Source: Saccharophagus degradans 2-40
Lineage (GTDB): Bacteria; Pseudomonadota; Gammaproteobacteria; Pseudomonadales; Cellvibrionaceae
Assembly: GCF_000013665.1 (NCBI RefSeq)
Contig: NC_007912.1
Location: forward strand, 4,399,684 to 4,463,683
Reading direction: 5' to 3'
Length of the DNA stretch: 64,000 nucleotides
The translations under genes were made by a program, and so were the position numbers. Under the pieces are notes generated by a model. It saw nothing but the letters and a program-made list of their open reading frames with translations. It was not told the DNA's origin and did not search any database. The first letter of the stretch is position 1; every line of letters starts with the position of its first letter. Below, piece after piece: positions 1 to 64,000 of the stretch.

Positions 1-207
1 GCGGCAGCGCCAGCATCGGCAATGGCGTTGACCTCTGCGTGACCTTCGCCGGCGCGCACGTGGTAGCCCTCGCCCACAATGTTATTCGCTGCATCCACCA
101 ACACACAGCCCACCCGTGGATTAGGGGTTGTGGTGTAAGTGCCTTCGCGAGCAAGTTGCATTGCGCGCGTCATAAAGCGTTGGTCAGCAACTGAATAATT
201 AGACATG
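1..207 (-). CDS. ribD: Riboflavin biosynthesis deaminase/reductase RibD, N-terminal part (gene runs off window start)
   Basis: The reverse-strand translation starts MSNYSVADQRFMTRAMQLAREG...GEGYHVRAGEGHAEVNAIADAG. It carries the cytidine/dCMP-deaminase zinc motif (H-A-E). It is the classic nrdR-ribD neighbour. The start codon is assigned to the reverse complement of 205-207. Confidence 0.7.
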
Positions 208-276
208 GGGTATTTCACAATAGGGCTTAACGGTGCGCCCGCACTGCAGGTGCACCGGCAAACAAAAAATTAGGGC

Positions 277-747
277 TTACTTTATTGGGCTTGGCTTCGG
301 TTTTTGCAGGCGGTCTATCTCCTGCTGGAACTCGCTTAAATCTTGGAAACTACGGTACACAGACGCAAAGCGCACATAGGCAACTTGGTCTAGGCTACGC
401 AATTCTTCCATGACTTTCTCGCCAATCATTAATGACTTAACTTCACGCTCACCCAATGCTTGCAGGTAATGCTTAACGTTTTGCACAGACGATTCAATGG
501 CCTCTACGCTTACCGGCCGCTTCTCTAACGCGCGCTGCAAACCTGCGCGCAACTTCTCTTCGTCGAATGGCTCGCGGGTGCCATCTTGCTTAATAACACG
601 CGGCATAACCAGCTCTGCGGTTTCGAACGTGGTAAAGCGGTCGTGACAGGTTAAACACTCACGGCGACGGCGCACTTGGGCTCCGTCGGCCACTAATCGA
701 GAGTCGATTACTTTGGTATCTGTTTCACTGCAAAAGGGACAATGCAT
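277..747 (-). CDS. nrdR: Transcriptional repressor NrdR (zinc ribbon plus ATP-cone)
   Basis: The translation [70 protein letters not shown] shows the CxxC...CxxC zinc ribbon and an ATP-cone. The ORF track extends to 843, but the conserved NrdR start MHCPFC maps to the ATG at 745-747. Confidence 0.9.
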
Positions 748-907
748 AGCGCTTAAGCTCTTGCTTGGGCAAATTGCGCGCATGATACCACAAATAGCGC
801 CAATTCCGCCCCTAAAGACACGGCAATGCATTGCGCTACACACCCCTTAATTTTGCGCTTATCTGATGTAAATCAAGCCTCTGCTTGATTGCCATTTCGC
901 ACCGCAT

Positions 908-957
908 CACACCTATATATAGTGGCAAAACAAGCTTAAACAACCACATATAGTTAG
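908..957. promoter_or_regulatory. Two NrdR-box-like palindromes in the nrdR/nrdB divergent intergenic region
   Basis: The sequence cacacctatatatagtgg (908-925) and aaccacatatagttag (942-957) resemble the 16-bp NrdR box consensus (acaCwAtATaTwGtgt). They lie ~33 bp centre to centre, immediately upstream of nrdB. Confidence 0.55.
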
Positions 958-972
958 CGCGAGGACAAAGCC

Positions 973-2079
973 ATGCTCGACTGGGACACCCTAAACAACG
1001 CCAAACCCGCCCCTACTGGCACCACAACCGAGCAACCCCGCTCTGCCCTAGCAGGCCAAGCTGCCACCCCGAACGCGCAGGCCCCAGTTTGCGCAAGTGA
1101 CAAACGCGTGATTAACGGCCACACAGACATCAACCAATTAGCGCCCTTTAAGTACCCTTGGGCGTGGGACTTTTTTATAAACGCCAATAAAAACCATTGG
1201 ACCCCACTGGATATAAACATGTCGCAGGATGTGTACGACTACAAACACAACCTCACCGAAGCTGAGCGCCACATGTACGAAAATGTGCTGTCATACCTCA
1301 CCACCTCCGACATTTTAGCCATGCGCAACATTGGCCTTGCGGTGATGGAAAAAATGACCGCACCAGAACTACAAATATACCAAGCCCGCCAAGTGTATGA
1401 AGAAGCCCTGCACACATGGACCTACCAACACTGCATAGAAACCCTCGGCCTTGATCAAGGTGAAATATATAACCGCTACCGCGTGGTGCCAGAAATAAAC
1501 GCCAAAATACAAATGGCCAACCGCAGACTAGAAAGTATTTTGCGCAGCGATATAGACCTAACCGACCCAGACCAACTTAACAATTTTATATTGGCCTATA
1601 TCTTTTTTGCCGCAGTGTTTGAAGGCTGTTGGTTTTACAATGGTTTTAGCCCAATATTTGCTCTGCAGCGCCGCGGTTTAATGAAAGGCACAGCAGAACA
1701 ACTGCAATACATAATGCGCGACGAAACCATGCACTGCGCCTTTGGCATTCAAACCGTATCGCAGATTATTATAGAAAACTGCACCAACATAGATGTAGAC
1801 GCAATTAAAACCATGTGGGAAGAAGCCGACGAAGCCGAGGCAAATTACGCGCGCTATATATTACGCGAGCCAATTTTAGGCTACAGCGCCAACGACCATA
1901 TAGAACAGTTTAGATTTATCGCCAACCGCCGCGCGCGCCAGCTGGGCTTAGAAGAACCCTTCCCGCAGGCTAAATGCGCACTGCCTTGGCTAGATGAGCA
2001 AGCCAATATTCGCAAAGAAAAAAACTTTTTTGAAACCCGAGTAATTGAATACCAAGCGGGCGGACTAGAATGGGATTAA
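973..2079 (+). CDS. nrdB: Ribonucleoside-diphosphate reductase class Ia small subunit (R2/NrdB, Pseudomonas-type with long N-terminus)
   Basis: Supporting motifs are FKYPWAWDFF, an iron-ligand context (EGCWFYNGF...ETMHCAFG), and the typical R2 length and C-terminus. No adjacent nrdA is present in the window. Confidence 0.9.
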   Translation: MLDWDTLNNAKPAPTGTTTEQPRSALAGQAATPNAQAPVCASDKRVINGHTDINQLAPFKYPWAWDFFINANKNHWTPLDINMSQDVYDYKHNLTEAERHMYENVLSYLTTSDILAMRNIGLAVMEKMTAPELQIYQARQVYEEALHTWTYQHCIETLGLDQGEIYNRYRVVPEINAKIQMANRRLESILRSDIDLTDPDQLNNFILAYIFFAAVFEGCWFYNGFSPIFALQRRGLMKGTAEQLQYIMRDETMHCAFGIQTVSQIIIENCTNIDVDAIKTMWEEADEAEANYARYILREPILGYSANDHIEQFRFIANRRARQLGLEEPFPQAKCALPWLDEQANIRKEKNFFETRVIEYQAGGLEWD

Positions 2080-2229
2080 ACACGCGCTAACACTTGATGA
2101 AAGCTGGCTGCTATTAGCCGCGCATAACTCGGGGCCTCGGCGGTGCGCTACACCTTACAAAGCAGAGGACTTACACCTATTAATCTATTCGCCAGCTTCG
2201 CTTGGTGCACTGCCTGTCTTTAACTGTGT

Positions 2230-2724
2230 TCAAATTCGTTTTGGTAATAAATTGACTATTATTCGGCCTTTTACTTTCTCACCTTTTTTGAATGATGATT
2301 TTATAATGAGACTAGACAATTCGACGCTGTAAGTGTGATAACCGGCTTTCTGAACTAAAAGATAAACATCACCACCATAAAATCCAGTGCTTTCTTCGCA
2401 CGATTCTAGACCACCGCTAACTGGATCAAAACCATGCAATTGCAGAATTGGTGATAATTTTGTACCTCCGCTCGCATCGGTAATTCCTTCTACAGCGTGC
2501 TCTGGGACAACACTGTTCCATTCTTCCTTGGTAGCATCACCTTTTCGGCCGATTTTAATAAAACGTACATTAGCTCCAGAAACGTAATTGCTCCACGGCT
2601 CATAAACGGTAACTTCTATCTCAACAGGACCCTCTCCATCCCATTGCATGCCGTCGCACATTTCGTTCGATAAAAGCTGAGATGATATTAATAGTGTAAG
2701 TAAAAAAATAGTTATCTTTCGCAT
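2230..2724 (-). CDS. Small secreted hypothetical protein (signal peptide MRKITIFLLTLLISSQLL)
   Basis: The ORF track has a longer ORF (to 2868). An internal ATG at 2722-2724 is followed by a canonical signal peptide. No recognisable domain is present. Confidence 0.4.
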   Translation of the reverse strand: MRKITIFLLTLLISSQLLSNEMCDGMQWDGEGPVEIEVTVYEPWSNYVSGANVRFIKIGRKGDATKEEWNSVVPEHAVEGITDASGGTKLSPILQLHGFDPVSGGLESCEESTGFYGGDVYLLVQKAGYHTYSVELSSLIIKSSFKKGEKVKGRIIVNLLPKRI

Positions 2725-2760
2725 TGTAGAATTTAACGCCCAGCTAAGCCGCCGGAGCGG

Positions 2761-2835
2761 AGTTGATTGTTTTGTGCCAGCGTAGCTGAAAAGCACAAAA
2801 CGAGCAACGCAGTGGAGGTCGGTTTGAGCTGTTTG
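2761..2835. repeat. Hairpin repeat copy 1 (AGTTGATTGTTTTGTG...CACAAAACGAGC...CAGTGGAGG)
   Basis: Nearly identical 5' half to 4911-4950. It shares the GCACAAAA(C/G)(G/A)AGC...CAGTGGAGG motifs with 6221-6262. The internal inverted repeat is ttgttttgtg/cacaaaacga. Confidence 0.6.
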
Positions 2836-2918
2836 ATACTTATGATGACCTCCTCCTCCGGAGACCAATGGAAACCTTCTAAACTTAAATCACCACAACA
2901 AAAGTTAATTAAAGAAGG

Positions 2919-3975
2919 AGATCATCATATGAGATTTTATACCATTTCCCACAAACATTACTGCGGAATAGATTTGCATACCAAAATGATGTACGTCTGC
3001 ATACTTGATTCTGATGCTAACATACTGATTCATAAGAATATACCTACTAATGGTAAGGCGTTTTTAAAGCTCATAGCCCCCTATCGTGAAGACATTGTCG
3101 TAGGCGTTGAGTGCATGTTTTCTTGGTATTGGCTGGCTGATTTGTGCGCCAAAGAAGGCATCGAATTTATCTTAGGCCATGCACTTTACATGAGGTGTAT
3201 TCACGGCGGAAAGGCCAAAAACGATAAAGTTGACTCGGAAAAAATCGCACGCATTATGAGAGGCGGCGATTTCCCTCTCGCCTATGCCTATCCTGCCGAG
3301 CTTCGGCCTGTTCGCGACCTCATGCGTAGACGAAGCCATTTGGTTCGCATTAAGAGTGAGATTCAAAGCCATATTAGTATCACCAACTACCAATATAATC
3401 TTGAGCCGTTCGACAAAAACATCGTTCACAAAGGTAATCGCGAAGGTATAGCAGATCACTTCGATAACGCTTCTGTACGACTTAATGTTGAAACCGATAT
3501 TGCCGTTATGGACAGCCTTCACGATCAGATACGGAACCTCGAAAACTACATTATCAGGCATGCGAAAGACTACGATGGCCGAATGTTGTACCGATTAAAA
3601 ACAGTTCCTGGGATTGGCGATATTTTGGATTTAACAATCATGTATGAAATTCTATCGATCGATCGCTTTCCAACGGTTCAAAATTTTTGTTCATACTCCC
3701 GTTTAGTTAAATGTGCGAATGAGTCGGCTGGCAAAAAAATGGGGACATCAGGCTCAAAAATAGGTAACGCTCATCTAAAATGGGCCTTTTCTGAAGCGGC
3801 TATTTTATTCATACGTGGAAATGATAAAGCTCAGAAATATGTTACTAAATTAAGCAAGAAGTTTGGCAAAGGTAAAGCGCTGTCCATACTATCTCACAAA
3901 TTAGGACGCGCTATTTATTTTATGATGAAAAGGAACGATGTCTTTGATATGAATTACTTTTTTCGAAATAGTTAA
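2919..3975 (+). CDS. IS110-family transposase/recombinase (DEDD RuvC-like N-domain plus C-terminal Tnp domain)
   Basis: A strong RBS (gaaggagatcatcat) precedes the ATG at 2919. The motifs are MRFYTISHKHYCGIDLHTKMMYVCILD (the typical IS110 N-terminus G-I-D-x-H) and a C-terminus ...GIGDILDLTIMYEI...NAHLKWAFSEAAILFIR. Confidence 0.9.
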
Positions 3976-4145
3976 ATGTTTAGGGTAGCGTGTTTGAGCT
4001 AGCAGGTATAACTAGGGTGCCGAGCATAAAGATCCTAAGCTAAGTTATCCGTTTAAGCTCGAGCTTACTCTTAGCCTGATGAAAAAATGCCAACTCTCTC
4101 GCTTTGATTAGACAGAACACGCTACCCGCCCTACGCTTTTTTGAC
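3976..4145 (+). ncRNA. Candidate structured ncRNA (bridge-RNA-like) immediately 3' of the IS110 recombinase gene
   Basis: A long stem is formed by gggtagcgtgtt (3983-3994) and aacacgctaccc (4116-4127), followed by a GC-rich stretch and a T-run (gccctacgcttttttg). A gtttgagct motif is shared with the element's left flank at 2823-2831. This is structure only, with no expression data. Confidence 0.3.
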
Positions 4146-4469
4146 GTGTGACTGCCCCTTGACTGAGTGATCTATAACTGGATACAAAACACCGTAAGCC
4201 CGATTCTTTGAAGCGCCAGATCCAAGGGTAACCGATAAATTTCTAGTAGCGCCTTAGTAAAGCTAAGGCATCCAGATTACTTCAGCGAATGAAAGCGTCG
4301 AACGTTAATTTGGACTGACTCTCAATAGGTGTTTGGTACAGTTACCACTAAGCCTTCCATGAAATTATCGTCAGTAGAAACATTCAAAATTGCTTTTTTA
4401 TTAACTCTAGGCATTAAACCAAGGGTTTTGGTGAGTTATTGTTCTTTGACAGGTCCGGTCATATAGGTG

Positions 4470-4862
4470 TTAGCAATTGATTGCAGTAAAGTCTTCATAA
4501 CAATGATGAACAAACTCCAAGTTTTTCCCACTACTGAATTTGAATTTGGCAGTGACTTTCTCGTCGCCACCAAAATATTCGATTCCATCTAACAGAAACC
4601 CAATTACTCCATTTAATTCACTAAGGTTCAGCAATACCAAACAACTTCCTATATTGTCGTTTACAGGTTCAGACGGAGATTCCCGCCGCCAAAATATAGT
4701 ACTGCCATCAAAGCAGAGCTTTGACCAGTTAGAATCAAACTTGAAATAGATAGTATTGGCAGGATCGGTTATGGAATCACCTTCCTGATGTTGAATCAGG
4801 CAAAGTCCAGAACACTTTTTCCCAATAACTTCAGGCTCATCGCCATTTAAGTGATACTCCAC
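4470..4862 (-). CDS. Hypothetical protein (130 aa) between the IS110 recombinase gene and hairpin repeat copy 2
   Basis: A plain ORF with no recognisable motif. It is a possible passenger gene of the element. Confidence 0.35.
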   Translation of the reverse strand: MEYHLNGDEPEVIGKKCSGLCLIQHQEGDSITDPANTIYFKFDSNWSKLCFDGSTIFWRRESPSEPVNDNIGSCLVLLNLSELNGVIGFLLDGIEYFGGDEKVTAKFKFSSGKNLEFVHHCYEDFTAINC

Positions 4863-4910
4863 AACTGGTTCCTAGTGTACTGCTAACGCCTATGTAAGAG
4901 GCATTTTTGT

Positions 4911-4950
4911 AGTTGATTGTTTTGTGTTATCAAACACAAAACGAGCGGCG
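4911..4950. repeat. Hairpin repeat copy 2 (AGTTGATTGTTTTGTGTTATCAAACACAAAACGAGCGGCG)
   Basis: Direct repeat of 2761-2803. It forms a perfect hairpin: ttgttttgtgtt / aacacaaaacga. Confidence 0.6.
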
Positions 4951-5000
4951 TAAAAAATGTCCTTCTTGACATATTTGTTATATTTTCTGATACACAGAAC

Positions 5001-6101
5001 TTATTCAAAACTGCAACTATCATATGTTAGATAATTTGGTATTGAATTCATATTTGAGAATGAAAATGATTTTTTTAAAACTTCACTGTTTACTACATCA
5101 GAGTCAGAAAACTGAATAGATGTTAACCCAGCTAGGGATTTAATACTTTCATCATTTATGTAAGATTCGTGAATGTTTTTACTGATATATACATCTTCAG
5201 ATAAGCTGAATATTATAAAATTGATGGCAGCTAACCTCTCAGTCTTAGATAACTTTCGAAACTGCTTGTAAAATGACCGATATCTTTTATCATTTTTGTC
5301 AATAAAGAGCATTATTATACTTTGTGACTCTAAAGGAAAAACTGAAACGTGTAATGACTGTAGCTTGTATTTTTTTGATTTATTGTAGACATTATTAATG
5401 ATGTTATCATCAAGATCAAAATGTAAAGACAACTCACCTTGAAATGCCATTGGGACAGTGTAATCTAGCTTTTCGTAGTAGAATAGGTAGTATTCATCTT
5501 TATAGCCTTTATCTATGATTCGTTTAGCTCGCTTAAAACTCCTGATATATTCATTTAAATCAAGTCTATTTATTTCATTTGTTTCAATAATATATTTTTC
5601 CATAAAACTACCGGTAGAAGCTCCATTGAATCCAGGTATTCCATCTTTCATTTTATCGTACAAAGAAACCTCAAATAGCCGCTTATCTATATTCCTCAAG
5701 TGGTTTTTCATTGCTATTTGAGCGATCATTTTATCTGTTGGGTCATTGATGTAATTATCCTTGTTTTCGTATTCTCTAAATATGGCACTGTCACAATTTC
5801 TACAAATAATACGAAATGTTCCAGAATTATTTACTCCTTTCTCAGAATCAATAAATGGCAACTCTATCAATTCGTTGTTCGTATACAATTCACCGTCTAC
5901 TGAAATATTTCTAAGGAAAGAAGCAGGCACTGAATGAGAATTGCAAAACTGAGTAGTGTCTTTTGCGCAATAGAAACATTTCGACGGTTTAGATTCCATC
6001 CTGCTTATTGAAGATATTTTGCTTTTAAGCTTCCTGAATTCTATTAAATCAGAATTCGATGAACTATCAGAATGGTCGCCTAAATTAAGTAGTTTGCTCA
6101 T
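5001..6101 (-). CDS. AT-rich hypothetical protein with an N-terminal Cys-rich Zn-binding/HNH-like motif (CFYCAKDTTQFCNSHSVP...ICRNCD)
   Basis: A 366-aa ORF with no competing frames. Its GC content is much lower than the surrounding DNA. It has paired CxxC clusters with an intervening SHxVP segment reminiscent of HNH (DHIxP) nucleases. The remainder is Lys/Asn/Tyr-rich and unknown. Confidence 0.6.
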   Translation of the reverse strand: MSKLLNLGDHSDSSSNSDLIEFRKLKSKISSISRMESKPSKCFYCAKDTTQFCNSHSVPASFLRNISVDGELYTNNELIELPFIDSEKGVNNSGTFRIICRNCDSAIFREYENKDNYINDPTDKMIAQIAMKNHLRNIDKRLFEVSLYDKMKDGIPGFNGASTGSFMEKYIIETNEINRLDLNEYIRSFKRAKRIIDKGYKDEYYLFYYEKLDYTVPMAFQGELSLHFDLDDNIINNVYNKSKKYKLQSLHVSVFPLESQSIIMLFIDKNDKRYRSFYKQFRKLSKTERLAAINFIIFSLSEDVYISKNIHESYINDESIKSLAGLTSIQFSDSDVVNSEVLKKSFSFSNMNSIPNYLTYDSCSFE

Positions 6102-6176
6102 AATTACCTTTGGGCTATCGGAATCGAATTTTTCTCAGCGCCAAGAAACCGCGGAAATATAACGCAGAGCTAAACG

Positions 6177-6262
6177 GCGCACAAAGTGGAGCTGCTTTTG
6201 TGCGAAAATTTGCGAAGCAAATGCACAAAAGAAGCGGAGCTTTGGGCGTCCAGTGGAGGCCA
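6177..6262. repeat. Hairpin repeat copy 3 (gcgcacaaagtggagctgcttttgtgcg ... atgcacaaaagaagcggagc...cagtggaggcc)
   Basis: It shares the GCACAAAAG/CTTTTGTGC hairpin and the gcacaaaa-gaagcggagc...cagtggagg segment with the repeats at 2780-2822. It lies upstream of the Y1 transposase gene. Confidence 0.5.
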
Positions 6263-6640
6263 CAGGCCGGAACGGTGTTTTAGCGTTTTGTTATGAGAGA
6301 CCACGAACCATACCTACAACACCTTAAATATTTTATTACCAACTAAATTGATTAGTAACCCATACATGCTTTTGATTTTACTTATAGCCGCGTTGCCTTT
6401 ACACCAAAGCAGTAGCACCAACCTTCTGCGCTTTAAGTAGGATTTGCAAAAAAGCGAAGAAAATACTCGCTAAAATTGCGTTTAGCCTAGTACTTTTTCA
6501 GATGGAATGGAAGTGAAAAACCGAGGAAAAAGCCATCCCATAGCGCATACAAATTCACAAACCCCAGACACCCACTTTAACCATTGACACCCCATTAATG
6601 CAACGCTATAAATAACTGTATATTCAGACAGGAGGTCGAC

Positions 6641-7618
6641 ATGCCCAAACCAAGGAAAATGCAGGTTTCTTTAGATGCCACACCATACTATCACTGCACT
6701 TCACGCTGTGTACGCAGGGCCTTTTTATGTGGCTTTGATATGGTAACCAACAAAGATTACGAACACCGTCGACAATGGGTTGAAGATCGCATTCATTTAT
6801 TAGCCGAGGTATTTTGTGTTGATGTATGCGCCTATGCGGTGATGTCTAATCATTTACATCTCGTGCTGCATATCAATCAGCAAAAAGCTTGTGCACTATC
6901 GGACTTGGAAGTGTGCCAACGCTGGCATCGGCTATACAAGGGGACTTTACTTACTCAACAGTTCGAGCAAGGCAAAGCACTCACTCGAGCCGAAGTTGAG
7001 GCTGTAAAAGCTAGAATAGAAGTATGGCGCGCGCAGCTGCACGATATTAGCTGGTTTATGCGGGCACTTAACGAGCCGATTGCGCGCATGGCCAACGCAG
7101 AAGATAACTGCACGGGGAGCTTTTGGGAATCGCGCTTTACTTCGCAGGCGCTATTGGATGAAAAAGCACTGGCAGCGTGTATGGCGTATGTAGATTTAAA
7201 TCCGGTACGAGCCAAGATGGCCGCTACGCCCGAGGATTCGGAGCATACCTCGATCAAGCTGCGCGTAACGCAGGCGAAGAACAAAAAACAACAACCTACC
7301 TGTTTATATCCATTTGTAGGCAACCCACGCCAACCTATGCCCGAAGGCTTACCATTTAAACTGGCCGATTATTTAGAGCTAGTAGATTGGACTGGCCGAG
7401 CAATTCGCGCCGATAAACGCGGCGCCATTAATACAAGCTTACCCCCTATTTTAAGTCGCCTTGCAATACCTACTGCAGAATGGCTAACACTCACTACACA
7501 ATTTGAACAGCGTGTTTCGACGTTTGCCGGTTCCGAGCGTGCCATTCGGTTAGCCGCCGAGGTATTGGGGTATAAAAAACCTCCTGGTGTGGGGCAGGCT
7601 AAGCGATTTTTTGCCTAG
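6641..7618 (+). CDS. Y1 (HUH) transposase, IS200/RAYT-like long form (325 aa)
   Basis: The HUH motif is SNHLHLVLH. The catalytic Tyr motif is YVDLNPVRAKMA (Y1_Tnp hallmark Y-x3-NPVRA). A C-terminal extension is present. The gene is flanked by hairpin repeats upstream and tandem repeats downstream. Confidence 0.8.
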   Translation: MPKPRKMQVSLDATPYYHCTSRCVRRAFLCGFDMVTNKDYEHRRQWVEDRIHLLAEVFCVDVCAYAVMSNHLHLVLHINQQKACALSDLEVCQRWHRLYKGTLLTQQFEQGKALTRAEVEAVKARIEVWRAQLHDISWFMRALNEPIARMANAEDNCTGSFWESRFTSQALLDEKALAACMAYVDLNPVRAKMAATPEDSEHTSIKLRVTQAKNKKQQPTCLYPFVGNPRQPMPEGLPFKLADYLELVDWTGRAIRADKRGAINTSLPPILSRLAIPTAEWLTLTTQFEQRVSTFAGSERAIRLAAEVLGYKKPPGVGQAKRFFA

Positions 7619-7802
7619 CTCTTTTATTTAATTCTTTAAGACTTTCACCTTTAGTGGTTTCGCTCGTCTTGAGTTTGGGGTTTTGGCGGATGGGTCGTTT
7701 TAGCCCTTTGGCCATACCTTAAAATTCCAGATACTAGCAATTAACTAAACTGATCGAACCGGTGCGCTTGCGTTTCTTCAACGAGTGGGTGTCATGTTTT
7801 TT

Positions 7803-7848
7803 GTGTTTTTTGATGTTTTTTGCGATGTTTTTTGCGATGTTTTTTGCG
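7803..7848. repeat. Tandem 12-mer repeat (GATGTTTTTTGC x3-4)
   Basis: The sequence is tgtgttttttgatgttttttgcgatgttttttgcgatgttttttgcggg. Confidence 0.8.
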
Positions 7849-7879
7849 GGAGCCTTCAACTAGCCTATATATGTTTACT

Positions 7880-7990
7880 AGTGCCTGTCTCGATTAGTAT
7901 TTCGATTAGTATTTCCTGTCTCGATTAGTATTTCTAGTGCCTGTCTCGATTAGTATCGATTAGTATTTTGTCTCGATTAGTATTCTTTAT
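7880..7990. repeat. Complex tandem repeat with core TCGATTAGTATT (about 6 copies) and variable CCTGTC / CTAGTGCCTGTC prefixes
   Basis: Read directly from the sequence. It lies in the convergent intergenic region between the Y1 transposase and the GspG-like gene. Confidence 0.8.
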
Positions 7991-8417
7991 CAACAATTCG
8001 ACCGTAAACAAATTCAAACTGAGGATCTCCATAACTCCATACAAAGGGTAATTCGACTCCGTTTACAGATATATATCCATAATTATATTTTCTTCCCCAA
8101 GGGTCTAGTATCTCACGATCAATATACGGTTCTCCGCCTGATTTACCATTTCTGTATAACACAGACAAACCGACAGCCCCCTCAGGGTACGCTCCAAATT
8201 CATTGCGATAAAAAACAAGAGCTGTTTCGATATTTAGCAAGTCGAAGCGCATCTGTCCCTCAGAGCTTAAATTAAGCTTCGCATAAATTTTCGCTACGAG
8301 TATCCCAAGTGCCAGACCAACAAAAAAGATAAAAATCATTAAACTATTCTTAATCATAATACACTCTGCATATTGGACGATATAAGTGGCCTTACCATAT
8401 TGAGGTTTTGATACCAT
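7977..8417 (-). CDS. GspG-fold (type II secretion major pseudopilin-like) protein that lacks a prepilin leader
   Basis: The C-terminal region ...ALVFYRNEFGAYPEGAVGLSVLYRNGKSGGEPYIDREILDPWGRKYNYGY matches the GspG core (YP..L..L......P.DPWG..Y.Y). The N-terminus is an ordinary TM helix (MIKNSLMIFIFFVGLALGILV) with no G|FTLIE site and no Glu at +5. The likely real start is the internal Met (MIKNSL). The locus is AT-rich. Confidence 0.5.
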   Translation of the reverse strand: MVSKPQYGKATYIVQYAECIMIKNSLMIFIFFVGLALGILVAKIYAKLNLSSEGQMRFDLLNIETALVFYRNEFGAYPEGAVGLSVLYRNGKSGGEPYIDREILDPWGRKYNYGYISVNGVELPFVWSYGDPQFEFVYGRIVDKEY

Positions 8418-8644
8418 GAATTTGGTGTCGTAAAATAAGGGACACCAAATTCATTACCTATATCCGCATCATTAATCATCTTAACTGCGGCTTGTACACA
8501 ATTATTGAAATACAAGTTATACGTATTATTTCCAGAATTTACACTATTACTAAAAGATAGAACACTTGAATATATTTTCGCATCCTGCTGGGGTGTCGTA
8601 GAATAAATACGAGTGCCATCCTCCGGTGCTACATGCCGCATCAA
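8354..8644 (-). CDS. Small ORF (96 aa), possibly a gene remnant
   Basis: It overlaps the start of the GspG-like ORF in a different frame. It has no motif and weak support. Confidence 0.15.
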   Translation of the reverse strand: MMRHVAPEDGTRIYSTTPQQDAKIYSSVLSFSNSVNSGNNTYNLYFNNCVQAAVKMINDADIGNEFGVPYFTTPNSWYQNLNMVRPLISSNMQSVL

Positions 8645-8760
8645 CGTAAAACTTGTCCCAGAAGCATTACCTGTAAACAGATTTACATTATATCCGCCAA
8701 AATCAGCTTATCGATAGCCGGACAGTCACCCTTATGCGGTTAGATCCCCCGTATAATTAC

Positions 8761-11019
8761 TCAGATTTGAAACTGAGATAGAATCGTATCATCTTTTATT
8801 TTGCTATCATTGGCCAAAAGAAACGCCTTACTTAGAATTATCGATAGCATATAATCCTCCTGAAACGGAAGAAATAATTTATTAACTTTTCGCATACTCG
8901 CTGAAAAATGAGTAGGGACAATACACAAATATTGATCGTTAGGGCTCATCAATATATTGCCGCTTCCCAAATGTATTTTATATTGTCTCTGGTCTCCATT
9001 AACGATTAGAAAGCGTTCTATCAGTTCACACTTTTTCGATATATTGAGCTTAGGAAGAATATGACGTAGGGCGGTTTTTCTTGTGTCGGCAGTGGAAGTA
9101 AGCTCGCCAAATGCGGTACTGTCCCAAGTACCCAGATAACCCTCTATACCGCTTTCTTTCCACTCTGGGTCCGTTGCTACGCTGCACACCCCAACGAATA
9201 GATCCACGTCTCTCATCAATTCGCTAAACACAATTTCGGGAACATCTTCAATGCAAATTCGATTGCCATCGACACTAAAAAATACTTGATCTGTAGCTAG
9301 ATATTCGTAGTAGCCAGACGCCGTCTGATGCTCTTTGGCTACCTCCTGCACAGAGAAGGTGGCTCTCACTAGCGGTGTAGATTTTTCTGCATTATTGTGC
9401 ATGCGGTATTCGCCACCGTCACCAATCATGTTAAAGCTCCACCCGCGCTGCTTAGCTAAGGCAGCAAATTTTGGCTGAAATATAATATGTGCAGCGAAGC
9501 GATTAGAGTATTCTTTCGTTTGCCTTTCGGCGTCGGTGATAACATACACCTCCCTAAACGCCTGCTTGAATGGCTGAAGCACCTCCGAATCAAAAATGAA
9601 AGTCTGCCACGCCTCACTTTCAGATAGTGTCGCCCGGACAGGATGCCAAAGCTTCATTCGAGCCACTTCATTCTTTACGGCGACGTTAACACCATCGCAT
9701 CCTACCAAACCCTCCCCCCTCCACATGCAGGAGAATTGCTGATTTTCTTGGGAGCACACCCATATCAAATCTCTAGCAATGGCACCCAACAAAGGATTGT
9801 CAATAAAACGCTCCTTCCATTGTTGGAAGCTCCACTCTCGATCTTTAAGAAAATAGGATTCAATCCGCGTACGCCACCCTGACAAGCTGCCCTCAATGGC
9901 CTTCTGTAGTTTTTTAAATGATTTTATTTCATCCACATAACTACGTTTTATTTCCGCAGGTACTGCTTTATGTGTTTTTAAGCCACTATTCCAAACCAAC
10001 GTTACTTGCTTACCATCTTCTATTTTTATAATGCCTTCAATATCGTCGAACCACTCCCTCACTTCGAAGTCGGAATTTAACTCCATAGTCGGAACAGAAA
10101 TTTCATGAATATCATCGTCATCAAAACCCGACGCGGATAGATTATCACGAATCTCTTTTGTTTTTCGCTTAATAAAAGAGCTCGTTTGCGAATACTCGCA
10201 TGCATCGTATATTCGATTTATATACCCTAACGCTGAGTCTAAATTCATTTCGGACAGTATTAGAACAGTAGCGTTAGTGATTTTTTTTGAGCGCGCCCCA
10301 TAGCCAGATATTTTTTTAATACAGGATACACCCACGCTGCTAATAACGGAGGCCATTCGCTCCGACTCAATTAACCCGCCCAACCAAACTAAGCCTTTTA
10401 TAGTATCTATATTTCTCGAGTGGAATATATAACCTGTACGCTTTGCAACATATTCGAATCCCTCATCCCAAGCGTAATACGAGCACGAAGTTCGCTTGGG
10501 GTTCGTCACCAGATTAAGCACAAGCTCTAATTCACGAACCAACATATCATCGTTTTCCACTAAAACCTTAGCTGTCTTCTTCCATGCAGGCGAAGGTTTA
10601 CTGGCCGACACATTGGCCATTTCTAACACATTGTTCCAAATAGCTTTTCGCTCGTCGCTCAGCCCGTTAAACCACTGATATAAATCTGCCGCCCACTGGT
10701 CGTATGCCACGTTAGGGCATACTTCTTTTTTCGCAGTTCGCACACGTACATTGATAAGAAATAATAAAAACTCATACTCTTTAAACACCGCTTTTAACTT
10801 ATTATGTAGAGCATCAACTTTTTCAAGTTCACCCTCTTTAATATCCACACTATCCATAAACCGGCCTAGCGCCATAAAAAAATCGCCGCCACACCCTGAA
10901 GATTCACTCTCACAACCCGCAAAGAAATCATCAGCATGGGCAATTAGCGCCTCCATGGAAATCAGTACACTATTTTTCACTATAACTATCCTTTTTTGTA
11001 TTTTTCTAACCGCCAACAA
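8761..11019 (-). CDS. Large hypothetical protein (752 aa), last gene of the Ubl-containing operon. A possible DUF4132-like C-terminal region (YKIHLGSGNILMSPNDQYLCIVP) is recalled from memory, not verified.
   Basis: A long uninterrupted ORF whose start overlaps the stop of the upstream Ubl gene by 14 nt (translational coupling). No P-loop, ThiF, UBC or JAB motif was recognised by eye. Confidence 0.65.
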   Translation of the reverse strand: MLAVRKIQKRIVIVKNSVLISMEALIAHADDFFAGCESESSGCGGDFFMALGRFMDSVDIKEGELEKVDALHNKLKAVFKEYEFLLFLINVRVRTAKKEVCPNVAYDQWAADLYQWFNGLSDERKAIWNNVLEMANVSASKPSPAWKKTAKVLVENDDMLVRELELVLNLVTNPKRTSCSYYAWDEGFEYVAKRTGYIFHSRNIDTIKGLVWLGGLIESERMASVISSVGVSCIKKISGYGARSKKITNATVLILSEMNLDSALGYINRIYDACEYSQTSSFIKRKTKEIRDNLSASGFDDDDIHEISVPTMELNSDFEVREWFDDIEGIIKIEDGKQVTLVWNSGLKTHKAVPAEIKRSYVDEIKSFKKLQKAIEGSLSGWRTRIESYFLKDREWSFQQWKERFIDNPLLGAIARDLIWVCSQENQQFSCMWRGEGLVGCDGVNVAVKNEVARMKLWHPVRATLSESEAWQTFIFDSEVLQPFKQAFREVYVITDAERQTKEYSNRFAAHIIFQPKFAALAKQRGWSFNMIGDGGEYRMHNNAEKSTPLVRATFSVQEVAKEHQTASGYYEYLATDQVFFSVDGNRICIEDVPEIVFSELMRDVDLFVGVCSVATDPEWKESGIEGYLGTWDSTAFGELTSTADTRKTALRHILPKLNISKKCELIERFLIVNGDQRQYKIHLGSGNILMSPNDQYLCIVPTHFSASMRKVNKLFLPFQEDYMLSIILSKAFLLANDSKIKDDTILSQFQI

Positions 11020-11344
11020 GAGGCACCAATTTTAAAAGCGTAATAACAGTACCATTTGAGAAAACGATTTTCTCATCAAGACTTTCTATTTGAACATCAT
11101 CAACCAGTATTACAAACCCGTTCGCCTCAAATGACTGCTTAAGAGCACGATAGGACTCCGTCAAAGTACTTTCCTGCAAACCTCCTTTTGCATTCCTCCT
11201 CCCATTTTGCTGAAGCAGAGTCTGGTTTATTTTTTCTTTTAGTACGTCCCCGACAGAAACCGGCCCATCGGGCACGGTCAAAAACAACGACATTACCTCT
11301 TTTGAGTACAGCGCTTCTTCTTTGATATTTACACTAACACCCAT
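11006..11344 (-). CDS. Ubiquitin-like beta-grasp protein with a C-terminal di-glycine (…VITLLKLVPLVGG-stop)
   Basis: The C-terminal 35 aa (FVILVDDVQIESLDEKIVFSNGTVITLLKLVPLVGG) resemble the ubiquitin/ThiS/MoaD tail (…TLHLVLRLRGG). The stop codon follows GG immediately. The ORF is 112 aa. Confidence 0.5.
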   Translation of the reverse strand: MGVSVNIKEEALYSKEVMSLFLTVPDGPVSVGDVLKEKINQTLLQQNGRRNAKGGLQESTLTESYRALKQSFEANGFVILVDDVQIESLDEKIVFSNGTVITLLKLVPLVGG

Positions 11345-11423
11345 TCTATTTCTCGCATGATATTGTTACAACAATTAGAACCAAGGCACCAATAGCCATG
11401 AATACCAGTACATAAATTTAGCT

Positions 11424-11735
11424 TTACTGCAAATCGCTTTTAATAACCCCTCTTGCCAAACACAAATAATAGCCAACCTCTAGCAACAAGCCTAACAACA
11501 CAACACTGGCAACCAAAATAGGCATACCCAAGCCCGCAGACTGGACGGCCAAACAGATTGCAATGGAAACCAATACAGCTACACCAGCAGTGGTGAATGC
11601 TGACTTTTTGTTAACGGTTATATTCTTATGGCAACCACCGCATGGAATAGACGCGGGATTAACCGCCCGCAACACATCCCAAAAAGAAAGTTGTTTAGCG
11701 CAGTGGGGGCAATTTTTCATGGGTAGAATTCTCAC
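11424..11735 (-). CDS. Zinc-ribbon membrane protein (CPHC...CGGC followed by two TM helices)
   Basis: The translation is MRILPMKNCPHCAKQLSFWDVLRAVNPASIPCGGCHKNI followed by hydrophobic segments. It lies 5 bp downstream of the SPOUT gene. Confidence 0.5.
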   Translation of the reverse strand: MRILPMKNCPHCAKQLSFWDVLRAVNPASIPCGGCHKNITVNKKSAFTTAGVAVLVSIAICLAVQSAGLGMPILVASVVLLGLLLEVGYYLCLARGVIKSDLQ

Positions 11736-11740
11736 ATAAT

Positions 11741-12226
11741 TTAATGGGTTGGGCGTTTAAACTTAAAGCCCTGAATGGCGTTGCACTCTTCTCTATCTTT
11801 AGTATACACATTAAAGATAATGCCACAGGCGGTATTAACATTAATAGACGCGCCCGTACCGTATTGAGGAATATACACGCAATAATGGCAACGCTTTAGT
11901 ATATTTTCGTGAATGCCATCACCTTCGTTACCCATAATAAAAAGCGTGTCTCGTTCGAAGCGCATTTTATTTATCGATTTAGCCTGCTCGGTAATTTCCA
12001 CCCCCACAAAATCGTAACCGGCTTGGCCATAGTATTCAAAGGCTTCGTCTATTTGAAAAAAGTGTCGGAATTTAGTGGTAGAGGCGGTTTTTTGATTGCC
12101 ATAGGTAGAGAACTTTTTGCGGCCAATAACGCAAATTTCTTCGGCCCCAAAGGCATTAGCGGTACGGATAAGCTGACCAATATTGGTATTGCTTTGTACA
12201 TTAAAGATTAGGAGAACAAATTTCAT
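11741..12226 (-). CDS. SpoU/TrmH-family (SPOUT) RNA 2'-O-methyltransferase
   Basis: The translation NIGQLIRTANAFGAEEICVIG...FIMGNEGDGIHENILKRCHYCVYIPQYGTGASINVNTACGIIF is the SPOUT knot with SAM-binding motifs. The ORF track begins at a GTG (12235). An ATG lies at 12224-12226. Confidence 0.8.
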   Translation of the reverse strand: MKFVLLIFNVQSNTNIGQLIRTANAFGAEEICVIGRKKFSTYGNQKTASTTKFRHFFQIDEAFEYYGQAGYDFVGVEITEQAKSINKMRFERDTLFIMGNEGDGIHENILKRCHYCVYIPQYGTGASINVNTACGIIFNVYTKDREECNAIQGFKFKRPTH

Positions 12227-12339
12227 GGGTTGCACCGTAGCAATTGGTGGCTTAAGACATCTACATTCATTATTGTTTGCTTTTTAAAGCTTTGCCTCGT
12301 CGACAGCTTGGGGGACGATCATACCTACAAATAAAATTA

Positions 12340-12835
12340 GTCACCAATCCAACGCACCATTAATCAGCCATTCGAACCGGCTGAGCATTCAAAATGGCCA
12401 CGCCAAGGATGGCGTGACCAAGCTACACGGATGTATTTACGCGTTTTTGAATGCTTAGCCGGTTTGAGTGGCGAGCTACAGCGAAAAAACAACACACAAT
12501 AAAACTCTCCATACACGTACCCCAACCAGCCAATCGAATCGGCTGAGCATTCAAAATGGCCACGCCAAGGATGGCGTGACCAAGCTACACGGATGTATTT
12601 ACGCGTTTATGAATGCTTAGCCGGTTTGAGTGGCGAGCTACAGCGGAAAAACAACACACAATAAAACTCTCCATACACGTACCCCAACCAGCCAATAGAA
12701 TCGGCTGAGCATTCAAAATGGCCACGCCAAGGATGGCGTGACCAAGCTACACGGAAGTATTTACGCGCTTTTGAATGCTTAGCCGGTTTGAGTGGCGAGC
12801 TACAGCGACCAACACACATGCCCACCTTTATTCAA
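12340..12835. repeat. Three tandem copies of a ~165-170-bp structured repeat unit
   Basis: The unit ...aatcggctgagcattcaaaatggccacgccaaggatggcgtgaccaagctacacggatgtatttacgcgtttttgaatgcttagccggtttgagtggcgagctacagcg... recurs at 12379, 12541 and 12712. Each unit holds a 15-bp inverted repeat (gctgagcattcaaaa / ttttgaatgcttagc) enclosing a second hairpin (ggccacgcc...ggcgtgacc). Copies are >95% identical. Confidence 0.9.
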
Positions 12836-12909
12836 GCCCAAAAAAACCCAGCATAAGCTGGGTCTTGTAGGAGCGTGCGACCAACTTGCGTCGCACTTTC
12901 TACAGCAAC

Positions 12910-15900
12910 TTAGGGCGCGAAGGCATTAAGGATGTCGTCGCGCGCAGTACTGTTGAATAACAGGCCTTTTTCTTTGGCACCGGCTTCGCGCATATAACCA
13001 GAGCGAACCATTGGGCCATCGCCTAACTCATCTTCTGCAAATACAAATGGATGTAGCTCATCGCCATCCATATGTAATAGTTTTGCCAAGCCATCTGAAA
13101 TGCTATAACCAACGGTATCAATACCGCCTTTGGTCATTTTATTTGCTGCCACCTCTGCAAAGAAAGCGCGCTGACCGTTGTCGTTTACACGCTCAAACAT
13201 TACAAAGATATTTGCATCGGCATACACACCATTATCAGATACTAAGTAAGCTTTAACATGGAAACCACCTTGGTGATCGTAACCATCACCAACCCATAAG
13301 CTTACTTCGACGCTGGTACCTAATTGGCCCATAGTGTTAATAACGTCATCCAAGCTTGTGGCTAACACAGGTGTGAATGTACCGTCGCCATTGTCGGTCC
13401 ACTGGGTAGTTACACCATTTGCGCACATTAAGCTTTCTGGTAAGCCATCGCCGCCCCAATCGCAATCAAACATCATGCTGTCTTCTTGCGTGGTAATTTC
13501 GGCAATGTAGGCTTTAGCACCACTGTTAAAGGTATCGGTTTCTAAAAGGCCAACTTCGTAAGCGTCATCAAGCACCGCCCAAATGGGTACGCCGAACATA
13601 TCTAATTCAAACAATTCAACATGTTGCGGGTCGATGGTAGATACATTGCCGGCAAAAGTATTTTCAAGAATGGCTACTTGATCTACATCGACAAAGTTGC
13701 TGATAAGTTTCACTTCATCAACCATATCGATACCGTTGTCGGTGATATACATGGCGCCTTCCATCTCGGCCGAAATATCTACCCAATCGTTTGCGGTATC
13801 AAAATCGTAGCCGAAGATAGTTTCTACAATACCAGTAGCTAAAGCACCGTATTCGAACTCGGCTTGGTCTGGTTGACCATCACCGTTTTCATCCCACATA
13901 TCACCCCAGAACCACGCTACACCGTTATCGATAACAGTTTTTTCTGCAACCTCTGCTGGCAAGGTGCCCATTACATCGGCGGCGCCATTACACACTACGC
14001 TGCCATCATCTGGGCCGTGGTTTTCGGTGAAGCTAAAGCTGAAAGTGCCACTGCCTTCTGAGTAAACACCGGTAGCGCTAAAGTTACTATCGCCAATGAA
14101 GGTTAAGCCACCGCTTGCATCCATAATGGCAAACAAACCGTGATCATCTTCGTCGTCACTTTCAATATGGAAGAACACTTGTGTGCCTACGCTTTCGATT
14201 TCCATAAATAGCAATTCGTCTTCGTTGGCTACACACTGCTGGGTATCCCAGTCGTATTCTTCACTACCCGTTTGATGAGCTACTTCTACCATGTAGAAGC
14301 CGCTCATGTTTGGCACCATTGCGTCACAAGCATCACCAATACCGTTGCTATCAGCATCTGCTTGATCTTGGTTTGGCACTATGCGGCAGTTATCTACCAT
14401 GTCGGAGATGCCATCGGAATCTACATCCATGTCAGACTCTGAGCCACATGCTGAACCGTCTACGTTAAAACAGGCTGGTTCAGTGCTGTCACAAGGACTG
14501 CCATCTGGGTTGGTACAGCCGCCATCACATGGGGTGCCGTCTGGGTTGGTACAGCCGCCATCACATGGGGTGCCGTCTGGGTTGGTACAGCCGCCGTCAC
14601 ATGGGGTGCCGTCTGGGTTGGTACAGCCGCCGTCACATGGGGTGCCGTCTGGGTTGGTACAACCGCTACCACATGGTGTGCCATCTGGGTTCACACAGGC
14701 TTGCGAATTATCTTCAAGCACGCGTACCTGTACATCAAAACCACTATCGAACAGGTCAACCATCCAGCGCACACCATTGGCGTCGGTGTACTCTAGGTAG
14801 TAGCCGCGATTGGCTTCACGGGGGAACTCAAACATTGCGCCGGTTTCAAATTCGCCGGTTGTTTCGTTAAACGTTCCCAACCCCACATCGTTAGTAGTAT
14901 CAGCAGTGCTAACGATTAAACCGCTAGCAGTTACTTCTACATTAAACGCCCCCATGTCTGTCATTTCGGGGGTTAGCTTGCCGCCATCATCCAAAAATAG
15001 TGAGGCAGCGCCACCGTCACCTAAGAAGAACTCCGCCACAACAGCTGGGCAATCGAAACAGTCGCCAGGGCCACCAGGGCCGCCGTGCACTTCCCACCAT
15101 TCCAAGTGGCCTTCGCCGTTGCCGCGCAAGTCAGTGAAGATATTCATTTGCTTATCGCTAAAGGTAAGTGTGAATTCACCCCAGCCCATGCTTTCTTCAA
15201 CCGTACCCGTATAAGTACCATCTTCATTGGCGGTAAGGTCTTGGTGCCCCATGTCGGTCATTTGAGTTACACCTTCTAGTGCATCGCTAAAGGTAAATAC
15301 CCAAAGTCCTTCAAGATACGTAGCGCTTACATCGGTTGTGCCATCACCGTTAATATCGTGATCACCCGCCAAACTCTGACGAGGTGGAGGCAAGTACCAC
15401 GCTAATTTAACAGTGCCATTGCGAATGTAACGCACATCGAAATCGACAGGTTGGCCGCTATTGTGAGCAATAAACATAAAGGCAGGTGAAGAGATATCTA
15501 AAGTTGCCTCGCCTTCGCCGTGGTAGCTATCGCCACCTGCGGTTAGGGTAAAGTCTGCCCATAACTCAACATTGCCTTCGTGATTAACAAAGCTATTGAT
15601 GTTTAGCTCAATGATTTTTGAGCCTTGATCTGGGTCTACCAATACATAGAACCCAGGCATGCTCAAATCAATATTACCTTGGTCGTTAACAGGACCTTCT
15701 ATTACTAGCGCCATTGGGAAGTTTTCTGAAACACCCATGCTGGTGCCATCGCCGCTTCCGGTAAAGAAGTCCGTCATTACTGACGTGTCATCCATATCGC
15801 CGCAGCTTAGTGAAAACTCATCGGTAGAAATTACACCGCAGGTTGGCGGAACAATTTCTGCGTCTGGGTTGGAAAGGTCCACATTAAAGCTTACTACCGA

Positions 15901-18900
15901 GCCACTGGTTAGCTGGCCAGAAGTAAGGTGGTGGCGACCGCCGTCTACAAAGGCTTCGGTCACGCCGGTGCCTAAGTTGAGGGTCGCCGACGGTGCGTCA
16001 TCAGCCGCTACAGATCCAACGGTAAACAGGGTGTTTTCGTCGGTACAACCTTCTGTAGATGGCAATGCTTGTCCACCGTCAGCACTGCTTGCCAAGCACA
16101 CGGTGCTACCCGCCTGCAGAACAATTTCGTTATCGATATAACCGCCGCCGTCGCCGCCGGTTGTTGTTACATCTTCTACTGTGAAGCTACTGATACCGAT
16201 AAAGTCGCCGGCATCGTTTTGTAAACGTGCATTGAGGGTGAAGTCACAGCTGCGACCACCTAACCACGATAGGTGTACGTTAAAGTTAGGACGGACATCA
16301 CGGCCAGTTTCATCGCGTGCAGGTGCATAGAATTGCACGTTTTCTTCTGGACGATAATCTTCACTAGGCAATGAAGCTGGGCAGTAAACAACTAGCTCGT
16401 ATTCGAACGCACCGGGGATGATGGCTCCGCCGAATTTTAATTCGCGGTTTACATCTAGGCTGGTGAGTTCGCTAAAGCTTGTAGGCTCTTCGCTGCCAAT
16501 TTCTATGGTCATATCGGTTAGTACGCTAACTGAACTTGGCACTAACACGCCCATTTTACCGCTTACATCAGGGCGCGCGGGGCAAGCTTCGCTACCGCAC
16601 ATAAAGGCATTGCCGTTTAGATCCACTGGAGCGCGGAACTGCACTGTGTATTCAAAATCTACACGCTGCGGCAATACATCCATTGTTGCGGTTGGTACTT
16701 CCAACTGGAAGCTAACGCGATCGCCAGATCGTTGTTTTAGCGAAACAACCACGTCGCCGGCAACATCGCGACCACTACATTGATAATCGCTGAACTCGCC
16801 AAAGTCATTAATGGTGGCTGGTGTACAGGTAAACGTAAGTTGCTCGCCTGCATCCGCACCAAATATTGCGCTATCAATTAATACCGCTTGAATGTCACCA
16901 GGGTAGAGGTTGAAGGTTTCAACAAGGAACGACATATCCACGCCACCTTCACCATCGGTTTGCGCCAGTGAGGTTACGTGCAAGCCTTCGTTAAAGCCGC
17001 CGCCACCTGCAGAGCCACCAGTAGACGGTGCGGTGCCTGGTACGTTTGGATCATTGTCGTTTGGATCGAACAGTGCAGGTACGCCATCGAAGTCGGCGTC
17101 GAACACATTACCCACAACCGTATCTGGCGCTGCAGCTATAGCAAGGTTCGGCATATCTGCTGGGCAGGTACGGCCTTCATCTAAGAAGCACACCACATTG
17201 CGTGGGTCCAACTCGCCGCTATCGTTAGCGATATCTGCAAATGGCACTACATCTAAACTAATTTCAAAATTAGCATGCGGGTCGTCGGCAGGCAGATGGC
17301 GAACAACACGCGCTAAGAATGCAGGAGAGTCGGGTTCTGCTGCCATGTCATCAAATATGGCGATGATGTTGTTGTGCTTTAAGTTACCCACAAAACTGGT
17401 GGAAAACTCAGGTGCAGGGTCCATCACATATGCCAAGGTTTGTTTGTTAAAGCTTAGTTTTACAAAAGTGATACCAGCGCGACCTGCATTAATGCGCACA
17501 GGAATGCTGCTGAAATCGGGTGGGTTACCAAACACTGTGTCGAAATCTTCAATGGAGCTAATGTTATCGCCAAAGTGGTTACTTGCGTAACGGATGAACA
17601 CACCATCGGTTGCACTTGCTAGTGCGTTATATGGCTCTACGTTGCCGTCAAAGCTAAGCACTTGGTCTGGCAACCAGTCTGGGCCCATGTAGTCGGTTGG
17701 GTTTTGCAATACTACCCAATCGCCATAGTTCATTAAGTAGTGACGCATTCCACCGTCACCAGCACTACCTGCGGGCACATCTTCAAATTTCGCATCAGGA
17801 GCCTCTAAGTTGCGCAAGCTGTTAACCATGGCGAAACCAATATCAATAAACTGCTGTTGGTTGCCATTGGGGTCGTCGAAGCTATCCATAAAGCGCAATT
17901 CAATTACCCAGAATGCGCCACCGGCATCGCGCATTAAATACAAGCGATCGTGCTCGAATGATACGGTAGGGTCGAGTGCAATTTCTGATAAGAGTATAGA
18001 GCTATCAGCTACGGCTTCTGCTACTACGCTACCCACATTCGCCCCAAGTACTGAGTGCAAACCGAACAATGGATTCAAGCCTGAGGAATCACTAAGAGAT
18101 AACTCCAACTCCCCGGCGTTGTAACCACCAAACATTGGTGCAAAGCCAACACCGTTAGCGCCTACAATGCTCACACCGTTTGCAGTGGTTTCGAAGGTGA
18201 AATCAACGGTACCTTGTTCGTCACTTTCTTCCGCTGCGGTCAGGTAGATAGGTGCACCAGGAACGGTAAAGTTAGAAACATCAATCCCTTCGATTGAACT
18301 TGTGCCATCGCCATTAGGACGACTTTGATCGGCCACAATGCCTAGGCCTGGAACATTAGTGAAGGCCTGGTCTGGACCAATAAACATGGGGTACATGGCA
18401 TCGCATAAGTTAAAGTCTGGTGCGTAGCCATCTACATAAAAGAACAATTCAGGAAGTTGCGTTTGATAGCTGGAAATGCCGAAGCGCAATACATAATCGC
18501 GGCCATAGTTTTCGCCATCTTTCGACGCAAGACCTTCGATAGTGTAAGTGCGACGCACAGGGCCACTACCACTTTCTAGCGTACTGGTAATGGTTGCATC
18601 TAGCTTATCGCCTTTGAAAAACTCACCTGTTGCATGATTGTAGCTAACCGCGAACACGCTCAGGTTTAAATTTTGTTGCGCATTGCTAGATAAGGGGTCG
18701 GCACCGTCGAAACGTTCTACCGTACAGCTAATATCCACCGTATCGTTACGCGATCCTAAGTCATCGGCAAAATCTTCTGCATTGTGTTCTTTAAACTCGG
18801 GCAACTCGGGCAAGCCATCGATAGAACCTAACACTTCTGCACGTGCTGCTGCGAAAAATTCACCATTACTTATTGCTGTTACATTTAATAAAGAAGATAC

Positions 18901-21420
18901 AAGTGACGCTACGGTGACAGATTCACCGGCCACCATCACTTTGTAATTGTTAAAGTTAGGCACCATGCGAGAGTGGGCAGTGCCTGCTGCATCAGTAATG
19001 GAAATTTCTCTAAAATAACCGCTACCGCTATCAATGAGGTAATTACTTTTTAGTAACAAATCCATTAAGAACAGTGCTGAGCGAATATTAATAGAGCTTT
19101 CACTGGTAAGCGTGCGACCAAACAACGTTGAAGGTACAGAAGACGTTAACCCTCGCGCTACACGGTCACGTGCACTGATGTAATCAGGCGCGGCTGGTGT
19201 AGTTGCACTGCCTAATACTAAGGTGCGGTAGTCGGTAGCGACTTCTGGGTAAACATCTAATAGAACATTTACTAAATCAAAATTCACACCCTGCTGGAAT
19301 TCAGCACGCTGGATAGCAGACTGCACAGCGTTGGGGGCAAATTGTGCGTAAAAACTTAAACGCTCGGTTAATAGTGCCGCCGTTTCTGTAGCAGAAGTAC
19401 CTAAGGTTAAGCTAAGTGCTCGCACAAGCTCTGAGCTGCTTATTACATCAGCACCACCGGCTAAGGGGGTTAAGCGATCATTAAATATTGGGAACCCTTC
19501 TGGCGTTAAATGCACAGATTCAGTTGCCCAAGTAAAGCTGCTGGCAAGTACAGATGCCAAACGCTTCACTTTAATAGTGCTGTCTTTGTTCGCTACCAAT
19601 TTTGCAACAACCGCTTGCGACACTAAGCTCGAGTCTTCTAAACGGCGCGACAATTGATGGTAAAGGCGCACGCGGTCAACCAAGTTGAAATCCGCTTCGC
19701 TGGGTACTGCATCGGGGTTAGTAATATTAGCAAAGGCACTATCTAAGTTAGCCTGAAACTCTTCTTCACTTAACCCACCCATTAAGCGTGGAATTAAATC
19801 GGTAAAGGCAGGCACATAATAAAGTGGTGGCTGCGGTACACCGTTATCATCCAGTACGCCAAGGGCTGCGTCTGGGTCGGCGGTGTATTTACTGGTTACC
19901 TCTAAATCACCCTCACCTATTTTAAATAAACGGATATTGCGATTACCAAAACCGCGGCTACCGGGTAATAAATTATTGGGGATGTGAGCCGGCGCATTTA
20001 AGTTGATTGCAACCACACCTGCGTCGTTGGCTTCGTTTGTTTCTACAATTACCGCCAAGCCCATACTAATAAAGAAGCGCTGAAGGGTTTGCGTTAACTG
20101 ACGATTACGCTCTGCCTCTGCAGCAGCTAGAGCTGCACTTGCATCGGCACCATCTTCTAAGTCAAACAATTCGTTCAGGCTACCGCTTACTTCGGCTTCG
20201 GTAATTTTAGCTTGCGACTCTTCGGCTATTTGTTCGTTTAGCGTCGCTTCCAAGCCAGAAAGTAAACCTTGCTGCTCACTGTCTAATGAAGAGCTTAAAG
20301 TACTTTCTTCATCTTCGACAACTTCGTCAGCTTTTACTACCGAATTTTGCAGCTCAATAAGTTCCTCGTCGGATACAGTTTCACTAGTTAGTAAAGCATC
20401 TAATGACCTAACTTCGTCAACGGAGGCCTGCACCTGCATTTCGCTTTCCTGCTGGGCAATAACACTAGCAACCGATTGCCCCTCTGGAATTTCGATGACA
20501 CTATCTTCAGCCTCTTCAATAACACGCGCAATTTCTTGCGATACCGTTGAAATTACCGATTCTGTTAGCGTGGCTACCGTTTCTTCAGAAAAGCCCAATT
20601 CATTAAGCGATTGAATTGACGTTTTAATTTGATCAACAATTGTTTTAACTACACGGTGAACAATTGGGTCGACGGTTACAGGCTTAGGAAGATTCGTTTC
20701 CTCGTCAACATCGTTAGGGTCGGCAATCGATTGAATTGCCTGTGCTGTTTGCGATTCACCTTCACCGCGTACGATTAAAGCGCGTACTGCTATGCGCCCC
20801 AAAGCTCTAAACGCAGCAAGCACGTCATCTTCAGAAGTCTCGGCAGTAACAAGCCCGCGCGCAATTAAATAAGGGCGCACATCCGCAACCGTTACTGAGT
20901 ATGCACCGTTCTCATCGGTTCGCACCGTTGCAATCGGGTTGGCAAAATTCACATCGGACAACAAGAAGAGCGAGACCAACGCACTGGCTGCCACCATGTC
21001 ATCGCGCGTTAGAGTGTCGCCTGCTCGGCTTAACTTTTGCGATTTGCTCATTTTGGCGATCGCATCAGAAGGAGCCGAAAGCTTGCGAACCACTTTGGTT
21101 TGCGTAGCGCTTTCTGTTGGGTAAGTAGCAACCGTACCAGATAAAGACACCTTAGATTGTGGTTCTGGTTCCGGTTCCGGTTCAGGCTCTGGTTCCGGCT
21201 CTGGCTCTGGCTCTGGCTCTGGCTCAGGTTCTGGTTCCGGCTCAGGTTCTGGCTGTGGCTGGGGCTCTGGTTGCGGTTCTGGCGTGGTGACACCGCCGCC
21301 ACCTCCGCCACCTCCGCCGCCGCAACTTGAGAGCGATAAAATCGTACCCGAGGCGATGAGCAAGATAAGCATCACCCTCACGACTTTCCTCAGAAAGCTT
21401 CCAACCACATTTTCATTCAT
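12910..21420 (-). CDS. Giant (2836 aa) cell-surface lipoprotein with a poly-Gly/(PE)n linker and thrombospondin type-3 Ca-binding repeats; putative adhesin
   Basis: The lipobox is LSLSSC, followed by G10 and [19 protein letters not shown].... There are 5 tandem [12 protein letters not shown] units plus [33 protein letters not shown] (TSP3 DxDxDGxxDxxDNCPxxxNxxQxDxD signature). It is Asp/Gly/Thr-rich throughout. It is one uninterrupted 8.5-kb ORF. All plus-strand ORFs inside it are antisense artefacts. Confidence 0.85.
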
Positions 21421-21947
21421 AACCGTACCTTTAATAACTTTGCTTTAGAGTTGTGAAAGCCTAAAGAGGTGTCTCGGTCTTCGGGCTTTTACGCTATTGC
21501 AAAATTATAGGCAGCGATTTTAGACAGGCTGACTAACGAGCAATAAGAAGAAATATATGCCAAGCATTCTGTAACATTTTTTTGTCGGTTAAAATCAACA
21601 ACTTAGCGTACATAGGTGTCAACAAACCCACACATCGTCAAAAAAAAGTACATACACGCCGTGTTCCTATGAATAAAACCTAAAAAAAACCCATAGAAAA
21701 CAGTTTTGGGTTATTAAAAGTAAAATTTAAAAGCACAGAAAACAACAAGAATTGAATTTTTAAATCAAAAAAATATAAAAATAATTTACTTTTTAGTGAA
21801 CCAAATTAATTTTTTGCAAAATTCAAAACATTGAGCTAAAAGAGAGAACCAATAGAAAAAGAGGGTGAAATATAACAGGTTAATACAAAAAAAAGACTAA
21901 AAACCAGCTAAAAATTCCGAAATGTATACACCCAGAAAACTCACAAA
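21421..21947. promoter_or_regulatory. Extremely AT-rich ~520-bp upstream region of the giant lipoprotein gene (putative promoter / nucleoid-protein-bound region)
   Basis: Long A/T tracts (aaaaaatataaaaataatttactttttagtgaaccaaattaattttttgc...). No ORF is present. Confidence 0.4.
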
Positions 21948-22988
21948 TCATATTGAACGAAAGAAATGAGCAACAGATTCAAACATTGGTGTACGAAAAG
22001 AATCTAATTCATTTACTAAATGATGCTTAGCTTGATCCACAAGTACAATTTGGGCGCTAGGTGCCAGCTCTTGTAGATATTCTATATTTTTTTGCCAATC
22101 GACTGTTTTATCGCCAGTACCTTGTACTATTAATAAAGGCGTATCAGCCAACTCCGGGGCAGCTTCCCCTTTTTCAAATCGCAGCGCAATTACCCCAACC
22201 CAGCCCGCCATTGCTTTAAGCCATGGTATAGAAAGACTACGTGATTGCAGCGGATCGTGCAGTTTTAAAAAGTCGCAAAAATCTTGATTGTGTGAGTTAA
22301 CCGAAAAACCGCGCGGGAAGGTAGCCAACATAGGCCCCAGTAGCGCGATAGCGCCGCGAATAAGTGCCCACTTATGGGGCCGAATTAATGGGGCCAAATA
22401 CACAGCCTTTGCCAAAGCGCCGCGCTCACCAAAAGCCAGCTGATAGTTCATAACTGCCGCTGCACCTGTACTCTGGCCAAGCGCCATTACTGGCAACGCT
22501 GGGGCAACATGCTTGGCGTGGTTTACTGCGCTTTCCACTACAGCGGCGTAATCGGTAAAAGATTGTATCGCCGCACGCGCGCCTTCACTTAAACCATGGC
22601 CGGGCATATCTAGGGCTATTACATTGAGCCCCTCAGACAGCAAATGCTCTACTAAGGTTAAATAAAGCCCTGTGTGGTCAAACAAACCGTGAAAAAGACA
22701 CACAGTCGCGCGAGCATCGACTTGGCTCCAACTGTGAGCCACCAACTGCAAACCATTGGAAAGCGCCAAAGTACCAATACGGTATTGCGCATGAGGTTTA
22801 GCTGCACTTAGCTCAACAAAGCCGTAATGTGCAAAATAATCGGTAAACGCTGGTGAGGGGCCATCGAGTACATCCATAACGGCAGCACTATTTAGCGGGC
22901 TTAGTTGGCTGCGCAACTCGGCAATGGCGGGTTCTGTTAAGGCCTCACCTGCAACGGCGAACGAAAAGGGTAACGCATTGTTCGCCAT
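21948..22988 (-). CDS. Alpha/beta hydrolase (lysophospholipase/monoglyceride-lipase-like)
   Basis: Motifs: HGLFDHTG (oxyanion), GQSTG (GxSxG nucleophile elbow), C-terminal DxxxH. The RBS aaggaag precedes the ATG at 22986-22988 (MANNALPF). The ORF track start at 23018 is a probable over-extension. Confidence 0.8.
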   Translation of the reverse strand: MANNALPFSFAVAGEALTEPAIAELRSQLSPLNSAAVMDVLDGPSPAFTDYFAHYGFVELSAAKPHAQYRIGTLALSNGLQLVAHSWSQVDARATVCLFHGLFDHTGLYLTLVEHLLSEGLNVIALDMPGHGLSEGARAAIQSFTDYAAVVESAVNHAKHVAPALPVMALGQSTGAAAVMNYQLAFGERGALAKAVYLAPLIRPHKWALIRGAIALLGPMLATFPRGFSVNSHNQDFCDFLKLHDPLQSRSLSIPWLKAMAGWVGVIALRFEKGEAAPELADTPLLIVQGTGDKTVDWQKNIEYLQELAPSAQIVLVDQAKHHLVNELDSFRTPMFESVAHFFRSI

Positions 22989-23181
22989 AAAAGCGGCTTC
23001 CTTTAAAGAGTGATACATTCATACGCACAACAACCAAAATATAAGCTATGCGCTACGCCAATACCACCGCAAAAAATGAAATAGTTGACAGAGGCCACAG
23101 GGGCGCCACAATACGGGGAAGCACTTAGCAGATCAACACCTGCTTGAACACATTATTAACACTAAATACAGGGACTACACG

Positions 23182-24273
23182 ATGGACTGGGAGAAAGCCT
23201 ACGCTTTTATACTTACCCTTACCGCGGTGGATTATGCGGTAATTGTGGTTAACCTGCTATTAATTGCGTTTGCCCGCCCACTGCTTAAGCGCTATACCGC
23301 CGAAAATGTACCCGAAACTACCTTTGCCTTTCGCGTAAACCTGTTGCGCGGCCTAAATTTGGTAATACTACTGGTGTATAGCTACGAAGATTTTTACAAG
23401 CCCGTGGCAGAAAACAGCGGCGGAGTAAAATTTTTAGGCACCATTCTTATATTCTACTTGTGCTACCTTTCCAATTTTCTCTCCCAGCATTACATTCAAA
23501 AGCTTTACGGCAAAGCGCGGGTAATAAACGATAAAACCATTTATATAGAAACTTACCAAACCCGACTGTTAAGTATTTTAGCGGCTATATTCATTACGAT
23601 TATTGGCATTATTTCTATTGTTAAACAGCTGGGTTTCGATTCGCTGTTAGAAGCAGGGGGCGTACTGGGTTTTATTGGTGTAATGCTTGCGCTTACCCAG
23701 GGCGCATGGGCACCAGATATTATTAGTGGATTAATATTTTTAAACAGTACCCAGTTCGAAGAAGGCGATATTGTAGAAATAGACAACGGCATTATTGGGC
23801 GGGTATATAAAACTAAGTTATTTCATACGGAAATTCTAAACCTAACCAACAACCACCGCATTATGATTCGCAACTCAAAGTTGCGAGACAATGTTATACA
23901 CAATCTTTCTAAATTCGCCTCGCCCAAAGGCCTGCGAGAATGCCTAAGTTTTAATATTGGTTACGACGTGGCAATAAAAGACGTTAAACACCTGTTAAGC
24001 ACCGCCTACCAACGCGCCATAGACCAGAAAATCCCCCTAGAAGGCCAACACGACCCAGATATAAAACTACTAGAAACCGGCGACCACGCAGTGACCTGGG
24101 GCATTTTATTTTACGTAAAATCGGTAGATAAAATTGTGCCCATTCGCCGAGATTTTCGCGAAATTATATTAGCCACATCAATTGAAATGGATATTTCGCT
24201 AGCGACGCCTTTGACCCATGTTTTTAAGGGGGAAATTTTTGGAACTAGTGGACAGATAACAGATAACAGATAA
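23182..24273 (+). CDS. Mechanosensitive ion channel, MscS family
   Basis: TM helices are followed by the conserved MscS beta-domain (...GAWAPDIISGLIFLNSTQFEEGDIVEIDNGIIGRVYKTKLFHTEILNLTNNHRIMIRNSKL). The 3' end and stop lie inside a heptanucleotide repeat. Confidence 0.85.
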   Translation: MDWEKAYAFILTLTAVDYAVIVVNLLLIAFARPLLKRYTAENVPETTFAFRVNLLRGLNLVILLVYSYEDFYKPVAENSGGVKFLGTILIFYLCYLSNFLSQHYIQKLYGKARVINDKTIYIETYQTRLLSILAAIFITIIGIISIVKQLGFDSLLEAGGVLGFIGVMLALTQGAWAPDIISGLIFLNSTQFEEGDIVEIDNGIIGRVYKTKLFHTEILNLTNNHRIMIRNSKLRDNVIHNLSKFASPKGLRECLSFNIGYDVAIKDVKHLLSTAYQRAIDQKIPLEGQHDPDIKLLETGDHAVTWGILFYVKSVDKIVPIRRDFREIILATSIEMDISLATPLTHVFKGEIFGTSGQITDNR

Positions 24274-24321
24274 CAGATAACAGATAACAGATAACAGATA
24301 ACAGATAACAGATAACAGATA
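24252..24321. repeat. Microsatellite (ACAGATA)x10, heptanucleotide tandem repeat
   Basis: The sequence gacagataacagataacagataac... was read directly. It overlaps the last 7 codons and the stop of the MscS gene. Confidence 0.95.
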
Positions 24322-24372
24322 GTTTAAATTGTTGGCGAAGCTTAGCCAGCACAAAATCACAGTAATTAGCAA

Positions 24373-24951
24373 CTAGCTTCTGGTGGCTGTTTTTCTATTT
24401 AGGTAAGCGTAGAGAACGCCGGCTAGGGCGCCGAATAAGTGGGCTTCGAAGGATATGTTTGGGCGGCCGGGCAGTACGCCGAAAATCATACCGCCGTACA
24501 ATAAAACTACGCCAACAGCGATTACAATATCTAGCACGCGCCGCTGGAATACCGCCATGGCAATGGCAAGCGACCACAGGCCAAATATCCAACCACTCGC
24601 GCCTATATGCAGGCCGCCACGCGCAAATAGCCACACTAACAAGCCACTCACTACAATAATAAACAGGCTACTGCGGTAAAAAAACGGTACACCGCGTAAT
24701 AAACACAAGCTGCCAAAAATTGCCATGCCAAGCAAATTATTGGCAAGATGGTAAGTACTACCGTGTAAGAACGGCGATGTAAATATATGCAATAACGATT
24801 GCGGGTCGCGCGGCTGTATTCCCCAGCCGGCGAAACACCCACCCGTAACAATGTGCGCTACATGTACAAGTATTAACACCGCCAATACAGCGCCCAAAGT
24901 CCGAAACCCCGTGCGCAGCCGATACTTAAAACGAGAAAAGCTAGCCCTCAC
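24373..24951 (-). CDS. Rhomboid-family intramembrane serine protease
   Basis: Multi-TM protein. The catalytic GxSG is HIGASGWIFGL and the TM6 His is AHLFGALAGVLYAY. It lies 15 bp downstream of the giant AAA+ gene on the same strand. Confidence 0.8.
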   Translation of the reverse strand: MRASFSRFKYRLRTGFRTLGAVLAVLILVHVAHIVTGGCFAGWGIQPRDPQSLLHIFTSPFLHGSTYHLANNLLGMAIFGSLCLLRGVPFFYRSSLFIIVVSGLLVWLFARGGLHIGASGWIFGLWSLAIAMAVFQRRVLDIVIAVGVVLLYGGMIFGVLPGRPNISFEAHLFGALAGVLYAYLNRKTATRS

Positions 24952-24966
24952 TTTTAATAAGCTCGG

Positions 24967-27900
24967 TTACGTCGCGGGCTTATCAAGGCGATTATTTTTA
25001 ACCTGCGCTTCCAATTCGCGCAGGCGGCTAGATACTTCACTCATTTTTTCGTGCGTGCGCAAATCTATGTCTAGCTTTTTATCCATACTGCGCACTAGCG
25101 GAAAAATGCTGTGCTCAATGGTTTCAGCCAATACACTTAATATTTTATCTAAGCCAGGCACAGGCTGGTTCACCACCTCTACTTTAGGCGCCTCTGCAGG
25201 TTTATTTAAACCCGAAGCCAGCGCATTTAAGCCATCACCAAACTTACCAAGCGCTAACCGGAGCAACTTGCTATCGCGCTGTGCTTTTTTAACCGCTGCA
25301 TCATCATTGGCAGCAGCAAGCATTTCTTGCGCGCGCGATTCGGCAGTTGTCGCAATGTGATTGACGCCCTGCACCAAATCCACCAACTGCGCCACCACTT
25401 TTTGGCCAGTGTCGGCATCGTCGCCGCCCATAGCTTTGTTACGTAAAAAGTCTGCTTTAATTTCCTGCCAACGCTGGGTTTGCTCATCGGTCATATTGCC
25501 GCGCAACTCAGCTAACTTAAGTAAGTTTTCTTCTGCTCCACCGGTTAACAATTGCGCTTCGCCAAGGTAGTGATCTTGAATAAGCTGCATAAGCTCTTGG
25601 TTATTCATCACTGCCGATACCTTCTCCCCCATTTTATTCATGTTGCGGTAGCTACCCTGCAACTTAAAAGGCGGTTCGGTGCGATACTTATCCGCTTGGG
25701 CAGCAGAAATAATATATTGCTGGTTAATTTTAAGAATCACATCGCGAATAGCGAACATTTTGCGCAGCACATCGACTATTTCGTTAATTTCTGCACCACT
25801 GTATTGATGCTTTAAGTCGGTGGTTGCAACGTCTTTGCCCTCTGCTAATTTAATTAGCAAATACACATCGGCAATATCGCGTGCAGCCAAAGGTGCCAAC
25901 ACAGGGTTGGAGGTTAAGCTATTTTCGATGTAACTCATGGCAAACTGCTCGTCCATACCACCCAGCACATCACCTAGGTTGTAAATATCGGCGCGGTTAG
26001 CCAACATATCTGGAATTTTAAATACTTCACCAGATTCAGTGTATGGGTTACCAGCCATCACTACGCAGAATTTTTTACCGCGCATATCGTAAGTTTTGGA
26101 CCGGCCTTTCCAAATGCCTTCTATGCGGCGCGTGCCATCACACAGCGAAATAAACTTCTGCAAAAACTCTGGGTGCGTGTGCTGAATATCATCCAAATAC
26201 AACATCACGTTGTTGCCCATTTCTAACGCTAGGTTAAGCTTGTTCAATTCTTGCCTTGCGGTTGCGTTGGGTGCTTGCTCTGGGTCTAACGACAACACAT
26301 CGTGGCCTAATGACGGGCAATTAATTTTCATAAAGATTAAGCCAAGGCGGCTAGCCACGTATTCCATCAGTGTGGTTTTACCGTAACCGGGTGGCGAAAT
26401 CATCATCAACAAGCCCATCAAATCGGTGCGCTTGTTTTCGCCCACCGTGCCCATCTGCTTGGCGAGGTTATCGCCAATTATGGGTAAATAAGCTTCATTA
26501 ATTAGGCGGTTGCGCACAAACGAACTAAGTGGTCGCGGTTTAAATTCCTGCAAGCGCAATGCATTGCGCTCGCGCTCCGCTATAGTTTGGCGCACCGCTA
26601 GGTATTCGCGGTAGCCTTTTACAAAAACGGTGCGATGGTAATCTAAACGCAAGAAGAACTCATCGACAGCTAACGATAAACGTCTATCTACTATACGTTT
26701 GTGGTCGCCCATTAAGCCGTCTATTCGCAACTGTAGATCGGCCTCAGTTGGACGCCGGTCTATACGCTCGTCAGCATTGATCATAGCGGCAGCTTCTGGG
26801 ATATACCGCTCCAATTCGGTTAGCTTGCGCTCTTTAACCATGGCCGCCAACCACGCACACGAAAGGTTCCAGCGCTCTGCAGGCCAGCCCATCATTTTTT
26901 CTAACGCAACTTGGAACCGGCGCCAGCTATCGTCGTCGAGCGCGCGCTTTAATTCTTCAGTTAATAGGCTCGCATATTTACTACCTATAAACTCTGTGCG
27001 CTCTCGGCCCAATTCACACACTAAGTAATCGGCTGCGCGTCGCAGTTCTATGTCTTCTGCAGCTATAGGGTGGTAAGTTAAAAACTCACGCATTGCTGCG
27101 TAGACTTCATCCACTAAGAACTGATGCGCTTCGTTGCTGGCAAAATACTCGCGCATACGCGCAGCCGATTGCGCACGCTCGCCCCAGGTTTCATAGGTGA
27201 GACGTTTATTTTGTAGCTGGTCAGATATACGTTGGATATTCGCCCAAAACACTTGCGCCAAGCCCCTGCTTTTGGGGTCGAACACTAACAAATCTGCGCT
27301 TTCCATTGCCGGCACTATTGCCTGCAAAATTTTTACTGCATCGTGATCGTGAATGCCTTTTTCGTAACCCTCTTTGTAGCGTGGCGTCGCGAATTCGCGC
27401 ACCAAGCTGAGCGCTGCGTTCTCATCCTGTAGCGTGAGGTTGAGCTTCTCTAAACTTAAACCCGCTTCTTGTAATTCAGCTGCACGAATAATAGTGGCAG
27501 CGAGAAACTCCGCCCGGTAAACCGTGTCGCTTTCAGATTCGAGCGATACCTGCCAATAGGGCTTTAATGCTAGTAGCGCTTCGTCTTCGATACTTTCAAA
27601 ATAATCTGTACCTGTTAAGTGGCAGCTCAGCCCTTCGCCACGGGGGATAATGGTGAGATCTAGCTCCTGCGTGTTAACGCTAAATTTATGGCGCGGGCCA
27701 AGCTTAATAACAGAACCGCCGCCTTCATAGATATCGGATTTATCGCGCAATACACGCTGTGATTGCTCTTTAATCGCTTTGAACTTGGCTTCAATGTCAT
27801 CTGCCTTAACCGCTGCGTTTAGCTCGCGCAACTGCTCAACAAATTCGCGAACTTTGTGCACCATAGTATCGGCAGCAAAGTACGCGTTCATTTTATCGGG

Positions 27901-30303
27901 CTCGGTAAATTTATTTGCACGCTTTTCTATACTTTTTAGTACGCGCTCTGCTGCGTCCGCTAACGAGTGTGCTCTGCGCTCGCGCTCGTCGAGCAAACGC
28001 TGCTTGTGGGACTCAAAGGTTTCGTAGATTTCTTCGCGCTTGGCCATAATATCGGCCAAAAACTGATCCAAGTGACTAAACTGCGATTCAAGCTCTTCCA
28101 ACTGCACCAAAAGGCGCGACATTTGTTCTTCGCAGCTTTCTGGGGTGGTAGCCAACCCAAGTGCGTTAGTAATACTTTGCGTAAATAATTTAAATTGGGC
28201 CGAGAACTCCGCCACGGCCTCTGCCGACCCCAAGCCCTTCTGTTTGTGTCGCGCGTCGGCTTTGCTTTGGTTGAGTTTCGAGTACACCTCGGAGATGGCA
28301 TCGATAATACGCGTACGTAAAGTCGCATCATCTACTTTTAATGTAGAAAGCAGTTCTGATAGCAAATCTAAGCCGCTGGCTGTTTTTTCTATCGTTTCTA
28401 AAACGGGCTTTAATTCGGCGATCGTTTGCGCCTCTTCTGCCTCAGCATTTAAGCTTTCTATTTTATCGTAGTAGGGTAATAACGCATTATCGCTAGAAAG
28501 AAACACAACCGTTCTTTCACTTAAGCTAGCCTGCGCCTGCTCGAGCTCTTGCCCCATTTTTTCTATAGCGGCCACATTGATGTAGCGATAGCTTTTTATG
28601 GTTGCTAAATGGCCGGCGTGCTGGCGCAATTGATCGAGGGCGTCGACATATTCCTCGGCGGTTTCCCAAGAGGACGAGCGAATAGCTTCAATTAATTTCT
28701 TGTGCTTAGAAGTGGCAGTAGCAAGTGCTTCGTCTGACTGCTTGCGAATACTTTCTACTTTGGCGAATTCATCAACCGCCAATTCCGCCGTTGCGGCTAT
28801 TTCGCGTAACTCGGTTTGAATATTAGTTAACCCTTGCTGAGTTTTATCTAAAACCCAGTAGTGATCATCGAATACTTTTAGGGCACTGCGGGCTAGTTCT
28901 TCATACACCCGTACCGATACCGATTGATTATTTACAGCACGGCAAATACTAAATAAATCGGAGATACCGCGCACAAGGGCAGCATTGCCTATGCGACCGA
29001 AAAAGGTTTGGCTTGCCGGTGCGTTGCTTGCAAATTCATCACTTACATAGGGGGTTTGCCATATTTGCATGGGGTGCACGCGCGTTGGTTCCCCTTCTGC
29101 AGAAAAGATAACCAAACGACCGTCGTCGGCTAAAGCGTAGCCGTGACCAAATATTGGGTTGAGCAATTTTTTATCAATCATGTTGTACGCCAATAGCGCT
29201 ACAACACCTTCACCCGGCTCATAAAACACATAGAGCACATCTTCGCCATTGGGCGAGCGAATGACACGCTTAAACCGCAAACCATCTGTTTGCTCTTCAA
29301 AGGTTTTGTACTCACCATTTTGTAAATAGTAGCCGCCGGGAAAAACGATACCGTGATCTTCAGGTAGCTGTACGCACGAAGCACCCACTGCATCTATGCG
29401 CTTTACACTACGGATTAGGGTATTAAATACGAAGTAACGCCATACAGTTTCTTTATATGGCAATACCTTAATAAGAATGAGGTCGCCTAGTTTGGCGTAA
29501 TGAAATTCTGCATCGTCGATAGACTGTGTTTTGTCTTCAACCGATTCGGAATAAATACCTTTACCATCTTCGGTATTATTTTCTATTTTTATAGTTAGGT
29601 CGCCGCCAACAGTTTCAACGAATACCTTATCTAAAATATTTACATGGGGATGGCGACCATGCACGGTATCTTCACGGGTGCATTGCGTCCATTCAAAGTC
29701 GTAAGCGGGGGGCAATTGAATATCGCGCTCACCGCGATTATCGATATATTCTACGGTATCGCCGGTGGCCGATACGGCCCAACGAAATACGCGAATATCC
29801 TCTAAGCGCTCACCAATTTGAAAGCCCATTAATAGCTTACCGTCTTTTACGGTTAGCTCGACAAGTTTGGTGGCTTTGTAGTAGCGATATAATTCAGAAA
29901 AATCTTGTTTGAAGCGAGTATCGGCTAGAAATGTACCTTCCTTACTCTGCTCATGCAGCTCTAACGCATCGCCCTCGCCCGTAAGACTAAATAACGCGAA
30001 TACATCTTCTACGAGCGTTTCTTTTTTAAGGCCAATAAAAACGTTATAGCCAAATAAAAGGTATTTACCTACCTGTACTATGTCGCGCGCAATACAGTTA
30101 TTTTCGGTGCGAACACGTACGCGTGCAGCTACGGTCATTTCTGAGCTGCCAAATTCATCCAAGCGTGCCTGGTTTATTTGGCGGGTGGCTTCTTCTAGCT
30201 TGTTTCCCTGCTCGAGCAAGCGTTTGCGAATAACCTCATAGGCTCCACCTTCTGCAACCGCATTATCCACGAGTTGTTCTTGCTCATTTATTTCTGCAGA
30301 CAT
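24967..30303 (-). CDS. Giant (1778 aa) protein with a beta-rich N-terminal region, a long central coiled-coil/alpha region and a C-terminal AAA+ ATPase (AAA_5/MoxR-like)
   Basis: Walker A is MMISPPGYGKTTLMEY. Walker B is NVMLYLDDIQH. Sensor/Arg region: VVMAGNPYTESGEVFKIPDMLANRADIY. A single uninterrupted 5.3-kb ORF. The rest is not recognised. Confidence 0.8.
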   Translation of the reverse strand: MSAEINEQEQLVDNAVAEGGAYEVIRKRLLEQGNKLEEATRQINQARLDEFGSSEMTVAARVRVRTENNCIARDIVQVGKYLLFGYNVFIGLKKETLVEDVFALFSLTGEGDALELHEQSKEGTFLADTRFKQDFSELYRYYKATKLVELTVKDGKLLMGFQIGERLEDIRVFRWAVSATGDTVEYIDNRGERDIQLPPAYDFEWTQCTREDTVHGRHPHVNILDKVFVETVGGDLTIKIENNTEDGKGIYSESVEDKTQSIDDAEFHYAKLGDLILIKVLPYKETVWRYFVFNTLIRSVKRIDAVGASCVQLPEDHGIVFPGGYYLQNGEYKTFEEQTDGLRFKRVIRSPNGEDVLYVFYEPGEGVVALLAYNMIDKKLLNPIFGHGYALADDGRLVIFSAEGEPTRVHPMQIWQTPYVSDEFASNAPASQTFFGRIGNAALVRGISDLFSICRAVNNQSVSVRVYEELARSALKVFDDHYWVLDKTQQGLTNIQTELREIAATAELAVDEFAKVESIRKQSDEALATATSKHKKLIEAIRSSSWETAEEYVDALDQLRQHAGHLATIKSYRYINVAAIEKMGQELEQAQASLSERTVVFLSSDNALLPYYDKIESLNAEAEEAQTIAELKPVLETIEKTASGLDLLSELLSTLKVDDATLRTRIIDAISEVYSKLNQSKADARHKQKGLGSAEAVAEFSAQFKLFTQSITNALGLATTPESCEEQMSRLLVQLEELESQFSHLDQFLADIMAKREEIYETFESHKQRLLDERERRAHSLADAAERVLKSIEKRANKFTEPDKMNAYFAADTMVHKVREFVEQLRELNAAVKADDIEAKFKAIKEQSQRVLRDKSDIYEGGGSVIKLGPRHKFSVNTQELDLTIIPRGEGLSCHLTGTDYFESIEDEALLALKPYWQVSLESESDTVYRAEFLAATIIRAAELQEAGLSLEKLNLTLQDENAALSLVREFATPRYKEGYEKGIHDHDAVKILQAIVPAMESADLLVFDPKSRGLAQVFWANIQRISDQLQNKRLTYETWGERAQSAARMREYFASNEAHQFLVDEVYAAMREFLTYHPIAAEDIELRRAADYLVCELGRERTEFIGSKYASLLTEELKRALDDDSWRRFQVALEKMMGWPAERWNLSCAWLAAMVKERKLTELERYIPEAAAMINADERIDRRPTEADLQLRIDGLMGDHKRIVDRRLSLAVDEFFLRLDYHRTVFVKGYREYLAVRQTIAERERNALRLQEFKPRPLSSFVRNRLINEAYLPIIGDNLAKQMGTVGENKRTDLMGLLMMISPPGYGKTTLMEYVASRLGLIFMKINCPSLGHDVLSLDPEQAPNATARQELNKLNLALEMGNNVMLYLDDIQHTHPEFLQKFISLCDGTRRIEGIWKGRSKTYDMRGKKFCVVMAGNPYTESGEVFKIPDMLANRADIYNLGDVLGGMDEQFAMSYIENSLTSNPVLAPLAARDIADVYLLIKLAEGKDVATTDLKHQYSGAEINEIVDVLRKMFAIRDVILKINQQYIISAAQADKYRTEPPFKLQGSYRNMNKMGEKVSAVMNNQELMQLIQDHYLGEAQLLTGGAEENLLKLAELRGNMTDEQTQRWQEIKADFLRNKAMGGDDADTGQKVVAQLVDLVQGVNHIATTAESRAQEMLAAANDDAAVKKAQRDSKLLRLALGKFGDGLNALASGLNKPAEAPKVEVVNQPVPGLDKILSVLAETIEHSIFPLVRSMDKKLDIDLRTHEKMSEVSSRLRELEAQVKNNRLDKPAT

Positions 30304-30426
30304 ACCTAACGCATCCCTAATTATTTGTATCGCTTACAGCTATTCTTTTGGTTTAGACGGCGGCATATTCAAATTGCCGCTTACATGGGCGAAGCAATAC
30401 TACCTTGCTCGCCCAATTGGCTTGTG

Positions 30427-30675
30427 TTAGCCAGATATGCCTTCGATTTTTTTCGACAAGGCTGCAAGCTTAGCCTTCATTGCATCATCGACTTCGGCAG
30501 GTTTTATTTTGGCGACAATACTGCGTAAAACCCGCACTTCATTCTGATCAATTTCGCCATCCTTTTCTGCAATGGCAATAATTTTACCTAGCTCTTTTGC
30601 ATCTAACTTGCCGTCATTTGCAAAACATTCTATTGAGCGAAAAGACATTTCTAAATAATCGCGTGATTCCGTCAT
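30427..30675 (-). CDS. Small TerB-like protein (two A-x-DG-x-hD-x-x-E-h-x-x-h repeats)
   Basis: The translation FANDGKLDAKELGKIIAIAEKDGEIDQNEVRVLRSIV shows a duplicated ADG...E...L motif typical of the TerB / DjlA-N fold. The RBS aaggaa is present. It lies directly upstream of, and co-oriented with, the giant AAA+ gene. Confidence 0.5.
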   Translation of the reverse strand: MTESRDYLEMSFRSIECFANDGKLDAKELGKIIAIAEKDGEIDQNEVRVLRSIVAKIKPAEVDDAMKAKLAALSKKIEGISG

Positions 30676-30698
30676 AATTTATTCCTTTTTAAAAATAT

Positions 30699-30947
30699 TT
30701 ATTTGCCTTTGGGGATAATTTCGCCTTCAACTGGGGCAGGCTCTGGCTGCACATCGCCGGTAAAAGTTTTGAGTAGGCTTTCACCAAAAATGCCCACTAG
30801 CGCCCCTACACCTGCACCCAGTAAAGCAGTACTGGCAGTTTTATTATTTTGCGCCCCGGCCAATGCACCTAAACCCGCACCAATTGCCGTTGCCACACCT
30901 ACATCTTTATTAATAACTTTTTTGGTTATATCCATATTTATTCTCAC
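30699..30947 (-). CDS. Glycine-zipper membrane peptide (GAGLGALAGA...GAGVGALVGIFG)
   Basis: GxxxG zippers and a C-terminal PEPAPVEGE tail. The true start may be the ATG at 30933-30935 (MDITKK). Confidence 0.5.
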   Translation of the reverse strand: MRINMDITKKVINKDVGVATAIGAGLGALAGAQNNKTASTALLGAGVGALVGIFGESLLKTFTGDVQPEPAPVEGEIIPKGK

Positions 30948-31033
30948 TCGTCGCGCAGCTGGTGGCAGGCTCGTGTTTACCGCTCACGCCCCTGCCACGC
31001 GCATTTCTGGCAACGCCGCTACATTTCCCGCGA

Positions 31034-32968
31034 CTATTGCTGTGTTTCTACCACTGGTGCCTTGGTTGCGGCCTGAGCACCGGCAGACATCGTCATTACT
31101 TTTTCAAGTAACGCTTGTATGGTGCCGCTTTTACCCGCTAAGCCATCTACCGCCTTACCTATAGAAAGTGACTTGGCAAAGTTATCAAAGAAGTGCTCTT
31201 CACCGCCCACAATATCGATGTGTGCTTTTTGCAGTGCAGTTGCCAATACTTCGGCATTTTCTTTCGCGATTTCTTTACCAGCTTCGATAGACGCCAATGC
31301 TTCTTGGAAGGCCGTTTCTAGCGTCATGCGGAACTCTTCGTGCTCGCGCGCGCTTTCGCTCATTTTGCCCATCGCGTCAAATTTCTCGACTAAGCCATCT
31401 GCTTCAGCTTTAAATTGCTCGCGCGTAACGTCTGCTTTGGCCAAACCGGTTTCGCGTACCGCTTTCGCTTCGGCGTCGCCTTTCATTGCAATTACATTCG
31501 CTTCAGATTCACCTTGCGACTGAGTAACTCGCGCTGTGGCCAGTCCTTCTTTCTCCATTGCATCGGCTTTGGCTTCTTGCACCTTCGCTTCTGCTAAGCC
31601 GTGTGCAGCTTCTTCCGCCTGAGTACCCTCTGCCAATTTCTTCTTCGAATCCGCTTCTTTTGCTGCGGCTTCGAGATTAGCTTGCGCTAGAGTAGTTATT
31701 TCAATGGCTTTATGTTTGGCAGCAGCTTCTTGTGCCTCTGCATCTTTGGTTATTTTAACTTTCTCTTCTTCCGCTTTCGCTTCTGCTGCAAGCACTTGTA
31801 CCTGCTTAGTGCGGTCAGCTTCAGATACTTCACGCACTTCTTTGATTTTCTCTTCTTCGATAGCAACAGTTTTATCTACCGCTACTCGCTCGCGCACAAC
31901 ATTAGCAATTTCTTTTTTCTCTACTTCAATTGCTTTTTCGGCTTCAATTCGCTGCAATTCTACTTCGCGTTCGCGCGCTACAACTTCGAGATCTCTTGCT
32001 CGCGTTACTTTTTCTATTTCAATCACTACAGCGCGCTGGCGATTTTGCTCTGCCACTTCAATTTCACGCTTTTGATTTTCCGATTGCACTTGCAGATCTT
32101 GCTCCACCATAATGGTGGCCATTTCTGCCTTTTTGCGCTCTTCTTCTTGCACGCGTTTAGTTTCCGCTTCTTCACGCGCTTTAATGGTTTCCACCTCACG
32201 CTTTTGGCGAGCTTCGGCATCTGCCTGCTGACGCTCAAGCTCTAGCATCGCTTCTACGGTAGATACGTTCTTTTTCTTAATGGCCAGCTCTTCGTCGCGC
32301 GAAAATATGTTGGTTTGAATATTTTGCGTAGCTGTTAGCTCGGTAATCTTGCGAATACCTTCTGCATCAAGAATATTTGCTGGGTCCAGCGCGCTTTTTG
32401 GCGTTTGCTCTAAGTAATCAATTGCAACATCTTCTAGAGCGTAGCCGTTTAGATCGTTGCCAATTACTTCAATAATTTTATCGCGAAATTGCTGGCGATC
32501 TTCAAACAATTTAACGAAATCTATTTGCTTACCTACGGTCTTCAATGCTTCAGAGAATTTAGCATTAAATAATTCGTGAACAGCGTTTTTATCCGATGCA
32601 CGATTAGCACCTAACGACTTAGCCACTTTTAGAACATCTTCTGGCGTTTCGTTTACGCGCAAATAAAACGCAACAGTTATATCTGCTCGCATATTATCGG
32701 CACAAATTAGACCTTCTTTACCGCGCCTATCCACCTCTAGGGTAATAAGCGAAATACGCATCAATTCCTTTTTATGGATAACCGGCAATACCCAGGCACC
32801 GGTAAAGAACACTTTTGGGCGTGCGCTCATGTCATTTTTTATTAACGCTACGCCTTGTTCTACTTTTACGTAGAAGGCTTTGAACAGAGCCATTACACCA
32901 AGCAGCACACCAAATAGAATGCCGACTCCAATCAATATTGCCATAAATAGCGGGGCATGTTCTGCCAT
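31034..32968 (-). CDS. yqiK: Flotillin-family SPFH/band-7 protein (YqiK-like) with a long EA-rich coiled-coil
   Basis: An N-terminal TM anchor, then an SPFH domain (…VALIKNDMSARPKVFFTGAWVLPVIHKKELMRISLITLEVDRRGKEGLICADNMRADITVAFYLRV…), then an extended E/A/K/R coiled-coil (EAEEKVK..., flotillin repeats). Confidence 0.85.
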   Translation of the reverse strand: MAEHAPLFMAILIGVGILFGVLLGVMALFKAFYVKVEQGVALIKNDMSARPKVFFTGAWVLPVIHKKELMRISLITLEVDRRGKEGLICADNMRADITVAFYLRVNETPEDVLKVAKSLGANRASDKNAVHELFNAKFSEALKTVGKQIDFVKLFEDRQQFRDKIIEVIGNDLNGYALEDVAIDYLEQTPKSALDPANILDAEGIRKITELTATQNIQTNIFSRDEELAIKKKNVSTVEAMLELERQQADAEARQKREVETIKAREEAETKRVQEEERKKAEMATIMVEQDLQVQSENQKREIEVAEQNRQRAVVIEIEKVTRARDLEVVAREREVELQRIEAEKAIEVEKKEIANVVRERVAVDKTVAIEEEKIKEVREVSEADRTKQVQVLAAEAKAEEEKVKITKDAEAQEAAAKHKAIEITTLAQANLEAAAKEADSKKKLAEGTQAEEAAHGLAEAKVQEAKADAMEKEGLATARVTQSQGESEANVIAMKGDAEAKAVRETGLAKADVTREQFKAEADGLVEKFDAMGKMSESAREHEEFRMTLETAFQEALASIEAGKEIAKENAEVLATALQKAHIDIVGGEEHFFDNFAKSLSIGKAVDGLAGKSGTIQALLEKVMTMSAGAQAATKAPVVETQQ

Positions 32969-32994
32969 GTTTATCTCCTTATATAAGCCTTTGC

Positions 32995-33675
32995 TTAATT
33001 ATTTAAAAAATCTTTTTCTGATATTACGCGGTAAGTATTACCTACAGCGTCGTATTCCAATAAAATTACTCTATCGCCACGGGCAAAGGTTTCATCCTTA
33101 TAACTCCGCACCTTTACGATTAAACCCGCACCACCATCTTCCACGGTGGCCTCGCCGAATGTTTTATCTACCCGACCAGTACGCACTATGCCCACCTGAC
33201 CCACAATGTGTTTTTCTACATGTTGATCTGCCTCTAAAAAAAGCGGCCTTAGCGGGCGTATTATTTGCGCAGTTACCATTGCCGACATGTAAAGCACACC
33301 AATAAAAATGGGTATACCTACAATAAACTCCAACAATGCCCCTGGCACCCAAGGGAAAACAAAATACACAACCGTAAAACAGGTAAGCCAACCTATTAGC
33401 GTAATAAGGCTTAACACAATAGTGAATGGCACACCGTTAAGACCAAGCTTAAGTAGCAGGCCCGCCATAACATTTAAGTTATCTATACTGTCTGCTGCAC
33501 CGCCGTCGTCTACGCCGAAGTTGAAATCTAACGCATCTATCTCGACCAGCCCTAACACCGCAAATATCCAATAGAACACACAAAATGCGAGCAGCACGGT
33601 AAAGATAACCGTCGGAAACGACGAACAAATCTCGTAAAACGGGTCCATGGTTTCTGTGAGTAGTGCGGCAAACAT
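32995..33675 (-). CDS. yqiJ: YqiJ/NfeD-like membrane protein (partner of flotillin; C-terminal OB-fold)
   Basis: Multi-TM N-terminal half plus a C-terminal beta-rich region (VGQVGIVRTGRVDKTFGEATVEDGGAGLIVKVRSYKDETFARGDRVILLEY). It is in the conserved position upstream of the flotillin gene. Confidence 0.6.
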   Translation of the reverse strand: MFAALLTETMDPFYEICSSFPTVIFTVLLAFCVFYWIFAVLGLVEIDALDFNFGVDDGGAADSIDNLNVMAGLLLKLGLNGVPFTIVLSLITLIGWLTCFTVVYFVFPWVPGALLEFIVGIPIFIGVLYMSAMVTAQIIRPLRPLFLEADQHVEKHIVGQVGIVRTGRVDKTFGEATVEDGGAGLIVKVRSYKDETFARGDRVILLEYDAVGNTYRVISEKDFLNN

Positions 33676-33735
33676 AGGGGCATCCTTCTAAGCAAAGTGA
33701 GCAAAACACTGCCCAGCAATAAAATACATCGATAG

Positions 33736-34425
33736 TTACGACTTTTTGTTTTTAAGTCTATCCAGCACATCCTGCGCTCTAGCACCGCTTGCTGCAATCC
33801 CTGCTTTTTCGAGCTTGTCTTGCAATGAGTCTTCGCGAGAGTCCTCTGCTAATTCGGCCGCGGCCTTAATTTGAGCAGATTTAAGCGCTTGCTTTTCTTT
33901 AATGCGGTCGAGCGAATCCATAGCGGTACGCAATTTAGAATTTGAGCCATTGTGACGCTCAGCAACCGCTACTTGCGCGCGCTGAACATTTTCGGTGGCT
34001 TTCACCGTATCTATTTGCTGCTTAATACGCTTTATATTTTGCTCGGCTGCTAAAATAGCTTTGCGCAAATCGTTAGCACTCGCCGCAAACTGGGCCGCCG
34101 ATTTCTTCTCGGTATCCAGCTGGTTTTCTAGGTCGGCTATTTTTTCGGCCACTTCTAGCGCTAATGCATCGTCGCCTTTTTCCATAGCTTTCACTGCATA
34201 ACCTTCGTATTCCGCAATGCTTTCGCCAATGCTCGACGCTTTTTCTTCCGCCAGCTTTTGGCGTGCCAAAATTGTGGTTAAGCCATCTTTAGAATGCTTT
34301 AACTCAGCCGTTGCGTCGCGAACTTCTTGATCGAGAATACGCAACGCCTGACTGTCAACAATAAGCTCGCCCGCTTCGTTTACACCGCCACGTAACGCAG
34401 TAACCATTTTGGACCAAATATTCAT
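33736..34425 (-). CDS. PspA/IM30 (ESCRT-III superfamily) protein, YjfJ-like
   Basis: The N-terminus MNIWSKMVTALRGGVNEAGE... matches the PspA/Vipp1 start. It is an all-alpha coiled-coil protein of 229 aa, downstream of a YjfI-like gene as in the E. coli yjfIJ arrangement. Confidence 0.8.
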   Translation of the reverse strand: MNIWSKMVTALRGGVNEAGELIVDSQALRILDQEVRDATAELKHSKDGLTTILARQKLAEEKASSIGESIAEYEGYAVKAMEKGDDALALEVAEKIADLENQLDTEKKSAAQFAASANDLRKAILAAEQNIKRIKQQIDTVKATENVQRAQVAVAERHNGSNSKLRTAMDSLDRIKEKQALKSAQIKAAAELAEDSREDSLQDKLEKAGIAASGARAQDVLDRLKNKKS

Positions 34426-34436
34426 GATGCTCTCCT

Positions 34437-34895
34437 CTAGCCTTTGGCTGCAATTGAGGGGGTTAAGTATTCGCCATACGCTTCAGTAGCATTTATTACA
34501 TTCGAAGCGAGGGTTTCTATTTCAAAAATAATGTTTGGCAAAATAGACGCTGCACTTAATGCGCCGAACATATGGTAATAATCTTTGCCGTCACTCAATG
34601 TATCCAAACTAATAGTGGATAGCGGGAAGTACTTATGGGTGCGCAAAATAGTATCGTTAAACTTGGCTATATCGCTCACCTCGTCGGCACCCCACAGTAC
34701 CGCCTCCACGATTATTTGCTCACCCGCCACAGTTAAAAACAAAGGCAGATCGCCGTATTCCAACATAACAATGTGAAGTGCAGGCTCTACACCATCAATA
34801 AGCTCTGCCGTGGCGCTGCCCGAGGTAAATAGCTCTTCATTTAGCAGTGCCTCATGCAGGCTCTGAGTAGTCCAAGTCTTAATCGGTGCTGTCAT
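34437..34895 (-). CDS. YjfI-like (DUF2170-type) protein. The ORF track gives a longer form to 35072 with a basic 59-aa N-terminal extension.
   Basis: An internal ATG at 34893-34895 is preceded by a strong RBS (aaaggagaagggg) and begins MTAPIKTWTTQSLHEALLNEE. It lies upstream of pspA-like as in yjfI-yjfJ. The extension MKAKSSAHYQREYRQRLRDMGLVKKEVWIL is in frame with no stop, so a fused N-terminal domain cannot be excluded. Confidence 0.55.
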   Translation of the reverse strand: MTAPIKTWTTQSLHEALLNEELFTSGSATAELIDGVEPALHIVMLEYGDLPLFLTVAGEQIIVEAVLWGADEVSDIAKFNDTILRTHKYFPLSTISLDTLSDGKDYYHMFGALSAASILPNIIFEIETLASNVINATEAYGEYLTPSIAAKG

Positions 34896-35089
34896 AACCC
34901 CTTCTCCTTTTCCGATAACGTTTACTGGTTGTGGTTGCCGCAACAGCTTCTCGTACACCGTTAGCTGCTTGGCGTTTGCAGGCAGTATCCAAACCTCCTT
35001 TTTAACCAACCCCATATCCCGTAGGCGCTGGCGATACTCACGCTGATAATGTGCAGAAGATTTTGCTTTCATGAATTAACCATATCAGA

Positions 35090-35146
35090 TTACATGTAAT
35101 ACGCAAGAAATTTTACATGTAATTAATTACAAATATTACATGTAAC
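35090..35146. promoter_or_regulatory. Array of three perfect 10-bp palindromes TTACATGTAA spaced 23-24 bp apart (putative operator)
   Basis: Copies at 35090-35099, 35113-35122 and 35137-35146. They lie immediately upstream of the yjfI-like/pspA-like operon and divergent from the MFS gene. Confidence 0.6.
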
Positions 35147-35466
35147 AAAAAATAGAGACCTATCTAATTGTTTATTAAAGATTTTTATATTACACAAGGA
35201 GAAGTTAAAAAAGCAGAATTAACCAAGAAGAGCGGTACATCCGGTGTTATTTTGCTTACAGCATCCCTGTGCGCTAGGGCCAACAATCTACCCACAGGCC
35301 GGCCTTTGTGCAAGGTAAATCAGAGGCTCCCAAGTAGTAATACCTCTAATTAATTCGCAAAACGAGAGATCTTTGCCCGCAAGCAACATTTCACCCTGCG
35401 TGCATCTAGCCCCGCAAACCAGCAACCATTACACTTGCCATCCGCTCCACAGGGATCAACTGAGCC

Positions 35467-36648
35467 ATGCTTTCACTACCGCGCAATGTCTGGGTGCTAG
35501 CCTGCACCATATCGTTAACAATGGCTGGAATTTCGCTGCTAATGCTGGTTGGCGGGCTTATTGGTGCCGAGCTTGCGCCCAGCCCAAGCTTGGCCACGCT
35601 GCCCATTGCCGCTTTTGTGGTTGGCATGGCTGCCAGCACTATTCCCGCCACCATGATTCTGAAGCGCTTTGGCAGAAAGGCCGGCACCTATTTTGGTTTT
35701 TCTGCCACCGTACTCGCTGCGCTGTGCGCAATAACGGCCGTGAACAGTCACAATTTTTGGCTTATGGTGTGCTGCGGCTTACTTATCGGCACGGGCACAG
35801 CGTTTTATCAGCAGTTTCGTTTTGCCGCTATAGAAAGCCTATCCGACCCAAGCAATACCGGCCCCGCACTTTCGGCACTTATGCTTTTTAATATTGTGGG
35901 CGCATTAATAGGGCCAGAATTAGGCACGCTCGGCCGCCACATGCTTAGCGGCTATGCAGAGTACACCGGCTCGTTCTTATTATTAATTGGCCTTATTGTA
36001 TTGGCGATGCTGATATTTAGCCTGTTTAACAACCCCATTGCTTCAGCAACAAACACAACATCTAGCGCCCGTCCGCTCAAAGACATTGTTCGCCAACCCC
36101 TGTTTATTATTGCGTTAATTTCCGCAGGTTTTGGTTATGGCTTAATGAGCTTTTTAATGACCTCTACACCGCTTAGCATGCATACCCATCACGGTTACAG
36201 CTTGGCCGATGCTAAATGGGTAATACAAAGTCATTTAGTGGCCATGTTTTTACCCAGTTTATTTTCCGGCTTTTTACTTAAGAAGCTGGGCGAAGGCAAA
36301 GTTATGCTACTGGGCGGAATACTCTACGGTGTGGTTATTCTTGTTGCGTTTGCGGGGCAGGCGTTGATGCATTATTGGTGGGCACTGGTTTTACTTGGTG
36401 TAGGGTGGAATTTTTTATTTTTAAGCGGCACAAGCTTACTACCCAAAACCTATAAGCACGAAGAACGCTTTAAGGCGCAAGCGGTAAACGACTTTATTGT
36501 GTTTACCGTGCAAGCAACTGCCGCACTAAGTGCCGCCTGGGTGCTGTTTGAGTTTGGCTGGCACACGCAAGTGACAATAGGTATTCCACTTACTGTGGTT
36601 ATAATTATTGGCGCTACGGTATTAATAAGGCAACCAAAGAATACATAG
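35467..36648 (+). CDS. MFS transporter (12 TM)
   Basis: Hydrophobic periodicity. An MFS-type motif GRKAGTYFG follows TM2. Its start may lie upstream. The overlapping ORFs 35373-35891 and 35406-35687 are rejected. Confidence 0.75.
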   Translation: MLSLPRNVWVLACTISLTMAGISLLMLVGGLIGAELAPSPSLATLPIAAFVVGMAASTIPATMILKRFGRKAGTYFGFSATVLAALCAITAVNSHNFWLMVCCGLLIGTGTAFYQQFRFAAIESLSDPSNTGPALSALMLFNIVGALIGPELGTLGRHMLSGYAEYTGSFLLLIGLIVLAMLIFSLFNNPIASATNTTSSARPLKDIVRQPLFIIALISAGFGYGLMSFLMTSTPLSMHTHHGYSLADAKWVIQSHLVAMFLPSLFSGFLLKKLGEGKVMLLGGILYGVVILVAFAGQALMHYWWALVLLGVGWNFLFLSGTSLLPKTYKHEERFKAQAVNDFIVFTVQATAALSAAWVLFEFGWHTQVTIGIPLTVVIIIGATVLIRQPKNT

Positions 36649-36657
36649 CACAAGCAA

Positions 36658-37209
36658 CTAGGTGTTAAGCTCTACAATGCTTGTTGATAAGCCATCTATC
36701 GTTGCCTGGTTTTTTTTCGCCCAATATTTCTTTAGGCCTTCGTCACCTTGCTTCACGGCCCAATCCCTAAGCAATTCGCGCTCGCCCACATATTCGAAAT
36801 AAGGTACAGCCATACCGCAAGATGTTTGCAGCATTTCTACCTGCATATCAAATATTTGTCTGGCTCCGGCAATCGGCTCGAATTTGCTGTATAACTCGCT
36901 CCATTCACTGTCGTTTTTATGAATAACTTTTGCTGTACCATATAAACGCATAATAACGGGCTTGCCCTCAAACGCAGAAAACATAACTGTCATACGCGGG
37001 CAACGCTGCACATGGGCTGCAGTTTCATTTCCGCTACCCGTTACGTTTAGCCAAATTACCCTATTGCCACCCAACACCCGAAAGCTATCCATGCCTTTGG
37101 GCGAGATGTTTACGCGGCTGTCTTCGGTGGCCGTACCTACAAAAAATATTTTTTGCGCTTCAATGAATGTTTTATGCTTTTCTAGAATTTCTTGATATTG
37201 CTGTCCCAT
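36658..37209 (-). CDS. Pyridoxamine 5'-phosphate oxidase-like FMN-binding protein (general stress protein 26 family)
   Basis: The translation …FFVGTATEDSRVNISPKGMDSFRVLGGNRVIWLNVTGSGNETAAHVQRCPRMTVMF… is the PNPOx split-barrel pattern. Confidence 0.7.
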   Translation of the reverse strand: MGQQYQEILEKHKTFIEAQKIFFVGTATEDSRVNISPKGMDSFRVLGGNRVIWLNVTGSGNETAAHVQRCPRMTVMFSAFEGKPVIMRLYGTAKVIHKNDSEWSELYSKFEPIAGARQIFDMQVEMLQTSCGMAVPYFEYVGERELLRDWAVKQGDEGLKKYWAKKNQATIDGLSTSIVELNT

Positions 37210-37334
37210 AAATACACCGTAGCTTTTTAGCCAAAACTTTTATTGCATGAACAATGTTTTATGCCGTAATGAGTATCGGTTGACGCAACCAAAACTTTTG
37301 CGCAAGAGCGGCCACCAAATACTAGAACAGTGGC

Positions 37335-37958
37335 TTAATAAGCAGCCACTGGATCTATACGTACACCATTGCCCACTAACTTTAACATTGGCAGGTCACT
37401 ATCGTCGTCGCCAAACGCCCAGCTAGCCGCCAAGTCTATATTATTGTCTAGCGCATAGCGCAGTATACGTGTGCGCTTGGTTTCGCCAATACAGGGGCTG
37501 CCGACAACCTCCCCCGTGTAAACACCATTAATCGTCTCTGGCGTAGTATGTAGCGCGGCATCGATATTAAAGCGTTTAATTAACGGGCGTAAAAGTGGAG
37601 CAAACGAACCTGTTACCAACACAATTCGGTAGCCTTCCGCTTGTAAGCGCTTAATTTCGGCCACTGTAGAGGCGATATAAAAATCGCCAGACTGCTCCAT
37701 TTCTGCGTACCACTTCTCTGCAGCTTTTTCGACTTCCGCTTGCGATACGCCTTTGAATATTGAGAAATAATGACGATTAAGATCCGCTCGAGCTTCATCG
37801 GTGCTTAATTTAGCATATAAACGTTTTAGAAAAAGTGACAATGCAGTCACTTTAATGGTATCGGAAGTATTTAGCTCGAGGTACCGCGCAAAACTCACCA
37901 TACTTTTTGTAGAAATAATGGTGCCATCCACATCGAAAAAAGCTGCTTTATTACCCAT
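37335..37958 (-). CDS. HAD-superfamily hydrolase, subfamily IB (phosphoserine-phosphatase-like)
   Basis: Motif I is FFDVDGTI. Motif II is VLVTGS. Motif IV is GDDDSDLPML. Confidence 0.8.
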   Translation of the reverse strand: MGNKAAFFDVDGTIISTKSMVSFARYLELNTSDTIKVTALSLFLKRLYAKLSTDEARADLNRHYFSIFKGVSQAEVEKAAEKWYAEMEQSGDFYIASTVAEIKRLQAEGYRIVLVTGSFAPLLRPLIKRFNIDAALHTTPETINGVYTGEVVGSPCIGETKRTRILRYALDNNIDLAASWAFGDDDSDLPMLKLVGNGVRIDPVAAY

Positions 37959-38832
37959 TTACATGCACCTCTTGTGACTCTTGTGATGAGGCAACCGCTG
38001 GCTTCGATACATTAGCGCTAGTAACGTTCGCTATAAATTGACCTACAACCACTTCAAAAGCTGTGGGTAAATCCACCTGTATTGCATGCCCTGCACCGGG
38101 GAAAGTAATAACATCTGCTTTTATTTTGTCGTCATTTAACAAGGTATCGTAGTAAGCGCTGTTAAGAAAACGATCGAATTCGCCTTTTAGCATTAAACAA
38201 GGTAGATCACTTTGTTTTAGCAATGCCACTTCATCCAATACCTTGCCCGCACCTAAGCCAGCACCAAGCTGCTCACGAAACTGAGGGTGGGTTGACTCAA
38301 TTAATGTAACTAGCTCTTGTAGCTTATCGATTGACCCTGTTTGCACAAAGGCTTTGCCAAAGCGAGCGCACTCTTGCTCACTCAATTCACCTTTAAACAG
38401 CAAACCATCGGTTGGGTCTGCTAAAAAGGCATCACCCAAGCGAGACAATGCGATAGGTGGCGAAGACACAAGCACCAATCCAGCCGCATTAGAATGCGCT
38501 GGTAGCGACTCCAATAAAGCATGACCACCAAGACTTTGACCAATAAGCACATACTTATCAAAGCCAAAGCTATTTACTACATCAACGGTAAACTCGCCAA
38601 GCTGCTCAATAGTAACTTCAGTAACATCTTCGCGGTAGTAAGCAGATTCACCGTGCCCAGGAAAACTAACCGCGATAAGCCTGTAGGTATCTCCCACTTC
38701 GGATTGCAACAAATCGACATATGCGCTTGCTCCACTTGAGTTACCGTGAAAAATAAACACAGGTGTACCCACGCCGCGCGATTCAATAATTTCTGTGCGA
38801 ATTCCGTTTATTTCTTTGACATACTTATTCAT
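37951..38832 (-). CDS. Alpha/beta hydrolase
   Basis: FIFHGNSSG, GQSLGG (GxSxG), and a C-terminal GAGHAIQ. Confidence 0.75.
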   Translation of the reverse strand: MNKYVKEINGIRTEIIESRGVGTPVFIFHGNSSGASAYVDLLQSEVGDTYRLIAVSFPGHGESAYYREDVTEVTIEQLGEFTVDVVNSFGFDKYVLIGQSLGGHALLESLPAHSNAAGLVLVSSPPIALSRLGDAFLADPTDGLLFKGELSEQECARFGKAFVQTGSIDKLQELVTLIESTHPQFREQLGAGLGAGKVLDEVALLKQSDLPCLMLKGEFDRFLNSAYYDTLLNDDKIKADVITFPGAGHAIQVDLPTAFEVVVGQFIANVTSANVSKPAVASSQESQEVHVNG

Positions 38833-40498
38833 ACATTGCCACCTGTTTTGTTTGGTTACCTATGTTTTTAATTTTCAAACCGCTTATGACTTGCTCACCT
38901 ATAGCCTTTACATCGCTCAGCTTTCTAACCGCGAGGGTGATTCCATCTGGACGAACCACCTGCACCCATTCAGGGCTGGGTGTCTCTGCCTCTAAAAATG
39001 CAGGCAGGCGTAAAAACCGTTGCGGCATGTTAGTTTGCAATTGCACAACAGCGGATCCAGCTGCCTCTTTTTTGCCCCCACTCACAAACCAAACCTGCGC
39101 ACCACTCATACCGTTTAAGGCACTAAACAGCGCCTGTACTCGCAGGCGTAGCTGTGGGTTACTCAACGCGTACTGATTAACAATAAATACCGGCCCAGCT
39201 AACGGGAACACGTCACCATTAGAGGGGGTTAACTTATTAGTGGCATGCAACACGACTGGATTTAATTTTCCCTCTGCCGCGAATACGTTTTGCTCGCTCA
39301 CATCCACCCCCGTATGGGTCGCATTCACTGCATCTAACGTTAACTGCATAGCTAACCCCGAGTGAGCGCTAGGCAACACCTTCTTAAGAAAGGTGCGATT
39401 TACAAAACGTGGTGCTATTAATTGTATTAATCGACTGGTGTTATCTGGTTTACAAATTAGCTGGGTGGAAGTATCAGAGCTAGCTGCTGCCTCCTGAATT
39501 GCAGGTAACCGCTCCAATTGATAAGTATCGAGTAGCTGCGCATCCGACTGCCCGGTAATAACCGCAGCCAATTTCCAACCAAGATTAAAGGCATCTTGCA
39601 TTCCGGTATTCATACCGGTACCGCCTATAGGGCTGAAAAGGTGCGCGGCATCGCCCGCTAAAAAGCATCTATTTTTATGTATGTTTTGCGCAACCCGGTT
39701 ATAAAATGGTGCGCGCGATATCCAAGCTGGGGCCCCCAGCTTAAATCGCTTGCCAAAATATCTAGCCAGTACGGCATTCATATCTTCTACACTTGGCGGC
39801 TCATCGGGCACAGCACCAGAGAACTTAACCACTACCCGCCAGCGCCCTTTAGCAATTGGCACAAGAATAAAAAAAGTATCGGGGTACACAAAATATTGCA
39901 CTTCGTGTTTACCAAATGGGAAATCAATATCGAAATCCCCTAGGGTAAAATGCATGTCGTAGTCGAAACCATCAAAGGCAATATCTAAATGCTTACGCAC
40001 AACACTGTGTTTGCCATCACACCCCACCACATAATCATAGTGCTGCGTTTGCAATTCACCTGCTGGCGATTCGATTTCAACACTTACACCACTAGCGGTG
40101 TCTGTAATGTTTGCAACTCTGTGGCACCACTTTACGCGCACATCCACGTGTAATAGCGCGCTAATCAATTCAGTTTCGGTAACCGCTTGCGGCTGGGTTA
40201 CAAGGGACTGGATAGCCCCCCGTACATGCGCGAAATTAACCGAGCTATAGCGCGCATTTTGCCAGTGCAAATTTAAACGCGAGATTGACATGCCCCGCTC
40301 GCCAACTGGGGTACGGACGCCAATAAGCTTCAGCCCGTACTGACTACTTACGTTCAGGGCAAGGCCTTTACTATCGGAAGTAGGCCCAGCTTTTCTGTCG
40401 ACAATATCAAACGCTACTCCTCGGCGAGCCAGATCGTTAGCCAACGTTAACCCCGTAGGACCGGCACCAACAATTAACACCTTGCGCTGAACATTCAT
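38825..40498 (-). CDS. Class A FAD-dependent monooxygenase (aromatic-ring hydroxylase-like, with a C-terminal thioredoxin-like/dimerisation domain)
   Basis: The translation MNVQRKVLIVGAGPTGLTLANDLARRGV has the GxGxxG motif. The DG and GD motifs are in GDAAHLFSPIGGTGMNTGMQDAFNLGWKLA. Confidence 0.85.
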   Translation of the reverse strand: MNVQRKVLIVGAGPTGLTLANDLARRGVAFDIVDRKAGPTSDSKGLALNVSSQYGLKLIGVRTPVGERGMSISRLNLHWQNARYSSVNFAHVRGAIQSLVTQPQAVTETELISALLHVDVRVKWCHRVANITDTASGVSVEIESPAGELQTQHYDYVVGCDGKHSVVRKHLDIAFDGFDYDMHFTLGDFDIDFPFGKHEVQYFVYPDTFFILVPIAKGRWRVVVKFSGAVPDEPPSVEDMNAVLARYFGKRFKLGAPAWISRAPFYNRVAQNIHKNRCFLAGDAAHLFSPIGGTGMNTGMQDAFNLGWKLAAVITGQSDAQLLDTYQLERLPAIQEAAASSDTSTQLICKPDNTSRLIQLIAPRFVNRTFLKKVLPSAHSGLAMQLTLDAVNATHTGVDVSEQNVFAAEGKLNPVVLHATNKLTPSNGDVFPLAGPVFIVNQYALSNPQLRLRVQALFSALNGMSGAQVWFVSGGKKEAAGSAVVQLQTNMPQRFLRLPAFLEAETPSPEWVQVVRPDGITLAVRKLSDVKAIGEQVISGLKIKNIGNQTKQVAMYE

Positions 40499-40509
40499 AG
40501 CTACACCAC

Positions 40510-41265
40510 CTAAGCAATATCGAGCCGCTGCTCTAGCGCTTCATCTACTCTGCGACAAAGCTCTTTCACAGCTGTTTGCGATTTTTTACTTTCTATTTTG
40601 TTTAGCAAGCGCGAGTTACACAGGGTTACATCTAAGCTAATGCTGCCAATATCCACTCCGCACTGAATGACGGTAGAAGTTACCACCACAGTGATACTTT
40701 TGGCCGATACCTTTAGCTCTTTAATAACCGTGTTAAGTGAAGCAGGGAGCGGAAACAAGTAGCCGTCGAAGCGTGAATCAAACCGATCTAACACCAAGCC
40801 AAAAGACTCGCTAGAATTGCGACAGTATTCGTATTCTAATACTGCAATTGTTGCCTGACGCGCAGCTTCCATTAGCAACATTGCACCTACATGTTGGCCG
40901 GTTACGTGGTCGGACAATCTATCTATTTTGTCGGTTAAACTTAAATCGAACGCATAATTAAGCTTACCTAAACGTCGCGGTTCGGTAATAAGCACATTTT
41001 CTTCCGCGTGCTTATGGGTATCCGCCAACGTAGCAACCGGAGAGAAAGAATACACTTTATCTACGCTTCTATTTTTCAAGGAAGTTTCAATAAATTCTCT
41101 GTCTGTATAGCCAATACCTTGGCCAAATATAAAACTCGCGTTTTCTCCCGGCCAGGTTTTATCGTCTACCATTTCTTTATACAACTCAGAAACGGTAAAT
41201 ACATTTGGTTGTTGAGAAAACTTAGCGTAATCATCCCCAACAATTACATAGTAGTTCGCATTCAT
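40510..41265 (-). CDS. AfsA-like (A-factor biosynthesis hotdog) protein, a putative butenolide/gamma-butyrolactone-type signal synthase
   Basis: The translation ...DHVTGQHVGAMLLMEAARQATIAVLE matches the AfsA repeat signature H-x-P/G-G-M-x-L-x-E-A-x-R-Q. A second hotdog-like half is present. The call is from motif memory, not a database search. Confidence 0.55.
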   Translation of the reverse strand: MNANYYVIVGDDYAKFSQQPNVFTVSELYKEMVDDKTWPGENASFIFGQGIGYTDREFIETSLKNRSVDKVYSFSPVATLADTHKHAEENVLITEPRRLGKLNYAFDLSLTDKIDRLSDHVTGQHVGAMLLMEAARQATIAVLEYEYCRNSSESFGLVLDRFDSRFDGYLFPLPASLNTVIKELKVSAKSITVVVTSTVIQCGVDIGSISLDVTLCNSRLLNKIESKKSQTAVKELCRRVDEALEQRLDIA

Positions 41266-41319
41266 ATTTGTGTGTTCCTATACCAGATCAATTGGTAAAC
41301 GCGTCAATAAATGCGCCTA

Positions 41320-42414
41320 TTAGTTAATATCAAGAGCAAAGGTTTTGGCCATATGCTCGCAATAGTCCATAGATGTATTCATACGTAACATAGAACCGAA
41401 GAATACTTCCTCGCGCGCTTCTACCGATTGCGCAACTGTCGGGCGTATTGCGTTCGTCAACCAGCCATTACCGTGGCGCGCATCAATAGAAATGTGAGTT
41501 TGGTGATACTCTGACGCTTCATCGGATAAACCTAAACGTTTGAAACCGCGTACTAAGTGAGAAAATCGGAAGGGCGAGATAATTTCTACGGTACCCAATG
41601 CACCCAAGCCAATATTTAAGTTCTTGCGGTGTAGTACGGAATAAAGCAATGTATTACCACAAGCCAACGCCTGCCACGAAGCACGCTCGAGTACATCTGC
41701 AAACGTTTCTCCGTCACGATAAATATCTAGCTCGCTGTACAATCGAGAGAACAATTCTGTGTGTACATCCTCTGGAACGCCGTTACCCATTTCATCCCAA
41801 AAGTTACTTGCCAACTCCATTTTGATACCGGGGGTTTTAATACCCACTTGCATCAATGCGATCAAGTCGTCGAAACGCGGGTCAATCGTTACCTCTTGCG
41901 AAAAGAAGTAAGACATTTCTTCTTTTTTACTTTCGTCGGCAAGGTACTGAAACAGAGGATGATTTGAGGAAGGGTGCTTAAGCACATACTGCTTCAACCA
42001 CTTACTAAAGGCTTTAGGCTCTGTAGGAATATCTTCTTGTGGCATACGTTTTTTCTCAAACGCTAACCATGCCGATTCGAGCTTAGCCATCACTTCCATT
42101 AACGTGGGGTCATACTGCGGCGCTTTTGCAAACGCGTTAATTTGATAATCGTAAATAGTGTTTAGTGACTTGTGCAGCTCGAAAGCCATATCTGGGTTGG
42201 CAGGGCCTTCGAAGCGCTCTACCACTACCTTAAGAAGCTGGTCTAAATGCTCTTTTTCTGCTGGATTATTTTGCAATGAATCAAAAGGGTTAGGTCTATC
42301 TAGCAATTGCATAATGGCATGCGAAAGCGTTTGACTGTCTTCCAAGGTAATATTGATTTCTACACTTGGGTCTAAGCTGTCAACCAACGATGGTGATAAT
42401 TCTTCAATGTTCAT
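41320..42414 (-). CDS. Heme-oxygenase-like diiron oxidase/oxygenase family protein (iron-containing redox enzyme family; CADD/PqqC fold)
   Basis: The translation ...ASNFWDEMGNGVPEDVHTELFSRL... and ...HISIDARHGNGWL... shows E-x-x-H metal-ligand pairs typical of the Haem_oxygenas_2 family. Confidence 0.55.
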   Translation of the reverse strand: MNIEELSPSLVDSLDPSVEINITLEDSQTLSHAIMQLLDRPNPFDSLQNNPAEKEHLDQLLKVVVERFEGPANPDMAFELHKSLNTIYDYQINAFAKAPQYDPTLMEVMAKLESAWLAFEKKRMPQEDIPTEPKAFSKWLKQYVLKHPSSNHPLFQYLADESKKEEMSYFFSQEVTIDPRFDDLIALMQVGIKTPGIKMELASNFWDEMGNGVPEDVHTELFSRLYSELDIYRDGETFADVLERASWQALACGNTLLYSVLHRKNLNIGLGALGTVEIISPFRFSHLVRGFKRLGLSDEASEYHQTHISIDARHGNGWLTNAIRPTVAQSVEAREEVFFGSMLRMNTSMDYCEHMAKTFALDIN

Positions 42415-42489
42415 GATCTCTCCTTAAAGATGAATAATGTAAATTTAATAAATATTTAGGTTTAATCTAACGATACTTTTTAGGCAGTA

Positions 42490-43488
42490 TTAGGCGGATG
42501 ACTTTTCAAGTATTTTTTGCGGGTAGCGCGAGCCGACAACAGCATCTGGCGAGAAAATAGTATTAAGCTCTTCGACTACGTTCGGTTCTAACGAAAGTAA
42601 TCTTGAGTCAAAATTATTTTGTAAGTACTTGGGGGTTTTGGAACCAGGGATAATATGAACGTTAGGTGCTTTAGCTAGAACCCACGCCAGCGCCACTTGC
42701 GATACTGGCGCCTGCAATCGCTCGGCAACGCCTTTTAGCTTTTCCACCAACTGCATATTGGAATCAATATTGTCTTCGCTAAAACGAGGCAAGCGCTTTC
42801 TAAAATCTAGGTCGTCACTTACGCCCGCCATAAAGCTTTTATCTATGCTACCGCTTAAAAAGCCGCGCCCTAAGGGACTAAATGCTACGAATGCCACACC
42901 AAGCTCAACACAAAGAGGCAATACACCTAGCTCGGAATCACGCGACCAAAGCGATAATTCACTTTGCACTGCAGCCACAGGGTGAATTTGATGTGCTTTT
43001 GCAAGTTGATCTTCCGACACTTCACACAGGCCAATATTTTTAATCTTTCCTTCTTTTACAAGCGCTTTAAGCGTGCCAATGCTTTCTTCCAACTCTATTG
43101 CTGGGTCCAAGCGGTGTAGGTAGTAAAGGTCAATATATTCAGTATTCAATCGCTTTAAAGATGCTTCACATGCAGCGCGAATGTATTGTTCGGTGCTGTT
43201 AACCGATACGTTATATTTATCATTCACATCTCTAACAATACCGCCCTTAGTACTGATAAATAGCTCTTCACGGTTAATATTTTCTTGGTTTATAAACTTG
43301 CCAACCAATGTTTCGTTGTGGCCGAACCCGTACATGTCTGCTGTATCGAAATGTCGGTAACCTAGGTTGAAGGCTTCATTCAATGTTTGTAATGAGGTTG
43401 CTTCGTCCGCCGCGCCGTAAAATTCGCTCATACCCATGCAGCCTAAACCCACCGCTGGGACTTCTCTGTTACCCAATAATCTAAACAT
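42490..43488 (-). CDS. Aldo/keto reductase (Tas/YghZ-like)
   Basis: The translation LGCMGMSEFYGAADEATSLQTLNEAFNLGYRHFDTADMYGFGHNE has the catalytic D/Y/K/H tetrad context. Confidence 0.85.
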   Translation of the reverse strand: MFRLLGNREVPAVGLGCMGMSEFYGAADEATSLQTLNEAFNLGYRHFDTADMYGFGHNETLVGKFINQENINREELFISTKGGIVRDVNDKYNVSVNSTEQYIRAACEASLKRLNTEYIDLYYLHRLDPAIELEESIGTLKALVKEGKIKNIGLCEVSEDQLAKAHQIHPVAAVQSELSLWSRDSELGVLPLCVELGVAFVAFSPLGRGFLSGSIDKSFMAGVSDDLDFRKRLPRFSEDNIDSNMQLVEKLKGVAERLQAPVSQVALAWVLAKAPNVHIIPGSKTPKYLQNNFDSRLLSLEPNVVEELNTIFSPDAVVGSRYPQKILEKSSA

Positions 43489-43723
43489 AATGATTGCTCT
43501 ACTCGTTAAGTGACTTTTGAATGTATATATTCAGTAAAGCAAGAATAAGCATTTTTATTAGCGTATATAAGTTGGCATATGTTACAGGGCGTATAATCAA
43601 TTATTTGCAGGCATGAGGTTGTTATTATTTTTGTTTGTGGTAGTTGTTTTTTAATATGGACGTTATTTTTTGGAAAAAAAAGAGCGCTAAAGCGCTCTTT
43701 GAAAAAACATAATACTGCTTATA

Positions 43724-44914
43724 TCAGCGGGTAAATACTTTTACATTCGCAGAGGCTCCTATTCTAAATATTGCGCCCTTGTCTTCTGCAATTGATATTT
43801 TTACCGGCATTCTTTTTACCACCTTGGTGAAATTTCCTGTGGCGTTTTCTGGCGGTAAAACACTAAATGTGGAACCACTACCACTAGATATACTCTCTAA
43901 ATACCCCTCGAATACTATTTCTGGGTAGGTATCTATCGTAAATTCAACCTTTTGCCCTTTTTGCATTTTACCTACCTGCGTTTCTTTAAAGTTTGCCTGT
44001 ATCCAGGGATTATCTTGGCAGGAAACAATACTCGCAATAGGCTGCCCTATCTCAATGTAGTCACCACTAGATATTCGTCGATTAGTAATAAAACCCGACC
44101 TTTTTGCCAGAATATTGGTTCGCTTTAAATTAAGAGCCGCCAAATCGTATTCAGCTTGCGCCACATTCACACGGGCCAAGGCGGTATCTACTTTGGCTTT
44201 TGCACTTTTTAGCTGGCTATCTTTAGTTGTCTCCAACGCTTCTAAATTTTTGTTCGCTAAATATACGTTATTTGTTTCTACGTCACGCAAACTTGTTAAA
44301 CGGTTTATTTTAGATTCTATAGATGAGTGCATGGCCTGCTTGGATTCAAACTGGCGCTTGGCGTTTTTGTAATCTGTCTCAGATACCATTTGCTGCTTAT
44401 ATAGCCGACTTATTTGATTGAAGTTTTCTTCCAAGAAGGTCATATCTTTTTTAGACGCGATTAACTCCTGACGCGCCTCCTCGATGGAGGAATCCATAGA
44501 ATCAACAATAGACTGTGCCGATTGCTTTGAAGATTTAGCCCTTTCTATATTGGTATCCAACTCAACCATTATGGTTTTAAGGTTGTTTTGAGCATCAATG
44601 TAGCTTGCCTGCTCGATAGCTAATGCGGCCTCAGACCGCTTTAGCTCGGAAACAAATAAGCTATCTTCTATTTTTACAGCCAAACCCGTTTTTTCTATCC
44701 ACTGATCATCGGTAAAAGTAATAGTATCTATTACACCGTTTACTTCAGATACCACATCAATAAGATCGCATTGCACCGTTGCATTATCGGTGGACTCAAC
44801 ATTGCGCGTAGCGTAGCTCCACGAACTAATAGTGAGAACCACAACAAAGATAACAAGCCCAACTTGATAACGATGATCGGAAAGTAATGGATTCAAATAT
44901 TTCATAAGTCTCAT
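43724..44914 (-). CDS. HlyD/EmrA-family membrane fusion protein
   Basis: An N-terminal TM, then a long coiled-coil, then a lipoyl/beta-barrel C-terminus (…QANFKETQVGKMQKGQKVEFTIDTYPEIVFEGYLESIS…). It lies downstream of the EmrB-like gene. Confidence 0.8.
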   Translation of the reverse strand: MRLMKYLNPLLSDHRYQVGLVIFVVVLTISSWSYATRNVESTDNATVQCDLIDVVSEVNGVIDTITFTDDQWIEKTGLAVKIEDSLFVSELKRSEAALAIEQASYIDAQNNLKTIMVELDTNIERAKSSKQSAQSIVDSMDSSIEEARQELIASKKDMTFLEENFNQISRLYKQQMVSETDYKNAKRQFESKQAMHSSIESKINRLTSLRDVETNNVYLANKNLEALETTKDSQLKSAKAKVDTALARVNVAQAEYDLAALNLKRTNILAKRSGFITNRRISSGDYIEIGQPIASIVSCQDNPWIQANFKETQVGKMQKGQKVEFTIDTYPEIVFEGYLESISSGSGSTFSVLPPENATGNFTKVVKRMPVKISIAEDKGAIFRIGASANVKVFTR

Positions 44915-44936
44915 ATCCTAGTGACTAACAAATCAA

Positions 44937-46544
44937 TTAAGCAACTTGCTGCTGTTTTTTAAGTGAAATAAAAGCAGAGATAATTAGCATCGCTATAAAT
45001 CCTACTGTTATAAGTTGAAATAAGTTCATATAGGTTATCGAGAGCACTTGCTCGGTTACCCTACCATTTAGTGCGCGGTAAGCTTTTTCCAGCGCGTGCA
45101 ACTGGCTACTTGTTTCAGAGTAATAAAACTCAACAACACCACCAAAGCGCTTATATAAAACAGTGCTAGATAAAGTCACGTTGTGGCGAAGCAGCTCCCA
45201 TGTGCGCAGCTCGTAATGGGTTATCAAGCTGGCAAACACCGCAATACCAAGTGTGCTGCCCAATAAGCGGGTGGTAGATTCCAAAGCAGCAGCAGCTGGC
45301 ATGGTTGCCTTGGGAATACTGATAAGCGCAGCAGTGGTAACCGGCCCCAAAATAAAGGCTGCCCCTAAGCCCTGAATGATTTGCGGCAAAATCATATCGT
45401 GCCAACCGGTTTCGAAAGTAAAGCCGGCCATCATCACCCCACTACCAATCCCTAATACCAACCCAGTTGTAATAAGCAGGCGCATGGGAACACGATTAAA
45501 TAGCCACCCCACAAGGGGAAAAGCCAACATCATTACCAACGCTCGCGGCGCCATGGTGGTGCCCGCTTGTGTTGGCGAAAAACCTAGCAGCTCTTGCATG
45601 TAAATAGGCAAAACGAACAGCGTGCCAGTAATCATGAAAGCAGCGAGAAAGTTCAAGCTGTTCGCCGCAGTAAAGGTTTTATGCTTCAGCACTTTGAGGT
45701 CTAGAAGAGGTTGCTTGATGGTAAGGGAGTGGGCACAAAGCATTGCCCAAGAAGCGAGTGCAACCACAAGTAGTACTACATTTTGAGTATCTTCAAACCA
45801 GTAGGTGCGATCGCCACGCTCAAGCAACCACACGGTACCCACAACGCCAAATAGCAGCCATAAAATACCTGGGGCATCGAATGTGCGCTTAGGGGTGTCT
45901 GCACCGATTGGATCATCGATCAAATAATGCCTAACCATTACAAAGCTGATAATGCCAATAGGAATATTCACGATAAATATAAAGTGCCAGCTGAACTGAT
46001 CGATAAGAATACCGCCCAACATGGGGCCAAATGCTGGGCCACACATAATGGACGTACCGTAAAGCCCCATAACCAGGCCGTGCTGCACCGGCGGGAAGGT
46101 TCTGCGCAAAATCACGCCTTCCACCGGCAGAAGAATACCTGCTCCCAAACCTTGAATAACGCGATATAAAATTAATTGCTCCAGAGACGTCGCCATAGCA
46201 CACAGCGCTGAGCCGATAACAAACAACACCAAACCCGCTTGGTATACCCGCTTACTACCTAGGCGATCTACAAACCAGCCAGATAAAAACATGCACATCA
46301 TAGATGCGATCGCGTAGCTGGTGCTTACCCAGCTAACCTCAGCCACAGTGGCTGAAAATACTCCGCGAAGGTTTGGCGTAGCCACATAAAGGATAAAAGT
46401 GTCGAGCGATGACATAACTCCGCCCATCGAAACCGATAGCGCTACTGCCCACTTGTTATGAGTACTTTCCACTTGAATACAACCTAAATTAGCCTGCGAC
46501 ATTGAAACCAAGCAATCAACCCGCTTGGCAATATATACAGCCAC
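44937..46544 (-). CDS. MFS drug:H+ antiporter, DHA2 family (EmrB-like, 14 TM)
   Basis: The translation …LDTFILYVATPNLRGVF…, 14 hydrophobic segments, and EmrB-like length. The real start is probably an internal Met. Confidence 0.8.
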   Translation of the reverse strand: MAVYIAKRVDCLVSMSQANLGCIQVESTHNKWAVALSVSMGGVMSSLDTFILYVATPNLRGVFSATVAEVSWVSTSYAIASMMCMFLSGWFVDRLGSKRVYQAGLVLFVIGSALCAMATSLEQLILYRVIQGLGAGILLPVEGVILRRTFPPVQHGLVMGLYGTSIMCGPAFGPMLGGILIDQFSWHFIFIVNIPIGIISFVMVRHYLIDDPIGADTPKRTFDAPGILWLLFGVVGTVWLLERGDRTYWFEDTQNVVLLVVALASWAMLCAHSLTIKQPLLDLKVLKHKTFTAANSLNFLAAFMITGTLFVLPIYMQELLGFSPTQAGTTMAPRALVMMLAFPLVGWLFNRVPMRLLITTGLVLGIGSGVMMAGFTFETGWHDMILPQIIQGLGAAFILGPVTTAALISIPKATMPAAAALESTTRLLGSTLGIAVFASLITHYELRTWELLRHNVTLSSTVLYKRFGGVVEFYYSETSSQLHALEKAYRALNGRVTEQVLSITYMNLFQLITVGFIAMLIISAFISLKKQQQVA

Positions 46545-46742
46545 CAGTTGCAGTAAAAATAGCGGCTATACGTTAACGCCACGCATAGTACTCAAGCCAC
46601 CTAGCCTTTCTAACCTGTCACATTTGACACAAGCCAAAAATTTACACGCTATCCACGCTCACGCTAACATGATCGAAAAGTAGGAAATGAAATTATTTTC
46701 TAAATACAAACACCACGTAGACATCTTGTCAGGCAGGAATTT

Positions 46743-48062
46743 ATGTCCGTAAGCAACAAATCAAACACTGTAATTCGAGCCCTTGGTTCGATTGAAACTC
46801 GCATGGCGCTATTTCATGGAAACTTAAATGGCTCAACTCAGGGCACACAAACCATCGATTTCGAAGCCGACATAGATGCGTCTACTTTTTACGAAGCTGT
46901 GAACGCGCTTTACAAAAAGTATGTTCCCCTGCGCTGCACAATAAAGCGTGAAGAAAACGAACTATACTTTTACCGCGATGCCGATTTAAACCGAATAGAC
47001 GTTAACTATATTGAGGTTAATACCATTCAAGAGAAGGACAAGATTGTACGTCTCGCCTTAGATGACAAAATAGAAGCCAGTATTAGCCTGTGGAAAATAA
47101 GTTTGGTTAAGTTAAAGGACCAAGCAAGCTATACGCTTATATTTTCTGCACATCACGCAATAATTGACGCGAATGGCATGCACCACATTGCGCAATCTTT
47201 CTTCGATTTTATTGCCAGTAAAATTACAGGCATCCATTACTTCGACGATACAGAAGTAGATTTACCGCTAGCAGTTGATGCACTACTAAGGGAACAAACC
47301 TTTGCCCCCAAAACAGAACACACCATCGCTAGAGATTTTGATACAGCGTGCCCATTAGAAAGCAGAAGCACCCACTGGCAACAACTAAAGCTAGACACTG
47401 TTTTTATGGGTAAGCTAAATACACAGCTAGCGAAAGACAATATTAAATTCCACTCTATTGTGTCGGCCGCTATGTGTATAGCCATGCAAAAAACACAATT
47501 TATTCAAACACCTTTCCCTTTCGGTACAGCCGTTAGCCTACGGTTTTTGCAAGATTCGCAACCCAGCTATTTCAACCCGCTTGGTTGTTATATGTCTATT
47601 GCATCGAATTTAATTGAAGGTAGTGAACTGGATGTAACGCAGCTTGCCATTAAATACGACCGCGCATTGATGCACAAAATAATGACAACCTGCCTAACCA
47701 AGAGCCCGATAGATATTAACCAAGTAGATGCCGGCACCAAACAAATAGCAACGCTACATTCTTTTGCACAAGGGGTAGGCATTACCAATATGGGCGATAT
47801 AAATATCCGCTCGCCCCACCCAAGTGTATTACTGACGGATTACACAATGCTCGCAAATCGCGTGGCAGGCAACTTCTCTATTGTTGCGCACTGCTACGCA
47901 TTTAATAACGTCCAAACAGTTTCGCTGGTGTACCCACACCCCATACTTGCCGGCGAGCACGTAAAAGAAGTAGTAAACGAAATGCGACTACTACTAGAAG
48001 ACTATTGCGCGCAAGCAAATACCAACAACAGCCTACACAATACACCAACAGTACCAGCCTAG
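46743..48062 (+). CDS. Free-standing condensation-domain protein (NRPS C-domain / CoA-dependent acyltransferase superfamily)
   Basis: The catalytic HHxxxDG motif is FSAHHAIIDANGMHH. The protein is 439 aa, the size of one C domain. Confidence 0.65.
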   Translation: MSVSNKSNTVIRALGSIETRMALFHGNLNGSTQGTQTIDFEADIDASTFYEAVNALYKKYVPLRCTIKREENELYFYRDADLNRIDVNYIEVNTIQEKDKIVRLALDDKIEASISLWKISLVKLKDQASYTLIFSAHHAIIDANGMHHIAQSFFDFIASKITGIHYFDDTEVDLPLAVDALLREQTFAPKTEHTIARDFDTACPLESRSTHWQQLKLDTVFMGKLNTQLAKDNIKFHSIVSAAMCIAMQKTQFIQTPFPFGTAVSLRFLQDSQPSYFNPLGCYMSIASNLIEGSELDVTQLAIKYDRALMHKIMTTCLTKSPIDINQVDAGTKQIATLHSFAQGVGITNMGDINIRSPHPSVLLTDYTMLANRVAGNFSIVAHCYAFNNVQTVSLVYPHPILAGEHVKEVVNEMRLLLEDYCAQANTNNSLHNTPTVPA

Positions 48063-48107
48063 CTGTTAGCCAATTTCACCCCAACATAATCATCACAAGG
48101 AAATACA

Positions 48108-48371
48108 ATGACCAATTTAACCATCACACAAATTGAAGAAAAGCTATGCGCGATTATTGCCGACGTTAAGCGTATTGCAAGTAACGACGTTAGCTTAAAT
48201 GCAAACGACGATTTTATTAATAAATACCACCTTACCAGCATGGATGCCGTTTCACTAAGCGTGCGCATCAGCGAAGATTTTGGGTTTGGGTTTGGCCAAG
48301 AAGCAGAAGATATTGACGGCCTGGCTTCATTTGGATCTTTAACACAACTTATTCAAAAGCGAGTAGCGTAA
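48108..48371 (+). CDS. Acyl/peptidyl carrier protein
   Basis: The phosphopantetheine-attachment site is YHLTSMDAVSLSV (a DSL-like Ser). The protein is 87 aa and acidic. Confidence 0.7.
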   Translation: MTNLTITQIEEKLCAIIADVKRIASNDVSLNANDDFINKYHLTSMDAVSLSVRISEDFGFGFGQEAEDIDGLASFGSLTQLIQKRVA

Positions 48372-48373
48372 CC

Positions 48374-49945
48374 ATGCAAACACTGGCCCAACGCATTATT
48401 CACTGGGCCGCAGTACAGCCAGAAAAACTGGCTGTAGACGACGGCACCCAAGCGATAACCTATAAAGAATTAGCGCATCAAGCAGGCTCTCTCGCGGCAC
48501 GTTTGCAAAGCAACGGCGTGACTAGCGGCGACCGCGTAGTACTTCTTTTACCCAAAAGCACAACTGCAGTATGCGCTATTATAGCTGTGCTCTCGCTGGG
48601 TGCTGCGTATATTCCAGCAGACCCAGATGCGCCCAAGCAGCGCTTGCAAAGCATTGTAGATGACAGCGAACCCAAAGCGATTATTTGCAGCAACCATACC
48701 GCTGATTGGTTTAATACCCTGTGCACTATAAATATTGACGCGAGTATTGATGCTTTTACTGACAACGCACAAGCGCACTTAACCTCGCTTGAAGGTAATG
48801 CAGAGCACGACGCCTATATACTTTATACTTCTGGGTCTACAGGTGTACCTAACGGCGTACGCATTAGCCATCGCGCTATGTTGGCATTTTTCCAAGCAGT
48901 TAACACCTACATGGGGGTTAATCAACAATCGCGCTGCATGAATACATCTGCACTGTATTTTGATGTCTCTATCGCAGATTTACTTTTGCCCCTTTACATG
49001 GGCGCCTCCGTTTGGCTAGGACCTACTGTACCTTTACCGTTTAGATTTATAGGCTTAATAACCAACCAGAAAATAACTCACTTTTGCGCCGTGGGCTCAA
49101 CACTTACCATGCTGGCCGCGCTGCCAAATTTCGACAAAAATAACTGGCCACACTTACAAACCATTATGACCGGTGCCGAGGTATTAAACCCCAACACCAT
49201 TAACGCCTGGCTAAATTGCAGCCCTAACGCTACCGTTTTAAATGGCTACGGCCCCACCGAAACCACCTGTGTTTGCACGCTGTTTCAAATAAATCACGAA
49301 AATATTCACCAGTACTCGAGCTTCCCTATAGGTGTACCACTGCCATTAGTGGATGCCATTATTGAAATAAATAGTGATAAAAATAGTGATGAAAAAAGCG
49401 ATGAACCTGGTATAGGTGAACTGTGCATTGGCGGCCCACAAGTAATGAATGGTTACCTTAATCGAGAGCTTTTAAATGACGCTCGACTTACGCGAATTAA
49501 CCACGCCACATATTACCGCACCGGCGACAAAGTGCGCCGCGACCACAATGGTAATTTAATATTTTTGGGCCGAATAGATGATCAGGTAAAAGTAAATAGT
49601 TATCGCGTGGACCTAGGCGATATAGCTGAACCCTTTCGCAGCCAAAGTATTGTTCAAGATGCCGTTGCGCTGGTAGTTAAGCACACTACTTATGGCGAGT
49701 GCCTTGCTGTGGTTGTTAAAACACGTAACGAAGGCGAAAACCTAGAAAGCTTGCTAAACCAAGCAGCACAGGCCCTACCGCACTATATGCGCCCTGCGCT
49801 TATTGCCAGCATAGACGCAATGCCGTTAAGCCCCAGCGGTAAAGTTAACGCTAAAAAAGTGCGCGCATTGGCTAACCAACACTTTCTAGAATGCAACGAA
49901 CGCTATAGCCATATTTCAGCTCACATAGAGGAGCACGCCCTATGA
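48374..49945 (+). CDS. Adenylate-forming enzyme (NRPS adenylation domain / ANL superfamily), stand-alone
   Basis: Core A3 is YILYTSGSTGVPNGV. A5 is NGYGPTE. A7/A8 is YRTGDKVRRDHNGNLIFLGRIDDQVKVNSYRV. A10 is PSGKVNAKK. It is translationally coupled to the carrier protein gene (3-bp gap). Confidence 0.85.
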   Translation: MQTLAQRIIHWAAVQPEKLAVDDGTQAITYKELAHQAGSLAARLQSNGVTSGDRVVLLLPKSTTAVCAIIAVLSLGAAYIPADPDAPKQRLQSIVDDSEPKAIICSNHTADWFNTLCTINIDASIDAFTDNAQAHLTSLEGNAEHDAYILYTSGSTGVPNGVRISHRAMLAFFQAVNTYMGVNQQSRCMNTSALYFDVSIADLLLPLYMGASVWLGPTVPLPFRFIGLITNQKITHFCAVGSTLTMLAALPNFDKNNWPHLQTIMTGAEVLNPNTINAWLNCSPNATVLNGYGPTETTCVCTLFQINHENIHQYSSFPIGVPLPLVDAIIEINSDKNSDEKSDEPGIGELCIGGPQVMNGYLNRELLNDARLTRINHATYYRTGDKVRRDHNGNLIFLGRIDDQVKVNSYRVDLGDIAEPFRSQSIVQDAVALVVKHTTYGECLAVVVKTRNEGENLESLLNQAAQALPHYMRPALIASIDAMPLSPSGKVNAKKVRALANQHFLECNERYSHISAHIEEHAL

Positions 49946-51162
49946 GCAAAACAGCGGATGTGGCAGCACCCTCACAACAGATGCATGCACAGCAAAAAGA
50001 GGCAAGTAACACGGATTTGCTGAGCGAGTTTCTTAACCTATGCGATCAGAATAAGGCTAACACTTACGATATCGATTTTTTTAAAACGGTATTTAAGCTC
50101 TGCAGGCCCGAAACAACGTCTGAGTTTAGCTATTACGCCGAGCTTGAAGAGCATATCGCCTATATAGAGTCGTTTGCGGCCAGCGAGCTTATTTCCAACC
50201 AGCTAAATTTTGTTGCACCGCTCTTAGAGCTAACGGCAACAATGGGTAACCCACATAGCTCACTTAATCCACACAACTCACATAACCCACATAACCCACA
50301 TAGCAACACGGTAAACTCAAAACTAGCTCAACAGCTACTTAGCAGTATTCGCCAAGGCGATATGCTTTTTAGTCGCGTTTTAACTATTCCTGAGCAAGCA
50401 AAAAACTCTACGCAAGCGCCGTTTGGTGTAAGCGCTAGCGAGAATAAAAATGGCTGGCTGCTGAATGGGGCGTTAAGCGTCGTACTATTTAATAAGGCCG
50501 TTAGCCACCATTTAGTGCTCGCCACACTGCCCAATAACAATACATTAGTTACCTACCTGCCGACTCAAACCGCGGGTATTACAACCGCAGAGCACGCACA
50601 ACTTGGTGCCCCCAAAGCAAACAACTCCCAATTTGAAATAGCTAACCTCAGATTACAAAACGTATTGGTAAACAATGGTGCAATTGGCGAGATAAATACA
50701 CAGTCTATTTTGGACCTTGTTGCGCGCAGCCGAATAATGACTGCCATACGCCACAATCAATACACGCGAATGTGTTTAGACAAGTTAATTTTATTTTTAA
50801 AGTCACGCATTTCTAACGGTGACCCGCTAATTAATCAGCAGGTTATTCAACATAGATTAGCAAAACTTGAGGCTCGATTAAGTAGTAGCTGCGCGCTTAG
50901 TCGCTATAGTTTACAACAGATGGCGGCAGGCAAAGATACCCAAGCGCTTGCCAGTGCATGTAAATTGCTCGCTAGCGAGTTACTTGTGTACGCATCGAAA
51001 CAAGCACTTCATTTAGGTGGTATTACCCACTTCCAAAAAAATAAGCCAATAGCGAATAGTTACACAGAAGCCAATTGGGCTAATTTTTTCCTAGAGCCTA
51101 AGGACTTGTTACTTCGCAACATTCTAGACACAAGCGTTTCTGAGCGCCACCAAAAGGCTTAG
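49942..51162 (+). CDS. Acyl-CoA-dehydrogenase-like protein (divergent; contains a (NPH)n low-complexity insert)
   Basis: The C-terminal helical domain has the ACAD pattern (…QQVIQHRLAKLEARL…) and the middle domain …NGWLLNGALS…. Its start overlaps the adenylation gene stop (ATGA). Confidence 0.5.
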   Translation: MSKTADVAAPSQQMHAQQKEASNTDLLSEFLNLCDQNKANTYDIDFFKTVFKLCRPETTSEFSYYAELEEHIAYIESFAASELISNQLNFVAPLLELTATMGNPHSSLNPHNSHNPHNPHSNTVNSKLAQQLLSSIRQGDMLFSRVLTIPEQAKNSTQAPFGVSASENKNGWLLNGALSVVLFNKAVSHHLVLATLPNNNTLVTYLPTQTAGITTAEHAQLGAPKANNSQFEIANLRLQNVLVNNGAIGEINTQSILDLVARSRIMTAIRHNQYTRMCLDKLILFLKSRISNGDPLINQQVIQHRLAKLEARLSSSCALSRYSLQQMAAGKDTQALASACKLLASELLVYASKQALHLGGITHFQKNKPIANSYTEANWANFFLEPKDLLLRNILDTSVSERHQKA

Positions 51163-51166
51163 CCAT

Positions 51167-52264
51167 ATGAAAATACAAGACCACGCATTCGCAGCCGATT
51201 TACAAAATTGGATTAACGAGCACCTTTCGCCTTACACACCTACAAGTAAAGCCGAAAAACTTGTGTCTATTCACTCGCTGGTACGGGAGCTAGCGCAGAG
51301 CAATTTACTTACCCGCGGCTGGCCGGCCCCCTACGGCGACAACGATATACGCAAACAATTGTACCTACATTTTTCGCTCGCACGCCAAGCTCTCGGCGCT
51401 GTGGGCTTATGCTTGGCCTCACACATAGACATTGGTACGCGCGGCTTGCTAGATAAAGGCTCGCCTGAGCTAATTGATAAATGGTTGCCAAAAGCATTAA
51501 CCGGTGACGCTATTTTTTCTCTCGCGATGACAGAACCAGATGCCGGAAGCGATTTACAGGGCATTCAATTTACCGCCAATAAAAGTGAAGAGGGCTGGAT
51601 ACTAAACGGGGTAAAACGCGGTATTACCAACTTGCCTTTTGCCGACGCAGCCCTTGTACTTGCACGCACCAACCCCAGCCGCAGCCCATTTAGCTATTCT
51701 TTATTTCTAGTGCCCATTGAAACGGCCGGCATTACCCGCGAGCAAGCAGTGCCCACATTGGCCTATCACGGCTGCCTAGGAGGAATAAGCGCAAAAGATG
51801 CCGTTATTCCCCTCGACAACCTCGTTGGGCCATTTGGCGCAGGACTTATGTTATTAATGAAGCACTTAGAAACCGAGCGGCTATTTGTAAGTGCACGCAT
51901 GCTAGGCATAAGCACTTATTTAATTGAAGAATTAATACTGCACACTCGCAATTCCCCACAATGCGCATTGCAAGCCGATAATGTCGCGAGGTTAAAAATG
52001 CAACTAATGGCTTTTGAAGCCTATTTTGAAACTTGTGTTAATGCATTTGAAGAAGGCGAACTTAGCGCAAAGGATTCTGCCGCGCTAAAATATATGGGCA
52101 GCAGCTTGCTAAAATCCGCTAGTAACACCCTAGCAGACTACAGCGGCGCGCAGGGTTATTTACGCGGCACCCCAGCAATTCGCTTTACAACAGAAGCAAT
52201 GGGGCTTGCACTGGCAGGCGGAAGCGAAGAAATAATGCTCTCAATAATTGGCAATACCCTTTAA
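51167..52264 (+). CDS. Acyl-CoA dehydrogenase family protein
   Basis: The translation …SLAMTEPDAGSDLQGIQFTANKSEEGWILNGVKRGITN… has the TEPxAGSD signature and W-x-L-N-G. Confidence 0.75.
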   Translation: MKIQDHAFAADLQNWINEHLSPYTPTSKAEKLVSIHSLVRELAQSNLLTRGWPAPYGDNDIRKQLYLHFSLARQALGAVGLCLASHIDIGTRGLLDKGSPELIDKWLPKALTGDAIFSLAMTEPDAGSDLQGIQFTANKSEEGWILNGVKRGITNLPFADAALVLARTNPSRSPFSYSLFLVPIETAGITREQAVPTLAYHGCLGGISAKDAVIPLDNLVGPFGAGLMLLMKHLETERLFVSARMLGISTYLIEELILHTRNSPQCALQADNVARLKMQLMAFEAYFETCVNAFEEGELSAKDSAALKYMGSSLLKSASNTLADYSGAQGYLRGTPAIRFTTEAMGLALAGGSEEIMLSIIGNTL

Positions 52265-52294
52265 AATACGCGCAAATAATTATCAGGTTTTTTA

Positions 52295-53215
52295 ATGAAA
52301 GCTTTAACAGTATTGCCCAGCGATAAACAACGCTTGCTGGGCATTGCCGCTGCCTGCGCAGTCGTCGCCATTTGGTCTGGCTGGATAGTTTCGTCCCGCT
52401 GGGGGCTCAATAGCAATATTGCAGCAATCGATCTAACCTGGCTGCGCTTTACCACTGCCGCACTCGTCACATTACCACTAGCCATAAAATACAACTGGCG
52501 GCATCTACCGCTTGGCAAGGCCCTAGTTGTAGCTTTTGGGTGTGGGTTTCCCTATGTGCTGTTTGCCTACCTCGGCTTGCAATTTACACCATCGGCAAAT
52601 GCTAGCGTGCTTATTAATGGCTTATTACCGGTGGTTACCAGCTTACTAGGCTATTTTTTTCTTAGTGGAAAAATGACAAAACCATTGCTCGCACTGGTAG
52701 CCATTGCATGTATATCCAATATTATTATTGCCAGTAGCGGTGCACAATTTAGCGTAAAGTACCTAACAGGTATTGGCTTTTTACTTAGTGCTACGCTCGT
52801 TTTAGCTACTTATATGGTGGCCGTAAAAGCATGGAATATTTCTATGCATGAAATAATGGTATGGGTACCTATTATTAACGCATTGTGTGTTACACCTTTT
52901 TGGTTTGTTTTTTCTGATGGGCTTAGCGCACTACACACTATTCCCACTACCGATTTACTATTTCACATAGTCTATCAAGGGGTAATAGTTAGCGTAGCCG
53001 CATTATTTTTATTTTCTTATGCAATAAAATGTATTGGCGCACTATCTGCCAGCTTATTTATGGCATTTGTACCCACCACCACCGCACTGCTAGCTTTTAT
53101 CTCCATTAACGAACAACCTACCAGCGGCCAGTGGATAGCCATTACACTATGTACCCTTGGGCTAGTTGGGTATAACTTTTATTCCCGCAAAGAAGAGAAA
53201 TCAACCAGCAAATAG
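52295..53215 (+). CDS. DMT-superfamily (EamA-like) transporter, paralog of 58915-59838
   Basis: 10 TM, two EamA halves. Long collinear identity with the second copy (…IWSGWIVSSR…TPSANASV(L/I)INGLLPV(V/A)TSL…). Confidence 0.8.
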   Translation: MKALTVLPSDKQRLLGIAAACAVVAIWSGWIVSSRWGLNSNIAAIDLTWLRFTTAALVTLPLAIKYNWRHLPLGKALVVAFGCGFPYVLFAYLGLQFTPSANASVLINGLLPVVTSLLGYFFLSGKMTKPLLALVAIACISNIIIASSGAQFSVKYLTGIGFLLSATLVLATYMVAVKAWNISMHEIMVWVPIINALCVTPFWFVFSDGLSALHTIPTTDLLFHIVYQGVIVSVAALFLFSYAIKCIGALSASLFMAFVPTTTALLAFISINEQPTSGQWIAITLCTLGLVGYNFYSRKEEKSTSK

Positions 53216-53294
53216 CTGATTAATATGAAGACAAAGATGGGCAAAAGATGGGTGAGAAGGCGCAAAGCTATACCGCGCAAGTTTAATACTTCTA

Positions 53295-54245
53295 CTACAT
53301 TGCACCAGTAACCGTGCTGTCGGAAGTATTATTAATTAACACAACGCGACTGCCATTACCTAGCGGCGCACTGGAAACAAGCTTCCAGTTGCTGAAATCT
53401 AGTTCACCACTTTTTAGTGGTTCGCCTATCTCTAGCGACTGCTCACTGGGGCACCCACTTACTACATGATGAACAATCTCATCCACTAGCCCAGCTTGCA
53501 TCAAGCAATTTAATTCTGTCATATCGCAAAAAATACACACACTACAGGCAGACGTTTTTACTAATTGGCTAAACCTGTGCTGTAAATTTTTAATCTCACC
53601 TGCATGTATTTCTACGTCACCCAAAGCTGTTGAGCCCATACTCTCAATAAAAGTGGGTAAGTCCGCTGCGCCTGTACTGCACCACACGGCAGCATTTACT
53701 GTTAGCAATTGTTTTAAATAGCTTTTAAAGCCTATATCGGTTTCTATTTGCGCAAGACCAGCGCGCCCACCATTTAAATTTGCCGCACTTACACAGGTAA
53801 CCCACGGACGATTCAATATGTGCGCCTGTACCGCGCCGCGAGAAATGCGTGCACTTACGGTAGATTGCTCTAGGTATTCAACGCTGCAGGTTTGCTTAGC
53901 TAGCCATGCCGACCACTGGTTACATTGGTGAACAGCACTAAAACCACAGCCTATGACTATTTTTTGCAATTGAATGGAATCTAATACAGCGGTAAGTTTT
54001 TGCACATCTATAAATGACGCAGCGGGCTCTACACTTATAAAAAGCGTCTGAGCCACTGCACCATAACTATCTAGTGCTTTAAGCAGGGTTTCTTTTTGCT
54101 TACCCAAGATGTAACTGTCTTTTACAAGCAAAGTATTATTTTTATCAAATAAAGCCCAGGCTAAAATGGCACGACCTAGCCCGCAACTTTTATCGTTAAT
54201 TACCTGTAAAATTCCATTCTCTAAATTCAATTGCACTCCTAGCAT
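53295..54245 (-). CDS. RibD-C-terminal / DHFR-like reductase-fold protein (316 aa), paralog of 55072-56010; downstream of luxI in the same operon
   Basis: The translation …NRPWVTCVSAANLNGGRAG… resembles the RibG reductase start (RP-[FYW]-V-T-L-K-x-A-x-S-L-D-G-[RK]-IA). The C-terminus …LVDEIVHHVVSG… resembles RibD_C (…VDEL.L.IAP.LLG). Weak; from memory. Confidence 0.4.
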   Translation of the reverse strand: MLGVQLNLENGILQVINDKSCGLGRAILAWALFDKNNTLLVKDSYILGKQKETLLKALDSYGAVAQTLFISVEPAASFIDVQKLTAVLDSIQLQKIVIGCGFSAVHQCNQWSAWLAKQTCSVEYLEQSTVSARISRGAVQAHILNRPWVTCVSAANLNGGRAGLAQIETDIGFKSYLKQLLTVNAAVWCSTGAADLPTFIESMGSTALGDVEIHAGEIKNLQHRFSQLVKTSACSVCIFCDMTELNCLMQAGLVDEIVHHVVSGCPSEQSLEIGEPLKSGELDFSNWKLVSSAPLGNGSRVVLINNTSDSTVTGAM

Positions 54246-54814
54246 TGATACATGCGCTCACTCGCTTCAATATCTATCCATAACGCAACTGTACGCTCAA
54301 CGCCAACCTGCATTACTTTACCCTCTCCCATACGGCGAACTGCCATACCACCGCGCTTAAGAATACGCTCACAGGCGAGGGTTGTAACTGTAACGTATTT
54401 TTTAATACCTTTCATTTTTGCAAACTGAATAAAGGTATCAAATAGATCCATTGTAATATCACTCATGTAAGCGCTACTCGCACCTTGACCTTTACGCACC
54501 GCGAATCGACTTATCTCCCATACATCCTCTTGCTCGGGTACATCTTCACCTTGTAGCAGTTCCTGAAAAACGGATTTAAGCATGTAGTCACCCTTGGTTG
54601 GTAAAGCTCGCCAACAGCCAACTACACCACCATCTTGGGGTTTAACGGCTATATGATAAGGGCCCAAATCGTCAAAGCGATCGCGTTCTTTGCCATCTGT
54701 AGAAGTTATATCCCATCCTAGGCGCTCAATAAAAGTTTCATGCCTAATACGGAAGATATCGTTGACTATTGATTGGTTATTAACGTTTTCTTGCGCAAAC
54801 ACTACTTGTTTCAT
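54239..54814 (-). CDS. Acyl-homoserine-lactone synthase, LuxI family
   Basis: The translation …FRIRHETFIERLGWDITSTDGKERDRFDDLGPYHIAV…WRALPTKGDYMLKSVFQELL…EISRFAV… has conserved LuxI residues (R-x-x-F-x-x-R-LGW, D-x-FD, RLLPT-like, SRFAV). Confidence 0.8.
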   Translation of the reverse strand: MKQVVFAQENVNNQSIVNDIFRIRHETFIERLGWDITSTDGKERDRFDDLGPYHIAVKPQDGGVVGCWRALPTKGDYMLKSVFQELLQGEDVPEQEDVWEISRFAVRKGQGASSAYMSDITMDLFDTFIQFAKMKGIKKYVTVTTLACERILKRGGMAVRRMGEGKVMQVGVERTVALWIDIEASERMYQC

Positions 54815-54939
54815 TTTTTTCGTCCACTTGAGTTAAGTTGACGAAAACTATATTTTTTGGTGTAGCGCAGGGTTAGCTGTCACATAGAACAGATAACTTT
54901 TATTCTTTAATTATCAATAACTTACATGAAAATATCGCG

Positions 54940-54965
54940 CACTGTAAGATATTACAGGTAGTGCG
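54940..54965. promoter_or_regulatory. lux-box-like imperfect palindrome (cACTGTAAGATATTACAGGTAGTGc)
   Basis: A CTGTAA-N4-TTACAG core flanked by GCACT/AGTGC, ~125 bp upstream of the luxI-family start. It resembles the lux box consensus ACCTGTAGGATCGTACAGGT. Confidence 0.45.
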
Positions 54966-55071
54966 TATTAGGCTATTGGCATAACCTTGATTCTCATTGC
55001 CACTCCCTTATTAACAGGCATTCCCACCGAACCACCGGGCTGCCTGCACTTACTGCTGCGTAGAGCTAACC

Positions 55072-56010
55072 ATGACACCTGAAGACTTTAAAACATTAGA
55101 AACCGCTGCCGAAAACCATGGCGCTACCATTTCTAACGACACGGCCATAACGTGGGGGTTAGCGAGTGATGCAGAGATTTTGCACTGCGGTGCGCAAATA
55201 GCAGGCGGTGATACCAGCACATTGCAAGTCGCACTGCAAAAGCATGCGCACAGTGCCACTAAGCTCTACCTTTCTGCCGAGCCACACCCCGCAATTATTG
55301 ATATAAACAGCTTAATATTAAATTTAGATGCTACCGCATTAGACAAATGCATTATTAAGGCATCCCTACCTGCACCATTAAAAAACCAACATTGGCAGCA
55401 GTGGGAAGGAAGAAATGAAGAGAAAGTTATTAGCTTGGCTCGCCCGCAAACCTACTCTCACAGCAGAAACATAGCTCACATATTAAGCAAACCCACCCCC
55501 TGGAACACGTGCATTAGCAGCGCCAGTGTAAGCGGAAACAGTATCGCGCTGGTGGACACGCAGAAAGAATACGGTGTAGTACCCGAAATAATTTGCAGAA
55601 CTTTACAGTATCGAGCAGTGCTTTACTCACAGTCTCAATACGAACTTATAGATTTACTGCCGGCGAAAAATAATTGCGGCGAGTTAATCGAATATATCTG
55701 CATTGATAACTTAGCAAGCTTTTTTAATGTACTGCGCTACTGCAAAATAAATCGCTATTTGCACACGTTAACCATTTGCGACATGGCTGACTTAGCACAC
55801 CTAACAAAACTTAATCTGGCCGACGAGATAGTTCATCACTTGATAACCAATACTCAGGGCGAACCTCAAACAGCCAGCAAGGTTACTCTAAACAATGAAC
55901 TAGATTTGCAACATTGGCAGGTACTTAAAACAGATATCACTGGCCCCTGCTGTCGCATGACACTAGGCAGGCGCCAATCAACCAGCCCCTTACAGAGTGG
56001 GCTTAATTAA
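55072..56010 (+). CDS. RibD-C-terminal / DHFR-like reductase-fold protein (312 aa), paralog of 53295-54245
   Basis: It aligns with its paralog: KPTPWNTCISSASVSGNSIAL vs NRPWVTCVSAANLNGGRAGL, and LADEIVHHLITNTQG vs LVDEIVHHVVSGCPS. Its 3' end overlaps luxR convergently. Confidence 0.4.
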   Translation: MTPEDFKTLETAAENHGATISNDTAITWGLASDAEILHCGAQIAGGDTSTLQVALQKHAHSATKLYLSAEPHPAIIDINSLILNLDATALDKCIIKASLPAPLKNQHWQQWEGRNEEKVISLARPQTYSHSRNIAHILSKPTPWNTCISSASVSGNSIALVDTQKEYGVVPEIICRTLQYRAVLYSQSQYELIDLLPAKNNCGELIEYICIDNLASFFNVLRYCKINRYLHTLTICDMADLAHLTKLNLADEIVHHLITNTQGEPQTASKVTLNNELDLQHWQVLKTDITGPCCRMTLGRRQSTSPLQSGLN

Positions 56011-56733
56011 ACCACTAAGAATTGCCTTAGCAACCGCATGCTGACGATTAACCGCCCCAAGCTTTGACGTAGCACTAGAGAGATGAAAAATAACGGTGCG
56101 CTCACTTACATCAAGTATTTTGGATATCTCCCATGTGGTTTTACCTTCACAGGCCCAAAACAAACTTTCTTTCTCGCGAGCAGTAAGGTGGGTTTGCTTA
56201 TTTTGCGCAAGCTTTAACATTAAAGCAGAGTAACATTCAAACACTTGCGTTCCGAATGATTGTGCAAAAGGTAAACACGCGTTAATGCGTTGATTCAAGC
56301 CCTCTTCGCGATTGCTGGCCAAGCTAAATATAGCTATCTCGCCACTAGGGGCTTTTATGGGAATAGATAACCCGTCACACAAACCGGATTCTGAAGCGCG
56401 AATCATTATTTTTTCGCCTATTGCATCTACATAGTGCTCTAGATCCATTAATTGGCGCCAGCGAATTGCAGATGTATTTTGCATGCAGTAGCGCACTACA
56501 GGATCGTGCCGCTGCATTCCCTCTTCAAAATAGTTTTTAAACCATTCATCTGGATAGTTACTTATTGTAGATATTGTAGGGCTACTAAGCGAAGAGGCAC
56601 TAGAAATAATGCCAAAAATATAGAACTCAAACCCCACCAACTCACAAAACTTAAGGCATAGTTCCTTTAGCGTTTCCTCATCGGTTGCTTCACATAATGC
56701 AGAACACAACTCTGCGTAATCTAATTGCTCCAT
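55990..56733 (-). CDS. LuxR-family transcriptional regulator (autoinducer-binding plus HTH)
   Basis: The N-terminal autoinducer-binding domain is …LVGFEFYIFGI…. The C-terminal GerE/LuxR HTH is LTAREKESLFWACEGKTTWEISKILDVSERTVIFHLSSATSKLGAVNRQHAVAKAI. Confidence 0.85.
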   Translation of the reverse strand: MEQLDYAELCSALCEATDEETLKELCLKFCELVGFEFYIFGIISSASSLSSPTISTISNYPDEWFKNYFEEGMQRHDPVVRYCMQNTSAIRWRQLMDLEHYVDAIGEKIMIRASESGLCDGLSIPIKAPSGEIAIFSLASNREEGLNQRINACLPFAQSFGTQVFECYSALMLKLAQNKQTHLTAREKESLFWACEGKTTWEISKILDVSERTVIFHLSSATSKLGAVNRQHAVAKAILSGLIKPTL

Positions 56734-57276
56734 TTTTCCATTCCATTAGAAGTTCGTTAAATTAAATAAGACGGCAACATTATATTTAGCATTTTTACCA
56801 CCCGCTTTACTGATGGAAAGAATCTAATAATTAAGTACTACTAATAAACTTCAAGTTTAATAATGCACTTTTATTACAAATTCTCTTTAAGCATACTTTT
56901 AATTGTCAAATTAAATATTTGCATCTACCAATTAAAAGCAGGCGCCATTTATACCTACTTGAGATAAATATGTATATGGGAAAGGGTAACTATATATCAC
57001 AAAAACGTGAATAAATTGAAAAACATTACCTCAATTAAACATGGATAACACTATGTATGCACAGGAGATTAAAATTGGTAAAAACAACAGAAGAAAATGA
57101 CGTGGCGAACAACTTAAAGAATACTACGCCATCAACTACTAGGGGATAAATAGTGCGCTTAACAAGCGCACAGAAAAACCAAAATAGAATATTGAAGAGA
57201 GTAATTTGAAAAGAAGAGGAGTAATTACTTAGCTACTTCGTATGTAGATTACAGCATTGCTTGTCGCGGTATACTG

Positions 57277-57675
57277 CTAGTCAACAAAGGCGACAGCTTC
57301 TATTTCCACCTTGCCCTTTGAATCAAACAATTGCTTCACATCAATAATAGTCATGGAGGGAAACCCTTCACCGAAGCGAGCGTGCCACGCAACAGCTATT
57401 TCAGTTTTGCGTCGATGATACTCTGGGAAATCAGTTATAAATACTTTCATTTTTGCAATATTCTTTGCTCCCCCTCCTGCTGCCTCAACAACCTTAAGCA
57501 CATTATCTAGGCAAGATGAAAACTGATTAACAAGATCATCGCTTTCCAATACGCCGTGCACGTTGCCAGACAACTGACCAGATATAAACATCATGCGCTT
57601 TCCTTCTGGCACGATCACGCCGTGGGTATACCCGCTGGGGTTATGGCGAGTTGGCGGGTTTATCATTTCGAACAT
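57277..57675 (-). CDS. RidA/YjgF/TdcF-family protein
   Basis: 132 aa. The chorismate-mutase-like fold pattern is …GKRMMFISGQLS…KMKVFITD…EIEAVAFV. Confidence 0.8.
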   Translation of the reverse strand: MFEMINPPTRHNPSGYTHGVIVPEGKRMMFISGQLSGNVHGVLESDDLVNQFSSCLDNVLKVVEAAGGGAKNIAKMKVFITDFPEYHRRKTEIAVAWHARFGEGFPSMTIIDVKQLFDSKGKVEIEAVAFVD

Positions 57676-57957
57676 TTTTAAATCCTAGGACGACAGTTAC
57701 AAACAAGATGCTTAGAACATCCATGAATGCACAGTGTGCAAACCAAGCTTTCAAGTGAATAGCTGTAATAAGTTATAGGATGGCATATGGACAAAAAAGC
57801 GATAAGGTGTGAGCGTAAATACAACTATTAGCGCTCCCCTTTACAAAAAGAGCAGCTTATTTATTAAACACTTTTACTTTGAACCATTAAGAGCGACAAA
57901 TTGAGCGCTTAATTACACGTTAGATATAAATTAACTCGCAACAAATAGGAAACACCC

Positions 57958-58692
57958 ATGGCATCTTTCGATTTTACTCAATCCACTATTTTGGTTACAG
58001 GCGCATCACGAGGCCTTGGTTTAGGGTTTGTTAAAACCCTAGCCGCTCGCCAAACCAAGCGACTATACGCCGGTTGCCGCACTCAAGCTGGTGTAGATGA
58101 GCTAAACGCACTTAATCTAGCCAATGTTACTCCCGTAGTACTCGATGTAACCAATCAAGAAAACATCACTGCATTTACGAATAGCATTGATGAACTCGAC
58201 GTAGTCATCAATAACGCCGGTATCGCATCTGCTTGTGGTTACACTACAGAAGGTGCACTAGAGACAGCAAAACAAGAAATGGATGTACACTATATTTCTG
58301 TACTCAATTTACTTACCAACTTACTTCCTCTAATTAAAGCGTCCAAACAAGCTGGGGTTATCAATATTTCTTCTATTGCAGCACTCAGTAACTTTAAAGC
58401 TATGGGCACTTACTCTGCATCTAAATCTGCTTTGCGCTTTTTAACTCAAGGCTTGCGCGCAGAGCTTGCTGCAGACGGTGTATTTGTACAGGGTGTCTAC
58501 CCAGGTCCTTTTGATACTCGCTTAGCCGCGGGTTACGATGGCCCTAAGCCCTCGCCGGAAGAAATCGCTAATATTGTGCTTGACTCGTTCGGTGACAGAA
58601 TTGAAGACGTTTACCCCGACGGCTTCTCTAAGGCTATGCAAGAAACCTTCCTCGAAAGCCCCGATAAGCTAGCCGCTATATTTTCTGAGTAA
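57958..58692 (+). CDS. SDR-family oxidoreductase
   Basis: ILVTGASRGLGLG (TGxxxGxG), NNAG, and YSASKSAL (YxxxK). Confidence 0.85.
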   Translation: MASFDFTQSTILVTGASRGLGLGFVKTLAARQTKRLYAGCRTQAGVDELNALNLANVTPVVLDVTNQENITAFTNSIDELDVVINNAGIASACGYTTEGALETAKQEMDVHYISVLNLLTNLLPLIKASKQAGVINISSIAALSNFKAMGTYSASKSALRFLTQGLRAELAADGVFVQGVYPGPFDTRLAAGYDGPKPSPEEIANIVLDSFGDRIEDVYPDGFSKAMQETFLESPDKLAAIFSE

Positions 58693-58914
58693 TATTTACG
58701 TATTTTGCTGTTTATCTCAGTTTATTTCATTACCTATTAACGCTATATCAAAAAGCATGTGCCGCAGTAAGCCTCGGCACATGCCCCACCTCTTTCGTTC
58801 TTCATATTTTCACACCTTGACTCAACTACACTTGACGGTAGAAACTATTTTACCTCTGCACAAAGCTTTATACTGCGCCCCTGCTGTAGCCCTACTTCAC
58901 TTTAAGAGCAACCT

Positions 58915-59838
58915 ATGCGTCAAGCACTACTCCGCCTTTCGGTTAACCACACCAAGCTACTTGGTGTATTAGCTGCGTTCACCATGATGTTAATTTGGTC
59001 TGGCTGGATTGTCTCTTCACGCCAAGGGCTAACCACCACGCTTTCGCCGCTAGACATAACCTGGATGCGCTTTGTTGTTGCGAGCCTTGTTACCCTGCCT
59101 ATTGCACTCAGTTATCACTGGCGAACTTTTCCGGTGCGAAAAGCGTGTTTTATAGCACTTAGCTACGGCGCCCCCTACGCTTGGCCTGCCTACCTAGGCT
59201 TAATAATTACACCAAGCGCCAATGCGAGCGTTATTATTAACGGCGGTTTACCGGTGGCCACTAGCTTAATTGCTGTATTCTTTTTTGGGGCGCGCGTAAC
59301 CAAGGGGGTAATACTGCTAATTGGTTTTATATTTCTCGCCAATATTTTAACGTTTATGGATGCAGAGTTATTTAACCGTCGCTATTTTATTGGCGTAAGC
59401 CTACTGGCTGTAGCCACTGTATCACTCGCCATTTACATGGCCGCGGTTAAAGCGTGGGAAGTATCGGTAAAAGATATTATGGTGTGGGTGCCGCTCATTA
59501 ATACAGCAGTTATGACGCCAATCTGGCTAGTATTTTCCGATGGACTAACAAGCTTCACCAGCTTGCCCGTTAACGAATTACTTTTTCATGTAATTTATCA
59601 AGGTGTGATTGTAAGCGTGGTAGCGCTGTTTTTATTTTCCTTTGCCATACGCGCTATTGGTGCGGTAGCTAGCAGCGTACTAATGGCATTTGTACCCTCG
59701 GTGACTGCCGTATTGGCATTGCTATTTAATAATGAAGTGCCAAATAGCCTACAATGGCTAGGCATTGCCTGCTGCAGTATTGGGCTAATAATTTACAGCA
59801 GCTGGGATGTATTTAGAAAAAAATTACGCGCCCCATAA
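58915..59838 (+). CDS. DMT-superfamily (EamA-like) transporter, paralog of 52295-53215
   Basis: See the first EamA copy. Same length (306-307 aa) and collinear similarity. Confidence 0.8.
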   Translation: MRQALLRLSVNHTKLLGVLAAFTMMLIWSGWIVSSRQGLTTTLSPLDITWMRFVVASLVTLPIALSYHWRTFPVRKACFIALSYGAPYAWPAYLGLIITPSANASVIINGGLPVATSLIAVFFFGARVTKGVILLIGFIFLANILTFMDAELFNRRYFIGVSLLAVATVSLAIYMAAVKAWEVSVKDIMVWVPLINTAVMTPIWLVFSDGLTSFTSLPVNELLFHVIYQGVIVSVVALFLFSFAIRAIGAVASSVLMAFVPSVTAVLALLFNNEVPNSLQWLGIACCSIGLIIYSSWDVFRKKLRAP

Positions 59839-59860
59839 ACAGGTAGGTATCAAAACTGTT

Positions 59861-60172
59861 TTAAGGTGCAATTGGTGGAAAGGCTTGGCACTGCCAACAC
59901 ACCTCGAAAGCGGCATCGTTACTTTCGCTACATGCAGCGCACACCCACTCTTCGCGTGGGGTGTTATCTTGCAAGCGAGCAACAATGATTTTGGCTCGCT
60001 CTTCATCTAGGTTGCTTACCCAAATTTCAGGCCACGAATCAATTGCCGATAATTCGCCCACCGCACCGGAGGCGTATTCGTTTTTCATCTCCACTTTAAT
60101 GCTTGCCTGCTCGAGTAAGGCCTTAACACTACCTACTAAAATGCCGTTTTGATGGGTATACACGAGTTTCAT
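59861..60172 (-). CDS. Small protein with a C-terminal Cys4 zinc ribbon (CAACSESNDAAFEVCWQC); DUF2007-like
   Basis: The ORF has an upstream RBS-like sequence. The family assignment is tentative. Confidence 0.4.
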   Translation of the reverse strand: MKLVYTHQNGILVGSVKALLEQASIKVEMKNEYASGAVGELSAIDSWPEIWVSNLDEERAKIIVARLQDNTPREEWVCAACSESNDAAFEVCWQCQAFPPIAP

Positions 60173-60237
60173 TATTATTGCCCTAGTAGGTTATTGGTTG
60201 TTCTTACAAGTGAAGTTAGTTATTGGCCTGTGCGTTT

Positions 60238-60639
60238 TTAGTCTGACGTACTTTCAAAAAGCGGTTCAAGTTCTGCGCAGGGAATGGGGCGACCTTTATC
60301 ATTTAGCGCAGCGCCAATTACTTTTGCGTTTAAGCATAATGCGTTATCGCTTAGGCGACGGATAGTTTGCTGAAACTCGAATTTTATACGCGACGCTTTC
60401 AATAGCTTAGTTTCTACACTAAACATATCGCCACTTTTTAACGATGCTTTGTAATCTAGCTCCGCTCTTACTACAACAAGGTTAATACCTTGATAGGCTA
60501 ATGCGGCGAAGTCGACACCACGCTCGAGTAAAAACTCATGGCGAGCGTGTTCAATATAATTTTGGTACACACTGTTATTAACAATACCCTGTATATCACA
60601 CTCGTAATCGCGTACTTTTATCTCAATAATGCCCGACAT
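60238..60639 (-). CDS. Hotdog-fold acyl-CoA thioesterase (YbgC / 4HBT family)
   Basis: The translation MSGIIEIKVRDYECDIQGIVNNSVYQNYIEHARHEFL shows the 4HBT catalytic Asp context. Confidence 0.8.
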   Translation of the reverse strand: MSGIIEIKVRDYECDIQGIVNNSVYQNYIEHARHEFLLERGVDFAALAYQGINLVVVRAELDYKASLKSGDMFSVETKLLKASRIKFEFQQTIRRLSDNALCLNAKVIGAALNDKGRPIPCAELEPLFESTSD

Positions 60640-60668
60640 ATAACCCTCCCAACGGCTTAATAATTAAT

Positions 60669-61298
60669 TTACTTACGGCGCAATGCACCCAACGAATTCA
60701 CTTGCGGCAGCAATTCCCACTGGCCCGTCTTTAGCACAGCGTTAAAGGCGTTAAACGGCGCTTGGCCACCATCCTCTGGGTGCTCAAACAAATCGTGTAC
60801 CGCCAATATACCACCAGGCACAATATGTTTTGCCCATTCTGAGCAATCAAATAGCGCGGCAGCCTCGCTGTGGCCGCCGTCTACAAACACCATACCCAGC
60901 GGTATTGCCCACAGGGGGGTAAGCTGTTGCGAACTGGCAACAATTGGAATAACCGTACTTTCCAAGCCCGCCAAGTATACGCTGCGGCGAAACGTGGGCA
61001 GTGAATCCATGCGTTTAATTTGCGCATCGTACAGTTCACTATCGTGATACTCTTCCCCTAGCTGGTGCTCTTCAGAGCCGCGGTGGTGATCGACAGCAAA
61101 CAGACTATTGCCACTATGCTTGCAAGCTTCGCCCAAATAGATGGTCGATTTACCGCAGTAACTGCCTATTTCTAACACAGGACCCAATGCGGCCGACTGC
61201 ACGGCTAAGTCCATTAATCGTTCGGCTTCATCTTGCGCTAAGAAGCCTTTAATTGAATTGTGTGCAATAAACTCTGATAATGCTTTGGCCGATTTCAT
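60669..61298 (-). CDS. Class I SAM-dependent methyltransferase (CmcI / Methyltransf_24-like)
   Basis: Motif I is VLEIGSYCGKSTIYLG. An acidic loop is FAVDHH. Post I is GMVFVDGGH. Confidence 0.7.
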   Translation of the reverse strand: MKSAKALSEFIAHNSIKGFLAQDEAERLMDLAVQSAALGPVLEIGSYCGKSTIYLGEACKHSGNSLFAVDHHRGSEEHQLGEEYHDSELYDAQIKRMDSLPTFRRSVYLAGLESTVIPIVASSQQLTPLWAIPLGMVFVDGGHSEAAALFDCSEWAKHIVPGGILAVHDLFEHPEDGGQAPFNAFNAVLKTGQWELLPQVNSLGALRRK

Positions 61299-61356
61299 TG
61301 AGCGGTTGGTACCTTTTATTCAATATTTATTTTTCAAGTATTCGTAGCTTCGCTTA

Positions 61357-62133
61357 TTGTTAGCGAACATTTTTCCAATAGGGCTGGCAATGCGTAAAGA
61401 ACACAAACCACTTTTTGTATTGCGCTTTTTGGCCCGCTGCAATCAGTTTTATGTAGAGCGCTTTTTACGCCCACAGTTTGATCACTTAGGTGCGAAGCCT
61501 GCGGTTGCCAAACCGCGCACCGTACAGGTTTTTGGCCATAATATACAGGCCGGCAATTTTTTGCATTTAATTAGCAGCAAACAACAACCGGTGCGTTTGA
61601 CAACCTGGTCTGGGCGCAATCAACAGGGGCGCATTAGTATTGGCGATTACTGTTTAATAGCCCCAGGGGTAGTTATTAATTCCGCCGTAGCTATTACGCT
61701 GGGCAATAACTGTATGCTGGCAACCGATGTAATGATTGCCGATAGCGATTGGCATGGTATTTACAACCGCGTACGACCCTATAAATGCGATGGCGAAGTA
61801 GTATTGGGTAATAACGTGTGGGTAGGGTTGCGCAGTATTATTGGCAAAGGCGTACATATTGGCGATAACAGCATAATTGGTGCAGGCTCGGTGGTAACTA
61901 AGTCTATTCCCGCCAATTGTATAGCTGCTGGCAACCCCGCAAAGGTAGTAAAACAACTGGACCCTAGCAAGCGCATGGTTACGCGCGAATATTTATTTAA
62001 CCCCGAGGTACGCTTAGGTAAAAATATTCGCGACTATGATAATAACCAACAACAATTAGATGAGTTTATGTTCGCCCAAAACTCTTTTAGCGGTTGGCTG
62101 CGCGCAACCTTAAAACCAACTAAAAACGATTAG
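61357..62133 (+). CDS. Left-handed beta-helix (hexapeptide-repeat) acyl/acetyltransferase
   Basis: Tandem [LIV]-G-x-x-x-x hexapeptides: IGDYCLIAPGVVINSAVAITLGNNCMLATDVMIADSDWHGIY…VLGNNVWVGLRSIIGKGVHIGDNSIIGAGSVV. The N-terminus may be over-extended. Confidence 0.75.
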   Translation: MLANIFPIGLAMRKEHKPLFVLRFLARCNQFYVERFLRPQFDHLGAKPAVAKPRTVQVFGHNIQAGNFLHLISSKQQPVRLTTWSGRNQQGRISIGDYCLIAPGVVINSAVAITLGNNCMLATDVMIADSDWHGIYNRVRPYKCDGEVVLGNNVWVGLRSIIGKGVHIGDNSIIGAGSVVTKSIPANCIAAGNPAKVVKQLDPSKRMVTREYLFNPEVRLGKNIRDYDNNQQQLDEFMFAQNSFSGWLRATLKPTKND

Positions 62134-62783
62134 CCTTCCACCATATCAAGCTGACCAGCTAGGGCCACAGCAAAACTATTAATAAGTTCGTTTAAGCCTG
62201 CGATGTAGGTTTCCATAGCATCATCGTTTAAATTTACACTTAACCTTACTATACCGCTTTTCGCATCGGTTTTATTTTTTAAATCTAGCTGGTGCCATCT
62301 AGCAACCAACTTAACATTTTCACCGCGTATGCCTCCAAATTGCTCAATAACTATTCGCAACTGGTTATCGGGCCGGGTGCGAGTATCCCACGGAAAAGAT
62401 TGAATTTGATCGGCCTTTAACGCAGCGGATATATCTGCCGCCAAAACTCGAGCAATATTTTCGTTAAGGCTGCCTGCCCACGCGTGATAGCCCGCAACAC
62501 GCAAACCATTGCCTTGCGTAAAGCTTACTACACCCGCGCGCTCTGCGTACTCTGGCAATACTACCGGGCCAATGCCAAGCGATAGCTGTGGTTTATTGGC
62601 GATAGGCGTAACCGATTGAGCGGGAAACAAACTAAAAAATTGGGTTTGCGGGCCGGGCGATACACAGCCGGCAATCAACGCAATGGCACTTGCCCCTACT
62701 AACCCCGCCAACACTTTGCGCGCTTTTGCGGCCTGCATATAAAGCCTATTTACGTTAACAATAGAGTTACTTTTATTCATCAT
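62130..62783 (-). CDS. pqiC: PqiC/YmbA-like lipoprotein (ABC-type transport auxiliary component, DUF330)
   Basis: The lipobox is LIAGC. The family-typical region is …LSLGIGPVVLPEYAERAGVVS…. It is downstream of, and overlapping, pqiB. The start is probably the internal Met. Confidence 0.65.
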   Translation of the reverse strand: MMNKSNSIVNVNRLYMQAAKARKVLAGLVGASAIALIAGCVSPGPQTQFFSLFPAQSVTPIANKPQLSLGIGPVVLPEYAERAGVVSFTQGNGLRVAGYHAWAGSLNENIARVLAADISAALKADQIQSFPWDTRTRPDNQLRIVIEQFGGIRGENVKLVARWHQLDLKNKTDAKSGIVRLSVNLNDDAMETYIAGLNELINSFAVALAGQLDMVEG

Positions 62784-64000
62784 CTTTATCTACACCAGAA
62801 ATTAACGCATTGGGGTTTCGGTTGAGCTCGTTAACAAATAATTCCACCGAGCCCGCCGCTTCGCTCACAGCTTTTAACATTTCGGTTAATTCATATTTTA
62901 GTTCAGAGTCGGGGGCAATAGCATGATCAACACTTTGCAGTACGCTGTCTAACTGACCAAGTGCCTGCTTGGCGTTTTCTAAGGTTTTATCAAGGTTCGC
63001 CACAGCCGCATCCATTTTATCGGCTGTTTGGTTGCGCTCTAAATCGCCCAATATGGTTTTTAAACTCGACATACTGGCAGATAAATCTGAGCCTATTTGC
63101 TCAAAGGGAATGTTATTTATTTTGCCCACTATACCCGCCACTTCACGGGTTAGGTCATCAATTGTGCCATTAGCGGTTGGTATTTCTGAGTAATTCTCTG
63201 CACGCACAAATGCAACATGGCCGTCGTTAGCATCGTTTTCAAACACCAAATCGATATAGCGCGAACCGGTTAGCATGCTGGCGGTTTTCATTTTTGCGCG
63301 CAACCCCTGCGCCACTAACGATTCCATACGCGCATCAACTTCTTCGCGGGTTGGGTTGGTGTTTGGCTCTAAACGCTGAGGCTCCATAGCAATATACACC
63401 AGCAAGCTTTTTTCTATATTGTCTGCAGTATCTAGCGATACATCGACCACTTCACCGATATGAATTCCCCTAAATTCTACCGGCGCACCCACTGTTAACC
63501 CGCGCACTGAATCGCTAAAACGCAACAGGTAGTAGTATTTAATATTAAAGCGCCCTTCTTGTACCGACTCCCGATCTGGGTAGAGAAAAAACCGTCGCCC
63601 TTCATCGGCAAGGGTTGCGTTTTCGAAGCCTGCGGCATTATCGAACGCTATACCGCCACTTATTAACGAGGCTAGCGAAGCCATATGCGCTTTTATGCCG
63701 TCGGCCCCCATAGATAAACCAAAGCCGCTCACATTCCAAAACCGGCTGCGGGTTTGCACCAATTTATTGTAAGGCGCGCGAATAAATACGTTGATATCTA
63801 CATGGTTGTTATCTTCCGCCAACTTATAAGATGTAACTTCGCCCACTCGAATTTGGCGGTAGTAAAGCGGTGAACCAATGTCGATAGACCCTAGCTCTTC
63901 AGCCTGCATGACATACTGCATGCCAGGCTCATCAGATTGGTAAACCGGCGGTTCTTTTAGGCCTTTAAATTTGGTTTCAAATTCACCCGGCTCACCGGGG
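62773..64000 (-). CDS. pqiB: PqiB-like MCE-domain protein (paraquat-inducible protein B family), C-terminal part; the gene continues beyond the window end
   Basis: Repeated MCE domains (…IDIGSPLYYRQIRVGEVTSYKLAEDNNHVDINVFIRAPYNKLV…; …GAPVEFRGIHIGEVVDVSL…). The sequence upstream of 63921 remains open to the window edge. Confidence 0.7.
   Translation of the reverse strand, partial: PGEPGEFETKFKGLKEPPVYQSDEPGMQYVMQAEELGSIDIGSPLYYRQIRVGEVTSYKLAEDNNHVDINVFIRAPYNKLVQTRSRFWNVSGFGLSMGADGIKAHMASLASLISGGIAFDNAAGFENATLADEGRRFFLYPDRESVQEGRFNIKYYYLLRFSDSVRGLTVGAPVEFRGIHIGEVVDVSLDTADNIEKSLLVYIAMEPQRLEPNTNPTREEVDARMESLVAQGLRAKMKTASMLTGSRYIDLVFENDANDGHVAFVRAENYSEIPTANGTIDDLTREVAGIVGKINNIPFEQIGSDLSASMSSLKTILGDLERNQTADKMDAAVANLDKTLENAKQALGQLDSVLQSVDHAIAPDSELKYELTEMLKAVSEAAGSVELFVNELNRNPNALISGVDKDDE

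Follow-up and report, generated by a model that had tools for sequence, protein, structure and literature searches.

Positions 2835-4468 of the window (the whole 64,000-nt stretch of Saccharophagus degradans 2-40 DNA analyzed here) very probably represent an intact IS110-family element of IS1111-type architecture, inserted in an integron attC site and carrying a putative two-domain guide RNA on the + strand. This reading is based on the ends of the element, its attC target, the conserved and compensated structure of its non-coding region and the covariation of guide segments with the flanks, all of them observed here.

Limits of the element and its transposase

The features that define the element are as follows:

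2835-4468, + strand: insertion sequence, GATACTTATG...CATATAGGT, delimited by the divergence points among copies
2838-2850, + strand: left subterminal inverted repeat ACTTATGATGACC, 10/13 against the reverse complement of 4457-4468
2929-3975, + strand: transposase gene, 348 aa, DEDD/RuvC-like domain and Tnp domain (Pfam, NCBIfam, homologues)
4446-4451, + strand: TTGACA -35 box, 17 nt from the right end
4457-4468, + strand: right subterminal inverted repeat and terminus GGTCATATAGGT, from copy comparison

Alignment with eight other copies gave an insertion sequence of 1,634 bp with the termini GATACT... and ...ATAGGT. The sequences of the window, of L001 and L007, and of five copies with an identical protein from one metagenome (L002-L006) part exactly at 2835 and 4468. 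Every close copy ends in ...ATAGGT^GTTA (^, junction), and the sequence beyond differs from copy to copy. A generic inverted-repeat search for ends was too noisy, and a motif-anchored search used instead recovered identical ends in 86 loci; GATACT is the element start in 111 loci. Five loci were excluded, as the motif-anchored search had taken module C (see below) for the right end. In distant relatives the right end was set at the first GTT after the inverted repeat, so that pairing at core positions 1-3 is true there by construction. The junctions read ...CTGTTT^GATACT on the left and ...ATAGGT^GTTAGCA on the right and share T^G at most, that is, there is no target duplication; since T^G is present at both junctions, end placement is ambiguous by 1-2 nt. 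Site-specific insertion with neither terminal inverted repeats nor target duplication is a trait of the IS110 family. Within the window, the element is present as a single copy.

The 493 nt located 3' of the transposase gene (3976-4468), compared with 94 nt 5' of it, form the long downstream non-coding region characteristic of the IS1111 subgroup. The sequence-only reading had put this tail at about 170 nt; the alignment to other copies that it had suggested fixed the exact ends, and the tail is kept, no copy ending before 3976. Subterminal inverted repeats of about 11-13 bp, another IS1111 trait, are also found: weak in the window copy (10/13), they reach 11-12/12 at the same place in relatives. 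As drawn, the window repeat begins 3 nt in from the left end and reaches the right end. The terminal extensions in the broad lineage, with about 7-9 nt at the left end (GATACTCAT) and 4-5 nt at the right end (TAGGT), are longer than the 7 (or 6) bp and 3 bp of the IS1111 rule, with lengths that depend on how the imperfect inverted repeat is drawn.

The transposase gene, recognized as an IS110-family gene by the sequence-only reading, is indeed intact, with the start moved from 2919 to an ATG at 2929, preceded by a ribosome-binding site GGAG at 2917-2920. Its product is full length relative to homologues (100% coverage) and matches DEDD_Tnp_IS110 (PF01548, E 8e-14), Transposase_20 (PF02371, E 5.5e-16) and NCBIfam NF033542 (171.6 bits, cut-off 140). 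It has the IS110-family arrangement of an N-terminal DEDD/RuvC-like domain and a C-terminal Tnp domain with a conserved Ser; D15, E61, D99, D102 and S266 are invariant among 36 homologues. The Ser of its ES-AG motif aligns with the ESG Ser of IS621 (8wt6), to which similarity is weak and detectable in the C-terminal domain only (E 1.7e-5).

Among ISfinder entries, the transposase is 55% identical to that of ISGsu4 (Geobacter sulfurreducens) and 53% to that of ISMahy12 (Marinobacter) over the full length, and has the motifs YCGIDLH, LGHALYM and HGGKxKxD in common with them; in this comparison, made by transposase only, the window element is distinct, well below the ISfinder isoform level. Identity to ISKpn4 is about 19% in a partial alignment (residues 182-343). 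In the part of a published identity matrix covered here, ISGsu4 and ISMahy12 are 14-21% identical to 49 IS1111-type entries. Among plasmids, no tblastn hit exceeded 58% identity, and none was an annotated close relative. Judged by sequence, the element is a member of the ISGsu4/ISMahy12 lineage within the IS110 family; its architecture is of the IS1111 type.

In 77 of 78 loci, 17 or 18 nt separate the -35 box from the right end. In a circular copy, whose junction would read ...CATATAGG(T)GATACTTATG, the arrangement TTGACA-N17-GATACT would make a junction promoter, and by analogy with ISEc11 (PMC11187229) it may work as such on the circle.

The integron attC target

The following features lie outside the element (no strand is assigned to the attC sites):

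2731-2834: left portion of attC1, the disrupted attC site, from ATTTAAC (2731-2737), with the hairpin 2762-2808 inside
2829-2834: left target CTGTTT, the last 6 nt of the left part of attC1
4469-4475: right part of attC1, core GTTAGCA (TGCTAAC on the cassette strand)
4470-4862, - strand: cassette ORF, 130 aa, no Pfam match
4881-4983: attC2, uninterrupted, TGCTAAC...GTTATAT, AAC/GTT closed, -21.7 kcal/mol

The element lies within an integron attC site, which it splits beside the conserved core (TTT^GTTA in the element frame, TAAC^AAA on the cassette strand), in an orientation opposite to that of the cassette genes. When the two parts of attC1 are rejoined (2731-2834 and 4469-4482), they form a 111-nt hairpin closed by AAC/GTT (-24.7 kcal/mol as DNA), which aligns with the neighbouring uninterrupted sites attC2 (103 nt) and attC3 (140 nt) and has the same TTGA + 7 nt + GTTA spacing as attC2. 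The empty site would read ...GAGCTGTTT^GTTAGCA.... At the insertion point, the rejoined sequence is GAGCTGTTTGTTAGCA. An assignment of GTT to the inside of the element, leaving a TT core, was dropped and GTT was placed outside, because otherwise the rejoined site would lack the attC core and the attC2-type spacing would be lost.

The identity of the attC sites was judged by ends, fold, alignment and cassette layout. They have the form of attC sites, imperfect palindromes of about 55-140 nt with RYYYAAC/GTTRRRY ends, one per cassette; single ORFs, all on one strand, lie between them, and the TAA stop codon of ORF 4470-4862 falls in the attC1 core (TGCTAAC on the cassette strand). The same target is seen in relatives. 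GTTA directly follows the element in 9/9 close copies, and the left-flank consensus CGTCnGnTGCAGCnnnTT is found again. For 64 relatives, the rejoined sites have -24.0 kcal/mol, compared with -15.6 for shuffled controls, and AAC/GTT closure is seen in 25 rejoined sites vs 7 shuffled ones. Locus L172, encoding an 84%-identical protein, is part of a cassette array and has an integron integrase (TIGR02249, 463.6 bits, cut-off 265) at a distance of 8.2 kb. Within attC, both the position and the orientation of the insertion are fixed. Several different IS110-family genes were found within single arrays.

The hairpins 2762-2808 and 4902-4959 have in common a 43-nt repeat (72%) and a 15-nt repeat. Their similarity had been noticed in the sequence-only reading, which suggested that they bracket the element as a REP-like target or as its ends, with ORF 4470-4862 as a possible passenger. 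The repeat is real, but the hairpins do not bracket the element, as its right end at 4468 lies about 410 bp before the second one: the left hairpin belongs to the disrupted target and the right one to the next attC site, while the ORF lies beyond the element and forms a normal gene cassette. It is improbable that the hairpins are REP-like chromosomal repeats and not integron attC sites. For such repeats speak the small number of sites (three or four) and the lack of an integron integrase among the window ORFs tested, which makes the window array an attC cluster without an integrase; moreover, a crude scan of the window for attC with a regular expression and folding missed the sites, being too strict for the true ones. 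They do not account, however, for the nYYYAAC...GTTRRRY-like ends, the variable lengths (103-140 nt), the one-strand layout with a single ORF between each pair of sites and one stop codon in the core, or the occurrence of relatives in cassette arrays, one of them beside a bona fide integron integrase.

Two putative RNA domains in the non-coding end

In about 100 relatives, the tail forms two conserved RNA domains. Their components in the window are:

3983-4127, + strand: RNA domain 1, proposed target-binding domain, a P1 stem around an internal loop and inner hairpins
3992-4000, + strand: motif GTTTGAGCT, same as 2822-2830, mostly base-paired (top of P1 and the 3-bp CUA/UAG helix)
4006-4012, + strand: right-target guide GUAUAAC (GYCUAAC in the family consensus), with complementarity to the attC core GTTAnnn, top strand
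4100-4106, + strand: left-target guide CGCUUU + G, sense-identical to the terminal 6 nt of the left flank with the junction G
4148-4345, + strand: RNA domain 2, proposed donor-binding domain, with the closing stem GUGACUG (4148-4154) / CAGUUAC (4339-4345)
4172-4181, + strand: second CUAUAAC-UGG motif, in the context known from domain 1 (GAGY, spacer, nTAAC, TGG)
4234-4246, + strand: GAUAAAU then UUCUAG, candidate right-donor guide complementing element positions 4-10 (ACTTATG, 5/7)
4321-4336, + strand: module C CUCAAUAGGUGUUUGG, candidate left-donor guide

The long stem that had been noticed in the tail is the P1 stem, with 12/12 pairs between GGGTAGCGTGTT (3983-3994) and AACACGCTACCC (4116-4127). 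Cognate P1 arms pair with -26.2 kcal/mol vs -13.7 +/- 5.3 for non-cognate ones (81 distinct 5' arms). RNAalifold, which succeeded when restricted to the subfamily of the window element, yielded 29 pairs for domain 1, 24 of them with compensatory changes (11 sequences), and 40 pairs for domain 2, 14 of them compensated (10 sequences); a diverse set of 32 domain-1 sequences yielded no structure with MAFFT and RNAalifold, owing to misalignment of the middle part. Folding of the tail, proposed earlier as a check, is unremarkable for the single sequence (z -0.95 for 3976-4150, z -1.96 for 3980-4130), and as single-sequence folds are not above chance, the significance of the P1 stem comes only via compensatory change in relatives. 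G-U pairs are common on the + strand in the domain 1 consensus. The non-coding end thus has a conserved, compensated structure on the gene strand, as do seekRNAs and bridge RNAs, which are structured non-coding RNAs with segments matching the flanking target (PMC11187229, PMC11208160). The Rfam search proposed along with the bridge-RNA idea found no matching family: Rfam 15 had no bridge or seek RNA match in 2000-6000 at a permissive E-value or in the whole window at gathering thresholds. The T-run that had been seen in the tail consists of six T (4137-4142), 9 nt past the P1 stem; no terminator-like site was called there.

The internal loop that separates the CUA/UAG helix from P2 contains both target guides. 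Of the right-target guide in the window, UAAC alone pairs, with GTTA (4/7 positions). Among the relatives, this guide matches its own flank at 6.26 of 9 positions vs 5.80 for shuffled flanks (z 4.2, n=61; z 4.9 when wobble is allowed), and specific switches are seen: GCACAAC opposite GTTGTGC in L063, and GCCTAAC opposite GTTAGGC in L066 and L152. The left-target guide, directly followed on its 3' side by AUUAGAC, matches the window flank CTGTTTG at 5/7 positions. Its identity diagonal covers six consecutive positions (z 3.0-5.3, n=100), and the summed statistic is 4.47 vs 3.62 (z 7.3), a value reached in 0/5,000 shuffles; identity at the four variable positions is only 43-50%, that is, guide-target matching is imperfect. 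The loop therefore has two segments that would pair with opposite strands, one on each side of the point of insertion, and that vary together with the target, as expected of a seekRNA or bridge RNA. The majority of the complementary bases (TAAC/GTTA, TT) do not vary and hence cannot show covariation.

This invariance, together with matches of about 45-50% at variable positions and the fact that conservation of attC sites concerns shape more than sequence, would also fit a transposase that reads attC by protein-DNA or structure-specific contacts, like the integron integrase; the tail would then have a different function, for example in binding the transposase as DNA, in mRNA stability or in regulation. 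We assign this explanation a low probability: own-flank matching exceeds that of shuffled flanks for both guides (z 7.3 and z 4.2), specific compensating switches occur (L063; L091 and L092), G-U-rich compensated helices indicate RNA, and RNA guidance has been experimentally demonstrated for other attC-targeting IS1111 elements (PMC11187229).

According to the guide RNA reading, the non-coding region would be transcribed from the + strand into a two-domain guide RNA of the seekRNA/bridge RNA type, which would be bound by the transposase; the domain 1 guides would recognize the attC target, the top strand via 4006-4012 and the bottom strand via 4100-4106.

A different segment, gtttgagct, had been proposed as a possible guide by the sequence-only reading. 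That reading was right about a bridge-RNA-like tail, with compensated structure and flank-covarying segments, and about two copies of the 9-mer, whose coordinates were one base off (correctly 2822-2830 and 3992-4000). As a guide, the 9-mer was not accepted: it is mostly helical, shows no covariation diagonal with the flank and reaches only z 2.1 family-wide, both in register and register-free, while the covarying guides are those at 4006-4012 and 4100-4106. The complete version of that reading, with a tail of about 170 nt, gtttgagct as guide, an element extending from hairpin to hairpin (2761-4950) and ORF 4470-4862 as passenger, is very improbable. In its favour, an exact 9/9 match to the left flank is uncommon by chance, as only 0.2% of non-cognate guide/flank pairs share a word of at least 9 nt, and L001, the closest relative, carries this RNA segment as well, together with GTTTGA in its flank. 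However, only one of 92 cognate pairs, the window itself, shares such a word, so the match is not reproduced by the family; the flanks of L005 and L006 carry GTTTGA while their RNA is without the motif; and the common right end of all copies contradicts the proposed limits. A weaker proposal, that 3992-4000 is a third, accessory guide for the inner (L') box of attC beside the two loop guides, is unlikely, though less so. In the copy with the 9/9 match, the loop guides fit poorly (5/7 and 4/7), the AGC is conserved both in the RNA, within a GAGC conserved family-wide, and at the matching flank place, and the z of 2.1 is a weak positive signal; yet the segment is paired in the consensus structure and lacks a covariation diagonal.

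In domain 2, the closing stem covaries (GGCTGC/GCAGCC, CCCTGC/GCAGGG and others) and is also predicted by the single-sequence fold, itself not significant. The second TAAC motif is complementary to GTTA, but at its variable bases no covariation with the right flank is seen (z 1.1), and its ACUGGA is predicted to pair with UUCUAG (4241-4246). For the candidate right-donor guide, complementarity at element position 7 is found in 68% of sequences (z 7.7), with per-position values of 0.51-0.94, a comparison confounded by shared descent. In module C, AUAGGU+G (4325-4331) equals the right end ATAGGT with the junction G, and the next two bases, UU, agree with the target GTT; identity to the terminal hexamer of the right end is 0.67-0.97, a value likewise confounded by shared descent. 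Module C variants follow the right-end hexamer: ATAAGT, ATAGAT (L091, L097) and ATAGGC (L032). RNAalifold instead pairs module C with CCCCU at 4155-4159 inside the RNA. With its copies of the element's own ends, domain 2 is probably the donor-binding part, and as its segments match the right and left ends, the RNA would also hold the excised circle.

The 3' strand of domain 1 reads left flank + GAU and that of domain 2 reads right end + GUU; each is identical to an integrated junction, not to a substrate. These junction-like strands and the second attC-core motif in domain 2 might mean that one RNA recognizes both the empty target and the junctions of the inserted element.

Relation to known systems and implications

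The IS1111-attC group (ISPst6, ISKpn4, ISPa21, ISPa25) likewise inserts in one orientation at one attC end and likewise has subterminal inverted repeats and a long 3' non-coding region (PMC11187229). In IS1111 seekRNAs, the top-strand guide precedes the bottom-strand guide in the 5' to 3' direction, the same order as in the putative window RNA; the seekRNA of the IS1111-attC group is 82-96 nt plus a longer precursor (PMC11187229), whereas the conserved RNA of the window comprises about 360 nt in two domains. Members of the IS1111-attC clade are at least 74% mutually identical (46% for ISPa25); with about 19% identity to ISKpn4, the window transposase is outside this clade, and in the published matrix ISGsu4 and ISMahy12 are only 15-18% identical to the group. 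In this lineage, attC targeting appears to have arisen independently of that in the known IS1111-attC elements.

Resemblance to the IS621 bridge RNA system includes a DEDD/Ser recombinase, internal loops, separate target and donor parts, loop strands pairing with the bottom strand left and the top strand right of the crossover, and bases beside a guide that match partner DNA, like handshake guides (PMC11208160, PMC11208158). In contrast to IS621, the window RNA is downstream of the gene and not upstream, is about twice as long and has the reverse guide order, and its cross-matching bases come after the bottom-strand guides. Another class of mobile element that reaches attC via RNA-DNA pairing, the group IIC-attC introns (PMC3001079), works by an unrelated mechanism (a retrohoming ribozyme) and has no similarity to the window element.

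While seekRNA and bridge-RNA biology is known, integron homing is not described for the ISGsu4/ISMahy12 lineage. Tentatively, this deep-branching ISGsu4-like lineage could be an independent integron parasite spread across many phyla, with an unusually large two-domain RNA recognizing target and junctions. If true, a single RNA for the empty target and the inserted junctions would couple integration with excision.

RNA-guided IS110/IS1111 recombinases are under development as programmable genome-insertion tools. Natural diversity of guide architecture feeds this work, and the lineage contributes a compact enzyme of 348 aa and a distinct, larger putative RNA, the guides being readable directly from about 100 natural element/target pairs. 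For integrons, the finding means that environmental cassette arrays are colonized by a second, unrelated lineage of attC-homing elements, whose insertions can split attC sites and immobilize cassettes.

Limits of the element and its transposase

Five copies with an identical protein (84% identical to that of the window) were found at five different places in one metagenome, and two more relatives (proteins 93% and 88% identical) in other contexts. The alignment of these copies to the window starts at GATACTTATGATGACC (window position 2835) and stops at GGTCATATAGGT. In every copy GTTA comes next, and beyond it the sequences are unrelated. This sets the limits as follows.

2835-4468: insertion sequence of 1,634 bp; a left end of 94 nt precedes the gene and 493 nt of non-coding sequence follow it
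2929-3975, plus strand: transposase ORF, 348 aa, with GGAG 8 bases upstream of the ATG

Identical ends occur in 86 of 167 fetched loci (those bearing relatives, with handles such as L001), and the short inverted repeats just within both ends are weak in the window copy and reach 11-12/12 in many relatives. The sequence-only reading had bracketed the element by the two hairpins, possibly with ORF 4470-4862 as a passenger; the copies diverge outside 2835-4468, leaving this ORF and the second hairpin outside.

The ORF contains both domains of IS110-family transposases (PF01548 and PF02371), passes the NCBI model "IS110 family RNA-guided transposase" (171.6 bits, cut-off 140) and is of full length, judged against thousands of homologs. 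Across 36 aligned homologs the catalytic residues D, E, D, D and Ser do not vary. The best plasmid match (58% identical) is from a metagenome-assembled genome.

The right end has TTGACA 17 nt from the terminus, and 77 of 78 loci keep this geometry (17 or 18 nt). GATACT opens the element, as in 111 loci. With these ends, an excised circular copy would carry TTGACA-N17-GATACT, a putative junction promoter matching those known for the family (PMC11187229).

Two side observations concern ends. The internal block CTCAATAGGTGTTTGG (4321-4336) closely mimics the right end plus attC core, and an end-finder based on the inverted repeat mistook it for the true end in L103, L113, L121, L131 and L137. In L090 (85% identical protein) only about the first 115 nt of non-coding sequence agree with the window before the two part, and the first 200 nt past the stop codon have no UUGAUU anchor; the copy is broken or else reflects an assembly join.

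The interrupted attC site

Joining 2725-2834 to 4469-4482 rebuilds the site split by the element. Its core, ATTTAAC...GTTAGCA, is a 111-nt imperfect palindrome with a DNA fold of -24.7 kcal/mol in which AAC pairs with GTT, and it can be aligned with two nearby uninterrupted sites; the spacing TTGA + 7 nt + GTTA is common to it and 4881-4983.

973-2079: nrdB; the cluster begins directly after it
2087-2234: possible fourth attC; AAGCTGGC (2101-2108) pairs with GCCAGCTT (2192-2199)
2731-2834 + 4469-4475: attC1, rejoined core, clear site
4881-4983: attC2, clear site
6157-6296: attC3, clear site
2230-2724, 4470-4862 and 5001-6101, minus strand: ORFs between attC-like sites, function not assigned

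Successive sites are separated by a single ORF each; every one of these ORFs is on the minus strand and lacks a Pfam match, and the stop codon of ORF 4470-4862 sits within the attC core (TGC-TAA-C on the ORF strand). Palindromes, single same-strand ORFs and a stop codon in the core are features of integron gene cassettes with their attC sites. The two related hairpins, which had been tentatively taken for a REP-like target or the element's ends, are integron attC sites. An integron integrase did not turn up among the tested ORFs of the window, and the array adjoins nrdB, so this is a small group of attC sites lacking an integrase.

The relatives show the same preference. The common form of their flanks is CGTCnGnTGCAGCnnnTT on the left and GTTAGGC on the right; their rejoined sites fold at -24.0 kcal/mol, versus -15.6 kcal/mol for shuffled controls (n=64), and close by AAC/GTT in 25/64 cases versus 7/64. 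The neighboring genes are runs of small same-strand ORFs, and one relative is located 8.2 kb away from an integron integrase in divergent orientation (TIGR02249, 463.6 bits, cut-off 265). Therefore the whole lineage homes to attC. Its transposase gene is always opposite to the cassettes.

Arrays with a related element also contain other IS110-family genes (314, 352 and 289 aa: L168 8474-9418; L170 5145-6203; L171 3304-4173 and 4707-5765), on the element's strand and opposite to the cassettes; several IS110 lineages seem to colonise the same cassette arrays. The possible fourth attC contains a weak, sub-threshold Rfam match to group II intron D1-D4-6 (2061-2173, minus strand, 21.6 bits, gathering score 49, E 0.002). 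Group IIC-attC introns are described as homing to attC sites (PMC3001079), and the match could be an intron remnant or, equally, chance.

Right of the cluster, a 325-aa ORF (6641-7618, plus strand) weakly matches Y1_Tnp, the IS200-like tyrosine transposase (E 0.0016, 19 bits, cut-off 23). Intergenic region 7794-7984 holds two short tandem-repeat arrays, one of about 4 copies of a 12-nt unit TGTTTTTTGCGA and one of about 3.6 copies of a 31-nt unit containing TCGATTAGTATT. Two very large ORFs lie downstream on the minus strand (12910-21420, 2,836 aa; 24967-30303, 1,778 aa).

The proposed guide-RNA region

An alignment of 43 non-coding regions shows conserved blocks between variable hairpins, arranged in two domains.

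3983-4127, plus strand: RNA domain 1, closed by stem P1 (3983-3994/4116-4127)
4006-4012, plus strand: 5' strand of the domain 1 internal loop, GUAUAAC (family consensus GYCUAAC)
4100-4106, plus strand: 3' strand of this loop, CGCUUUG, followed by AUUAGAC
4148-4345, plus strand: RNA domain 2, closed by GUGACUG/CAGUUAC, covarying in relatives

The 12-bp stem P1 noticed in the sequence-only reading is present. Its arms vary among elements (81 distinct 5' arms) with complementarity kept, cognate arms pairing at -26.2 kcal/mol versus -13.7 +/- 5.3 for non-cognate ones. For domain 1 of the window's subfamily RNAalifold gives 29 pairs, 24 with compensatory double changes; frequent G-U pairs on the plus strand suggest an RNA read in the direction of the gene. 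In the consensus, the internal loop lies between a short CUA/UAG helix atop P1 and the inner helix. The T-run 4137-4142 belongs to the linker that joins the two domains; terminator prediction did not call it.

We compared the loop segments of each element with its own flanks and with shuffled pairings. For targets such shuffling is a fair control, as an element does not inherit its insertion site. On the left, the six bases ahead of the G in UUGAUU agree with the final six flank bases more often than expected, and the signal lines up as a clean diagonal (per-position z 3.0-5.3, n=100); over 10 positions there are 4.47 matches versus 3.62 (z 7.3), a value reached in 0/5,000 shuffles, with variable positions matching in 43-50% only. 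On the right, the bases preceding UAAC are complementary to flank positions 5-6 (z about 3; over nine positions z 4.2, or 4.9 with G-U allowed); in distant relatives the right end was set as the first GTT past the inverted repeat, so that pairing with core positions 1-3 follows there from the definition itself. Examples are GCACAAC opposite GTTGTGC (L063), GCAUAAC opposite GTTATGC (L092) and GCCUAAC opposite GTTAGGC (L066, L152). At the window's present site the left guide matches 5/7 and the right guide 4/7 positions. Of the two guides, the one complementary to the top strand comes first, at the 5' side, and the one complementary to the bottom strand second; both meet at the insertion point. 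This order is that reported for IS1111 seekRNAs (PMC11187229) and the reverse of that in IS621.

A different segment, gtttgagct, had been proposed as the guide. The 9-mer is indeed duplicated, although one base away from where it had been placed (true positions 2822-2830 and 3992-4000). In the RNA, GTTTGAGCT (3992-4000) takes in the top of P1, the GAGC that relatives conserve, and the short CUA/UAG helix; it gives no diagonal in the covariation matrix, and its agreement with the left flank is z 2.1 both in register and register-free (longest common word). The 9/9 match of the window is an outlier, the sole cognate pair among 92 with a shared word of at least 8 nt; words of at least 9 nt are shared by 0.2% of non-cognate pairs. 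L001, the relative closest to the window, shares this RNA segment and likewise has GTTTGA in its flank, but GTTTGA also occurs in the flanks of L005 and L006, whose RNA is without the motif. An accessory role of 3992-4000 is unlikely.

Candidate donor guides and relation to known elements

Domain 2 repeats the layout of domain 1, with GAGY, a spacer, nUAAC and UGG on the 5' side and, on the 3' side, AUAGGU + G + UUUGG (4325-4336), parallel to left guide + G + AUUGG in domain 1. AUAGGU equals the last six bases of the element; the block is 67-97% identical to the right end across relatives and tracks its variants ATAAGT, ATAGAT and ATAGGC. GAUAAAU, which precedes UUCUAG (4234-4246), shows complementarity to positions 4-10 of the element, and one position is strongly coupled (z 7.7). 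From these correspondences, the two blocks may be the donor guides. We hold this with less confidence because shuffling is invalid here, element ends and RNA being inherited together; because RNAalifold alternatively pairs the AGGUG block with CCCCU (4155-4159), a pairing that covaries too (C-G in seven sequences, U-A in three); and because the second UAAC shows no covariation with the right flank (z 1.1). The bases past the left-target guide (GAU, the element start) and past the right-end block (GUU, the target core) match the partner DNA, which would resemble the handshake principle of IS621.

Two members of this lineage are in the published ISfinder protein set: ISGsu4 and ISMahy12 (transposases 55% and 53% identical to the window's), which are 14-21% identical to the IS1111-type entries listed in a published identity matrix. 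ISKpn4, the experimentally studied attC-targeting IS1111 member, is 19% identical to the window transposase, in a partial alignment only. The literature searched contained nothing on targets or RNAs of ISGsu4 or ISMahy12 and no report of attC targeting outside the ISPst6 group.

In summary, conserved structure and guide-flank covariation bear out the general idea of an IS110-family element with a guide-RNA tail: this is a real, intact insertion sequence of the RNA-guided IS110 family, lodged in an integron attC site and bearing a conserved, putative guide-RNA region. The sequence-only reading was wrong on the limits, on what the hairpins are, on the passenger ORF and on which segment is the guide. 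The underlying biology has been established since 2024, and the added value is modest: a lineage distant from the known attC-targeting elements does likewise, with a larger, predicted two-domain RNA.

Follow-up and report, generated by a model that had tools for sequence, protein, structure and literature searches.

The question raised by this locus is what kind of protein is encoded by a small ORF of Saccharophagus degradans that ends in two glycines, in the manner of ubiquitin-like (Ubl) proteins, and which of its neighbours, if any, belong with it. The initial annotation placed it third in a four-gene operon, behind a SpoU/TrmH-type RNA methyltransferase and a Zn-ribbon membrane protein and ahead of a large protein, and took the whole for a defence or conflict locus. 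Four co-directional ORFs are indeed confirmed on the minus strand of the 64,000-nt stretch of DNA that was analysed (here called the window), including the 112-aa ORF that runs to a stop directly after the two glycines (Table 1).

Table 1 Features of the Ubl locus; positions are counted from the first letter of the window.
Feature	Position	Strand	Remarks
SpoU/TrmH-type SPOUT methyltransferase	11741..12226	(-)	161 aa from probable start ATG 12226; longest ORF 11741-12235
Zn-ribbon/two-TM protein	11424..11720	(-)	98 aa from probable start ATG 11720; longest ORF 11424-11735
Ubl gene	11006..11344	(-)	112 aa, predicted beta-grasp; tail TLLKLVPLVGG (family type FLKLVPLVGG); stop TAG 11008-11006
Ubl tail codons, last 10 residues LLKLVPLVGG	11009..11038	(-)	most conserved stretch of the family; flexible in the model
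Shine-Dalgarno AAGGA of DUF4132 gene	10989..10993	(-)	read from the sequence; 8 nt before GTG 10980, within the 25-nt spacer
Partner gene, DUF4132 + DUF7737	8761..10980	(-)	739 aa from probable start GTG 10980
Partner, longest-ORF reading	8761-11019	(-)	752 aa from TTG 11019
DUF4132 domain	9439..9978	(-)	Pfam; residues 335-514 of the 739-aa protein
DUF7737 domain	8773..9087	(-)	Pfam; residues 632-736 of the 739-aa protein

The large protein probably starts at the GTG codon listed in Table 1, and its 739-aa form is also the product called by gene callers on three related contigs (L001, L003, L004). The overlap originally described between the Ubl stop and the start of the large gene exists only in the longest-ORF reading from TTG; with the GTG and its Shine-Dalgarno sequence there is no overlap, but instead a spacer of 25 nt. 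The other spacers are 20 nt between the SpoU and Zn-ribbon genes and 79 nt between the Zn-ribbon gene and the Ubl gene, the latter exactly as first reported. As to the setting, the region is AT-rich only mildly (GC 0.41-0.455, against about 0.45 for the window), and although a variable stretch carrying IS110 and RAYT-like genes does adjoin the cluster, the cluster itself is not part of a mobile-element-rich island: it occupies a fixed chromosomal site, adjoined by housekeeping nrdAB/rib genes, which in other strains of S. degradans lies between a giant surface protein and nrdB/nrdR.

The family to which the 112-aa protein belongs is unannotated, having no Pfam or NCBIfam match and consisting of members all called “hypothetical protein”. 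It is matched (E ≤ 1e-3) by 266 cluster representatives in co-terminal alignments, and its carriers comprise at least 551 species genomes in about 10 phyla; identity between the S. degradans protein and typical members is only about 30%. The expectation that the Gly-Gly terminus would be conserved in orthologues was borne out, as 146 of the best 149 of the 266 representatives end in GG, within the motif F-L-K-L-V-P-L-V-G-G, a frequency far above chance. In a 113-sequence alignment G111 and G112 are invariant, while conservation is 90% or more at F103, L106, P108 and L109, and in more than 98% of members the stop codon follows the Gly-Gly directly. Among the family matches there is no protein in which the Ubl is fused to DUF4132 (a domain of the large protein, see below), despite a gene spacing of 0-10 nt, which argues that the C-terminus must stay free.

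An AF2 model built with the family alignment is a confident beta-grasp (pLDDT 90.4), although over residues 106-112 the pLDDT falls to about 54. In Foldseek searches the top four matches of the model were all MoaD, and the best structural matches were MoaD, SAMP1, CysO and ubiquitin, in keeping with the beta-grasp fold that had been proposed. The protein thus has in common with the ThiS/MoaD-type structural class a predicted fold and, in its sequence, a conserved very-C-terminal Gly-Gly. However, none of 113 members matches Pfam ThiS (PF02597) or MoaD, and hhalign gave a probability of only 0.3% for the family against a 5-sequence ThiS/MoaD/SAMP1/CysO/TtuB profile, so that the relation rests on fold and terminus. 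As judged by the model, this is a new, widespread family of MoaD-like ubiquitin-fold proteins.

The large downstream protein, initially listed as a 752-aa unknown, turns out not to be featureless. It matches Pfam DUF4132 (6.6e-49) and DUF7737 (8.1e-38), passing the gathering thresholds of PF13569 and PF24879 with 166.7 bits and 129 bits respectively (cutoff 27), and is 96% identical to the NCBI entry “DUF4132 domain-containing protein” of Saccharophagus degradans. Members of its family are about 740-890 aa long and consist of an N-terminal helical-repeat region, DUF4132, and a highly conserved C-terminal module ending in DUF7737. Across 259 proteins this module has invariant polar residues that include H446, E477, R494, H498 and D593, and within DUF7737 H670, N675, C686, D709 and K718 are invariant (752-aa numbering). 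The module is absent from E. coli YehI, a protein with no Ubl, the DUF4132 domain being the only part in common. No similarity of the partner to E1, E2, isopeptidase or sulfurtransferase was found, whether by Pfam on 40+10 members or in PDB profile searches, and a Pfam scan of partner proteins gave no ThiF, UQ_con or JAB. For a UBC/E2-like reading of the H...N...C motif, the hhalign probability was just 4.4%.

It was also to be expected, were the pairing meaningful, that the Ubl would co-occur with the large protein in other genomes, and this is nearly always so. A same-strand DUF4132 gene is directly adjacent in 75 of 80 genome loci chosen by the Ubl; the remaining five comprise two that are cut at the N-terminus of the partner, two that are uninformative and one true orphan Ubl. 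When 80 metagenome loci were chosen by DUF4132 alone, the Ubl was present in 67, while 11 were truncated and two truly lacked it, giving 67/69 for the judgeable loci. The same arrangement is present in an independent RefSeq annotation, where a DUF4132 protein follows 1 nt after a 130-aa hypothetical protein. The closest out-of-species DUF4132 homologue (P0003, 50% identical) has no adjacent Ubl. The pairing is shown by these counts to be near-obligate across about 10 phyla, and the two genes are translationally close-coupled. Clustering of all ORFs within 6 kb in the 80 genome loci revealed no recurrent neighbour family other than DUF4132. Neither E1, E2, JAB nor sulfurtransferase genes recur near the Ubl, and its neighbourhoods yielded no rhodanese, cysteine desulfurase or biosynthetic genes.

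The other two genes of the S. degradans cluster fare quite differently. The SpoU protein is a genuine SpoU_methylase (Pfam, 6.3e-29), and the Zn-ribbon protein has a CxxC...CxxC pattern and two TM segments (TIGR04104, 1e-8, below cutoff); yet among the 7609 ORFs of 160 Ubl/DUF4132 loci from other organisms there is a single SpoU-like ORF, which is non-adjacent, and no homologue of the Zn-ribbon protein. What survives of the four-gene operon is therefore the set of co-directional ORFs itself and its synteny in other strains of S. degradans, the only species in which the SPOUT and Zn-ribbon genes accompany the pair. They are local passengers, merely adjacent there, and the conserved unit is a two-gene module of Ubl and DUF4132/DUF7737 protein.

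Some indication of what the module does comes from its regulation. A match to the PafBC consensus, tGTCgg(N10)tA(N3)T (PMC8635444), precedes the Ubl start by 27-31 nt in 19 orthologous actinobacterial loci, against a background rate of 0.0015 per scanned window, making these loci, on their promoter sequences, putative members of the PafBC (RecA-NDp) regulon. This test concerns actinobacterial loci and does not apply to the gammaproteobacterial S. degradans window; no LexA box was found at the S. degradans locus. A second line of evidence is provided by DR_A0165 of Deinococcus, which belongs to the Ubl family (scoring 52.5 bits against its HMM, with the end ...LLRLTALAGG) and whose expression is raised by gamma-irradiation and H2O2 (PMC9650054). 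The targets of DdrO include drA0165-drA0166, and mitomycin C induces DRA0166 (DUF4132) in an IrrE-dependent manner (PMC8533742). Reports of an RDRM upstream of DR_A0165 are in conflict, one finding it absent (PMC9650054) and the other placing it at -83 (PMC8533742). In two phyla the module is linked to the DNA-damage response, through PafBC in Actinobacteria and DdrO/IrrE in Deinococcus. In addition, the partner is occasionally fused to WGR, which suggests a sensing of damaged nucleic acid; one such WGR-fused DUF4132 protein (P0010) also has a Ubl, 3 nt upstream. Deletion of DR_A0165 in D. radiodurans leads to greater H2O2 resistance, and N- and C-terminally tagged versions pulled down overlapping partners (PMC9650054), neither of which points to conjugation dependent on the Gly-Gly.

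The best explanation, to which we would give about an even chance of being correct, is that the two proteins form a dedicated complex that carries out acyl chemistry at the Gly-Gly as part of a damage response. By analogy with MoaD and MoaE, the ...LVPLVGG tail may reach into the partner's conserved C-terminal module; the Gly-Gly terminus is, we infer, the site on which the partner acts. The terminal glycine carboxylate would first be adenylated and then become a thiocarboxylate or a thioester, the invariant Cys686 being a possible site. Activation would come from the partner itself or from a housekeeping E1 of the ThiF/MoeB type whose gene lies elsewhere, and the output would help the cell to respond to DNA damage or oxidative damage.

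Several other readings have to be weighed against this one. The partner might itself activate the Ubl and ligate it, using ATP and Cys686 or a Lys, to itself or to other targets in the damage response. An obligate, close-coupled pairing with no further conserved gene, the invariant Cys, His, Asp and Lys of the C-terminal module, a long conserved tail comparable to the LRLRGG recognition tail of ubiquitin, regulation by DNA damage, and the lack of Ubl-DUF4132 fusions among the matches would all be in keeping with such E1-less conjugation. We nevertheless regard it as unlikely, given that sequence and profile comparisons show the partner to resemble neither E1, E2, ATP-grasp nor any other adenylating fold, and that every bacterial conjugation system known to us includes an E1, usually together with a JAB or another peptidase. 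The Deinococcus study, moreover, reports no conjugates (PMC9650054). We are similarly doubtful of a more ambitious proposal, namely that the pair is a complete, minimal two-component Ubl system, damage-switched and spread over about 10 phyla, in which the partner would be a non-E1 enzyme that activates the Gly-Gly and hands on Ubl or sulfur, the recipients being the partner itself or targets at damaged DNA.

Alternatively, the two proteins could be a sulfur-carrier pair in which the Ubl is thiocarboxylated by a sulfurtransferase and a housekeeping E1 of the MoeB/ThiF type, and the partner then acts as a MoaE-like sulfur inserter for an unnamed substrate. MoaD, SAMP1 and CysO are the best structural matches, and, like sulfur carriers, the Ubl stops precisely after its GG and lacks a propeptide; in Deinococcus, the member of the family interacts with thioredoxin Trx1 and modulates resistance to H2O2 (PMC9650054), and E. 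coli molR links DUF4132 proteins historically to molybdate utilisation (PMC8533742). Set against this are the neighbourhoods devoid of rhodanese, E1, cysteine desulfurase and biosynthetic genes, the lack of sequence homology to ThiS/MoaD, a regulation by DNA damage and WGR fusions that would be unusual in cofactor biosynthesis, and the fact that E. coli MolR/YehI has neither the Ubl nor the C-terminal module. Moco genes are also not co-regulated in Deinococcus (PMC8533742). A sulfur-carrier role seems to us rather improbable.

It could also be that the Ubl is a stoichiometric adaptor or chaperone, with its tail filling a pocket in the partner and its C-terminus undergoing no chemistry. Translational coupling, a gene pairing close to 1:1, the failure to find activating enzymes nearby and the overlapping interactomes of the N- and C-tagged Deinococcus protein would suit a non-covalent subunit of this kind, for which TmoB, RnfH and YukD, beta-grasp proteins that act non-covalently, provide precedents. 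Against it stands an invariant Gly-Gly followed by the stop in more than 98% of members, with no fusions: to our knowledge, a conserved free terminal Gly-Gly is elsewhere a mark of beta-grasp proteins that undergo chemical activation at the carboxylate, and we know of no non-covalent beta-grasp subunit in which it is conserved. This reading, too, probably does not apply.

Finally, that the SPOUT methyltransferase and Zn-ribbon membrane protein cooperate with the Ubl and the large protein in a four-gene defence or conflict operon is highly improbable, for although the genes are co-directional with short spacers, keep their synteny in three other S. degradans contigs and adjoin a variable region, neither extra gene is adjacent to the pair in the 160 loci of other taxa, the cluster lies beside housekeeping genes, PADLOC gave no match for any of the genes, phage records and viral contigs gave no match either, and a search of 72,556 plasmid records gave just four matches, all to large, non-mobilizable plasmid-labelled replicons.

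What the analysis provides is the definition, in at least 550 species-level genomes, of a family that is absent from Pfam and is characterised by a ubiquitin/MoaD fold, as modelled, and a conserved terminus, together with a first concrete functional partner for DUF4132 and DUF7737. The link to damage responses, involving different regulators in two phyla, is testable, since genetic tools exist in Streptomyces, Micromonospora and Deinococcus. Should the partner turn out to activate the Ubl, the pair would represent E1-free Ubl chemistry; even with an E1 working in trans, bacteria would have here a new damage-induced Ubl pathway.

The initial view that this is not a described Ubl system holds. 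Bil, Bub and CBASS Cap2/Cap3 are encoded in operons with E1, E2 and JAB or other peptidases, in defence islands, whereas none of these enzymes occurs in the 160 Ubl/DUF4132 loci. From MoaD, ThiS, CysO, SAMP and TtuB the family differs in showing no sequence or profile similarity, in its larger size (about 130 aa, with an extra helix and an insert between a1 and b3) and in a far longer conserved tail (FLKLVPLVGG); its partner is a DUF4132/DUF7737 protein of about 800 aa rather than MoaE, ThiG or CysM, and it has DNA-damage regulation in place of a biosynthetic gene context. The yehF-yehQ locus of E. coli encodes YehI/MolR (YehH), which has the DUF4132 core domain in common with the partner, and MolR is cited as a member of the LexA regulon (PMC8533742). 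An association with WGR is also common to both, through yehF in E. coli and the fusion in P0010, but YehI has neither the YSNRFAAH...DUF7737 C-terminal module nor a Ubl partner, and its locus has MoxR, VWA and SWIM genes instead. E. coli YehK does not belong to the Ubl family. SEP068184 of Deinococcus radiodurans, which is DR_A0165, was described in print as a “small-ORF peptide” specific to Deinococcus that acts via Trx1 as a negative regulator of oxidative-stress resistance, and its authors noted a predicted MoaD-like structure (PMC9650054). Its Gly-Gly end, ubiquitin-like nature, pan-bacterial spread and obligate pairing with DUF4132 went unrecognised in that publication, but this “stress peptide” can now be reinterpreted as a member of the same pan-bacterial Ubl family, encoded in an operon with its own DUF4132 protein, DR_A0166.

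The minus strand of the window between 8761 and 12235 holds four co-directional ORFs, which are collected in the table together with other features of the sequence. The largest of these, regarded in the initial annotation as a 752-aa unknown, matches both DUF4132 and DUF7737, and the overlap proposed there between its start and the stop of the ubiquitin-like (Ubl) gene is an artefact of taking the longest reading frame: a GTG at 10980 is preceded at 8 nt by an AAGGA Shine-Dalgarno sequence and gene callers predict a 739-aa product on three related contigs, so that the true spacer is 25 nt.

Features of the four-gene cluster and of its surroundings (window positions)
Feature	Position	Strand	Description
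nrdR	277-843		
nrdB	973-2079		
IS110 transposase	2767-3975		
366-aa ORF	5001-6101	-	CxxC...C/H-rich N-terminal part
LexA-box-like palindrome	6616-6631		CTGTATATTCAGACAG, exact; 25 nt upstream of the next ORF
RAYT/IS200-like Y1 transposase homologue	6641-7618	+	325 aa; weak Y1_Tnp match
Orphan GspG-like pseudopilin	7977-8417	-	T2SSG 3e-9; directly downstream of the DUF4132 gene
Large (partner) protein	8761-	-	752-aa longest ORF; DUF4132 6.6e-49, DUF7737 8.1e-38
Ubl	11006-11344	-	112-aa ORF; C-terminus ...TLLKLVPLVGG-stop
Zn-ribbon protein		-	103-aa ORF; contains two pairs of CxxC and two hydrophobic helices; sub-cutoff TIGR04104 match (1e-8)
SpoU/TrmH SPOUT methyltransferase		-	164-aa ORF; Pfam 6.3e-29; no NCBIfam equivalog cutoff reached
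Tandem repeat	12365-12808		162-nt unit, 2.7 copies, 96% matches; between giant protein gene and SpoU
Giant lipoprotein-like protein	12910-21420	-	2836 aa
Two CTGT-N8-ACAG boxes	54877-54892, 54942-54957		exact; 65 nt apart

A word-indexed homologue search with the 112-aa protein returned its same-species cluster only, and the orphan status that this search alone suggested was overturned when 1.84 billion cluster representatives were scanned in full with HMMER: 266 proteins match at E ≤ 1e-3, almost all of them 75-170 aa long and aligned through to the C-terminus. The free Gly-Gly terminus is conserved: it is found in 146 of the best 149 of these matches, where it sits in a near-invariant F-[LIV]-[KR]-L-[VTI]-P-L-[VI]-G-G, and in an alignment of 113 sequences conservation peaks in the tail, while Q85, G111 and G112 are invariant. 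No family member has a meaningful Pfam match, and those that carry a name from their source are all called “hypothetical protein”. Scanning a single genome from each GTDB species for the pattern gave at least 551 confirmed loci, and the phyla among the matches listed are Acidobacteriota, Chloroflexota, Planctomycetota, Actinomycetota, Bacteroidota, Pseudomonadota, Gemmatimonadota, Cyanobacteriota, Armatimonadota and Deinococcota. Judged by these sequence comparisons, the 112-aa protein belongs to a real, widespread and unannotated family. Comparison of S. degradans strains (the window against L003, a related contig, at 7636-7974) shows 6 nonsynonymous and 0 synonymous codon differences in the Ubl gene, which map to the α1-loop-α2 surface and position 94 and leave strands and tail unaltered; in the flanking genes synonymous changes outnumber nonsynonymous ones by about 2:1. 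Small as the numbers are, one surface of the protein could be under diversifying selection.

When ORFs were called in 80 genome loci and searched with HMMs for the Ubl and DUF4132 families, a same-strand DUF4132 gene was found directly beside Ubl in 75, mostly downstream, where the two genes overlap slightly or are 0-10 nt apart, and in a few cases upstream; the other five comprise two loci cut inside the partner's N-terminus, two contig ends and one true orphan Ubl without partner (L067). In an unbiased reverse check, 80 metagenome loci were picked by DUF4132 motifs alone: Ubl was present in 67 (directly upstream in 63), 11 were truncated, and 2 had full flanks yet no Ubl. The association with the large protein proposed from the window thus recurs elsewhere as a near-obligate pairing. 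Independently, the RefSeq annotation of Chondrinema places a DUF4132 protein 1 nt after a 130-aa hypothetical protein. Clustering of the neighbouring ORFs gave nothing recurrent besides DUF4132 (the largest cluster, an ABC ATPase, occurs in 10 loci), and the canonical Ubl enzymes E1, E2 and JAB are absent from these clustered neighbours. When the SpoU and Zn-ribbon proteins of S. degradans were used as queries against the ORFs of 160 loci (7609 in all), the one match was a non-adjacent SpoU-like ORF. From the clustering and this search, the SPOUT and Zn-ribbon genes are species-specific neighbours, and the conserved unit is Ubl with DUF4132/DUF7737. Despite the tight spacing no Ubl-DUF4132 fusion was seen, which fits a putative need for a free Ubl C-terminus. 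That Ubl might be an N-terminal domain detached from longer DUF4132 proteins was considered and rejected, the homologues having separate Ubl genes and fusions being absent. A few DUF4132+DUF7737 genes, in the metagenome loci L113 and L126 and in L005, have no adjacent Ubl, and such genes include P0003, the closest out-of-species homologue of the window's protein (50% identity). In a Deinococcales MAG (L074, 69-984) two tandem Ubl paralogues with an 11-nt overlap precede the DUF4132 gene, ending ...FLKLVPLVGG and ...LLRLVALAGG, the D. radiodurans protein DR_A0165 being of the second type.

Modelling of Ubl by AF2 from the single sequence gave a poor result (pLDDT 53), whereas with the family alignment a confident model was obtained (pLDDT 90.4, pTM 0.80), having the order β1-β2-α1-α2-β3-β4-β5 and a low-confidence tail at residues 106-112; MoaD takes all four top places when this model is searched with Foldseek. 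The predicted fold is thus the β-grasp that had been suggested earlier from the C-terminus. An hhalign comparison of the family with a small ThiS/MoaD/SAMP1/CysO/TtuB profile gave a probability of 0.3%, and at sequence level the family is separate from the ThiS/MoaD group. As for the partner (752-aa numbering), its N-terminal half has weak helical-repeat matches only, and invariant polar residues are abundant from about 440 to the C-terminus in 259 proteins, the C-terminal motifs being WHP, QPFKQAxRExY, LTDAE..T..YSNRFAAH, TDQVxF, E..RDVDLFVGV.S, YKIHLGSGNILM.PN..YLCIVP, LPFEGD and LSKA. No similarity to solved structures (PDB) or Pfam catalytic families was found, nor any weak recurrent match. 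BcrAD_BadFG was matched by 3 of 40 members, a result that 10 further members did not reproduce, and a reading of DUF7737 as a UBC/E2-like domain (H-x4-N-x10-C then helix) was discarded at an hhalign probability of 4.4%. One WGR-fused member of the partner family likewise has Ubl 3 nt upstream.

In the mechanism that we propose, the Ubl tail would engage the conserved C-terminal module of the partner and the carboxylate of its terminal glycine would undergo acyl chemistry; either a ThiF/MoeB-type E1 acting in trans or the partner itself would provide the activation. Three roles for Ubl carry roughly equal weight: conjugation to proteins, transfer of sulfur, and a role that is non-covalent throughout.

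The functional context is DNA damage and not defence, damage-type regulation being found in two phyla (Actinobacteria; Deinococcus). In 19 loci, the published PafBC (RecA-NDp) motif, tGTCgg(N10)tA(N3)T (PMC8635444), precedes the predicted start of Ubl by 27-31 nt, against a background of 0.0015 per window, and all 19 are from named Actinobacteria (Micromonospora, Plantactinospora, Streptomyces, Catellatospora, Hamadaea); this spacing would imply leaderless, PafBC-activated transcripts with Ubl as the first gene. In D. radiodurans, drA0165-drA0166 is reported to be a DdrO target operon, and the DUF4132 protein DRA0166 shows IrrE-dependent induction by mitomycin C (PMC8533742). DR_A0165 has been studied as “SEP068184”: its level is raised by gamma-irradiation and H2O2, H2O2 resistance goes up on its deletion and down on overexpression, it binds Trx1, its predicted structure is like MoaD and SAMP1, and its authors considered it Deinococcus-specific (PMC9650054). 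The sequence in the supplement of that paper has the C-terminus ...LLRLTALAGG and a score of 52.5 bits with the Ubl family HMM; the protein is a member of the family. In 141 Ubl upstream regions neither RDRM nor any of three types of LexA box (gamma, alpha, Gram-positive) was enriched, the S. degradans Ubl locus has no LexA box, a scan for palindromes shared upstream of Ubl genes found none, and no shared motif emerged across the other phyla. Elsewhere in the window, the Y1 transposase homologue behind the LexA-box-like palindrome may be an SOS-regulated REP-associated transposase, and the paired boxes at 54877-54957 probably mark an SOS gene promoter.

A four-gene defence operon (SPOUT, Zn-ribbon, Ubl and large protein), as put forward in the initial annotation, is very unlikely, SpoU and Zn-ribbon not being recurrent, PADLOC giving no matches, the Ubl pair being absent from phage records and viral contigs, and plasmid matches numbering four among 72,556 records, all large non-mobilizable replicons. 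Of the AT-rich mobile island claimed for it, the variable region with IS110 alongside stands, but the GC of the cluster region is only slightly under the window average and its site is fixed: the window's layout matches that of other S. degradans contigs, where the same four genes are flanked on one side by a giant surface protein (and a DUF2059 gene) and on the other by a variable stretch running to nrdB-nrdR-ribD, so that the cluster occupies a fixed chromosomal position adjoining a variable region. The window's DUF4132 protein is 96% identical to one from S. degradans. The 366-aa ORF, in the window's most AT-rich kilobase (GC 0.31) and without match in Pfam, NCBIfam or PADLOC, was probably acquired recently. 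At the GspG-like position, L003 and L004 (related contigs) have a 143-aa ORF. The giant protein, with a 2862-aa counterpart in S. degradans CP160474, has a (PE)n linker, six copies of a 12-residue repeat and thrombospondin-type-3-like Asp-rich motifs. Every copy of the 162-nt repeat, in place of which other S. degradans strains have the DUF2059 gene, contains an 11-bp-stem hairpin followed by TTTT, resembling a terminator or a REP element.

Compared with known proteins, E. coli YehI aligns to the partner over the DUF4132 core only, and has neither the partner's C-terminal module nor a Ubl, so that Ubl tracks with the DUF7737-bearing architecture; YehK was rejected as a Ubl equivalent, lacking both a match to the HMM and a GG terminus. 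No description of the Ubl-DUF4132 pairing was found in the searchable literature on DUF4132/DUF7737, YehI, MolR and WGR, where this pairing appears to be undescribed, as do the Ubl family and its distribution, one member having already been studied with its nature unrecognised. With E1, E2 and JAB absent nearby, this is, as had been supposed, not one of the described Ubl systems, and the finding is of a ThiS/MoaD-like GG β-grasp protein together with a new, uncharacterised partner in a DNA-damage context.

What the first reader, a model, noticed from the sequence alone, without database searches (positions are those of the whole stretch)
24373..35146. Membrane-stress/remodelling super-cluster: TerB-like + 1778-aa AAA+ giant + rhomboid, adjacent to Gly-zipper, flotillin (YqiK), NfeD-like (YqiJ), PspA/IM30 and YjfI
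Seven co-oriented minus-strand genes encode proteins that all act on or at the membrane: an ESCRT-III-superfamily PspA, an SPFH flotillin with its NfeD-like partner, a rhomboid protease, and a TerB-like protein. They also include a huge protein whose only recognisable module is a C-terminal AAA_5/MoxR-type ATPase (Walker A SPPGYGKTT, Walker B LYLDDIQH) behind ~1300 aa of beta-rich plus coiled-coil sequence. TerB with fused or adjacent AAA+ ATPases has been predicted computationally as a membrane-linked stress/defence complex. PspA, flotillin and YjfI modules are each known separately. Their tight linkage to a giant AAA+ protein in one locus suggests an uncharacterised, ATP-driven membrane-repair or phage/envelope-stress response machine.
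Basis: partly seen in the sequence, partly recalled or inferred. Interest (0 to 1): 0.75.

Follow-up and report, generated by a model that had tools for sequence, protein, structure and literature searches.

The report
Known PspA–flotillin–giant ATPase membrane-stress operon
This is the Saccharophagus degradans copy of a membrane-stress operon already described in Proteobacteria (the Pseudomonas aeruginosa "bac" cluster), so the gene cluster is real and conserved but not new, although how its giant ATPase works remains unknown.

Summary
Eight (not seven) co-oriented minus-strand genes at 24373-35072 encode YjfI/BacA, a YjfJ-type PspA, a YqiJ-like NfeD protein, a YqiK-type flotillin, a Gly-zipper peptide, a short TerB-like protein, a 1778-aa giant (beta-propeller, coiled coil, AAA+) and an active-looking rhomboid.

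It is not undescribed. Ravi et al. [quoted passage not shown] In P. aeruginosa it is the co-transcribed bacABCDEF operon, where bacE is the giant.

In 80 related loci plus 4 distant ones, the giant always follows NfeD-like plus flotillin (72/72 and 76/76 where the flank exists). YjfI-PspA is present in 48 loci, rhomboid in 22, a PLD hydrolase in 23 and TerB-like in about 14-16. The invariant unit is therefore NfeD-flotillin-giant.

I found nothing in the papers I read on the following. BacA carries a conserved MazE-like N-terminal module. TTACATGTAA palindromes sit at fixed positions (-27/-50) around the promoter in gamma- and betaproteobacteria. This suggests BacA represses its own operon.

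Verdict: new member of a known kind. The mechanism of the giant is inferred only.

The parts
35079..35145 (-). Promoter/operator region. Three exact TTACATGTAA palindromes lie at 35090-35099, 35113-35122 and 35136-35145, spaced 23 nt apart. A candidate sigma-70 promoter is TTGCGT (35101-35106), 16 nt, TATGGT (35079-35084). The -10 element ends 6 nt before the yjfI ATG, so the mRNA would be leaderless or nearly so.
   Evidence: these are the only exact copies in the 64-kb window, and 0 of 100 shuffles reach the observed count; 73 of 81 YYACATGTRR sites in 1.79 Mb of related loci lie within 150 nt upstream of the yjfI ATG, mostly at about -27 and -50. Two more are in the L008 promoter. One search shows the anchored alignment. 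The promoter hexamers and the leaderless start are read from the sequence and are inferred.
34437..35072 (-). yjfI/bacA, 211 aa. It has a conserved ~46-aa MazE-like N-terminal module, a variable linker, and a DUF2170 (CesT/Tir-like chaperone fold) domain.
   Evidence: DUF2170 E=4.5e-53; NCBIfam NF050185 BacA 322 bits against a cutoff of 300; the BacA crystal structure 8q8o aligns only to aa 65-204; the N-terminal 46 aa are highly conserved, and 17 of 28 members hit PF11455 MazE-like (best E=7e-4). E. coli YjfI lacks both the extension and the palindromes.
33736..34425 (-). pspA/bacB, 229 aa. A YjfJ-type PspA/IM30 (ESCRT-III superfamily).
   Evidence: PF04012 E=1e-44; 37% identity to E. coli YjfJ, E=1e-38.
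32995..33675 (-). NfeD-like/YqiJ-like membrane protein (bacC equivalent), 226 aa. Multi-TM N-terminal part and a soluble C-terminal beta domain.
   Evidence: TM segments; the family profile against E. coli YqiJ gives hhalign 93%, E=3e-7; present directly upstream of the flotillin in 72 of 72 loci that have enough flank.
31034..32968 (-). YqiK-type flotillin (bacD/PaFlo3 equivalent), 644 aa. N-terminal TM segment, SPFH/Band_7 domain, long E/A/K-rich coiled coil, C-terminal domain.
   Evidence: Band_7 E=4e-9 on aa 1-235; 30% identity to YqiK, E=4e-47; one TM segment at aa 7-25; present in 76 of 76 loci with flank.
30699..30947 (-). Small Gly-zipper protein, 78-82 aa (the likely start is the ATG at 30935). 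Lineage-specific insertion.
   Evidence: Gly-zipper_YMGG 24.5 bits, below the cutoff of 28.9; no tblastn homologue in any of the 80 loci. Whether it is a real gene was not established.
30427..30675 (-). Short TerB-like cytoplasmic protein, 82 aa, with paired DGxLDxxE / DGxIDxNE motifs. Sporadic accessory of the operon.
   Evidence: TerB E=0.031 for this protein; 8 of 12 homologues hit PF05099 (best E=5.8e-5); 16 tblastn matches, about 14 of them to intact ORFs. They lie either between the flotillin and the giant or downstream of the giant.
24967..30303 (-). Giant soluble ATPase (bacE equivalent), 1778 aa. In order: N-terminal helix; 6-7-bladed beta-propeller (DUF3686, aa ~57-417); long helical/coiled-coil region including DUF7902 (aa ~422-858); small beta domain (~873-905); helical region; AAA+ domain (aa ~1290-1470, Walker A 1303-1311, Walker B 1368-1375); helical/coiled-coil C-terminus.
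24373..24951 (-). Minimal 6-TM rhomboid intramembrane serine protease, 192 aa. Last gene of the operon here.
   Evidence: PF01694 E=2e-20; not a rhombosortase (25 bits against a cutoff of 84). HxxxN, GASG and the TM6 His are conserved in all 20 linked homologues; its start overlaps the giant's stop by 4 nt in at least 8 loci; in L012 and L029 it has moved upstream of yjfI.

Best explanation
The locus is the S. degradans orthologue of the proteobacterial Bac / PspA-flotillin-AAA+ envelope-stress operon. It matches P. aeruginosa bacABCDE, ends in a rhomboid where P. aeruginosa has the PLD gene bacF, and has two small genes inserted.

Shown here:
- One conserved gene row.
- An invariant core of NfeD-like membrane protein, YqiK-type flotillin and the giant soluble beta-propeller/coiled-coil/AAA+ protein.
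- Optional modules: YjfI-PspA upstream, and TerB-like, rhomboid, PLD or TelA downstream.

Inferred mechanism:
1. Regulation. The operon is read from a sigma-70-type promoter whose -35 element is bracketed by TTACATGTAA palindromes. The MazE-like N-terminal module of BacA/YjfI binds them and represses its own operon. BacA's CesT-like domain binds PspA. When PspA is drawn onto damaged membrane, the BacA-PspA balance changes and the operon is derepressed. This is partner switching, analogous to PspA-PspF.
2. Effector. The NfeD-like protein and the flotillin build an SPFH scaffold on the cytoplasmic face of the inner membrane. The giant docks on it through its propeller and coiled coil. It uses ATP to remodel or disassemble the flotillin (and, where present, PspA) assemblies, or to extract client proteins from them.
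3. Accessory enzymes. The translationally coupled rhomboid, and PLD in other species, act on membrane proteins and lipids within that domain.
For: Identity:
- Pfam, NCBIfam and pairwise matches.
- P. paraeruginosa locus L025 has the same gene order, with the giant as the fifth gene and a PLDc_2 protein as the sixth.
- Ravi et al. describe the same architecture.
- RT-PCR shows bacA-F co-transcription.

Core triad:
- Flotillin in 76/76 and NfeD-like in 72/72 loci with available flank. YjfI-PspA in 48 of 72.
- The triad persists at 32-34% identity.
- The DUF3686 domain occurs in only one architecture.

Stress link, from the literature on P. aeruginosa:
- PA3731 rises on osmotic shock and with membrane-active S. 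aureus PSMs.
- PA3728-32 rise on phage infection.

Regulation:
- Operators sit at fixed positions in about 45 loci.
- The N-terminal module is MazE-like.
- The module and the operators are both absent in E. coli yjfI.
- A bacA::Tn mutant accumulates BacB-F 6- to 13-fold.
- AlphaFold2 predicts a BacA-BacB interaction with probability 0.981.

Giant:
- Soluble, with a beta-propeller and an AAA+ domain closest to MoxR-type ATPases.
- 50-80% identical across orders.

Rhomboid:
- Catalytic residues conserved and start overlapping the giant's stop.
Against: - No experiment or computation here shows any physical contact between the giant and the flotillin, NfeD-like protein or PspA.
- Both AF2 models are of only moderate confidence (pLDDT ~71), and the P-loop region is poorly modelled.
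- Walker B reads DD rather than DE, so hydrolysis may be slow or regulatory.
- The MazE-like match is weak (best E=7e-4; E=0.067 for the window protein). DNA binding by BacA is untested.
- Wallart et al. proposed a sigma-54 promoter for bacA. I found no sigma-54 consensus upstream of yjfI in the window, but I did not test the Pseudomonas site.
- The Tn effect in the bacA mutant could be polar read-through rather than loss of repression.
- The paFlo3 (flotillin) mutant has only marginal phenotypes.
Confidence: 0.75

Rival explanations
1. The giant is chiefly a Vps4-like recycling ATPase for PspA (ESCRT-III) polymers. The flotillin and NfeD-like protein only recruit it.
For: PspA is encoded two genes upstream in 48 loci. 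ESCRT-III polymers in archaea and eukaryotes need an AAA+ ATPase. Ravi et al. raise ATP-dependent remodelling for PspA-AAA+ associations.
Against: The giant persists without an adjacent YjfI-PspA in 24 of 72 loci, but never without the flotillin/NfeD-like pair. Pfam found no MIT domain. The AAA+ domain is closest to NorQ/CbbQ rather than to the classic Vps4 clade.
Confidence: 0.15
2. The cluster is an anti-phage (abortive infection or membrane-guarding) defence system.
For: PA3728-PA3732 are induced in phage-infected P. aeruginosa. The cluster contains TerB-like and TelA-type accessory genes and a large ATPase.
Against: No PADLOC family is hit apart from coiled-coil noise on PspA. The proteins are highly conserved across orders (50-80% identity), which suggests purifying selection on a housekeeping stress function. 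I saw no mobile-element features, and base composition is uniform. Induction by osmotic shock and by PSM peptides points to a general membrane-stress response.
Confidence: 0.06
3. The giant is a DNA repair ATPase, as databases name it, and lies next to the membrane genes by chance.
For: NCBI and UniRef call it 'DNA repair ATPase', and Pfam describes DUF3686 as 'ATPase involved in DNA repair'.
Against: Pfam and fold searches found no nuclease or DNA-binding domain. The membrane-gene context is invariant. The name appears to be inherited annotation; a full-text search for DUF3686 found no paper at all.
Confidence: 0.02
4. The region holds several independent transcription units (yjfI-pspA; nfeD-flot; small genes; giant-rhomboid) that are merely syntenic.
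For: There are gaps of 60, 86 and 123 nt between some genes. Many Pseudomonas loci have a strong hairpin with a T-run right after pspA, so transcription downstream of pspA may be attenuated.
Against: RT-PCR links all six bac genes in PA14, and BacB-F rise together in the bacA mutant. No credible internal promoter or terminator was found in the window: 6 promoter-like sites against 16.9 expected, and terminator-like sites at chance level. Gene order and strand are conserved across about 80 loci.
Confidence: 0.05

Closest known systems
P. aeruginosa bacABCDEF operon (PA3732-PA3727 / PA14_16140-16200; Mace 2008, Wallart 2024)
   Same: The first five functional genes have the same order and families: DUF2170 BacA, PspA BacB, short NfeD BacC, flotillin BacD/PaFlo3 and the DUF3686-AAA+ giant BacE. 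Identities are 53-65%, or 41% for the NfeD-like protein. Both share the dual palindromes in the bacA promoter.
   Different: The last gene here is a rhomboid, not the PLD hydrolase BacF. Two small genes (Gly-zipper and TerB-like) are inserted between the flotillin and the giant. There are three operator copies instead of two. The window lacks the strong hairpin after pspA.
CesT/Tir-PspA + band-7/flotillin + AAA+ (coiled coil + beta-propeller) + YqiJ/YuaF operon class of Ravi et al. 2024
   Same: All four defining components are present, and the abbreviated flotillin-YqiJ-AAA+ form is also seen among relatives.
   Different: That paper does not mention the rhomboid (zero occurrences). In the passages I retrieved from it, I also saw no mention of the TerB-like or TelA accessories, the N-terminal module of YjfI or the operators.
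E. coli yqiJK and yjfIJ(KLMC) loci
   Same: YqiK (30% identity), YqiJ (by profile), YjfJ (37% identity) and YjfI (36% over the DUF2170 domain) are the nearest named homologues.
   Different: In E. coli the two pairs lie in separate loci with no giant nearby. YjfI lacks the N-terminal module and the palindromes. yjfIJ is joined to polyamine-related genes instead.
SPFH scaffold with AAA+ and protease partners: HflK/C-FtsH, and the mitochondrial SLP2-PARL-YME1L (SPY) complex (own knowledge, not tested here)
   Same: The logic is analogous: an SPFH oligomer organising an AAA+ machine, and in the SPY complex also a rhomboid protease.
   Different: The giant has no protease domain and no TM anchor. 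Its AAA+ domain is MoxR-like rather than FtsH-like. The flotillin is expected to face the cytoplasm. No homology is implied.
MoxR-family AAA+ ATPases (NorQ, CbbQ, RavA)
   Same: These are the best structural matches to the ATPase domain. AAA_5 scores above its Pfam cutoff. An NP...R motif follows Walker B.
   Different: There is no VWA-domain partner in the operon. The protein is about five times larger. hhalign against RavA is not significant. Walker B reads DD.

Membership tests
Bac / CesT-PspA-flotillin-AAA+-YqiJ operon class (Ravi et al.; Wallart et al.) | A DUF2170/CesT-like YjfI gene immediately followed by a yjfJ-type pspA gene | tested here: met
   The gap between the two genes is 11 nt.
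Bac / CesT-PspA-flotillin-AAA+-YqiJ operon class (Ravi et al.; Wallart et al.) | A membrane protein with TM segment, Band_7, coiled coil and flotillin domain | tested here: met
   Band_7 E=4e-9; YqiK E=4e-47; N-terminal TM segment.
Bac / CesT-PspA-flotillin-AAA+-YqiJ operon class (Ravi et al.; Wallart et al.) | A multi-TM protein of the YqiJ/YuaF (NfeD-like) type | tested here: met
   hhalign 93%, E=3e-7 against E. coli YqiJ; TM segments. Pairwise BLAST and Pfam were negative.
Bac / CesT-PspA-flotillin-AAA+-YqiJ operon class (Ravi et al.; Wallart et al.) | [quoted passage not shown] | tested here: met
   It is 58% identical to the P. paraeruginosa fifth-gene product (L025).
Bac / CesT-PspA-flotillin-AAA+-YqiJ operon class (Ravi et al.; Wallart et al.) | A PLD (HKD) hydrolase as the last gene (optional; bacF in P. 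aeruginosa) | tested here: not met
   There is no PLD homologue anywhere in the window. It is present in 23 of 80 relatives. This feature is optional in the published definition.
MoxR / AAA_5 clade of AAA+ ATPases | Walker A and B motifs, a match to AAA_5, and a fold closest to MoxR ATPases | tested here: inconclusive
MoxR / AAA_5 clade of AAA+ ATPases | A cognate VWA-domain partner encoded nearby (typical, not universal) | tested here: not met
   No VWA domain appears in any operon protein or in the downstream ORFs of 56 loci.
TerB (PF05099) | A match to the TerB profile above the Pfam gathering score | tested here: inconclusive
   The window protein scores 15 bits against 24.4. Eight of 12 homologues hit TerB at E<=0.1, best 5.8e-5. 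The protein is about half the length of a TerB domain.
Rhomboid intramembrane serine proteases | Rhomboid domain with the HxxxN motif in TM2, the GxSG serine in TM4 and the histidine in TM6 | tested here: met
Rhombosortase (TIGR03902) | A score above the NCBIfam cutoff | tested here: not met
   25.2 bits against a cutoff of 84.
Classical Psp system (pspF-pspABC) | A sigma-54 promoter with a PspF enhancer-binding protein, and PspB/PspC partners | tested here: not met
   There is no sigma-54 consensus upstream of yjfI. Pfam finds no PspB, PspC or PspF among the operon or flanking genes.
ESCRT-III/Vps4 machinery | [quoted passage not shown] | tested here: not met
   Pfam finds no MIT domain in the giant. 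The N-terminus is a propeller. The activity itself cannot be tested with these tools.
MazE-like / DUF3018 antitoxin DNA-binding module (PF11455), for the BacA N-terminus | A profile match above the gathering score, and DNA binding | tested here: inconclusive
   13.6 bits against a cutoff of 22 for the window protein. 17 of 28 homologues hit it, best E=7e-4. DNA binding cannot be tested here.

The most novel reading that the evidence does not exclude
Two untested readings remain open.

1. The giant beta-propeller/coiled-coil/AAA+ protein is a dedicated ATP-driven remodeller of bacterial flotillin assemblies. On this reading it would be a motor that assembles or disassembles an SPFH scaffold, or pulls clients from it. 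Through the translationally coupled rhomboid and PLD, it would form a bacterial analogue of the mitochondrial SLP2-PARL-YME1L proteolytic hub.

2. BacA/YjfI is a hybrid repressor-chaperone. Its MazE-like N-terminus binds TTACATGTAA operators, and its CesT-like domain senses free PspA. That would give a sigma-54-independent, partner-switching Psp circuit transcribed as a leaderless mRNA.
Probability: 0.3. Interest if true: 0.7.

Novelty: new member of a known kind. Interest (0 to 1): 0.4.

Why it matters
The operon class is widespread in Gamma- and Betaproteobacteria. In P. aeruginosa it affects biofilm formation, rhamnolipid production, swarming and virulence. Its largest and best-conserved component still carries a misleading 'DNA repair ATPase' label, and nothing is known of its biochemistry.

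This analysis narrows the question. The giant's constant partners are the flotillin and the NfeD-like protein, not PspA or TerB. That points experiments at SPFH-scaffold remodelling. No dedicated ATPase for bacterial flotillins has been described, to my knowledge.

The conserved operators and the MazE-like module on BacA offer a concrete, cheap test of how this Psp-like system is switched on. They may also explain the derepression seen in bacA mutants.

Tried and rejected
- Full-length flotillin against Pfam and PDB gave nothing. The coiled coil probably triggers the bias filter. This was resolved by scanning the N-terminal 235 aa and comparing with YqiK.
- The NfeD-like protein against Pfam, against YqiJ by BLAST, and as a profile against PDB was negative. 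Only the family profile matched YqiJ, by hhalign.
- The giant against PDB by sequence gave only Walker-A-level matches to Cdc48, RuvB and Vps4, and nothing for aa 1-1200.
- hhalign of the giant family against E. coli RavA was not significant.
- Foldseek long alignments to Elp1, IFT-A, clathrin and dynein have TM-scores of 0.07-0.12. I do not claim a coat-protein (propeller plus solenoid) relationship.
- A sigma-54 promoter search upstream of yjfI found nothing.
- The sigma-70 and terminator scans gave no more sites than chance.
- The hairpin between pspA and nfeD in the window is not significant (z=+0.7).
- No terminator hairpin follows the rhomboid.
- PADLOC gave no defence-system hits.
- The profile of the BacA N-terminus against PDB found no relative.
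- In loci that lack YjfI-PspA, the genes upstream of nfeD are heterogeneous, with no alternative conserved partner.
- Full-text searches for 'DUF3686', and for 'DNA repair ATPase' together with flotillin, found no papers.

Full report
**1. What is in the sequence**

The minus strand between 24373 and 35072 carries eight consecutive ORFs, separated by gaps of 11, 60, 26, 86, 23, 123 and 15 nt. From the 5' end they are:
- YjfI/BacA, 34437-35072: DUF2170, E=4.5e-53; NCBIfam 'biofilm formation regulator BacA', 322 bits against a cutoff of 300.
- PspA, 33736-34425: PF04012, E=1e-44; 37% identical to E. coli YjfJ.
- A 226-aa multi-TM protein, 32995-33675.
- A 644-aa protein with one N-terminal TM segment, 31034-32968.
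- An 82-aa Gly-zipper-like ORF, 30699-30947.
- An 82-aa acidic protein, 30427-30675.
- The 1778-aa giant, 24967-30303.
- A 192-aa rhomboid, 24373-24951: PF01694, E=2e-20.

The giant is 99% identical to a protein that NCBI names 'DNA repair ATPase [Saccharophagus degradans]'. That identifies the source organism.

**2.

- 'Flotillin' and 'NfeD-like/YqiJ' are correct but not obvious.
  - The full-length 644-aa protein hits nothing in Pfam or PDB, probably because of its long E/A/K-rich coiled coil.
  - Its first 235 aa hit Band_7 (E=4e-9). It aligns with E. coli YqiK at 30% identity over 453 aa (E=4e-47).
  - The 226-aa protein matches neither Pfam nor YqiJ by BLAST. A profile of 36 family members matches E. 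coli YqiJ by hhalign (93% probability, E=3e-7).
- 'TerB-like' is a sub-threshold call for the window protein (15 bits against 24.4). It gains support from its family, where 8 of 12 homologues hit PF05099 (best E=5.8e-5). It is roughly half a TerB domain.
- The giant's Walker A (SPPGYGKTT) and Walker B (LYLDDIQH) are present and invariant in the family.

**3. Anatomy of the giant**

It has no TM segment.

An AF2 model of aa 1-1050 (pLDDT 71.6) gives the following layout:
- an N-terminal helix;
- a beta-rich domain at aa 57-417;
- about 430 aa of long helices;
- a small beta domain at aa 873-905;
- more helices.

Foldseek against PDB returns beta-propellers for the beta-rich domain, including the DCAF1 WD40 domain, Ski8, the prolyl oligopeptidase propeller and cd1 nitrite reductase.

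No relative has a solved structure. A search of 1.84 billion representatives with the N-terminal 500 aa finds only 731 clusters. Essentially all full-length members are 1600-1900 aa, so this domain occurs in one fixed architecture.

**4. Conservation of the neighbourhood**

Eighty loci encoding relatives at 50-69% identity were fetched. They come from Cellvibrionaceae, Pseudomonas, Xanthomonadales, Xenorhabdus, Gilliamella, Comamonadaceae, a zetaproteobacterium and Longimicrobium. tblastn with the window proteins gave these results:
- The flotillin is directly upstream of the giant in 76 of 80 loci. The NfeD-like gene is upstream of that in 72 of 80. Every missing case is a contig that ends there.
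- YjfI plus PspA are present in 48 loci. They are absent from 24 of the 72 loci that have the NfeD-like gene (four of those contigs are cut too close to judge), and what lies upstream in the rest is heterogeneous.
- The rhomboid is present in 22 loci. In 20 it lies directly after the giant, often with a 4-nt start/stop overlap. In two it has moved to a divergent position upstream of yjfI.
- A PLD (HKD) hydrolase is present in 23 loci, either after the giant or after the rhomboid.
- The TerB-like gene gave 16 tblastn matches, about 14 of them to intact ORFs.
- TelA appears in four loci.
- The Gly-zipper ORF appears in none.

Four loci encoding members only 32-34% identical in the N-terminal domain were also examined:
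- Three of them (two being copies of one contig) keep a ~205-212-aa gene and a ~650-710-aa gene directly upstream of the giant.
- In the fourth, the contig is cut inside the gene upstream of the giant.
- For L083 and L087 the small gene matches the NfeD-like profile (hhalign 97% and 99.6%).
- The L083 large gene matches the window flotillin (E=9e-65).
- The L085/L086 large gene carries a Band_7 hit.
- TelA lies nearby in two of these contexts.

The invariant unit is therefore NfeD-like, flotillin and giant. PspA/YjfI, TerB-like, rhomboid, PLD and TelA are optional modules.

**5. Comparison with the literature**

Ravi et al. (mSystems 2024, preprint 2020) describe operons that combine the CesT/Tir-like YjfI-PspA pair with three other components:
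- a protein with TM segment, band-7, coiled coil and flotillin domain;
- a 3TM protein of the YqiJ/YuaF type.

They note that a PLD hydrolase is sometimes added, and that abbreviated flotillin-YqiJ(-AAA+) operons are more widespread.

In P. aeruginosa the same genes are the bac cluster:
- It was first described by Mace et al. 2008.
- Wallart et al. 2024 extended it to a co-transcribed bacABCDEF operon, and BacB-F accumulate 6- to 13-fold in a bacA transposon mutant.
- In the P. paraeruginosa locus L025 the fifth gene is the 1746-aa giant and the sixth is a PLDc_2 protein. So bacE is the giant and bacF is the PLD.

Other reports in P. aeruginosa:
- PA3731 rises on osmotic shock and with S. aureus PSM peptides.
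- PA3728-32 rise on phage infection.
- PA14_16190 is listed among RsmA-regulated proteins.
- The flotillin mutant (paFlo3) has only about 20% less biofilm.
- A BacA-BacB interaction is predicted by AlphaFold2 with probability 0.981.

The 'super-cluster' is therefore a known kind. What remains unknown is its biochemistry, above all that of the giant. The 'DNA repair' name has no support that I could find.

**6. Additional observations**

(a) BacA/YjfI in this operon type has an N-terminal extension of about 46 aa, with consensus KSSAhYQRxaRqRLReQGLVKKEVWILPE.A..L...E..LR.P.
- It is far better conserved than the linker that follows it.
- 17 of 28 members weakly hit the MazE-like antitoxin family PF11455 (best E=7e-4).
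- E. coli YjfI lacks it.
- The BacA crystal structure 8q8o covers only the part equivalent to aa 65-204.

(b) Immediately upstream of yjfI the window has three exact TTACATGTAA palindromes, 23 nt apart. These are the only exact copies in 64 kb.
- Across 1.79 Mb of related loci, 73 of 81 YYACATGTRR sites lie in yjfI promoters, mostly at about -27 and -50 from the ATG. Two more are in L008.
- They bracket a TTGACA-like -35 element. A TAnnnT -10 element ends only 6-8 nt before the ATG, with no Shine-Dalgarno sequence.
- This looks like a sigma-70 promoter giving a leaderless or near-leaderless mRNA, under operator control.
- No YYACATGTRR site lies near nfeD in any locus that lacks yjfI-pspA, and E. 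coli yjfI has no palindromes.
- I infer that BacA represses its own operon through this module. That would explain the derepression in the bacA mutant. The CesT-like domain binding PspA would provide partner switching.
- None of this is tested. Wallart et al. instead proposed a sigma-54 promoter, and I found no sigma-54 consensus in the window.

(c) The rhomboid is a distinct minimal subfamily of about 185-190 aa with all catalytic motifs conserved. It is the commonest gene immediately after the giant.

**7. Most likely mechanism (inferred)**

The NfeD-like protein and the flotillin form an SPFH scaffold on the inner membrane. The soluble giant docks on it and uses ATP to remodel the scaffold (and PspA polymers where present) or to extract client proteins. 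The rhomboid and PLD act on membrane proteins and lipids in that domain.

The nearest functional analogies are the HflK/C-FtsH complex and the mitochondrial SLP2-PARL-YME1L complex. This comparison rests on my own knowledge. It is an analogy only and does not imply homology.

Rival readings are listed separately with their evidence: Vps4-like recycling of PspA only, phage defence, DNA repair, and unrelated neighbouring units.

**8. Verdict**

The cluster is a real, conserved membrane-stress unit, but it is already described, and the TerB emphasis is misplaced.
- Novelty: a new member of a known kind, with a rhomboid-ending, TerB-like-bearing layout.
- Interest is moderate. It comes mainly from the uncharacterised giant ATPase and from the testable autorepressor/operator model.

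Noticed in passing
window 35090-35145; loci L001-L078 about 27 and 50 nt upstream of yjfI: Conserved TTACATGTAA-type palindromes bracket the -35 element of the yjfI/bacA promoter. They co-occur with a MazE-like N-terminal extension on BacA. The -10 element ends 6-8 nt before the ATG, which suggests a leaderless mRNA.
   Followed up: yes
window 24252-24321: A perfect heptanucleotide tandem repeat, (ACAGATA)x10, covers the last codons and the stop of the plus-strand MscS-like ORF (23182-24273) and part of the convergent gap before the rhomboid. Because the period is 7, copy-number slippage would change the channel's C-terminal tail.
   Followed up: partly
L020, L023-L026, L031, L033, L038, L056, L070, L073, between pspA and nfeD (e.g. 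L025 ~7023-7077): Many Pseudomonas loci have a strong GC-rich hairpin directly after pspA/bacB, followed by a T-run in L025. It may be an attenuator giving more BacA/BacB than downstream products. The window has no significant hairpin there.
   Followed up: partly
L083 13001-14221; L085/L086 13502-14608; L044, L055, L057, L061 about 1 kb downstream of the giant: TelA (toxic anion resistance, PF05816) recurs next to the giant in distant and Xanthomonadales-type loci. Together with the TerB-like gene, this links the operon to Ter-type stress components.
   Followed up: partly
window 23182-24273 (+); L012 ~15755, L029 ~15698, L002 ~2606, L078 15518-18964: MscS-family mechanosensitive channel genes lie next to the cluster in the window and in four related loci. 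The association is weak and may be chance.
   Followed up: partly
window 12910-21420 (-): A 2836-aa ORF has no Pfam domain apart from a low-complexity match. It has an N-terminal hydrophobic segment and is not conserved next to the cluster in other loci.
   Followed up: no
window 31034-32968: Methodological point. The full-length flotillin gives zero Pfam hits even at E<=10, while its N-terminal 235 aa score above the Band_7 cutoff. The coiled coil probably triggers HMMER's bias filter.
   Followed up: yes
proteins P0068 and P0074: Pseudoteredinibacter isoporae appears to encode two paralogues of the giant (1772 and 1786 aa). Some genomes may therefore carry two copies of the system.
   Followed up: no
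window 24967-30303; database names: The names 'DNA repair ATPase' and 'ATPase involved in DNA repair' (Pfam DUF3686, NCBI, UniRef) have no support in domain content, fold or genomic context. They look like propagated annotation.
   Followed up: yes
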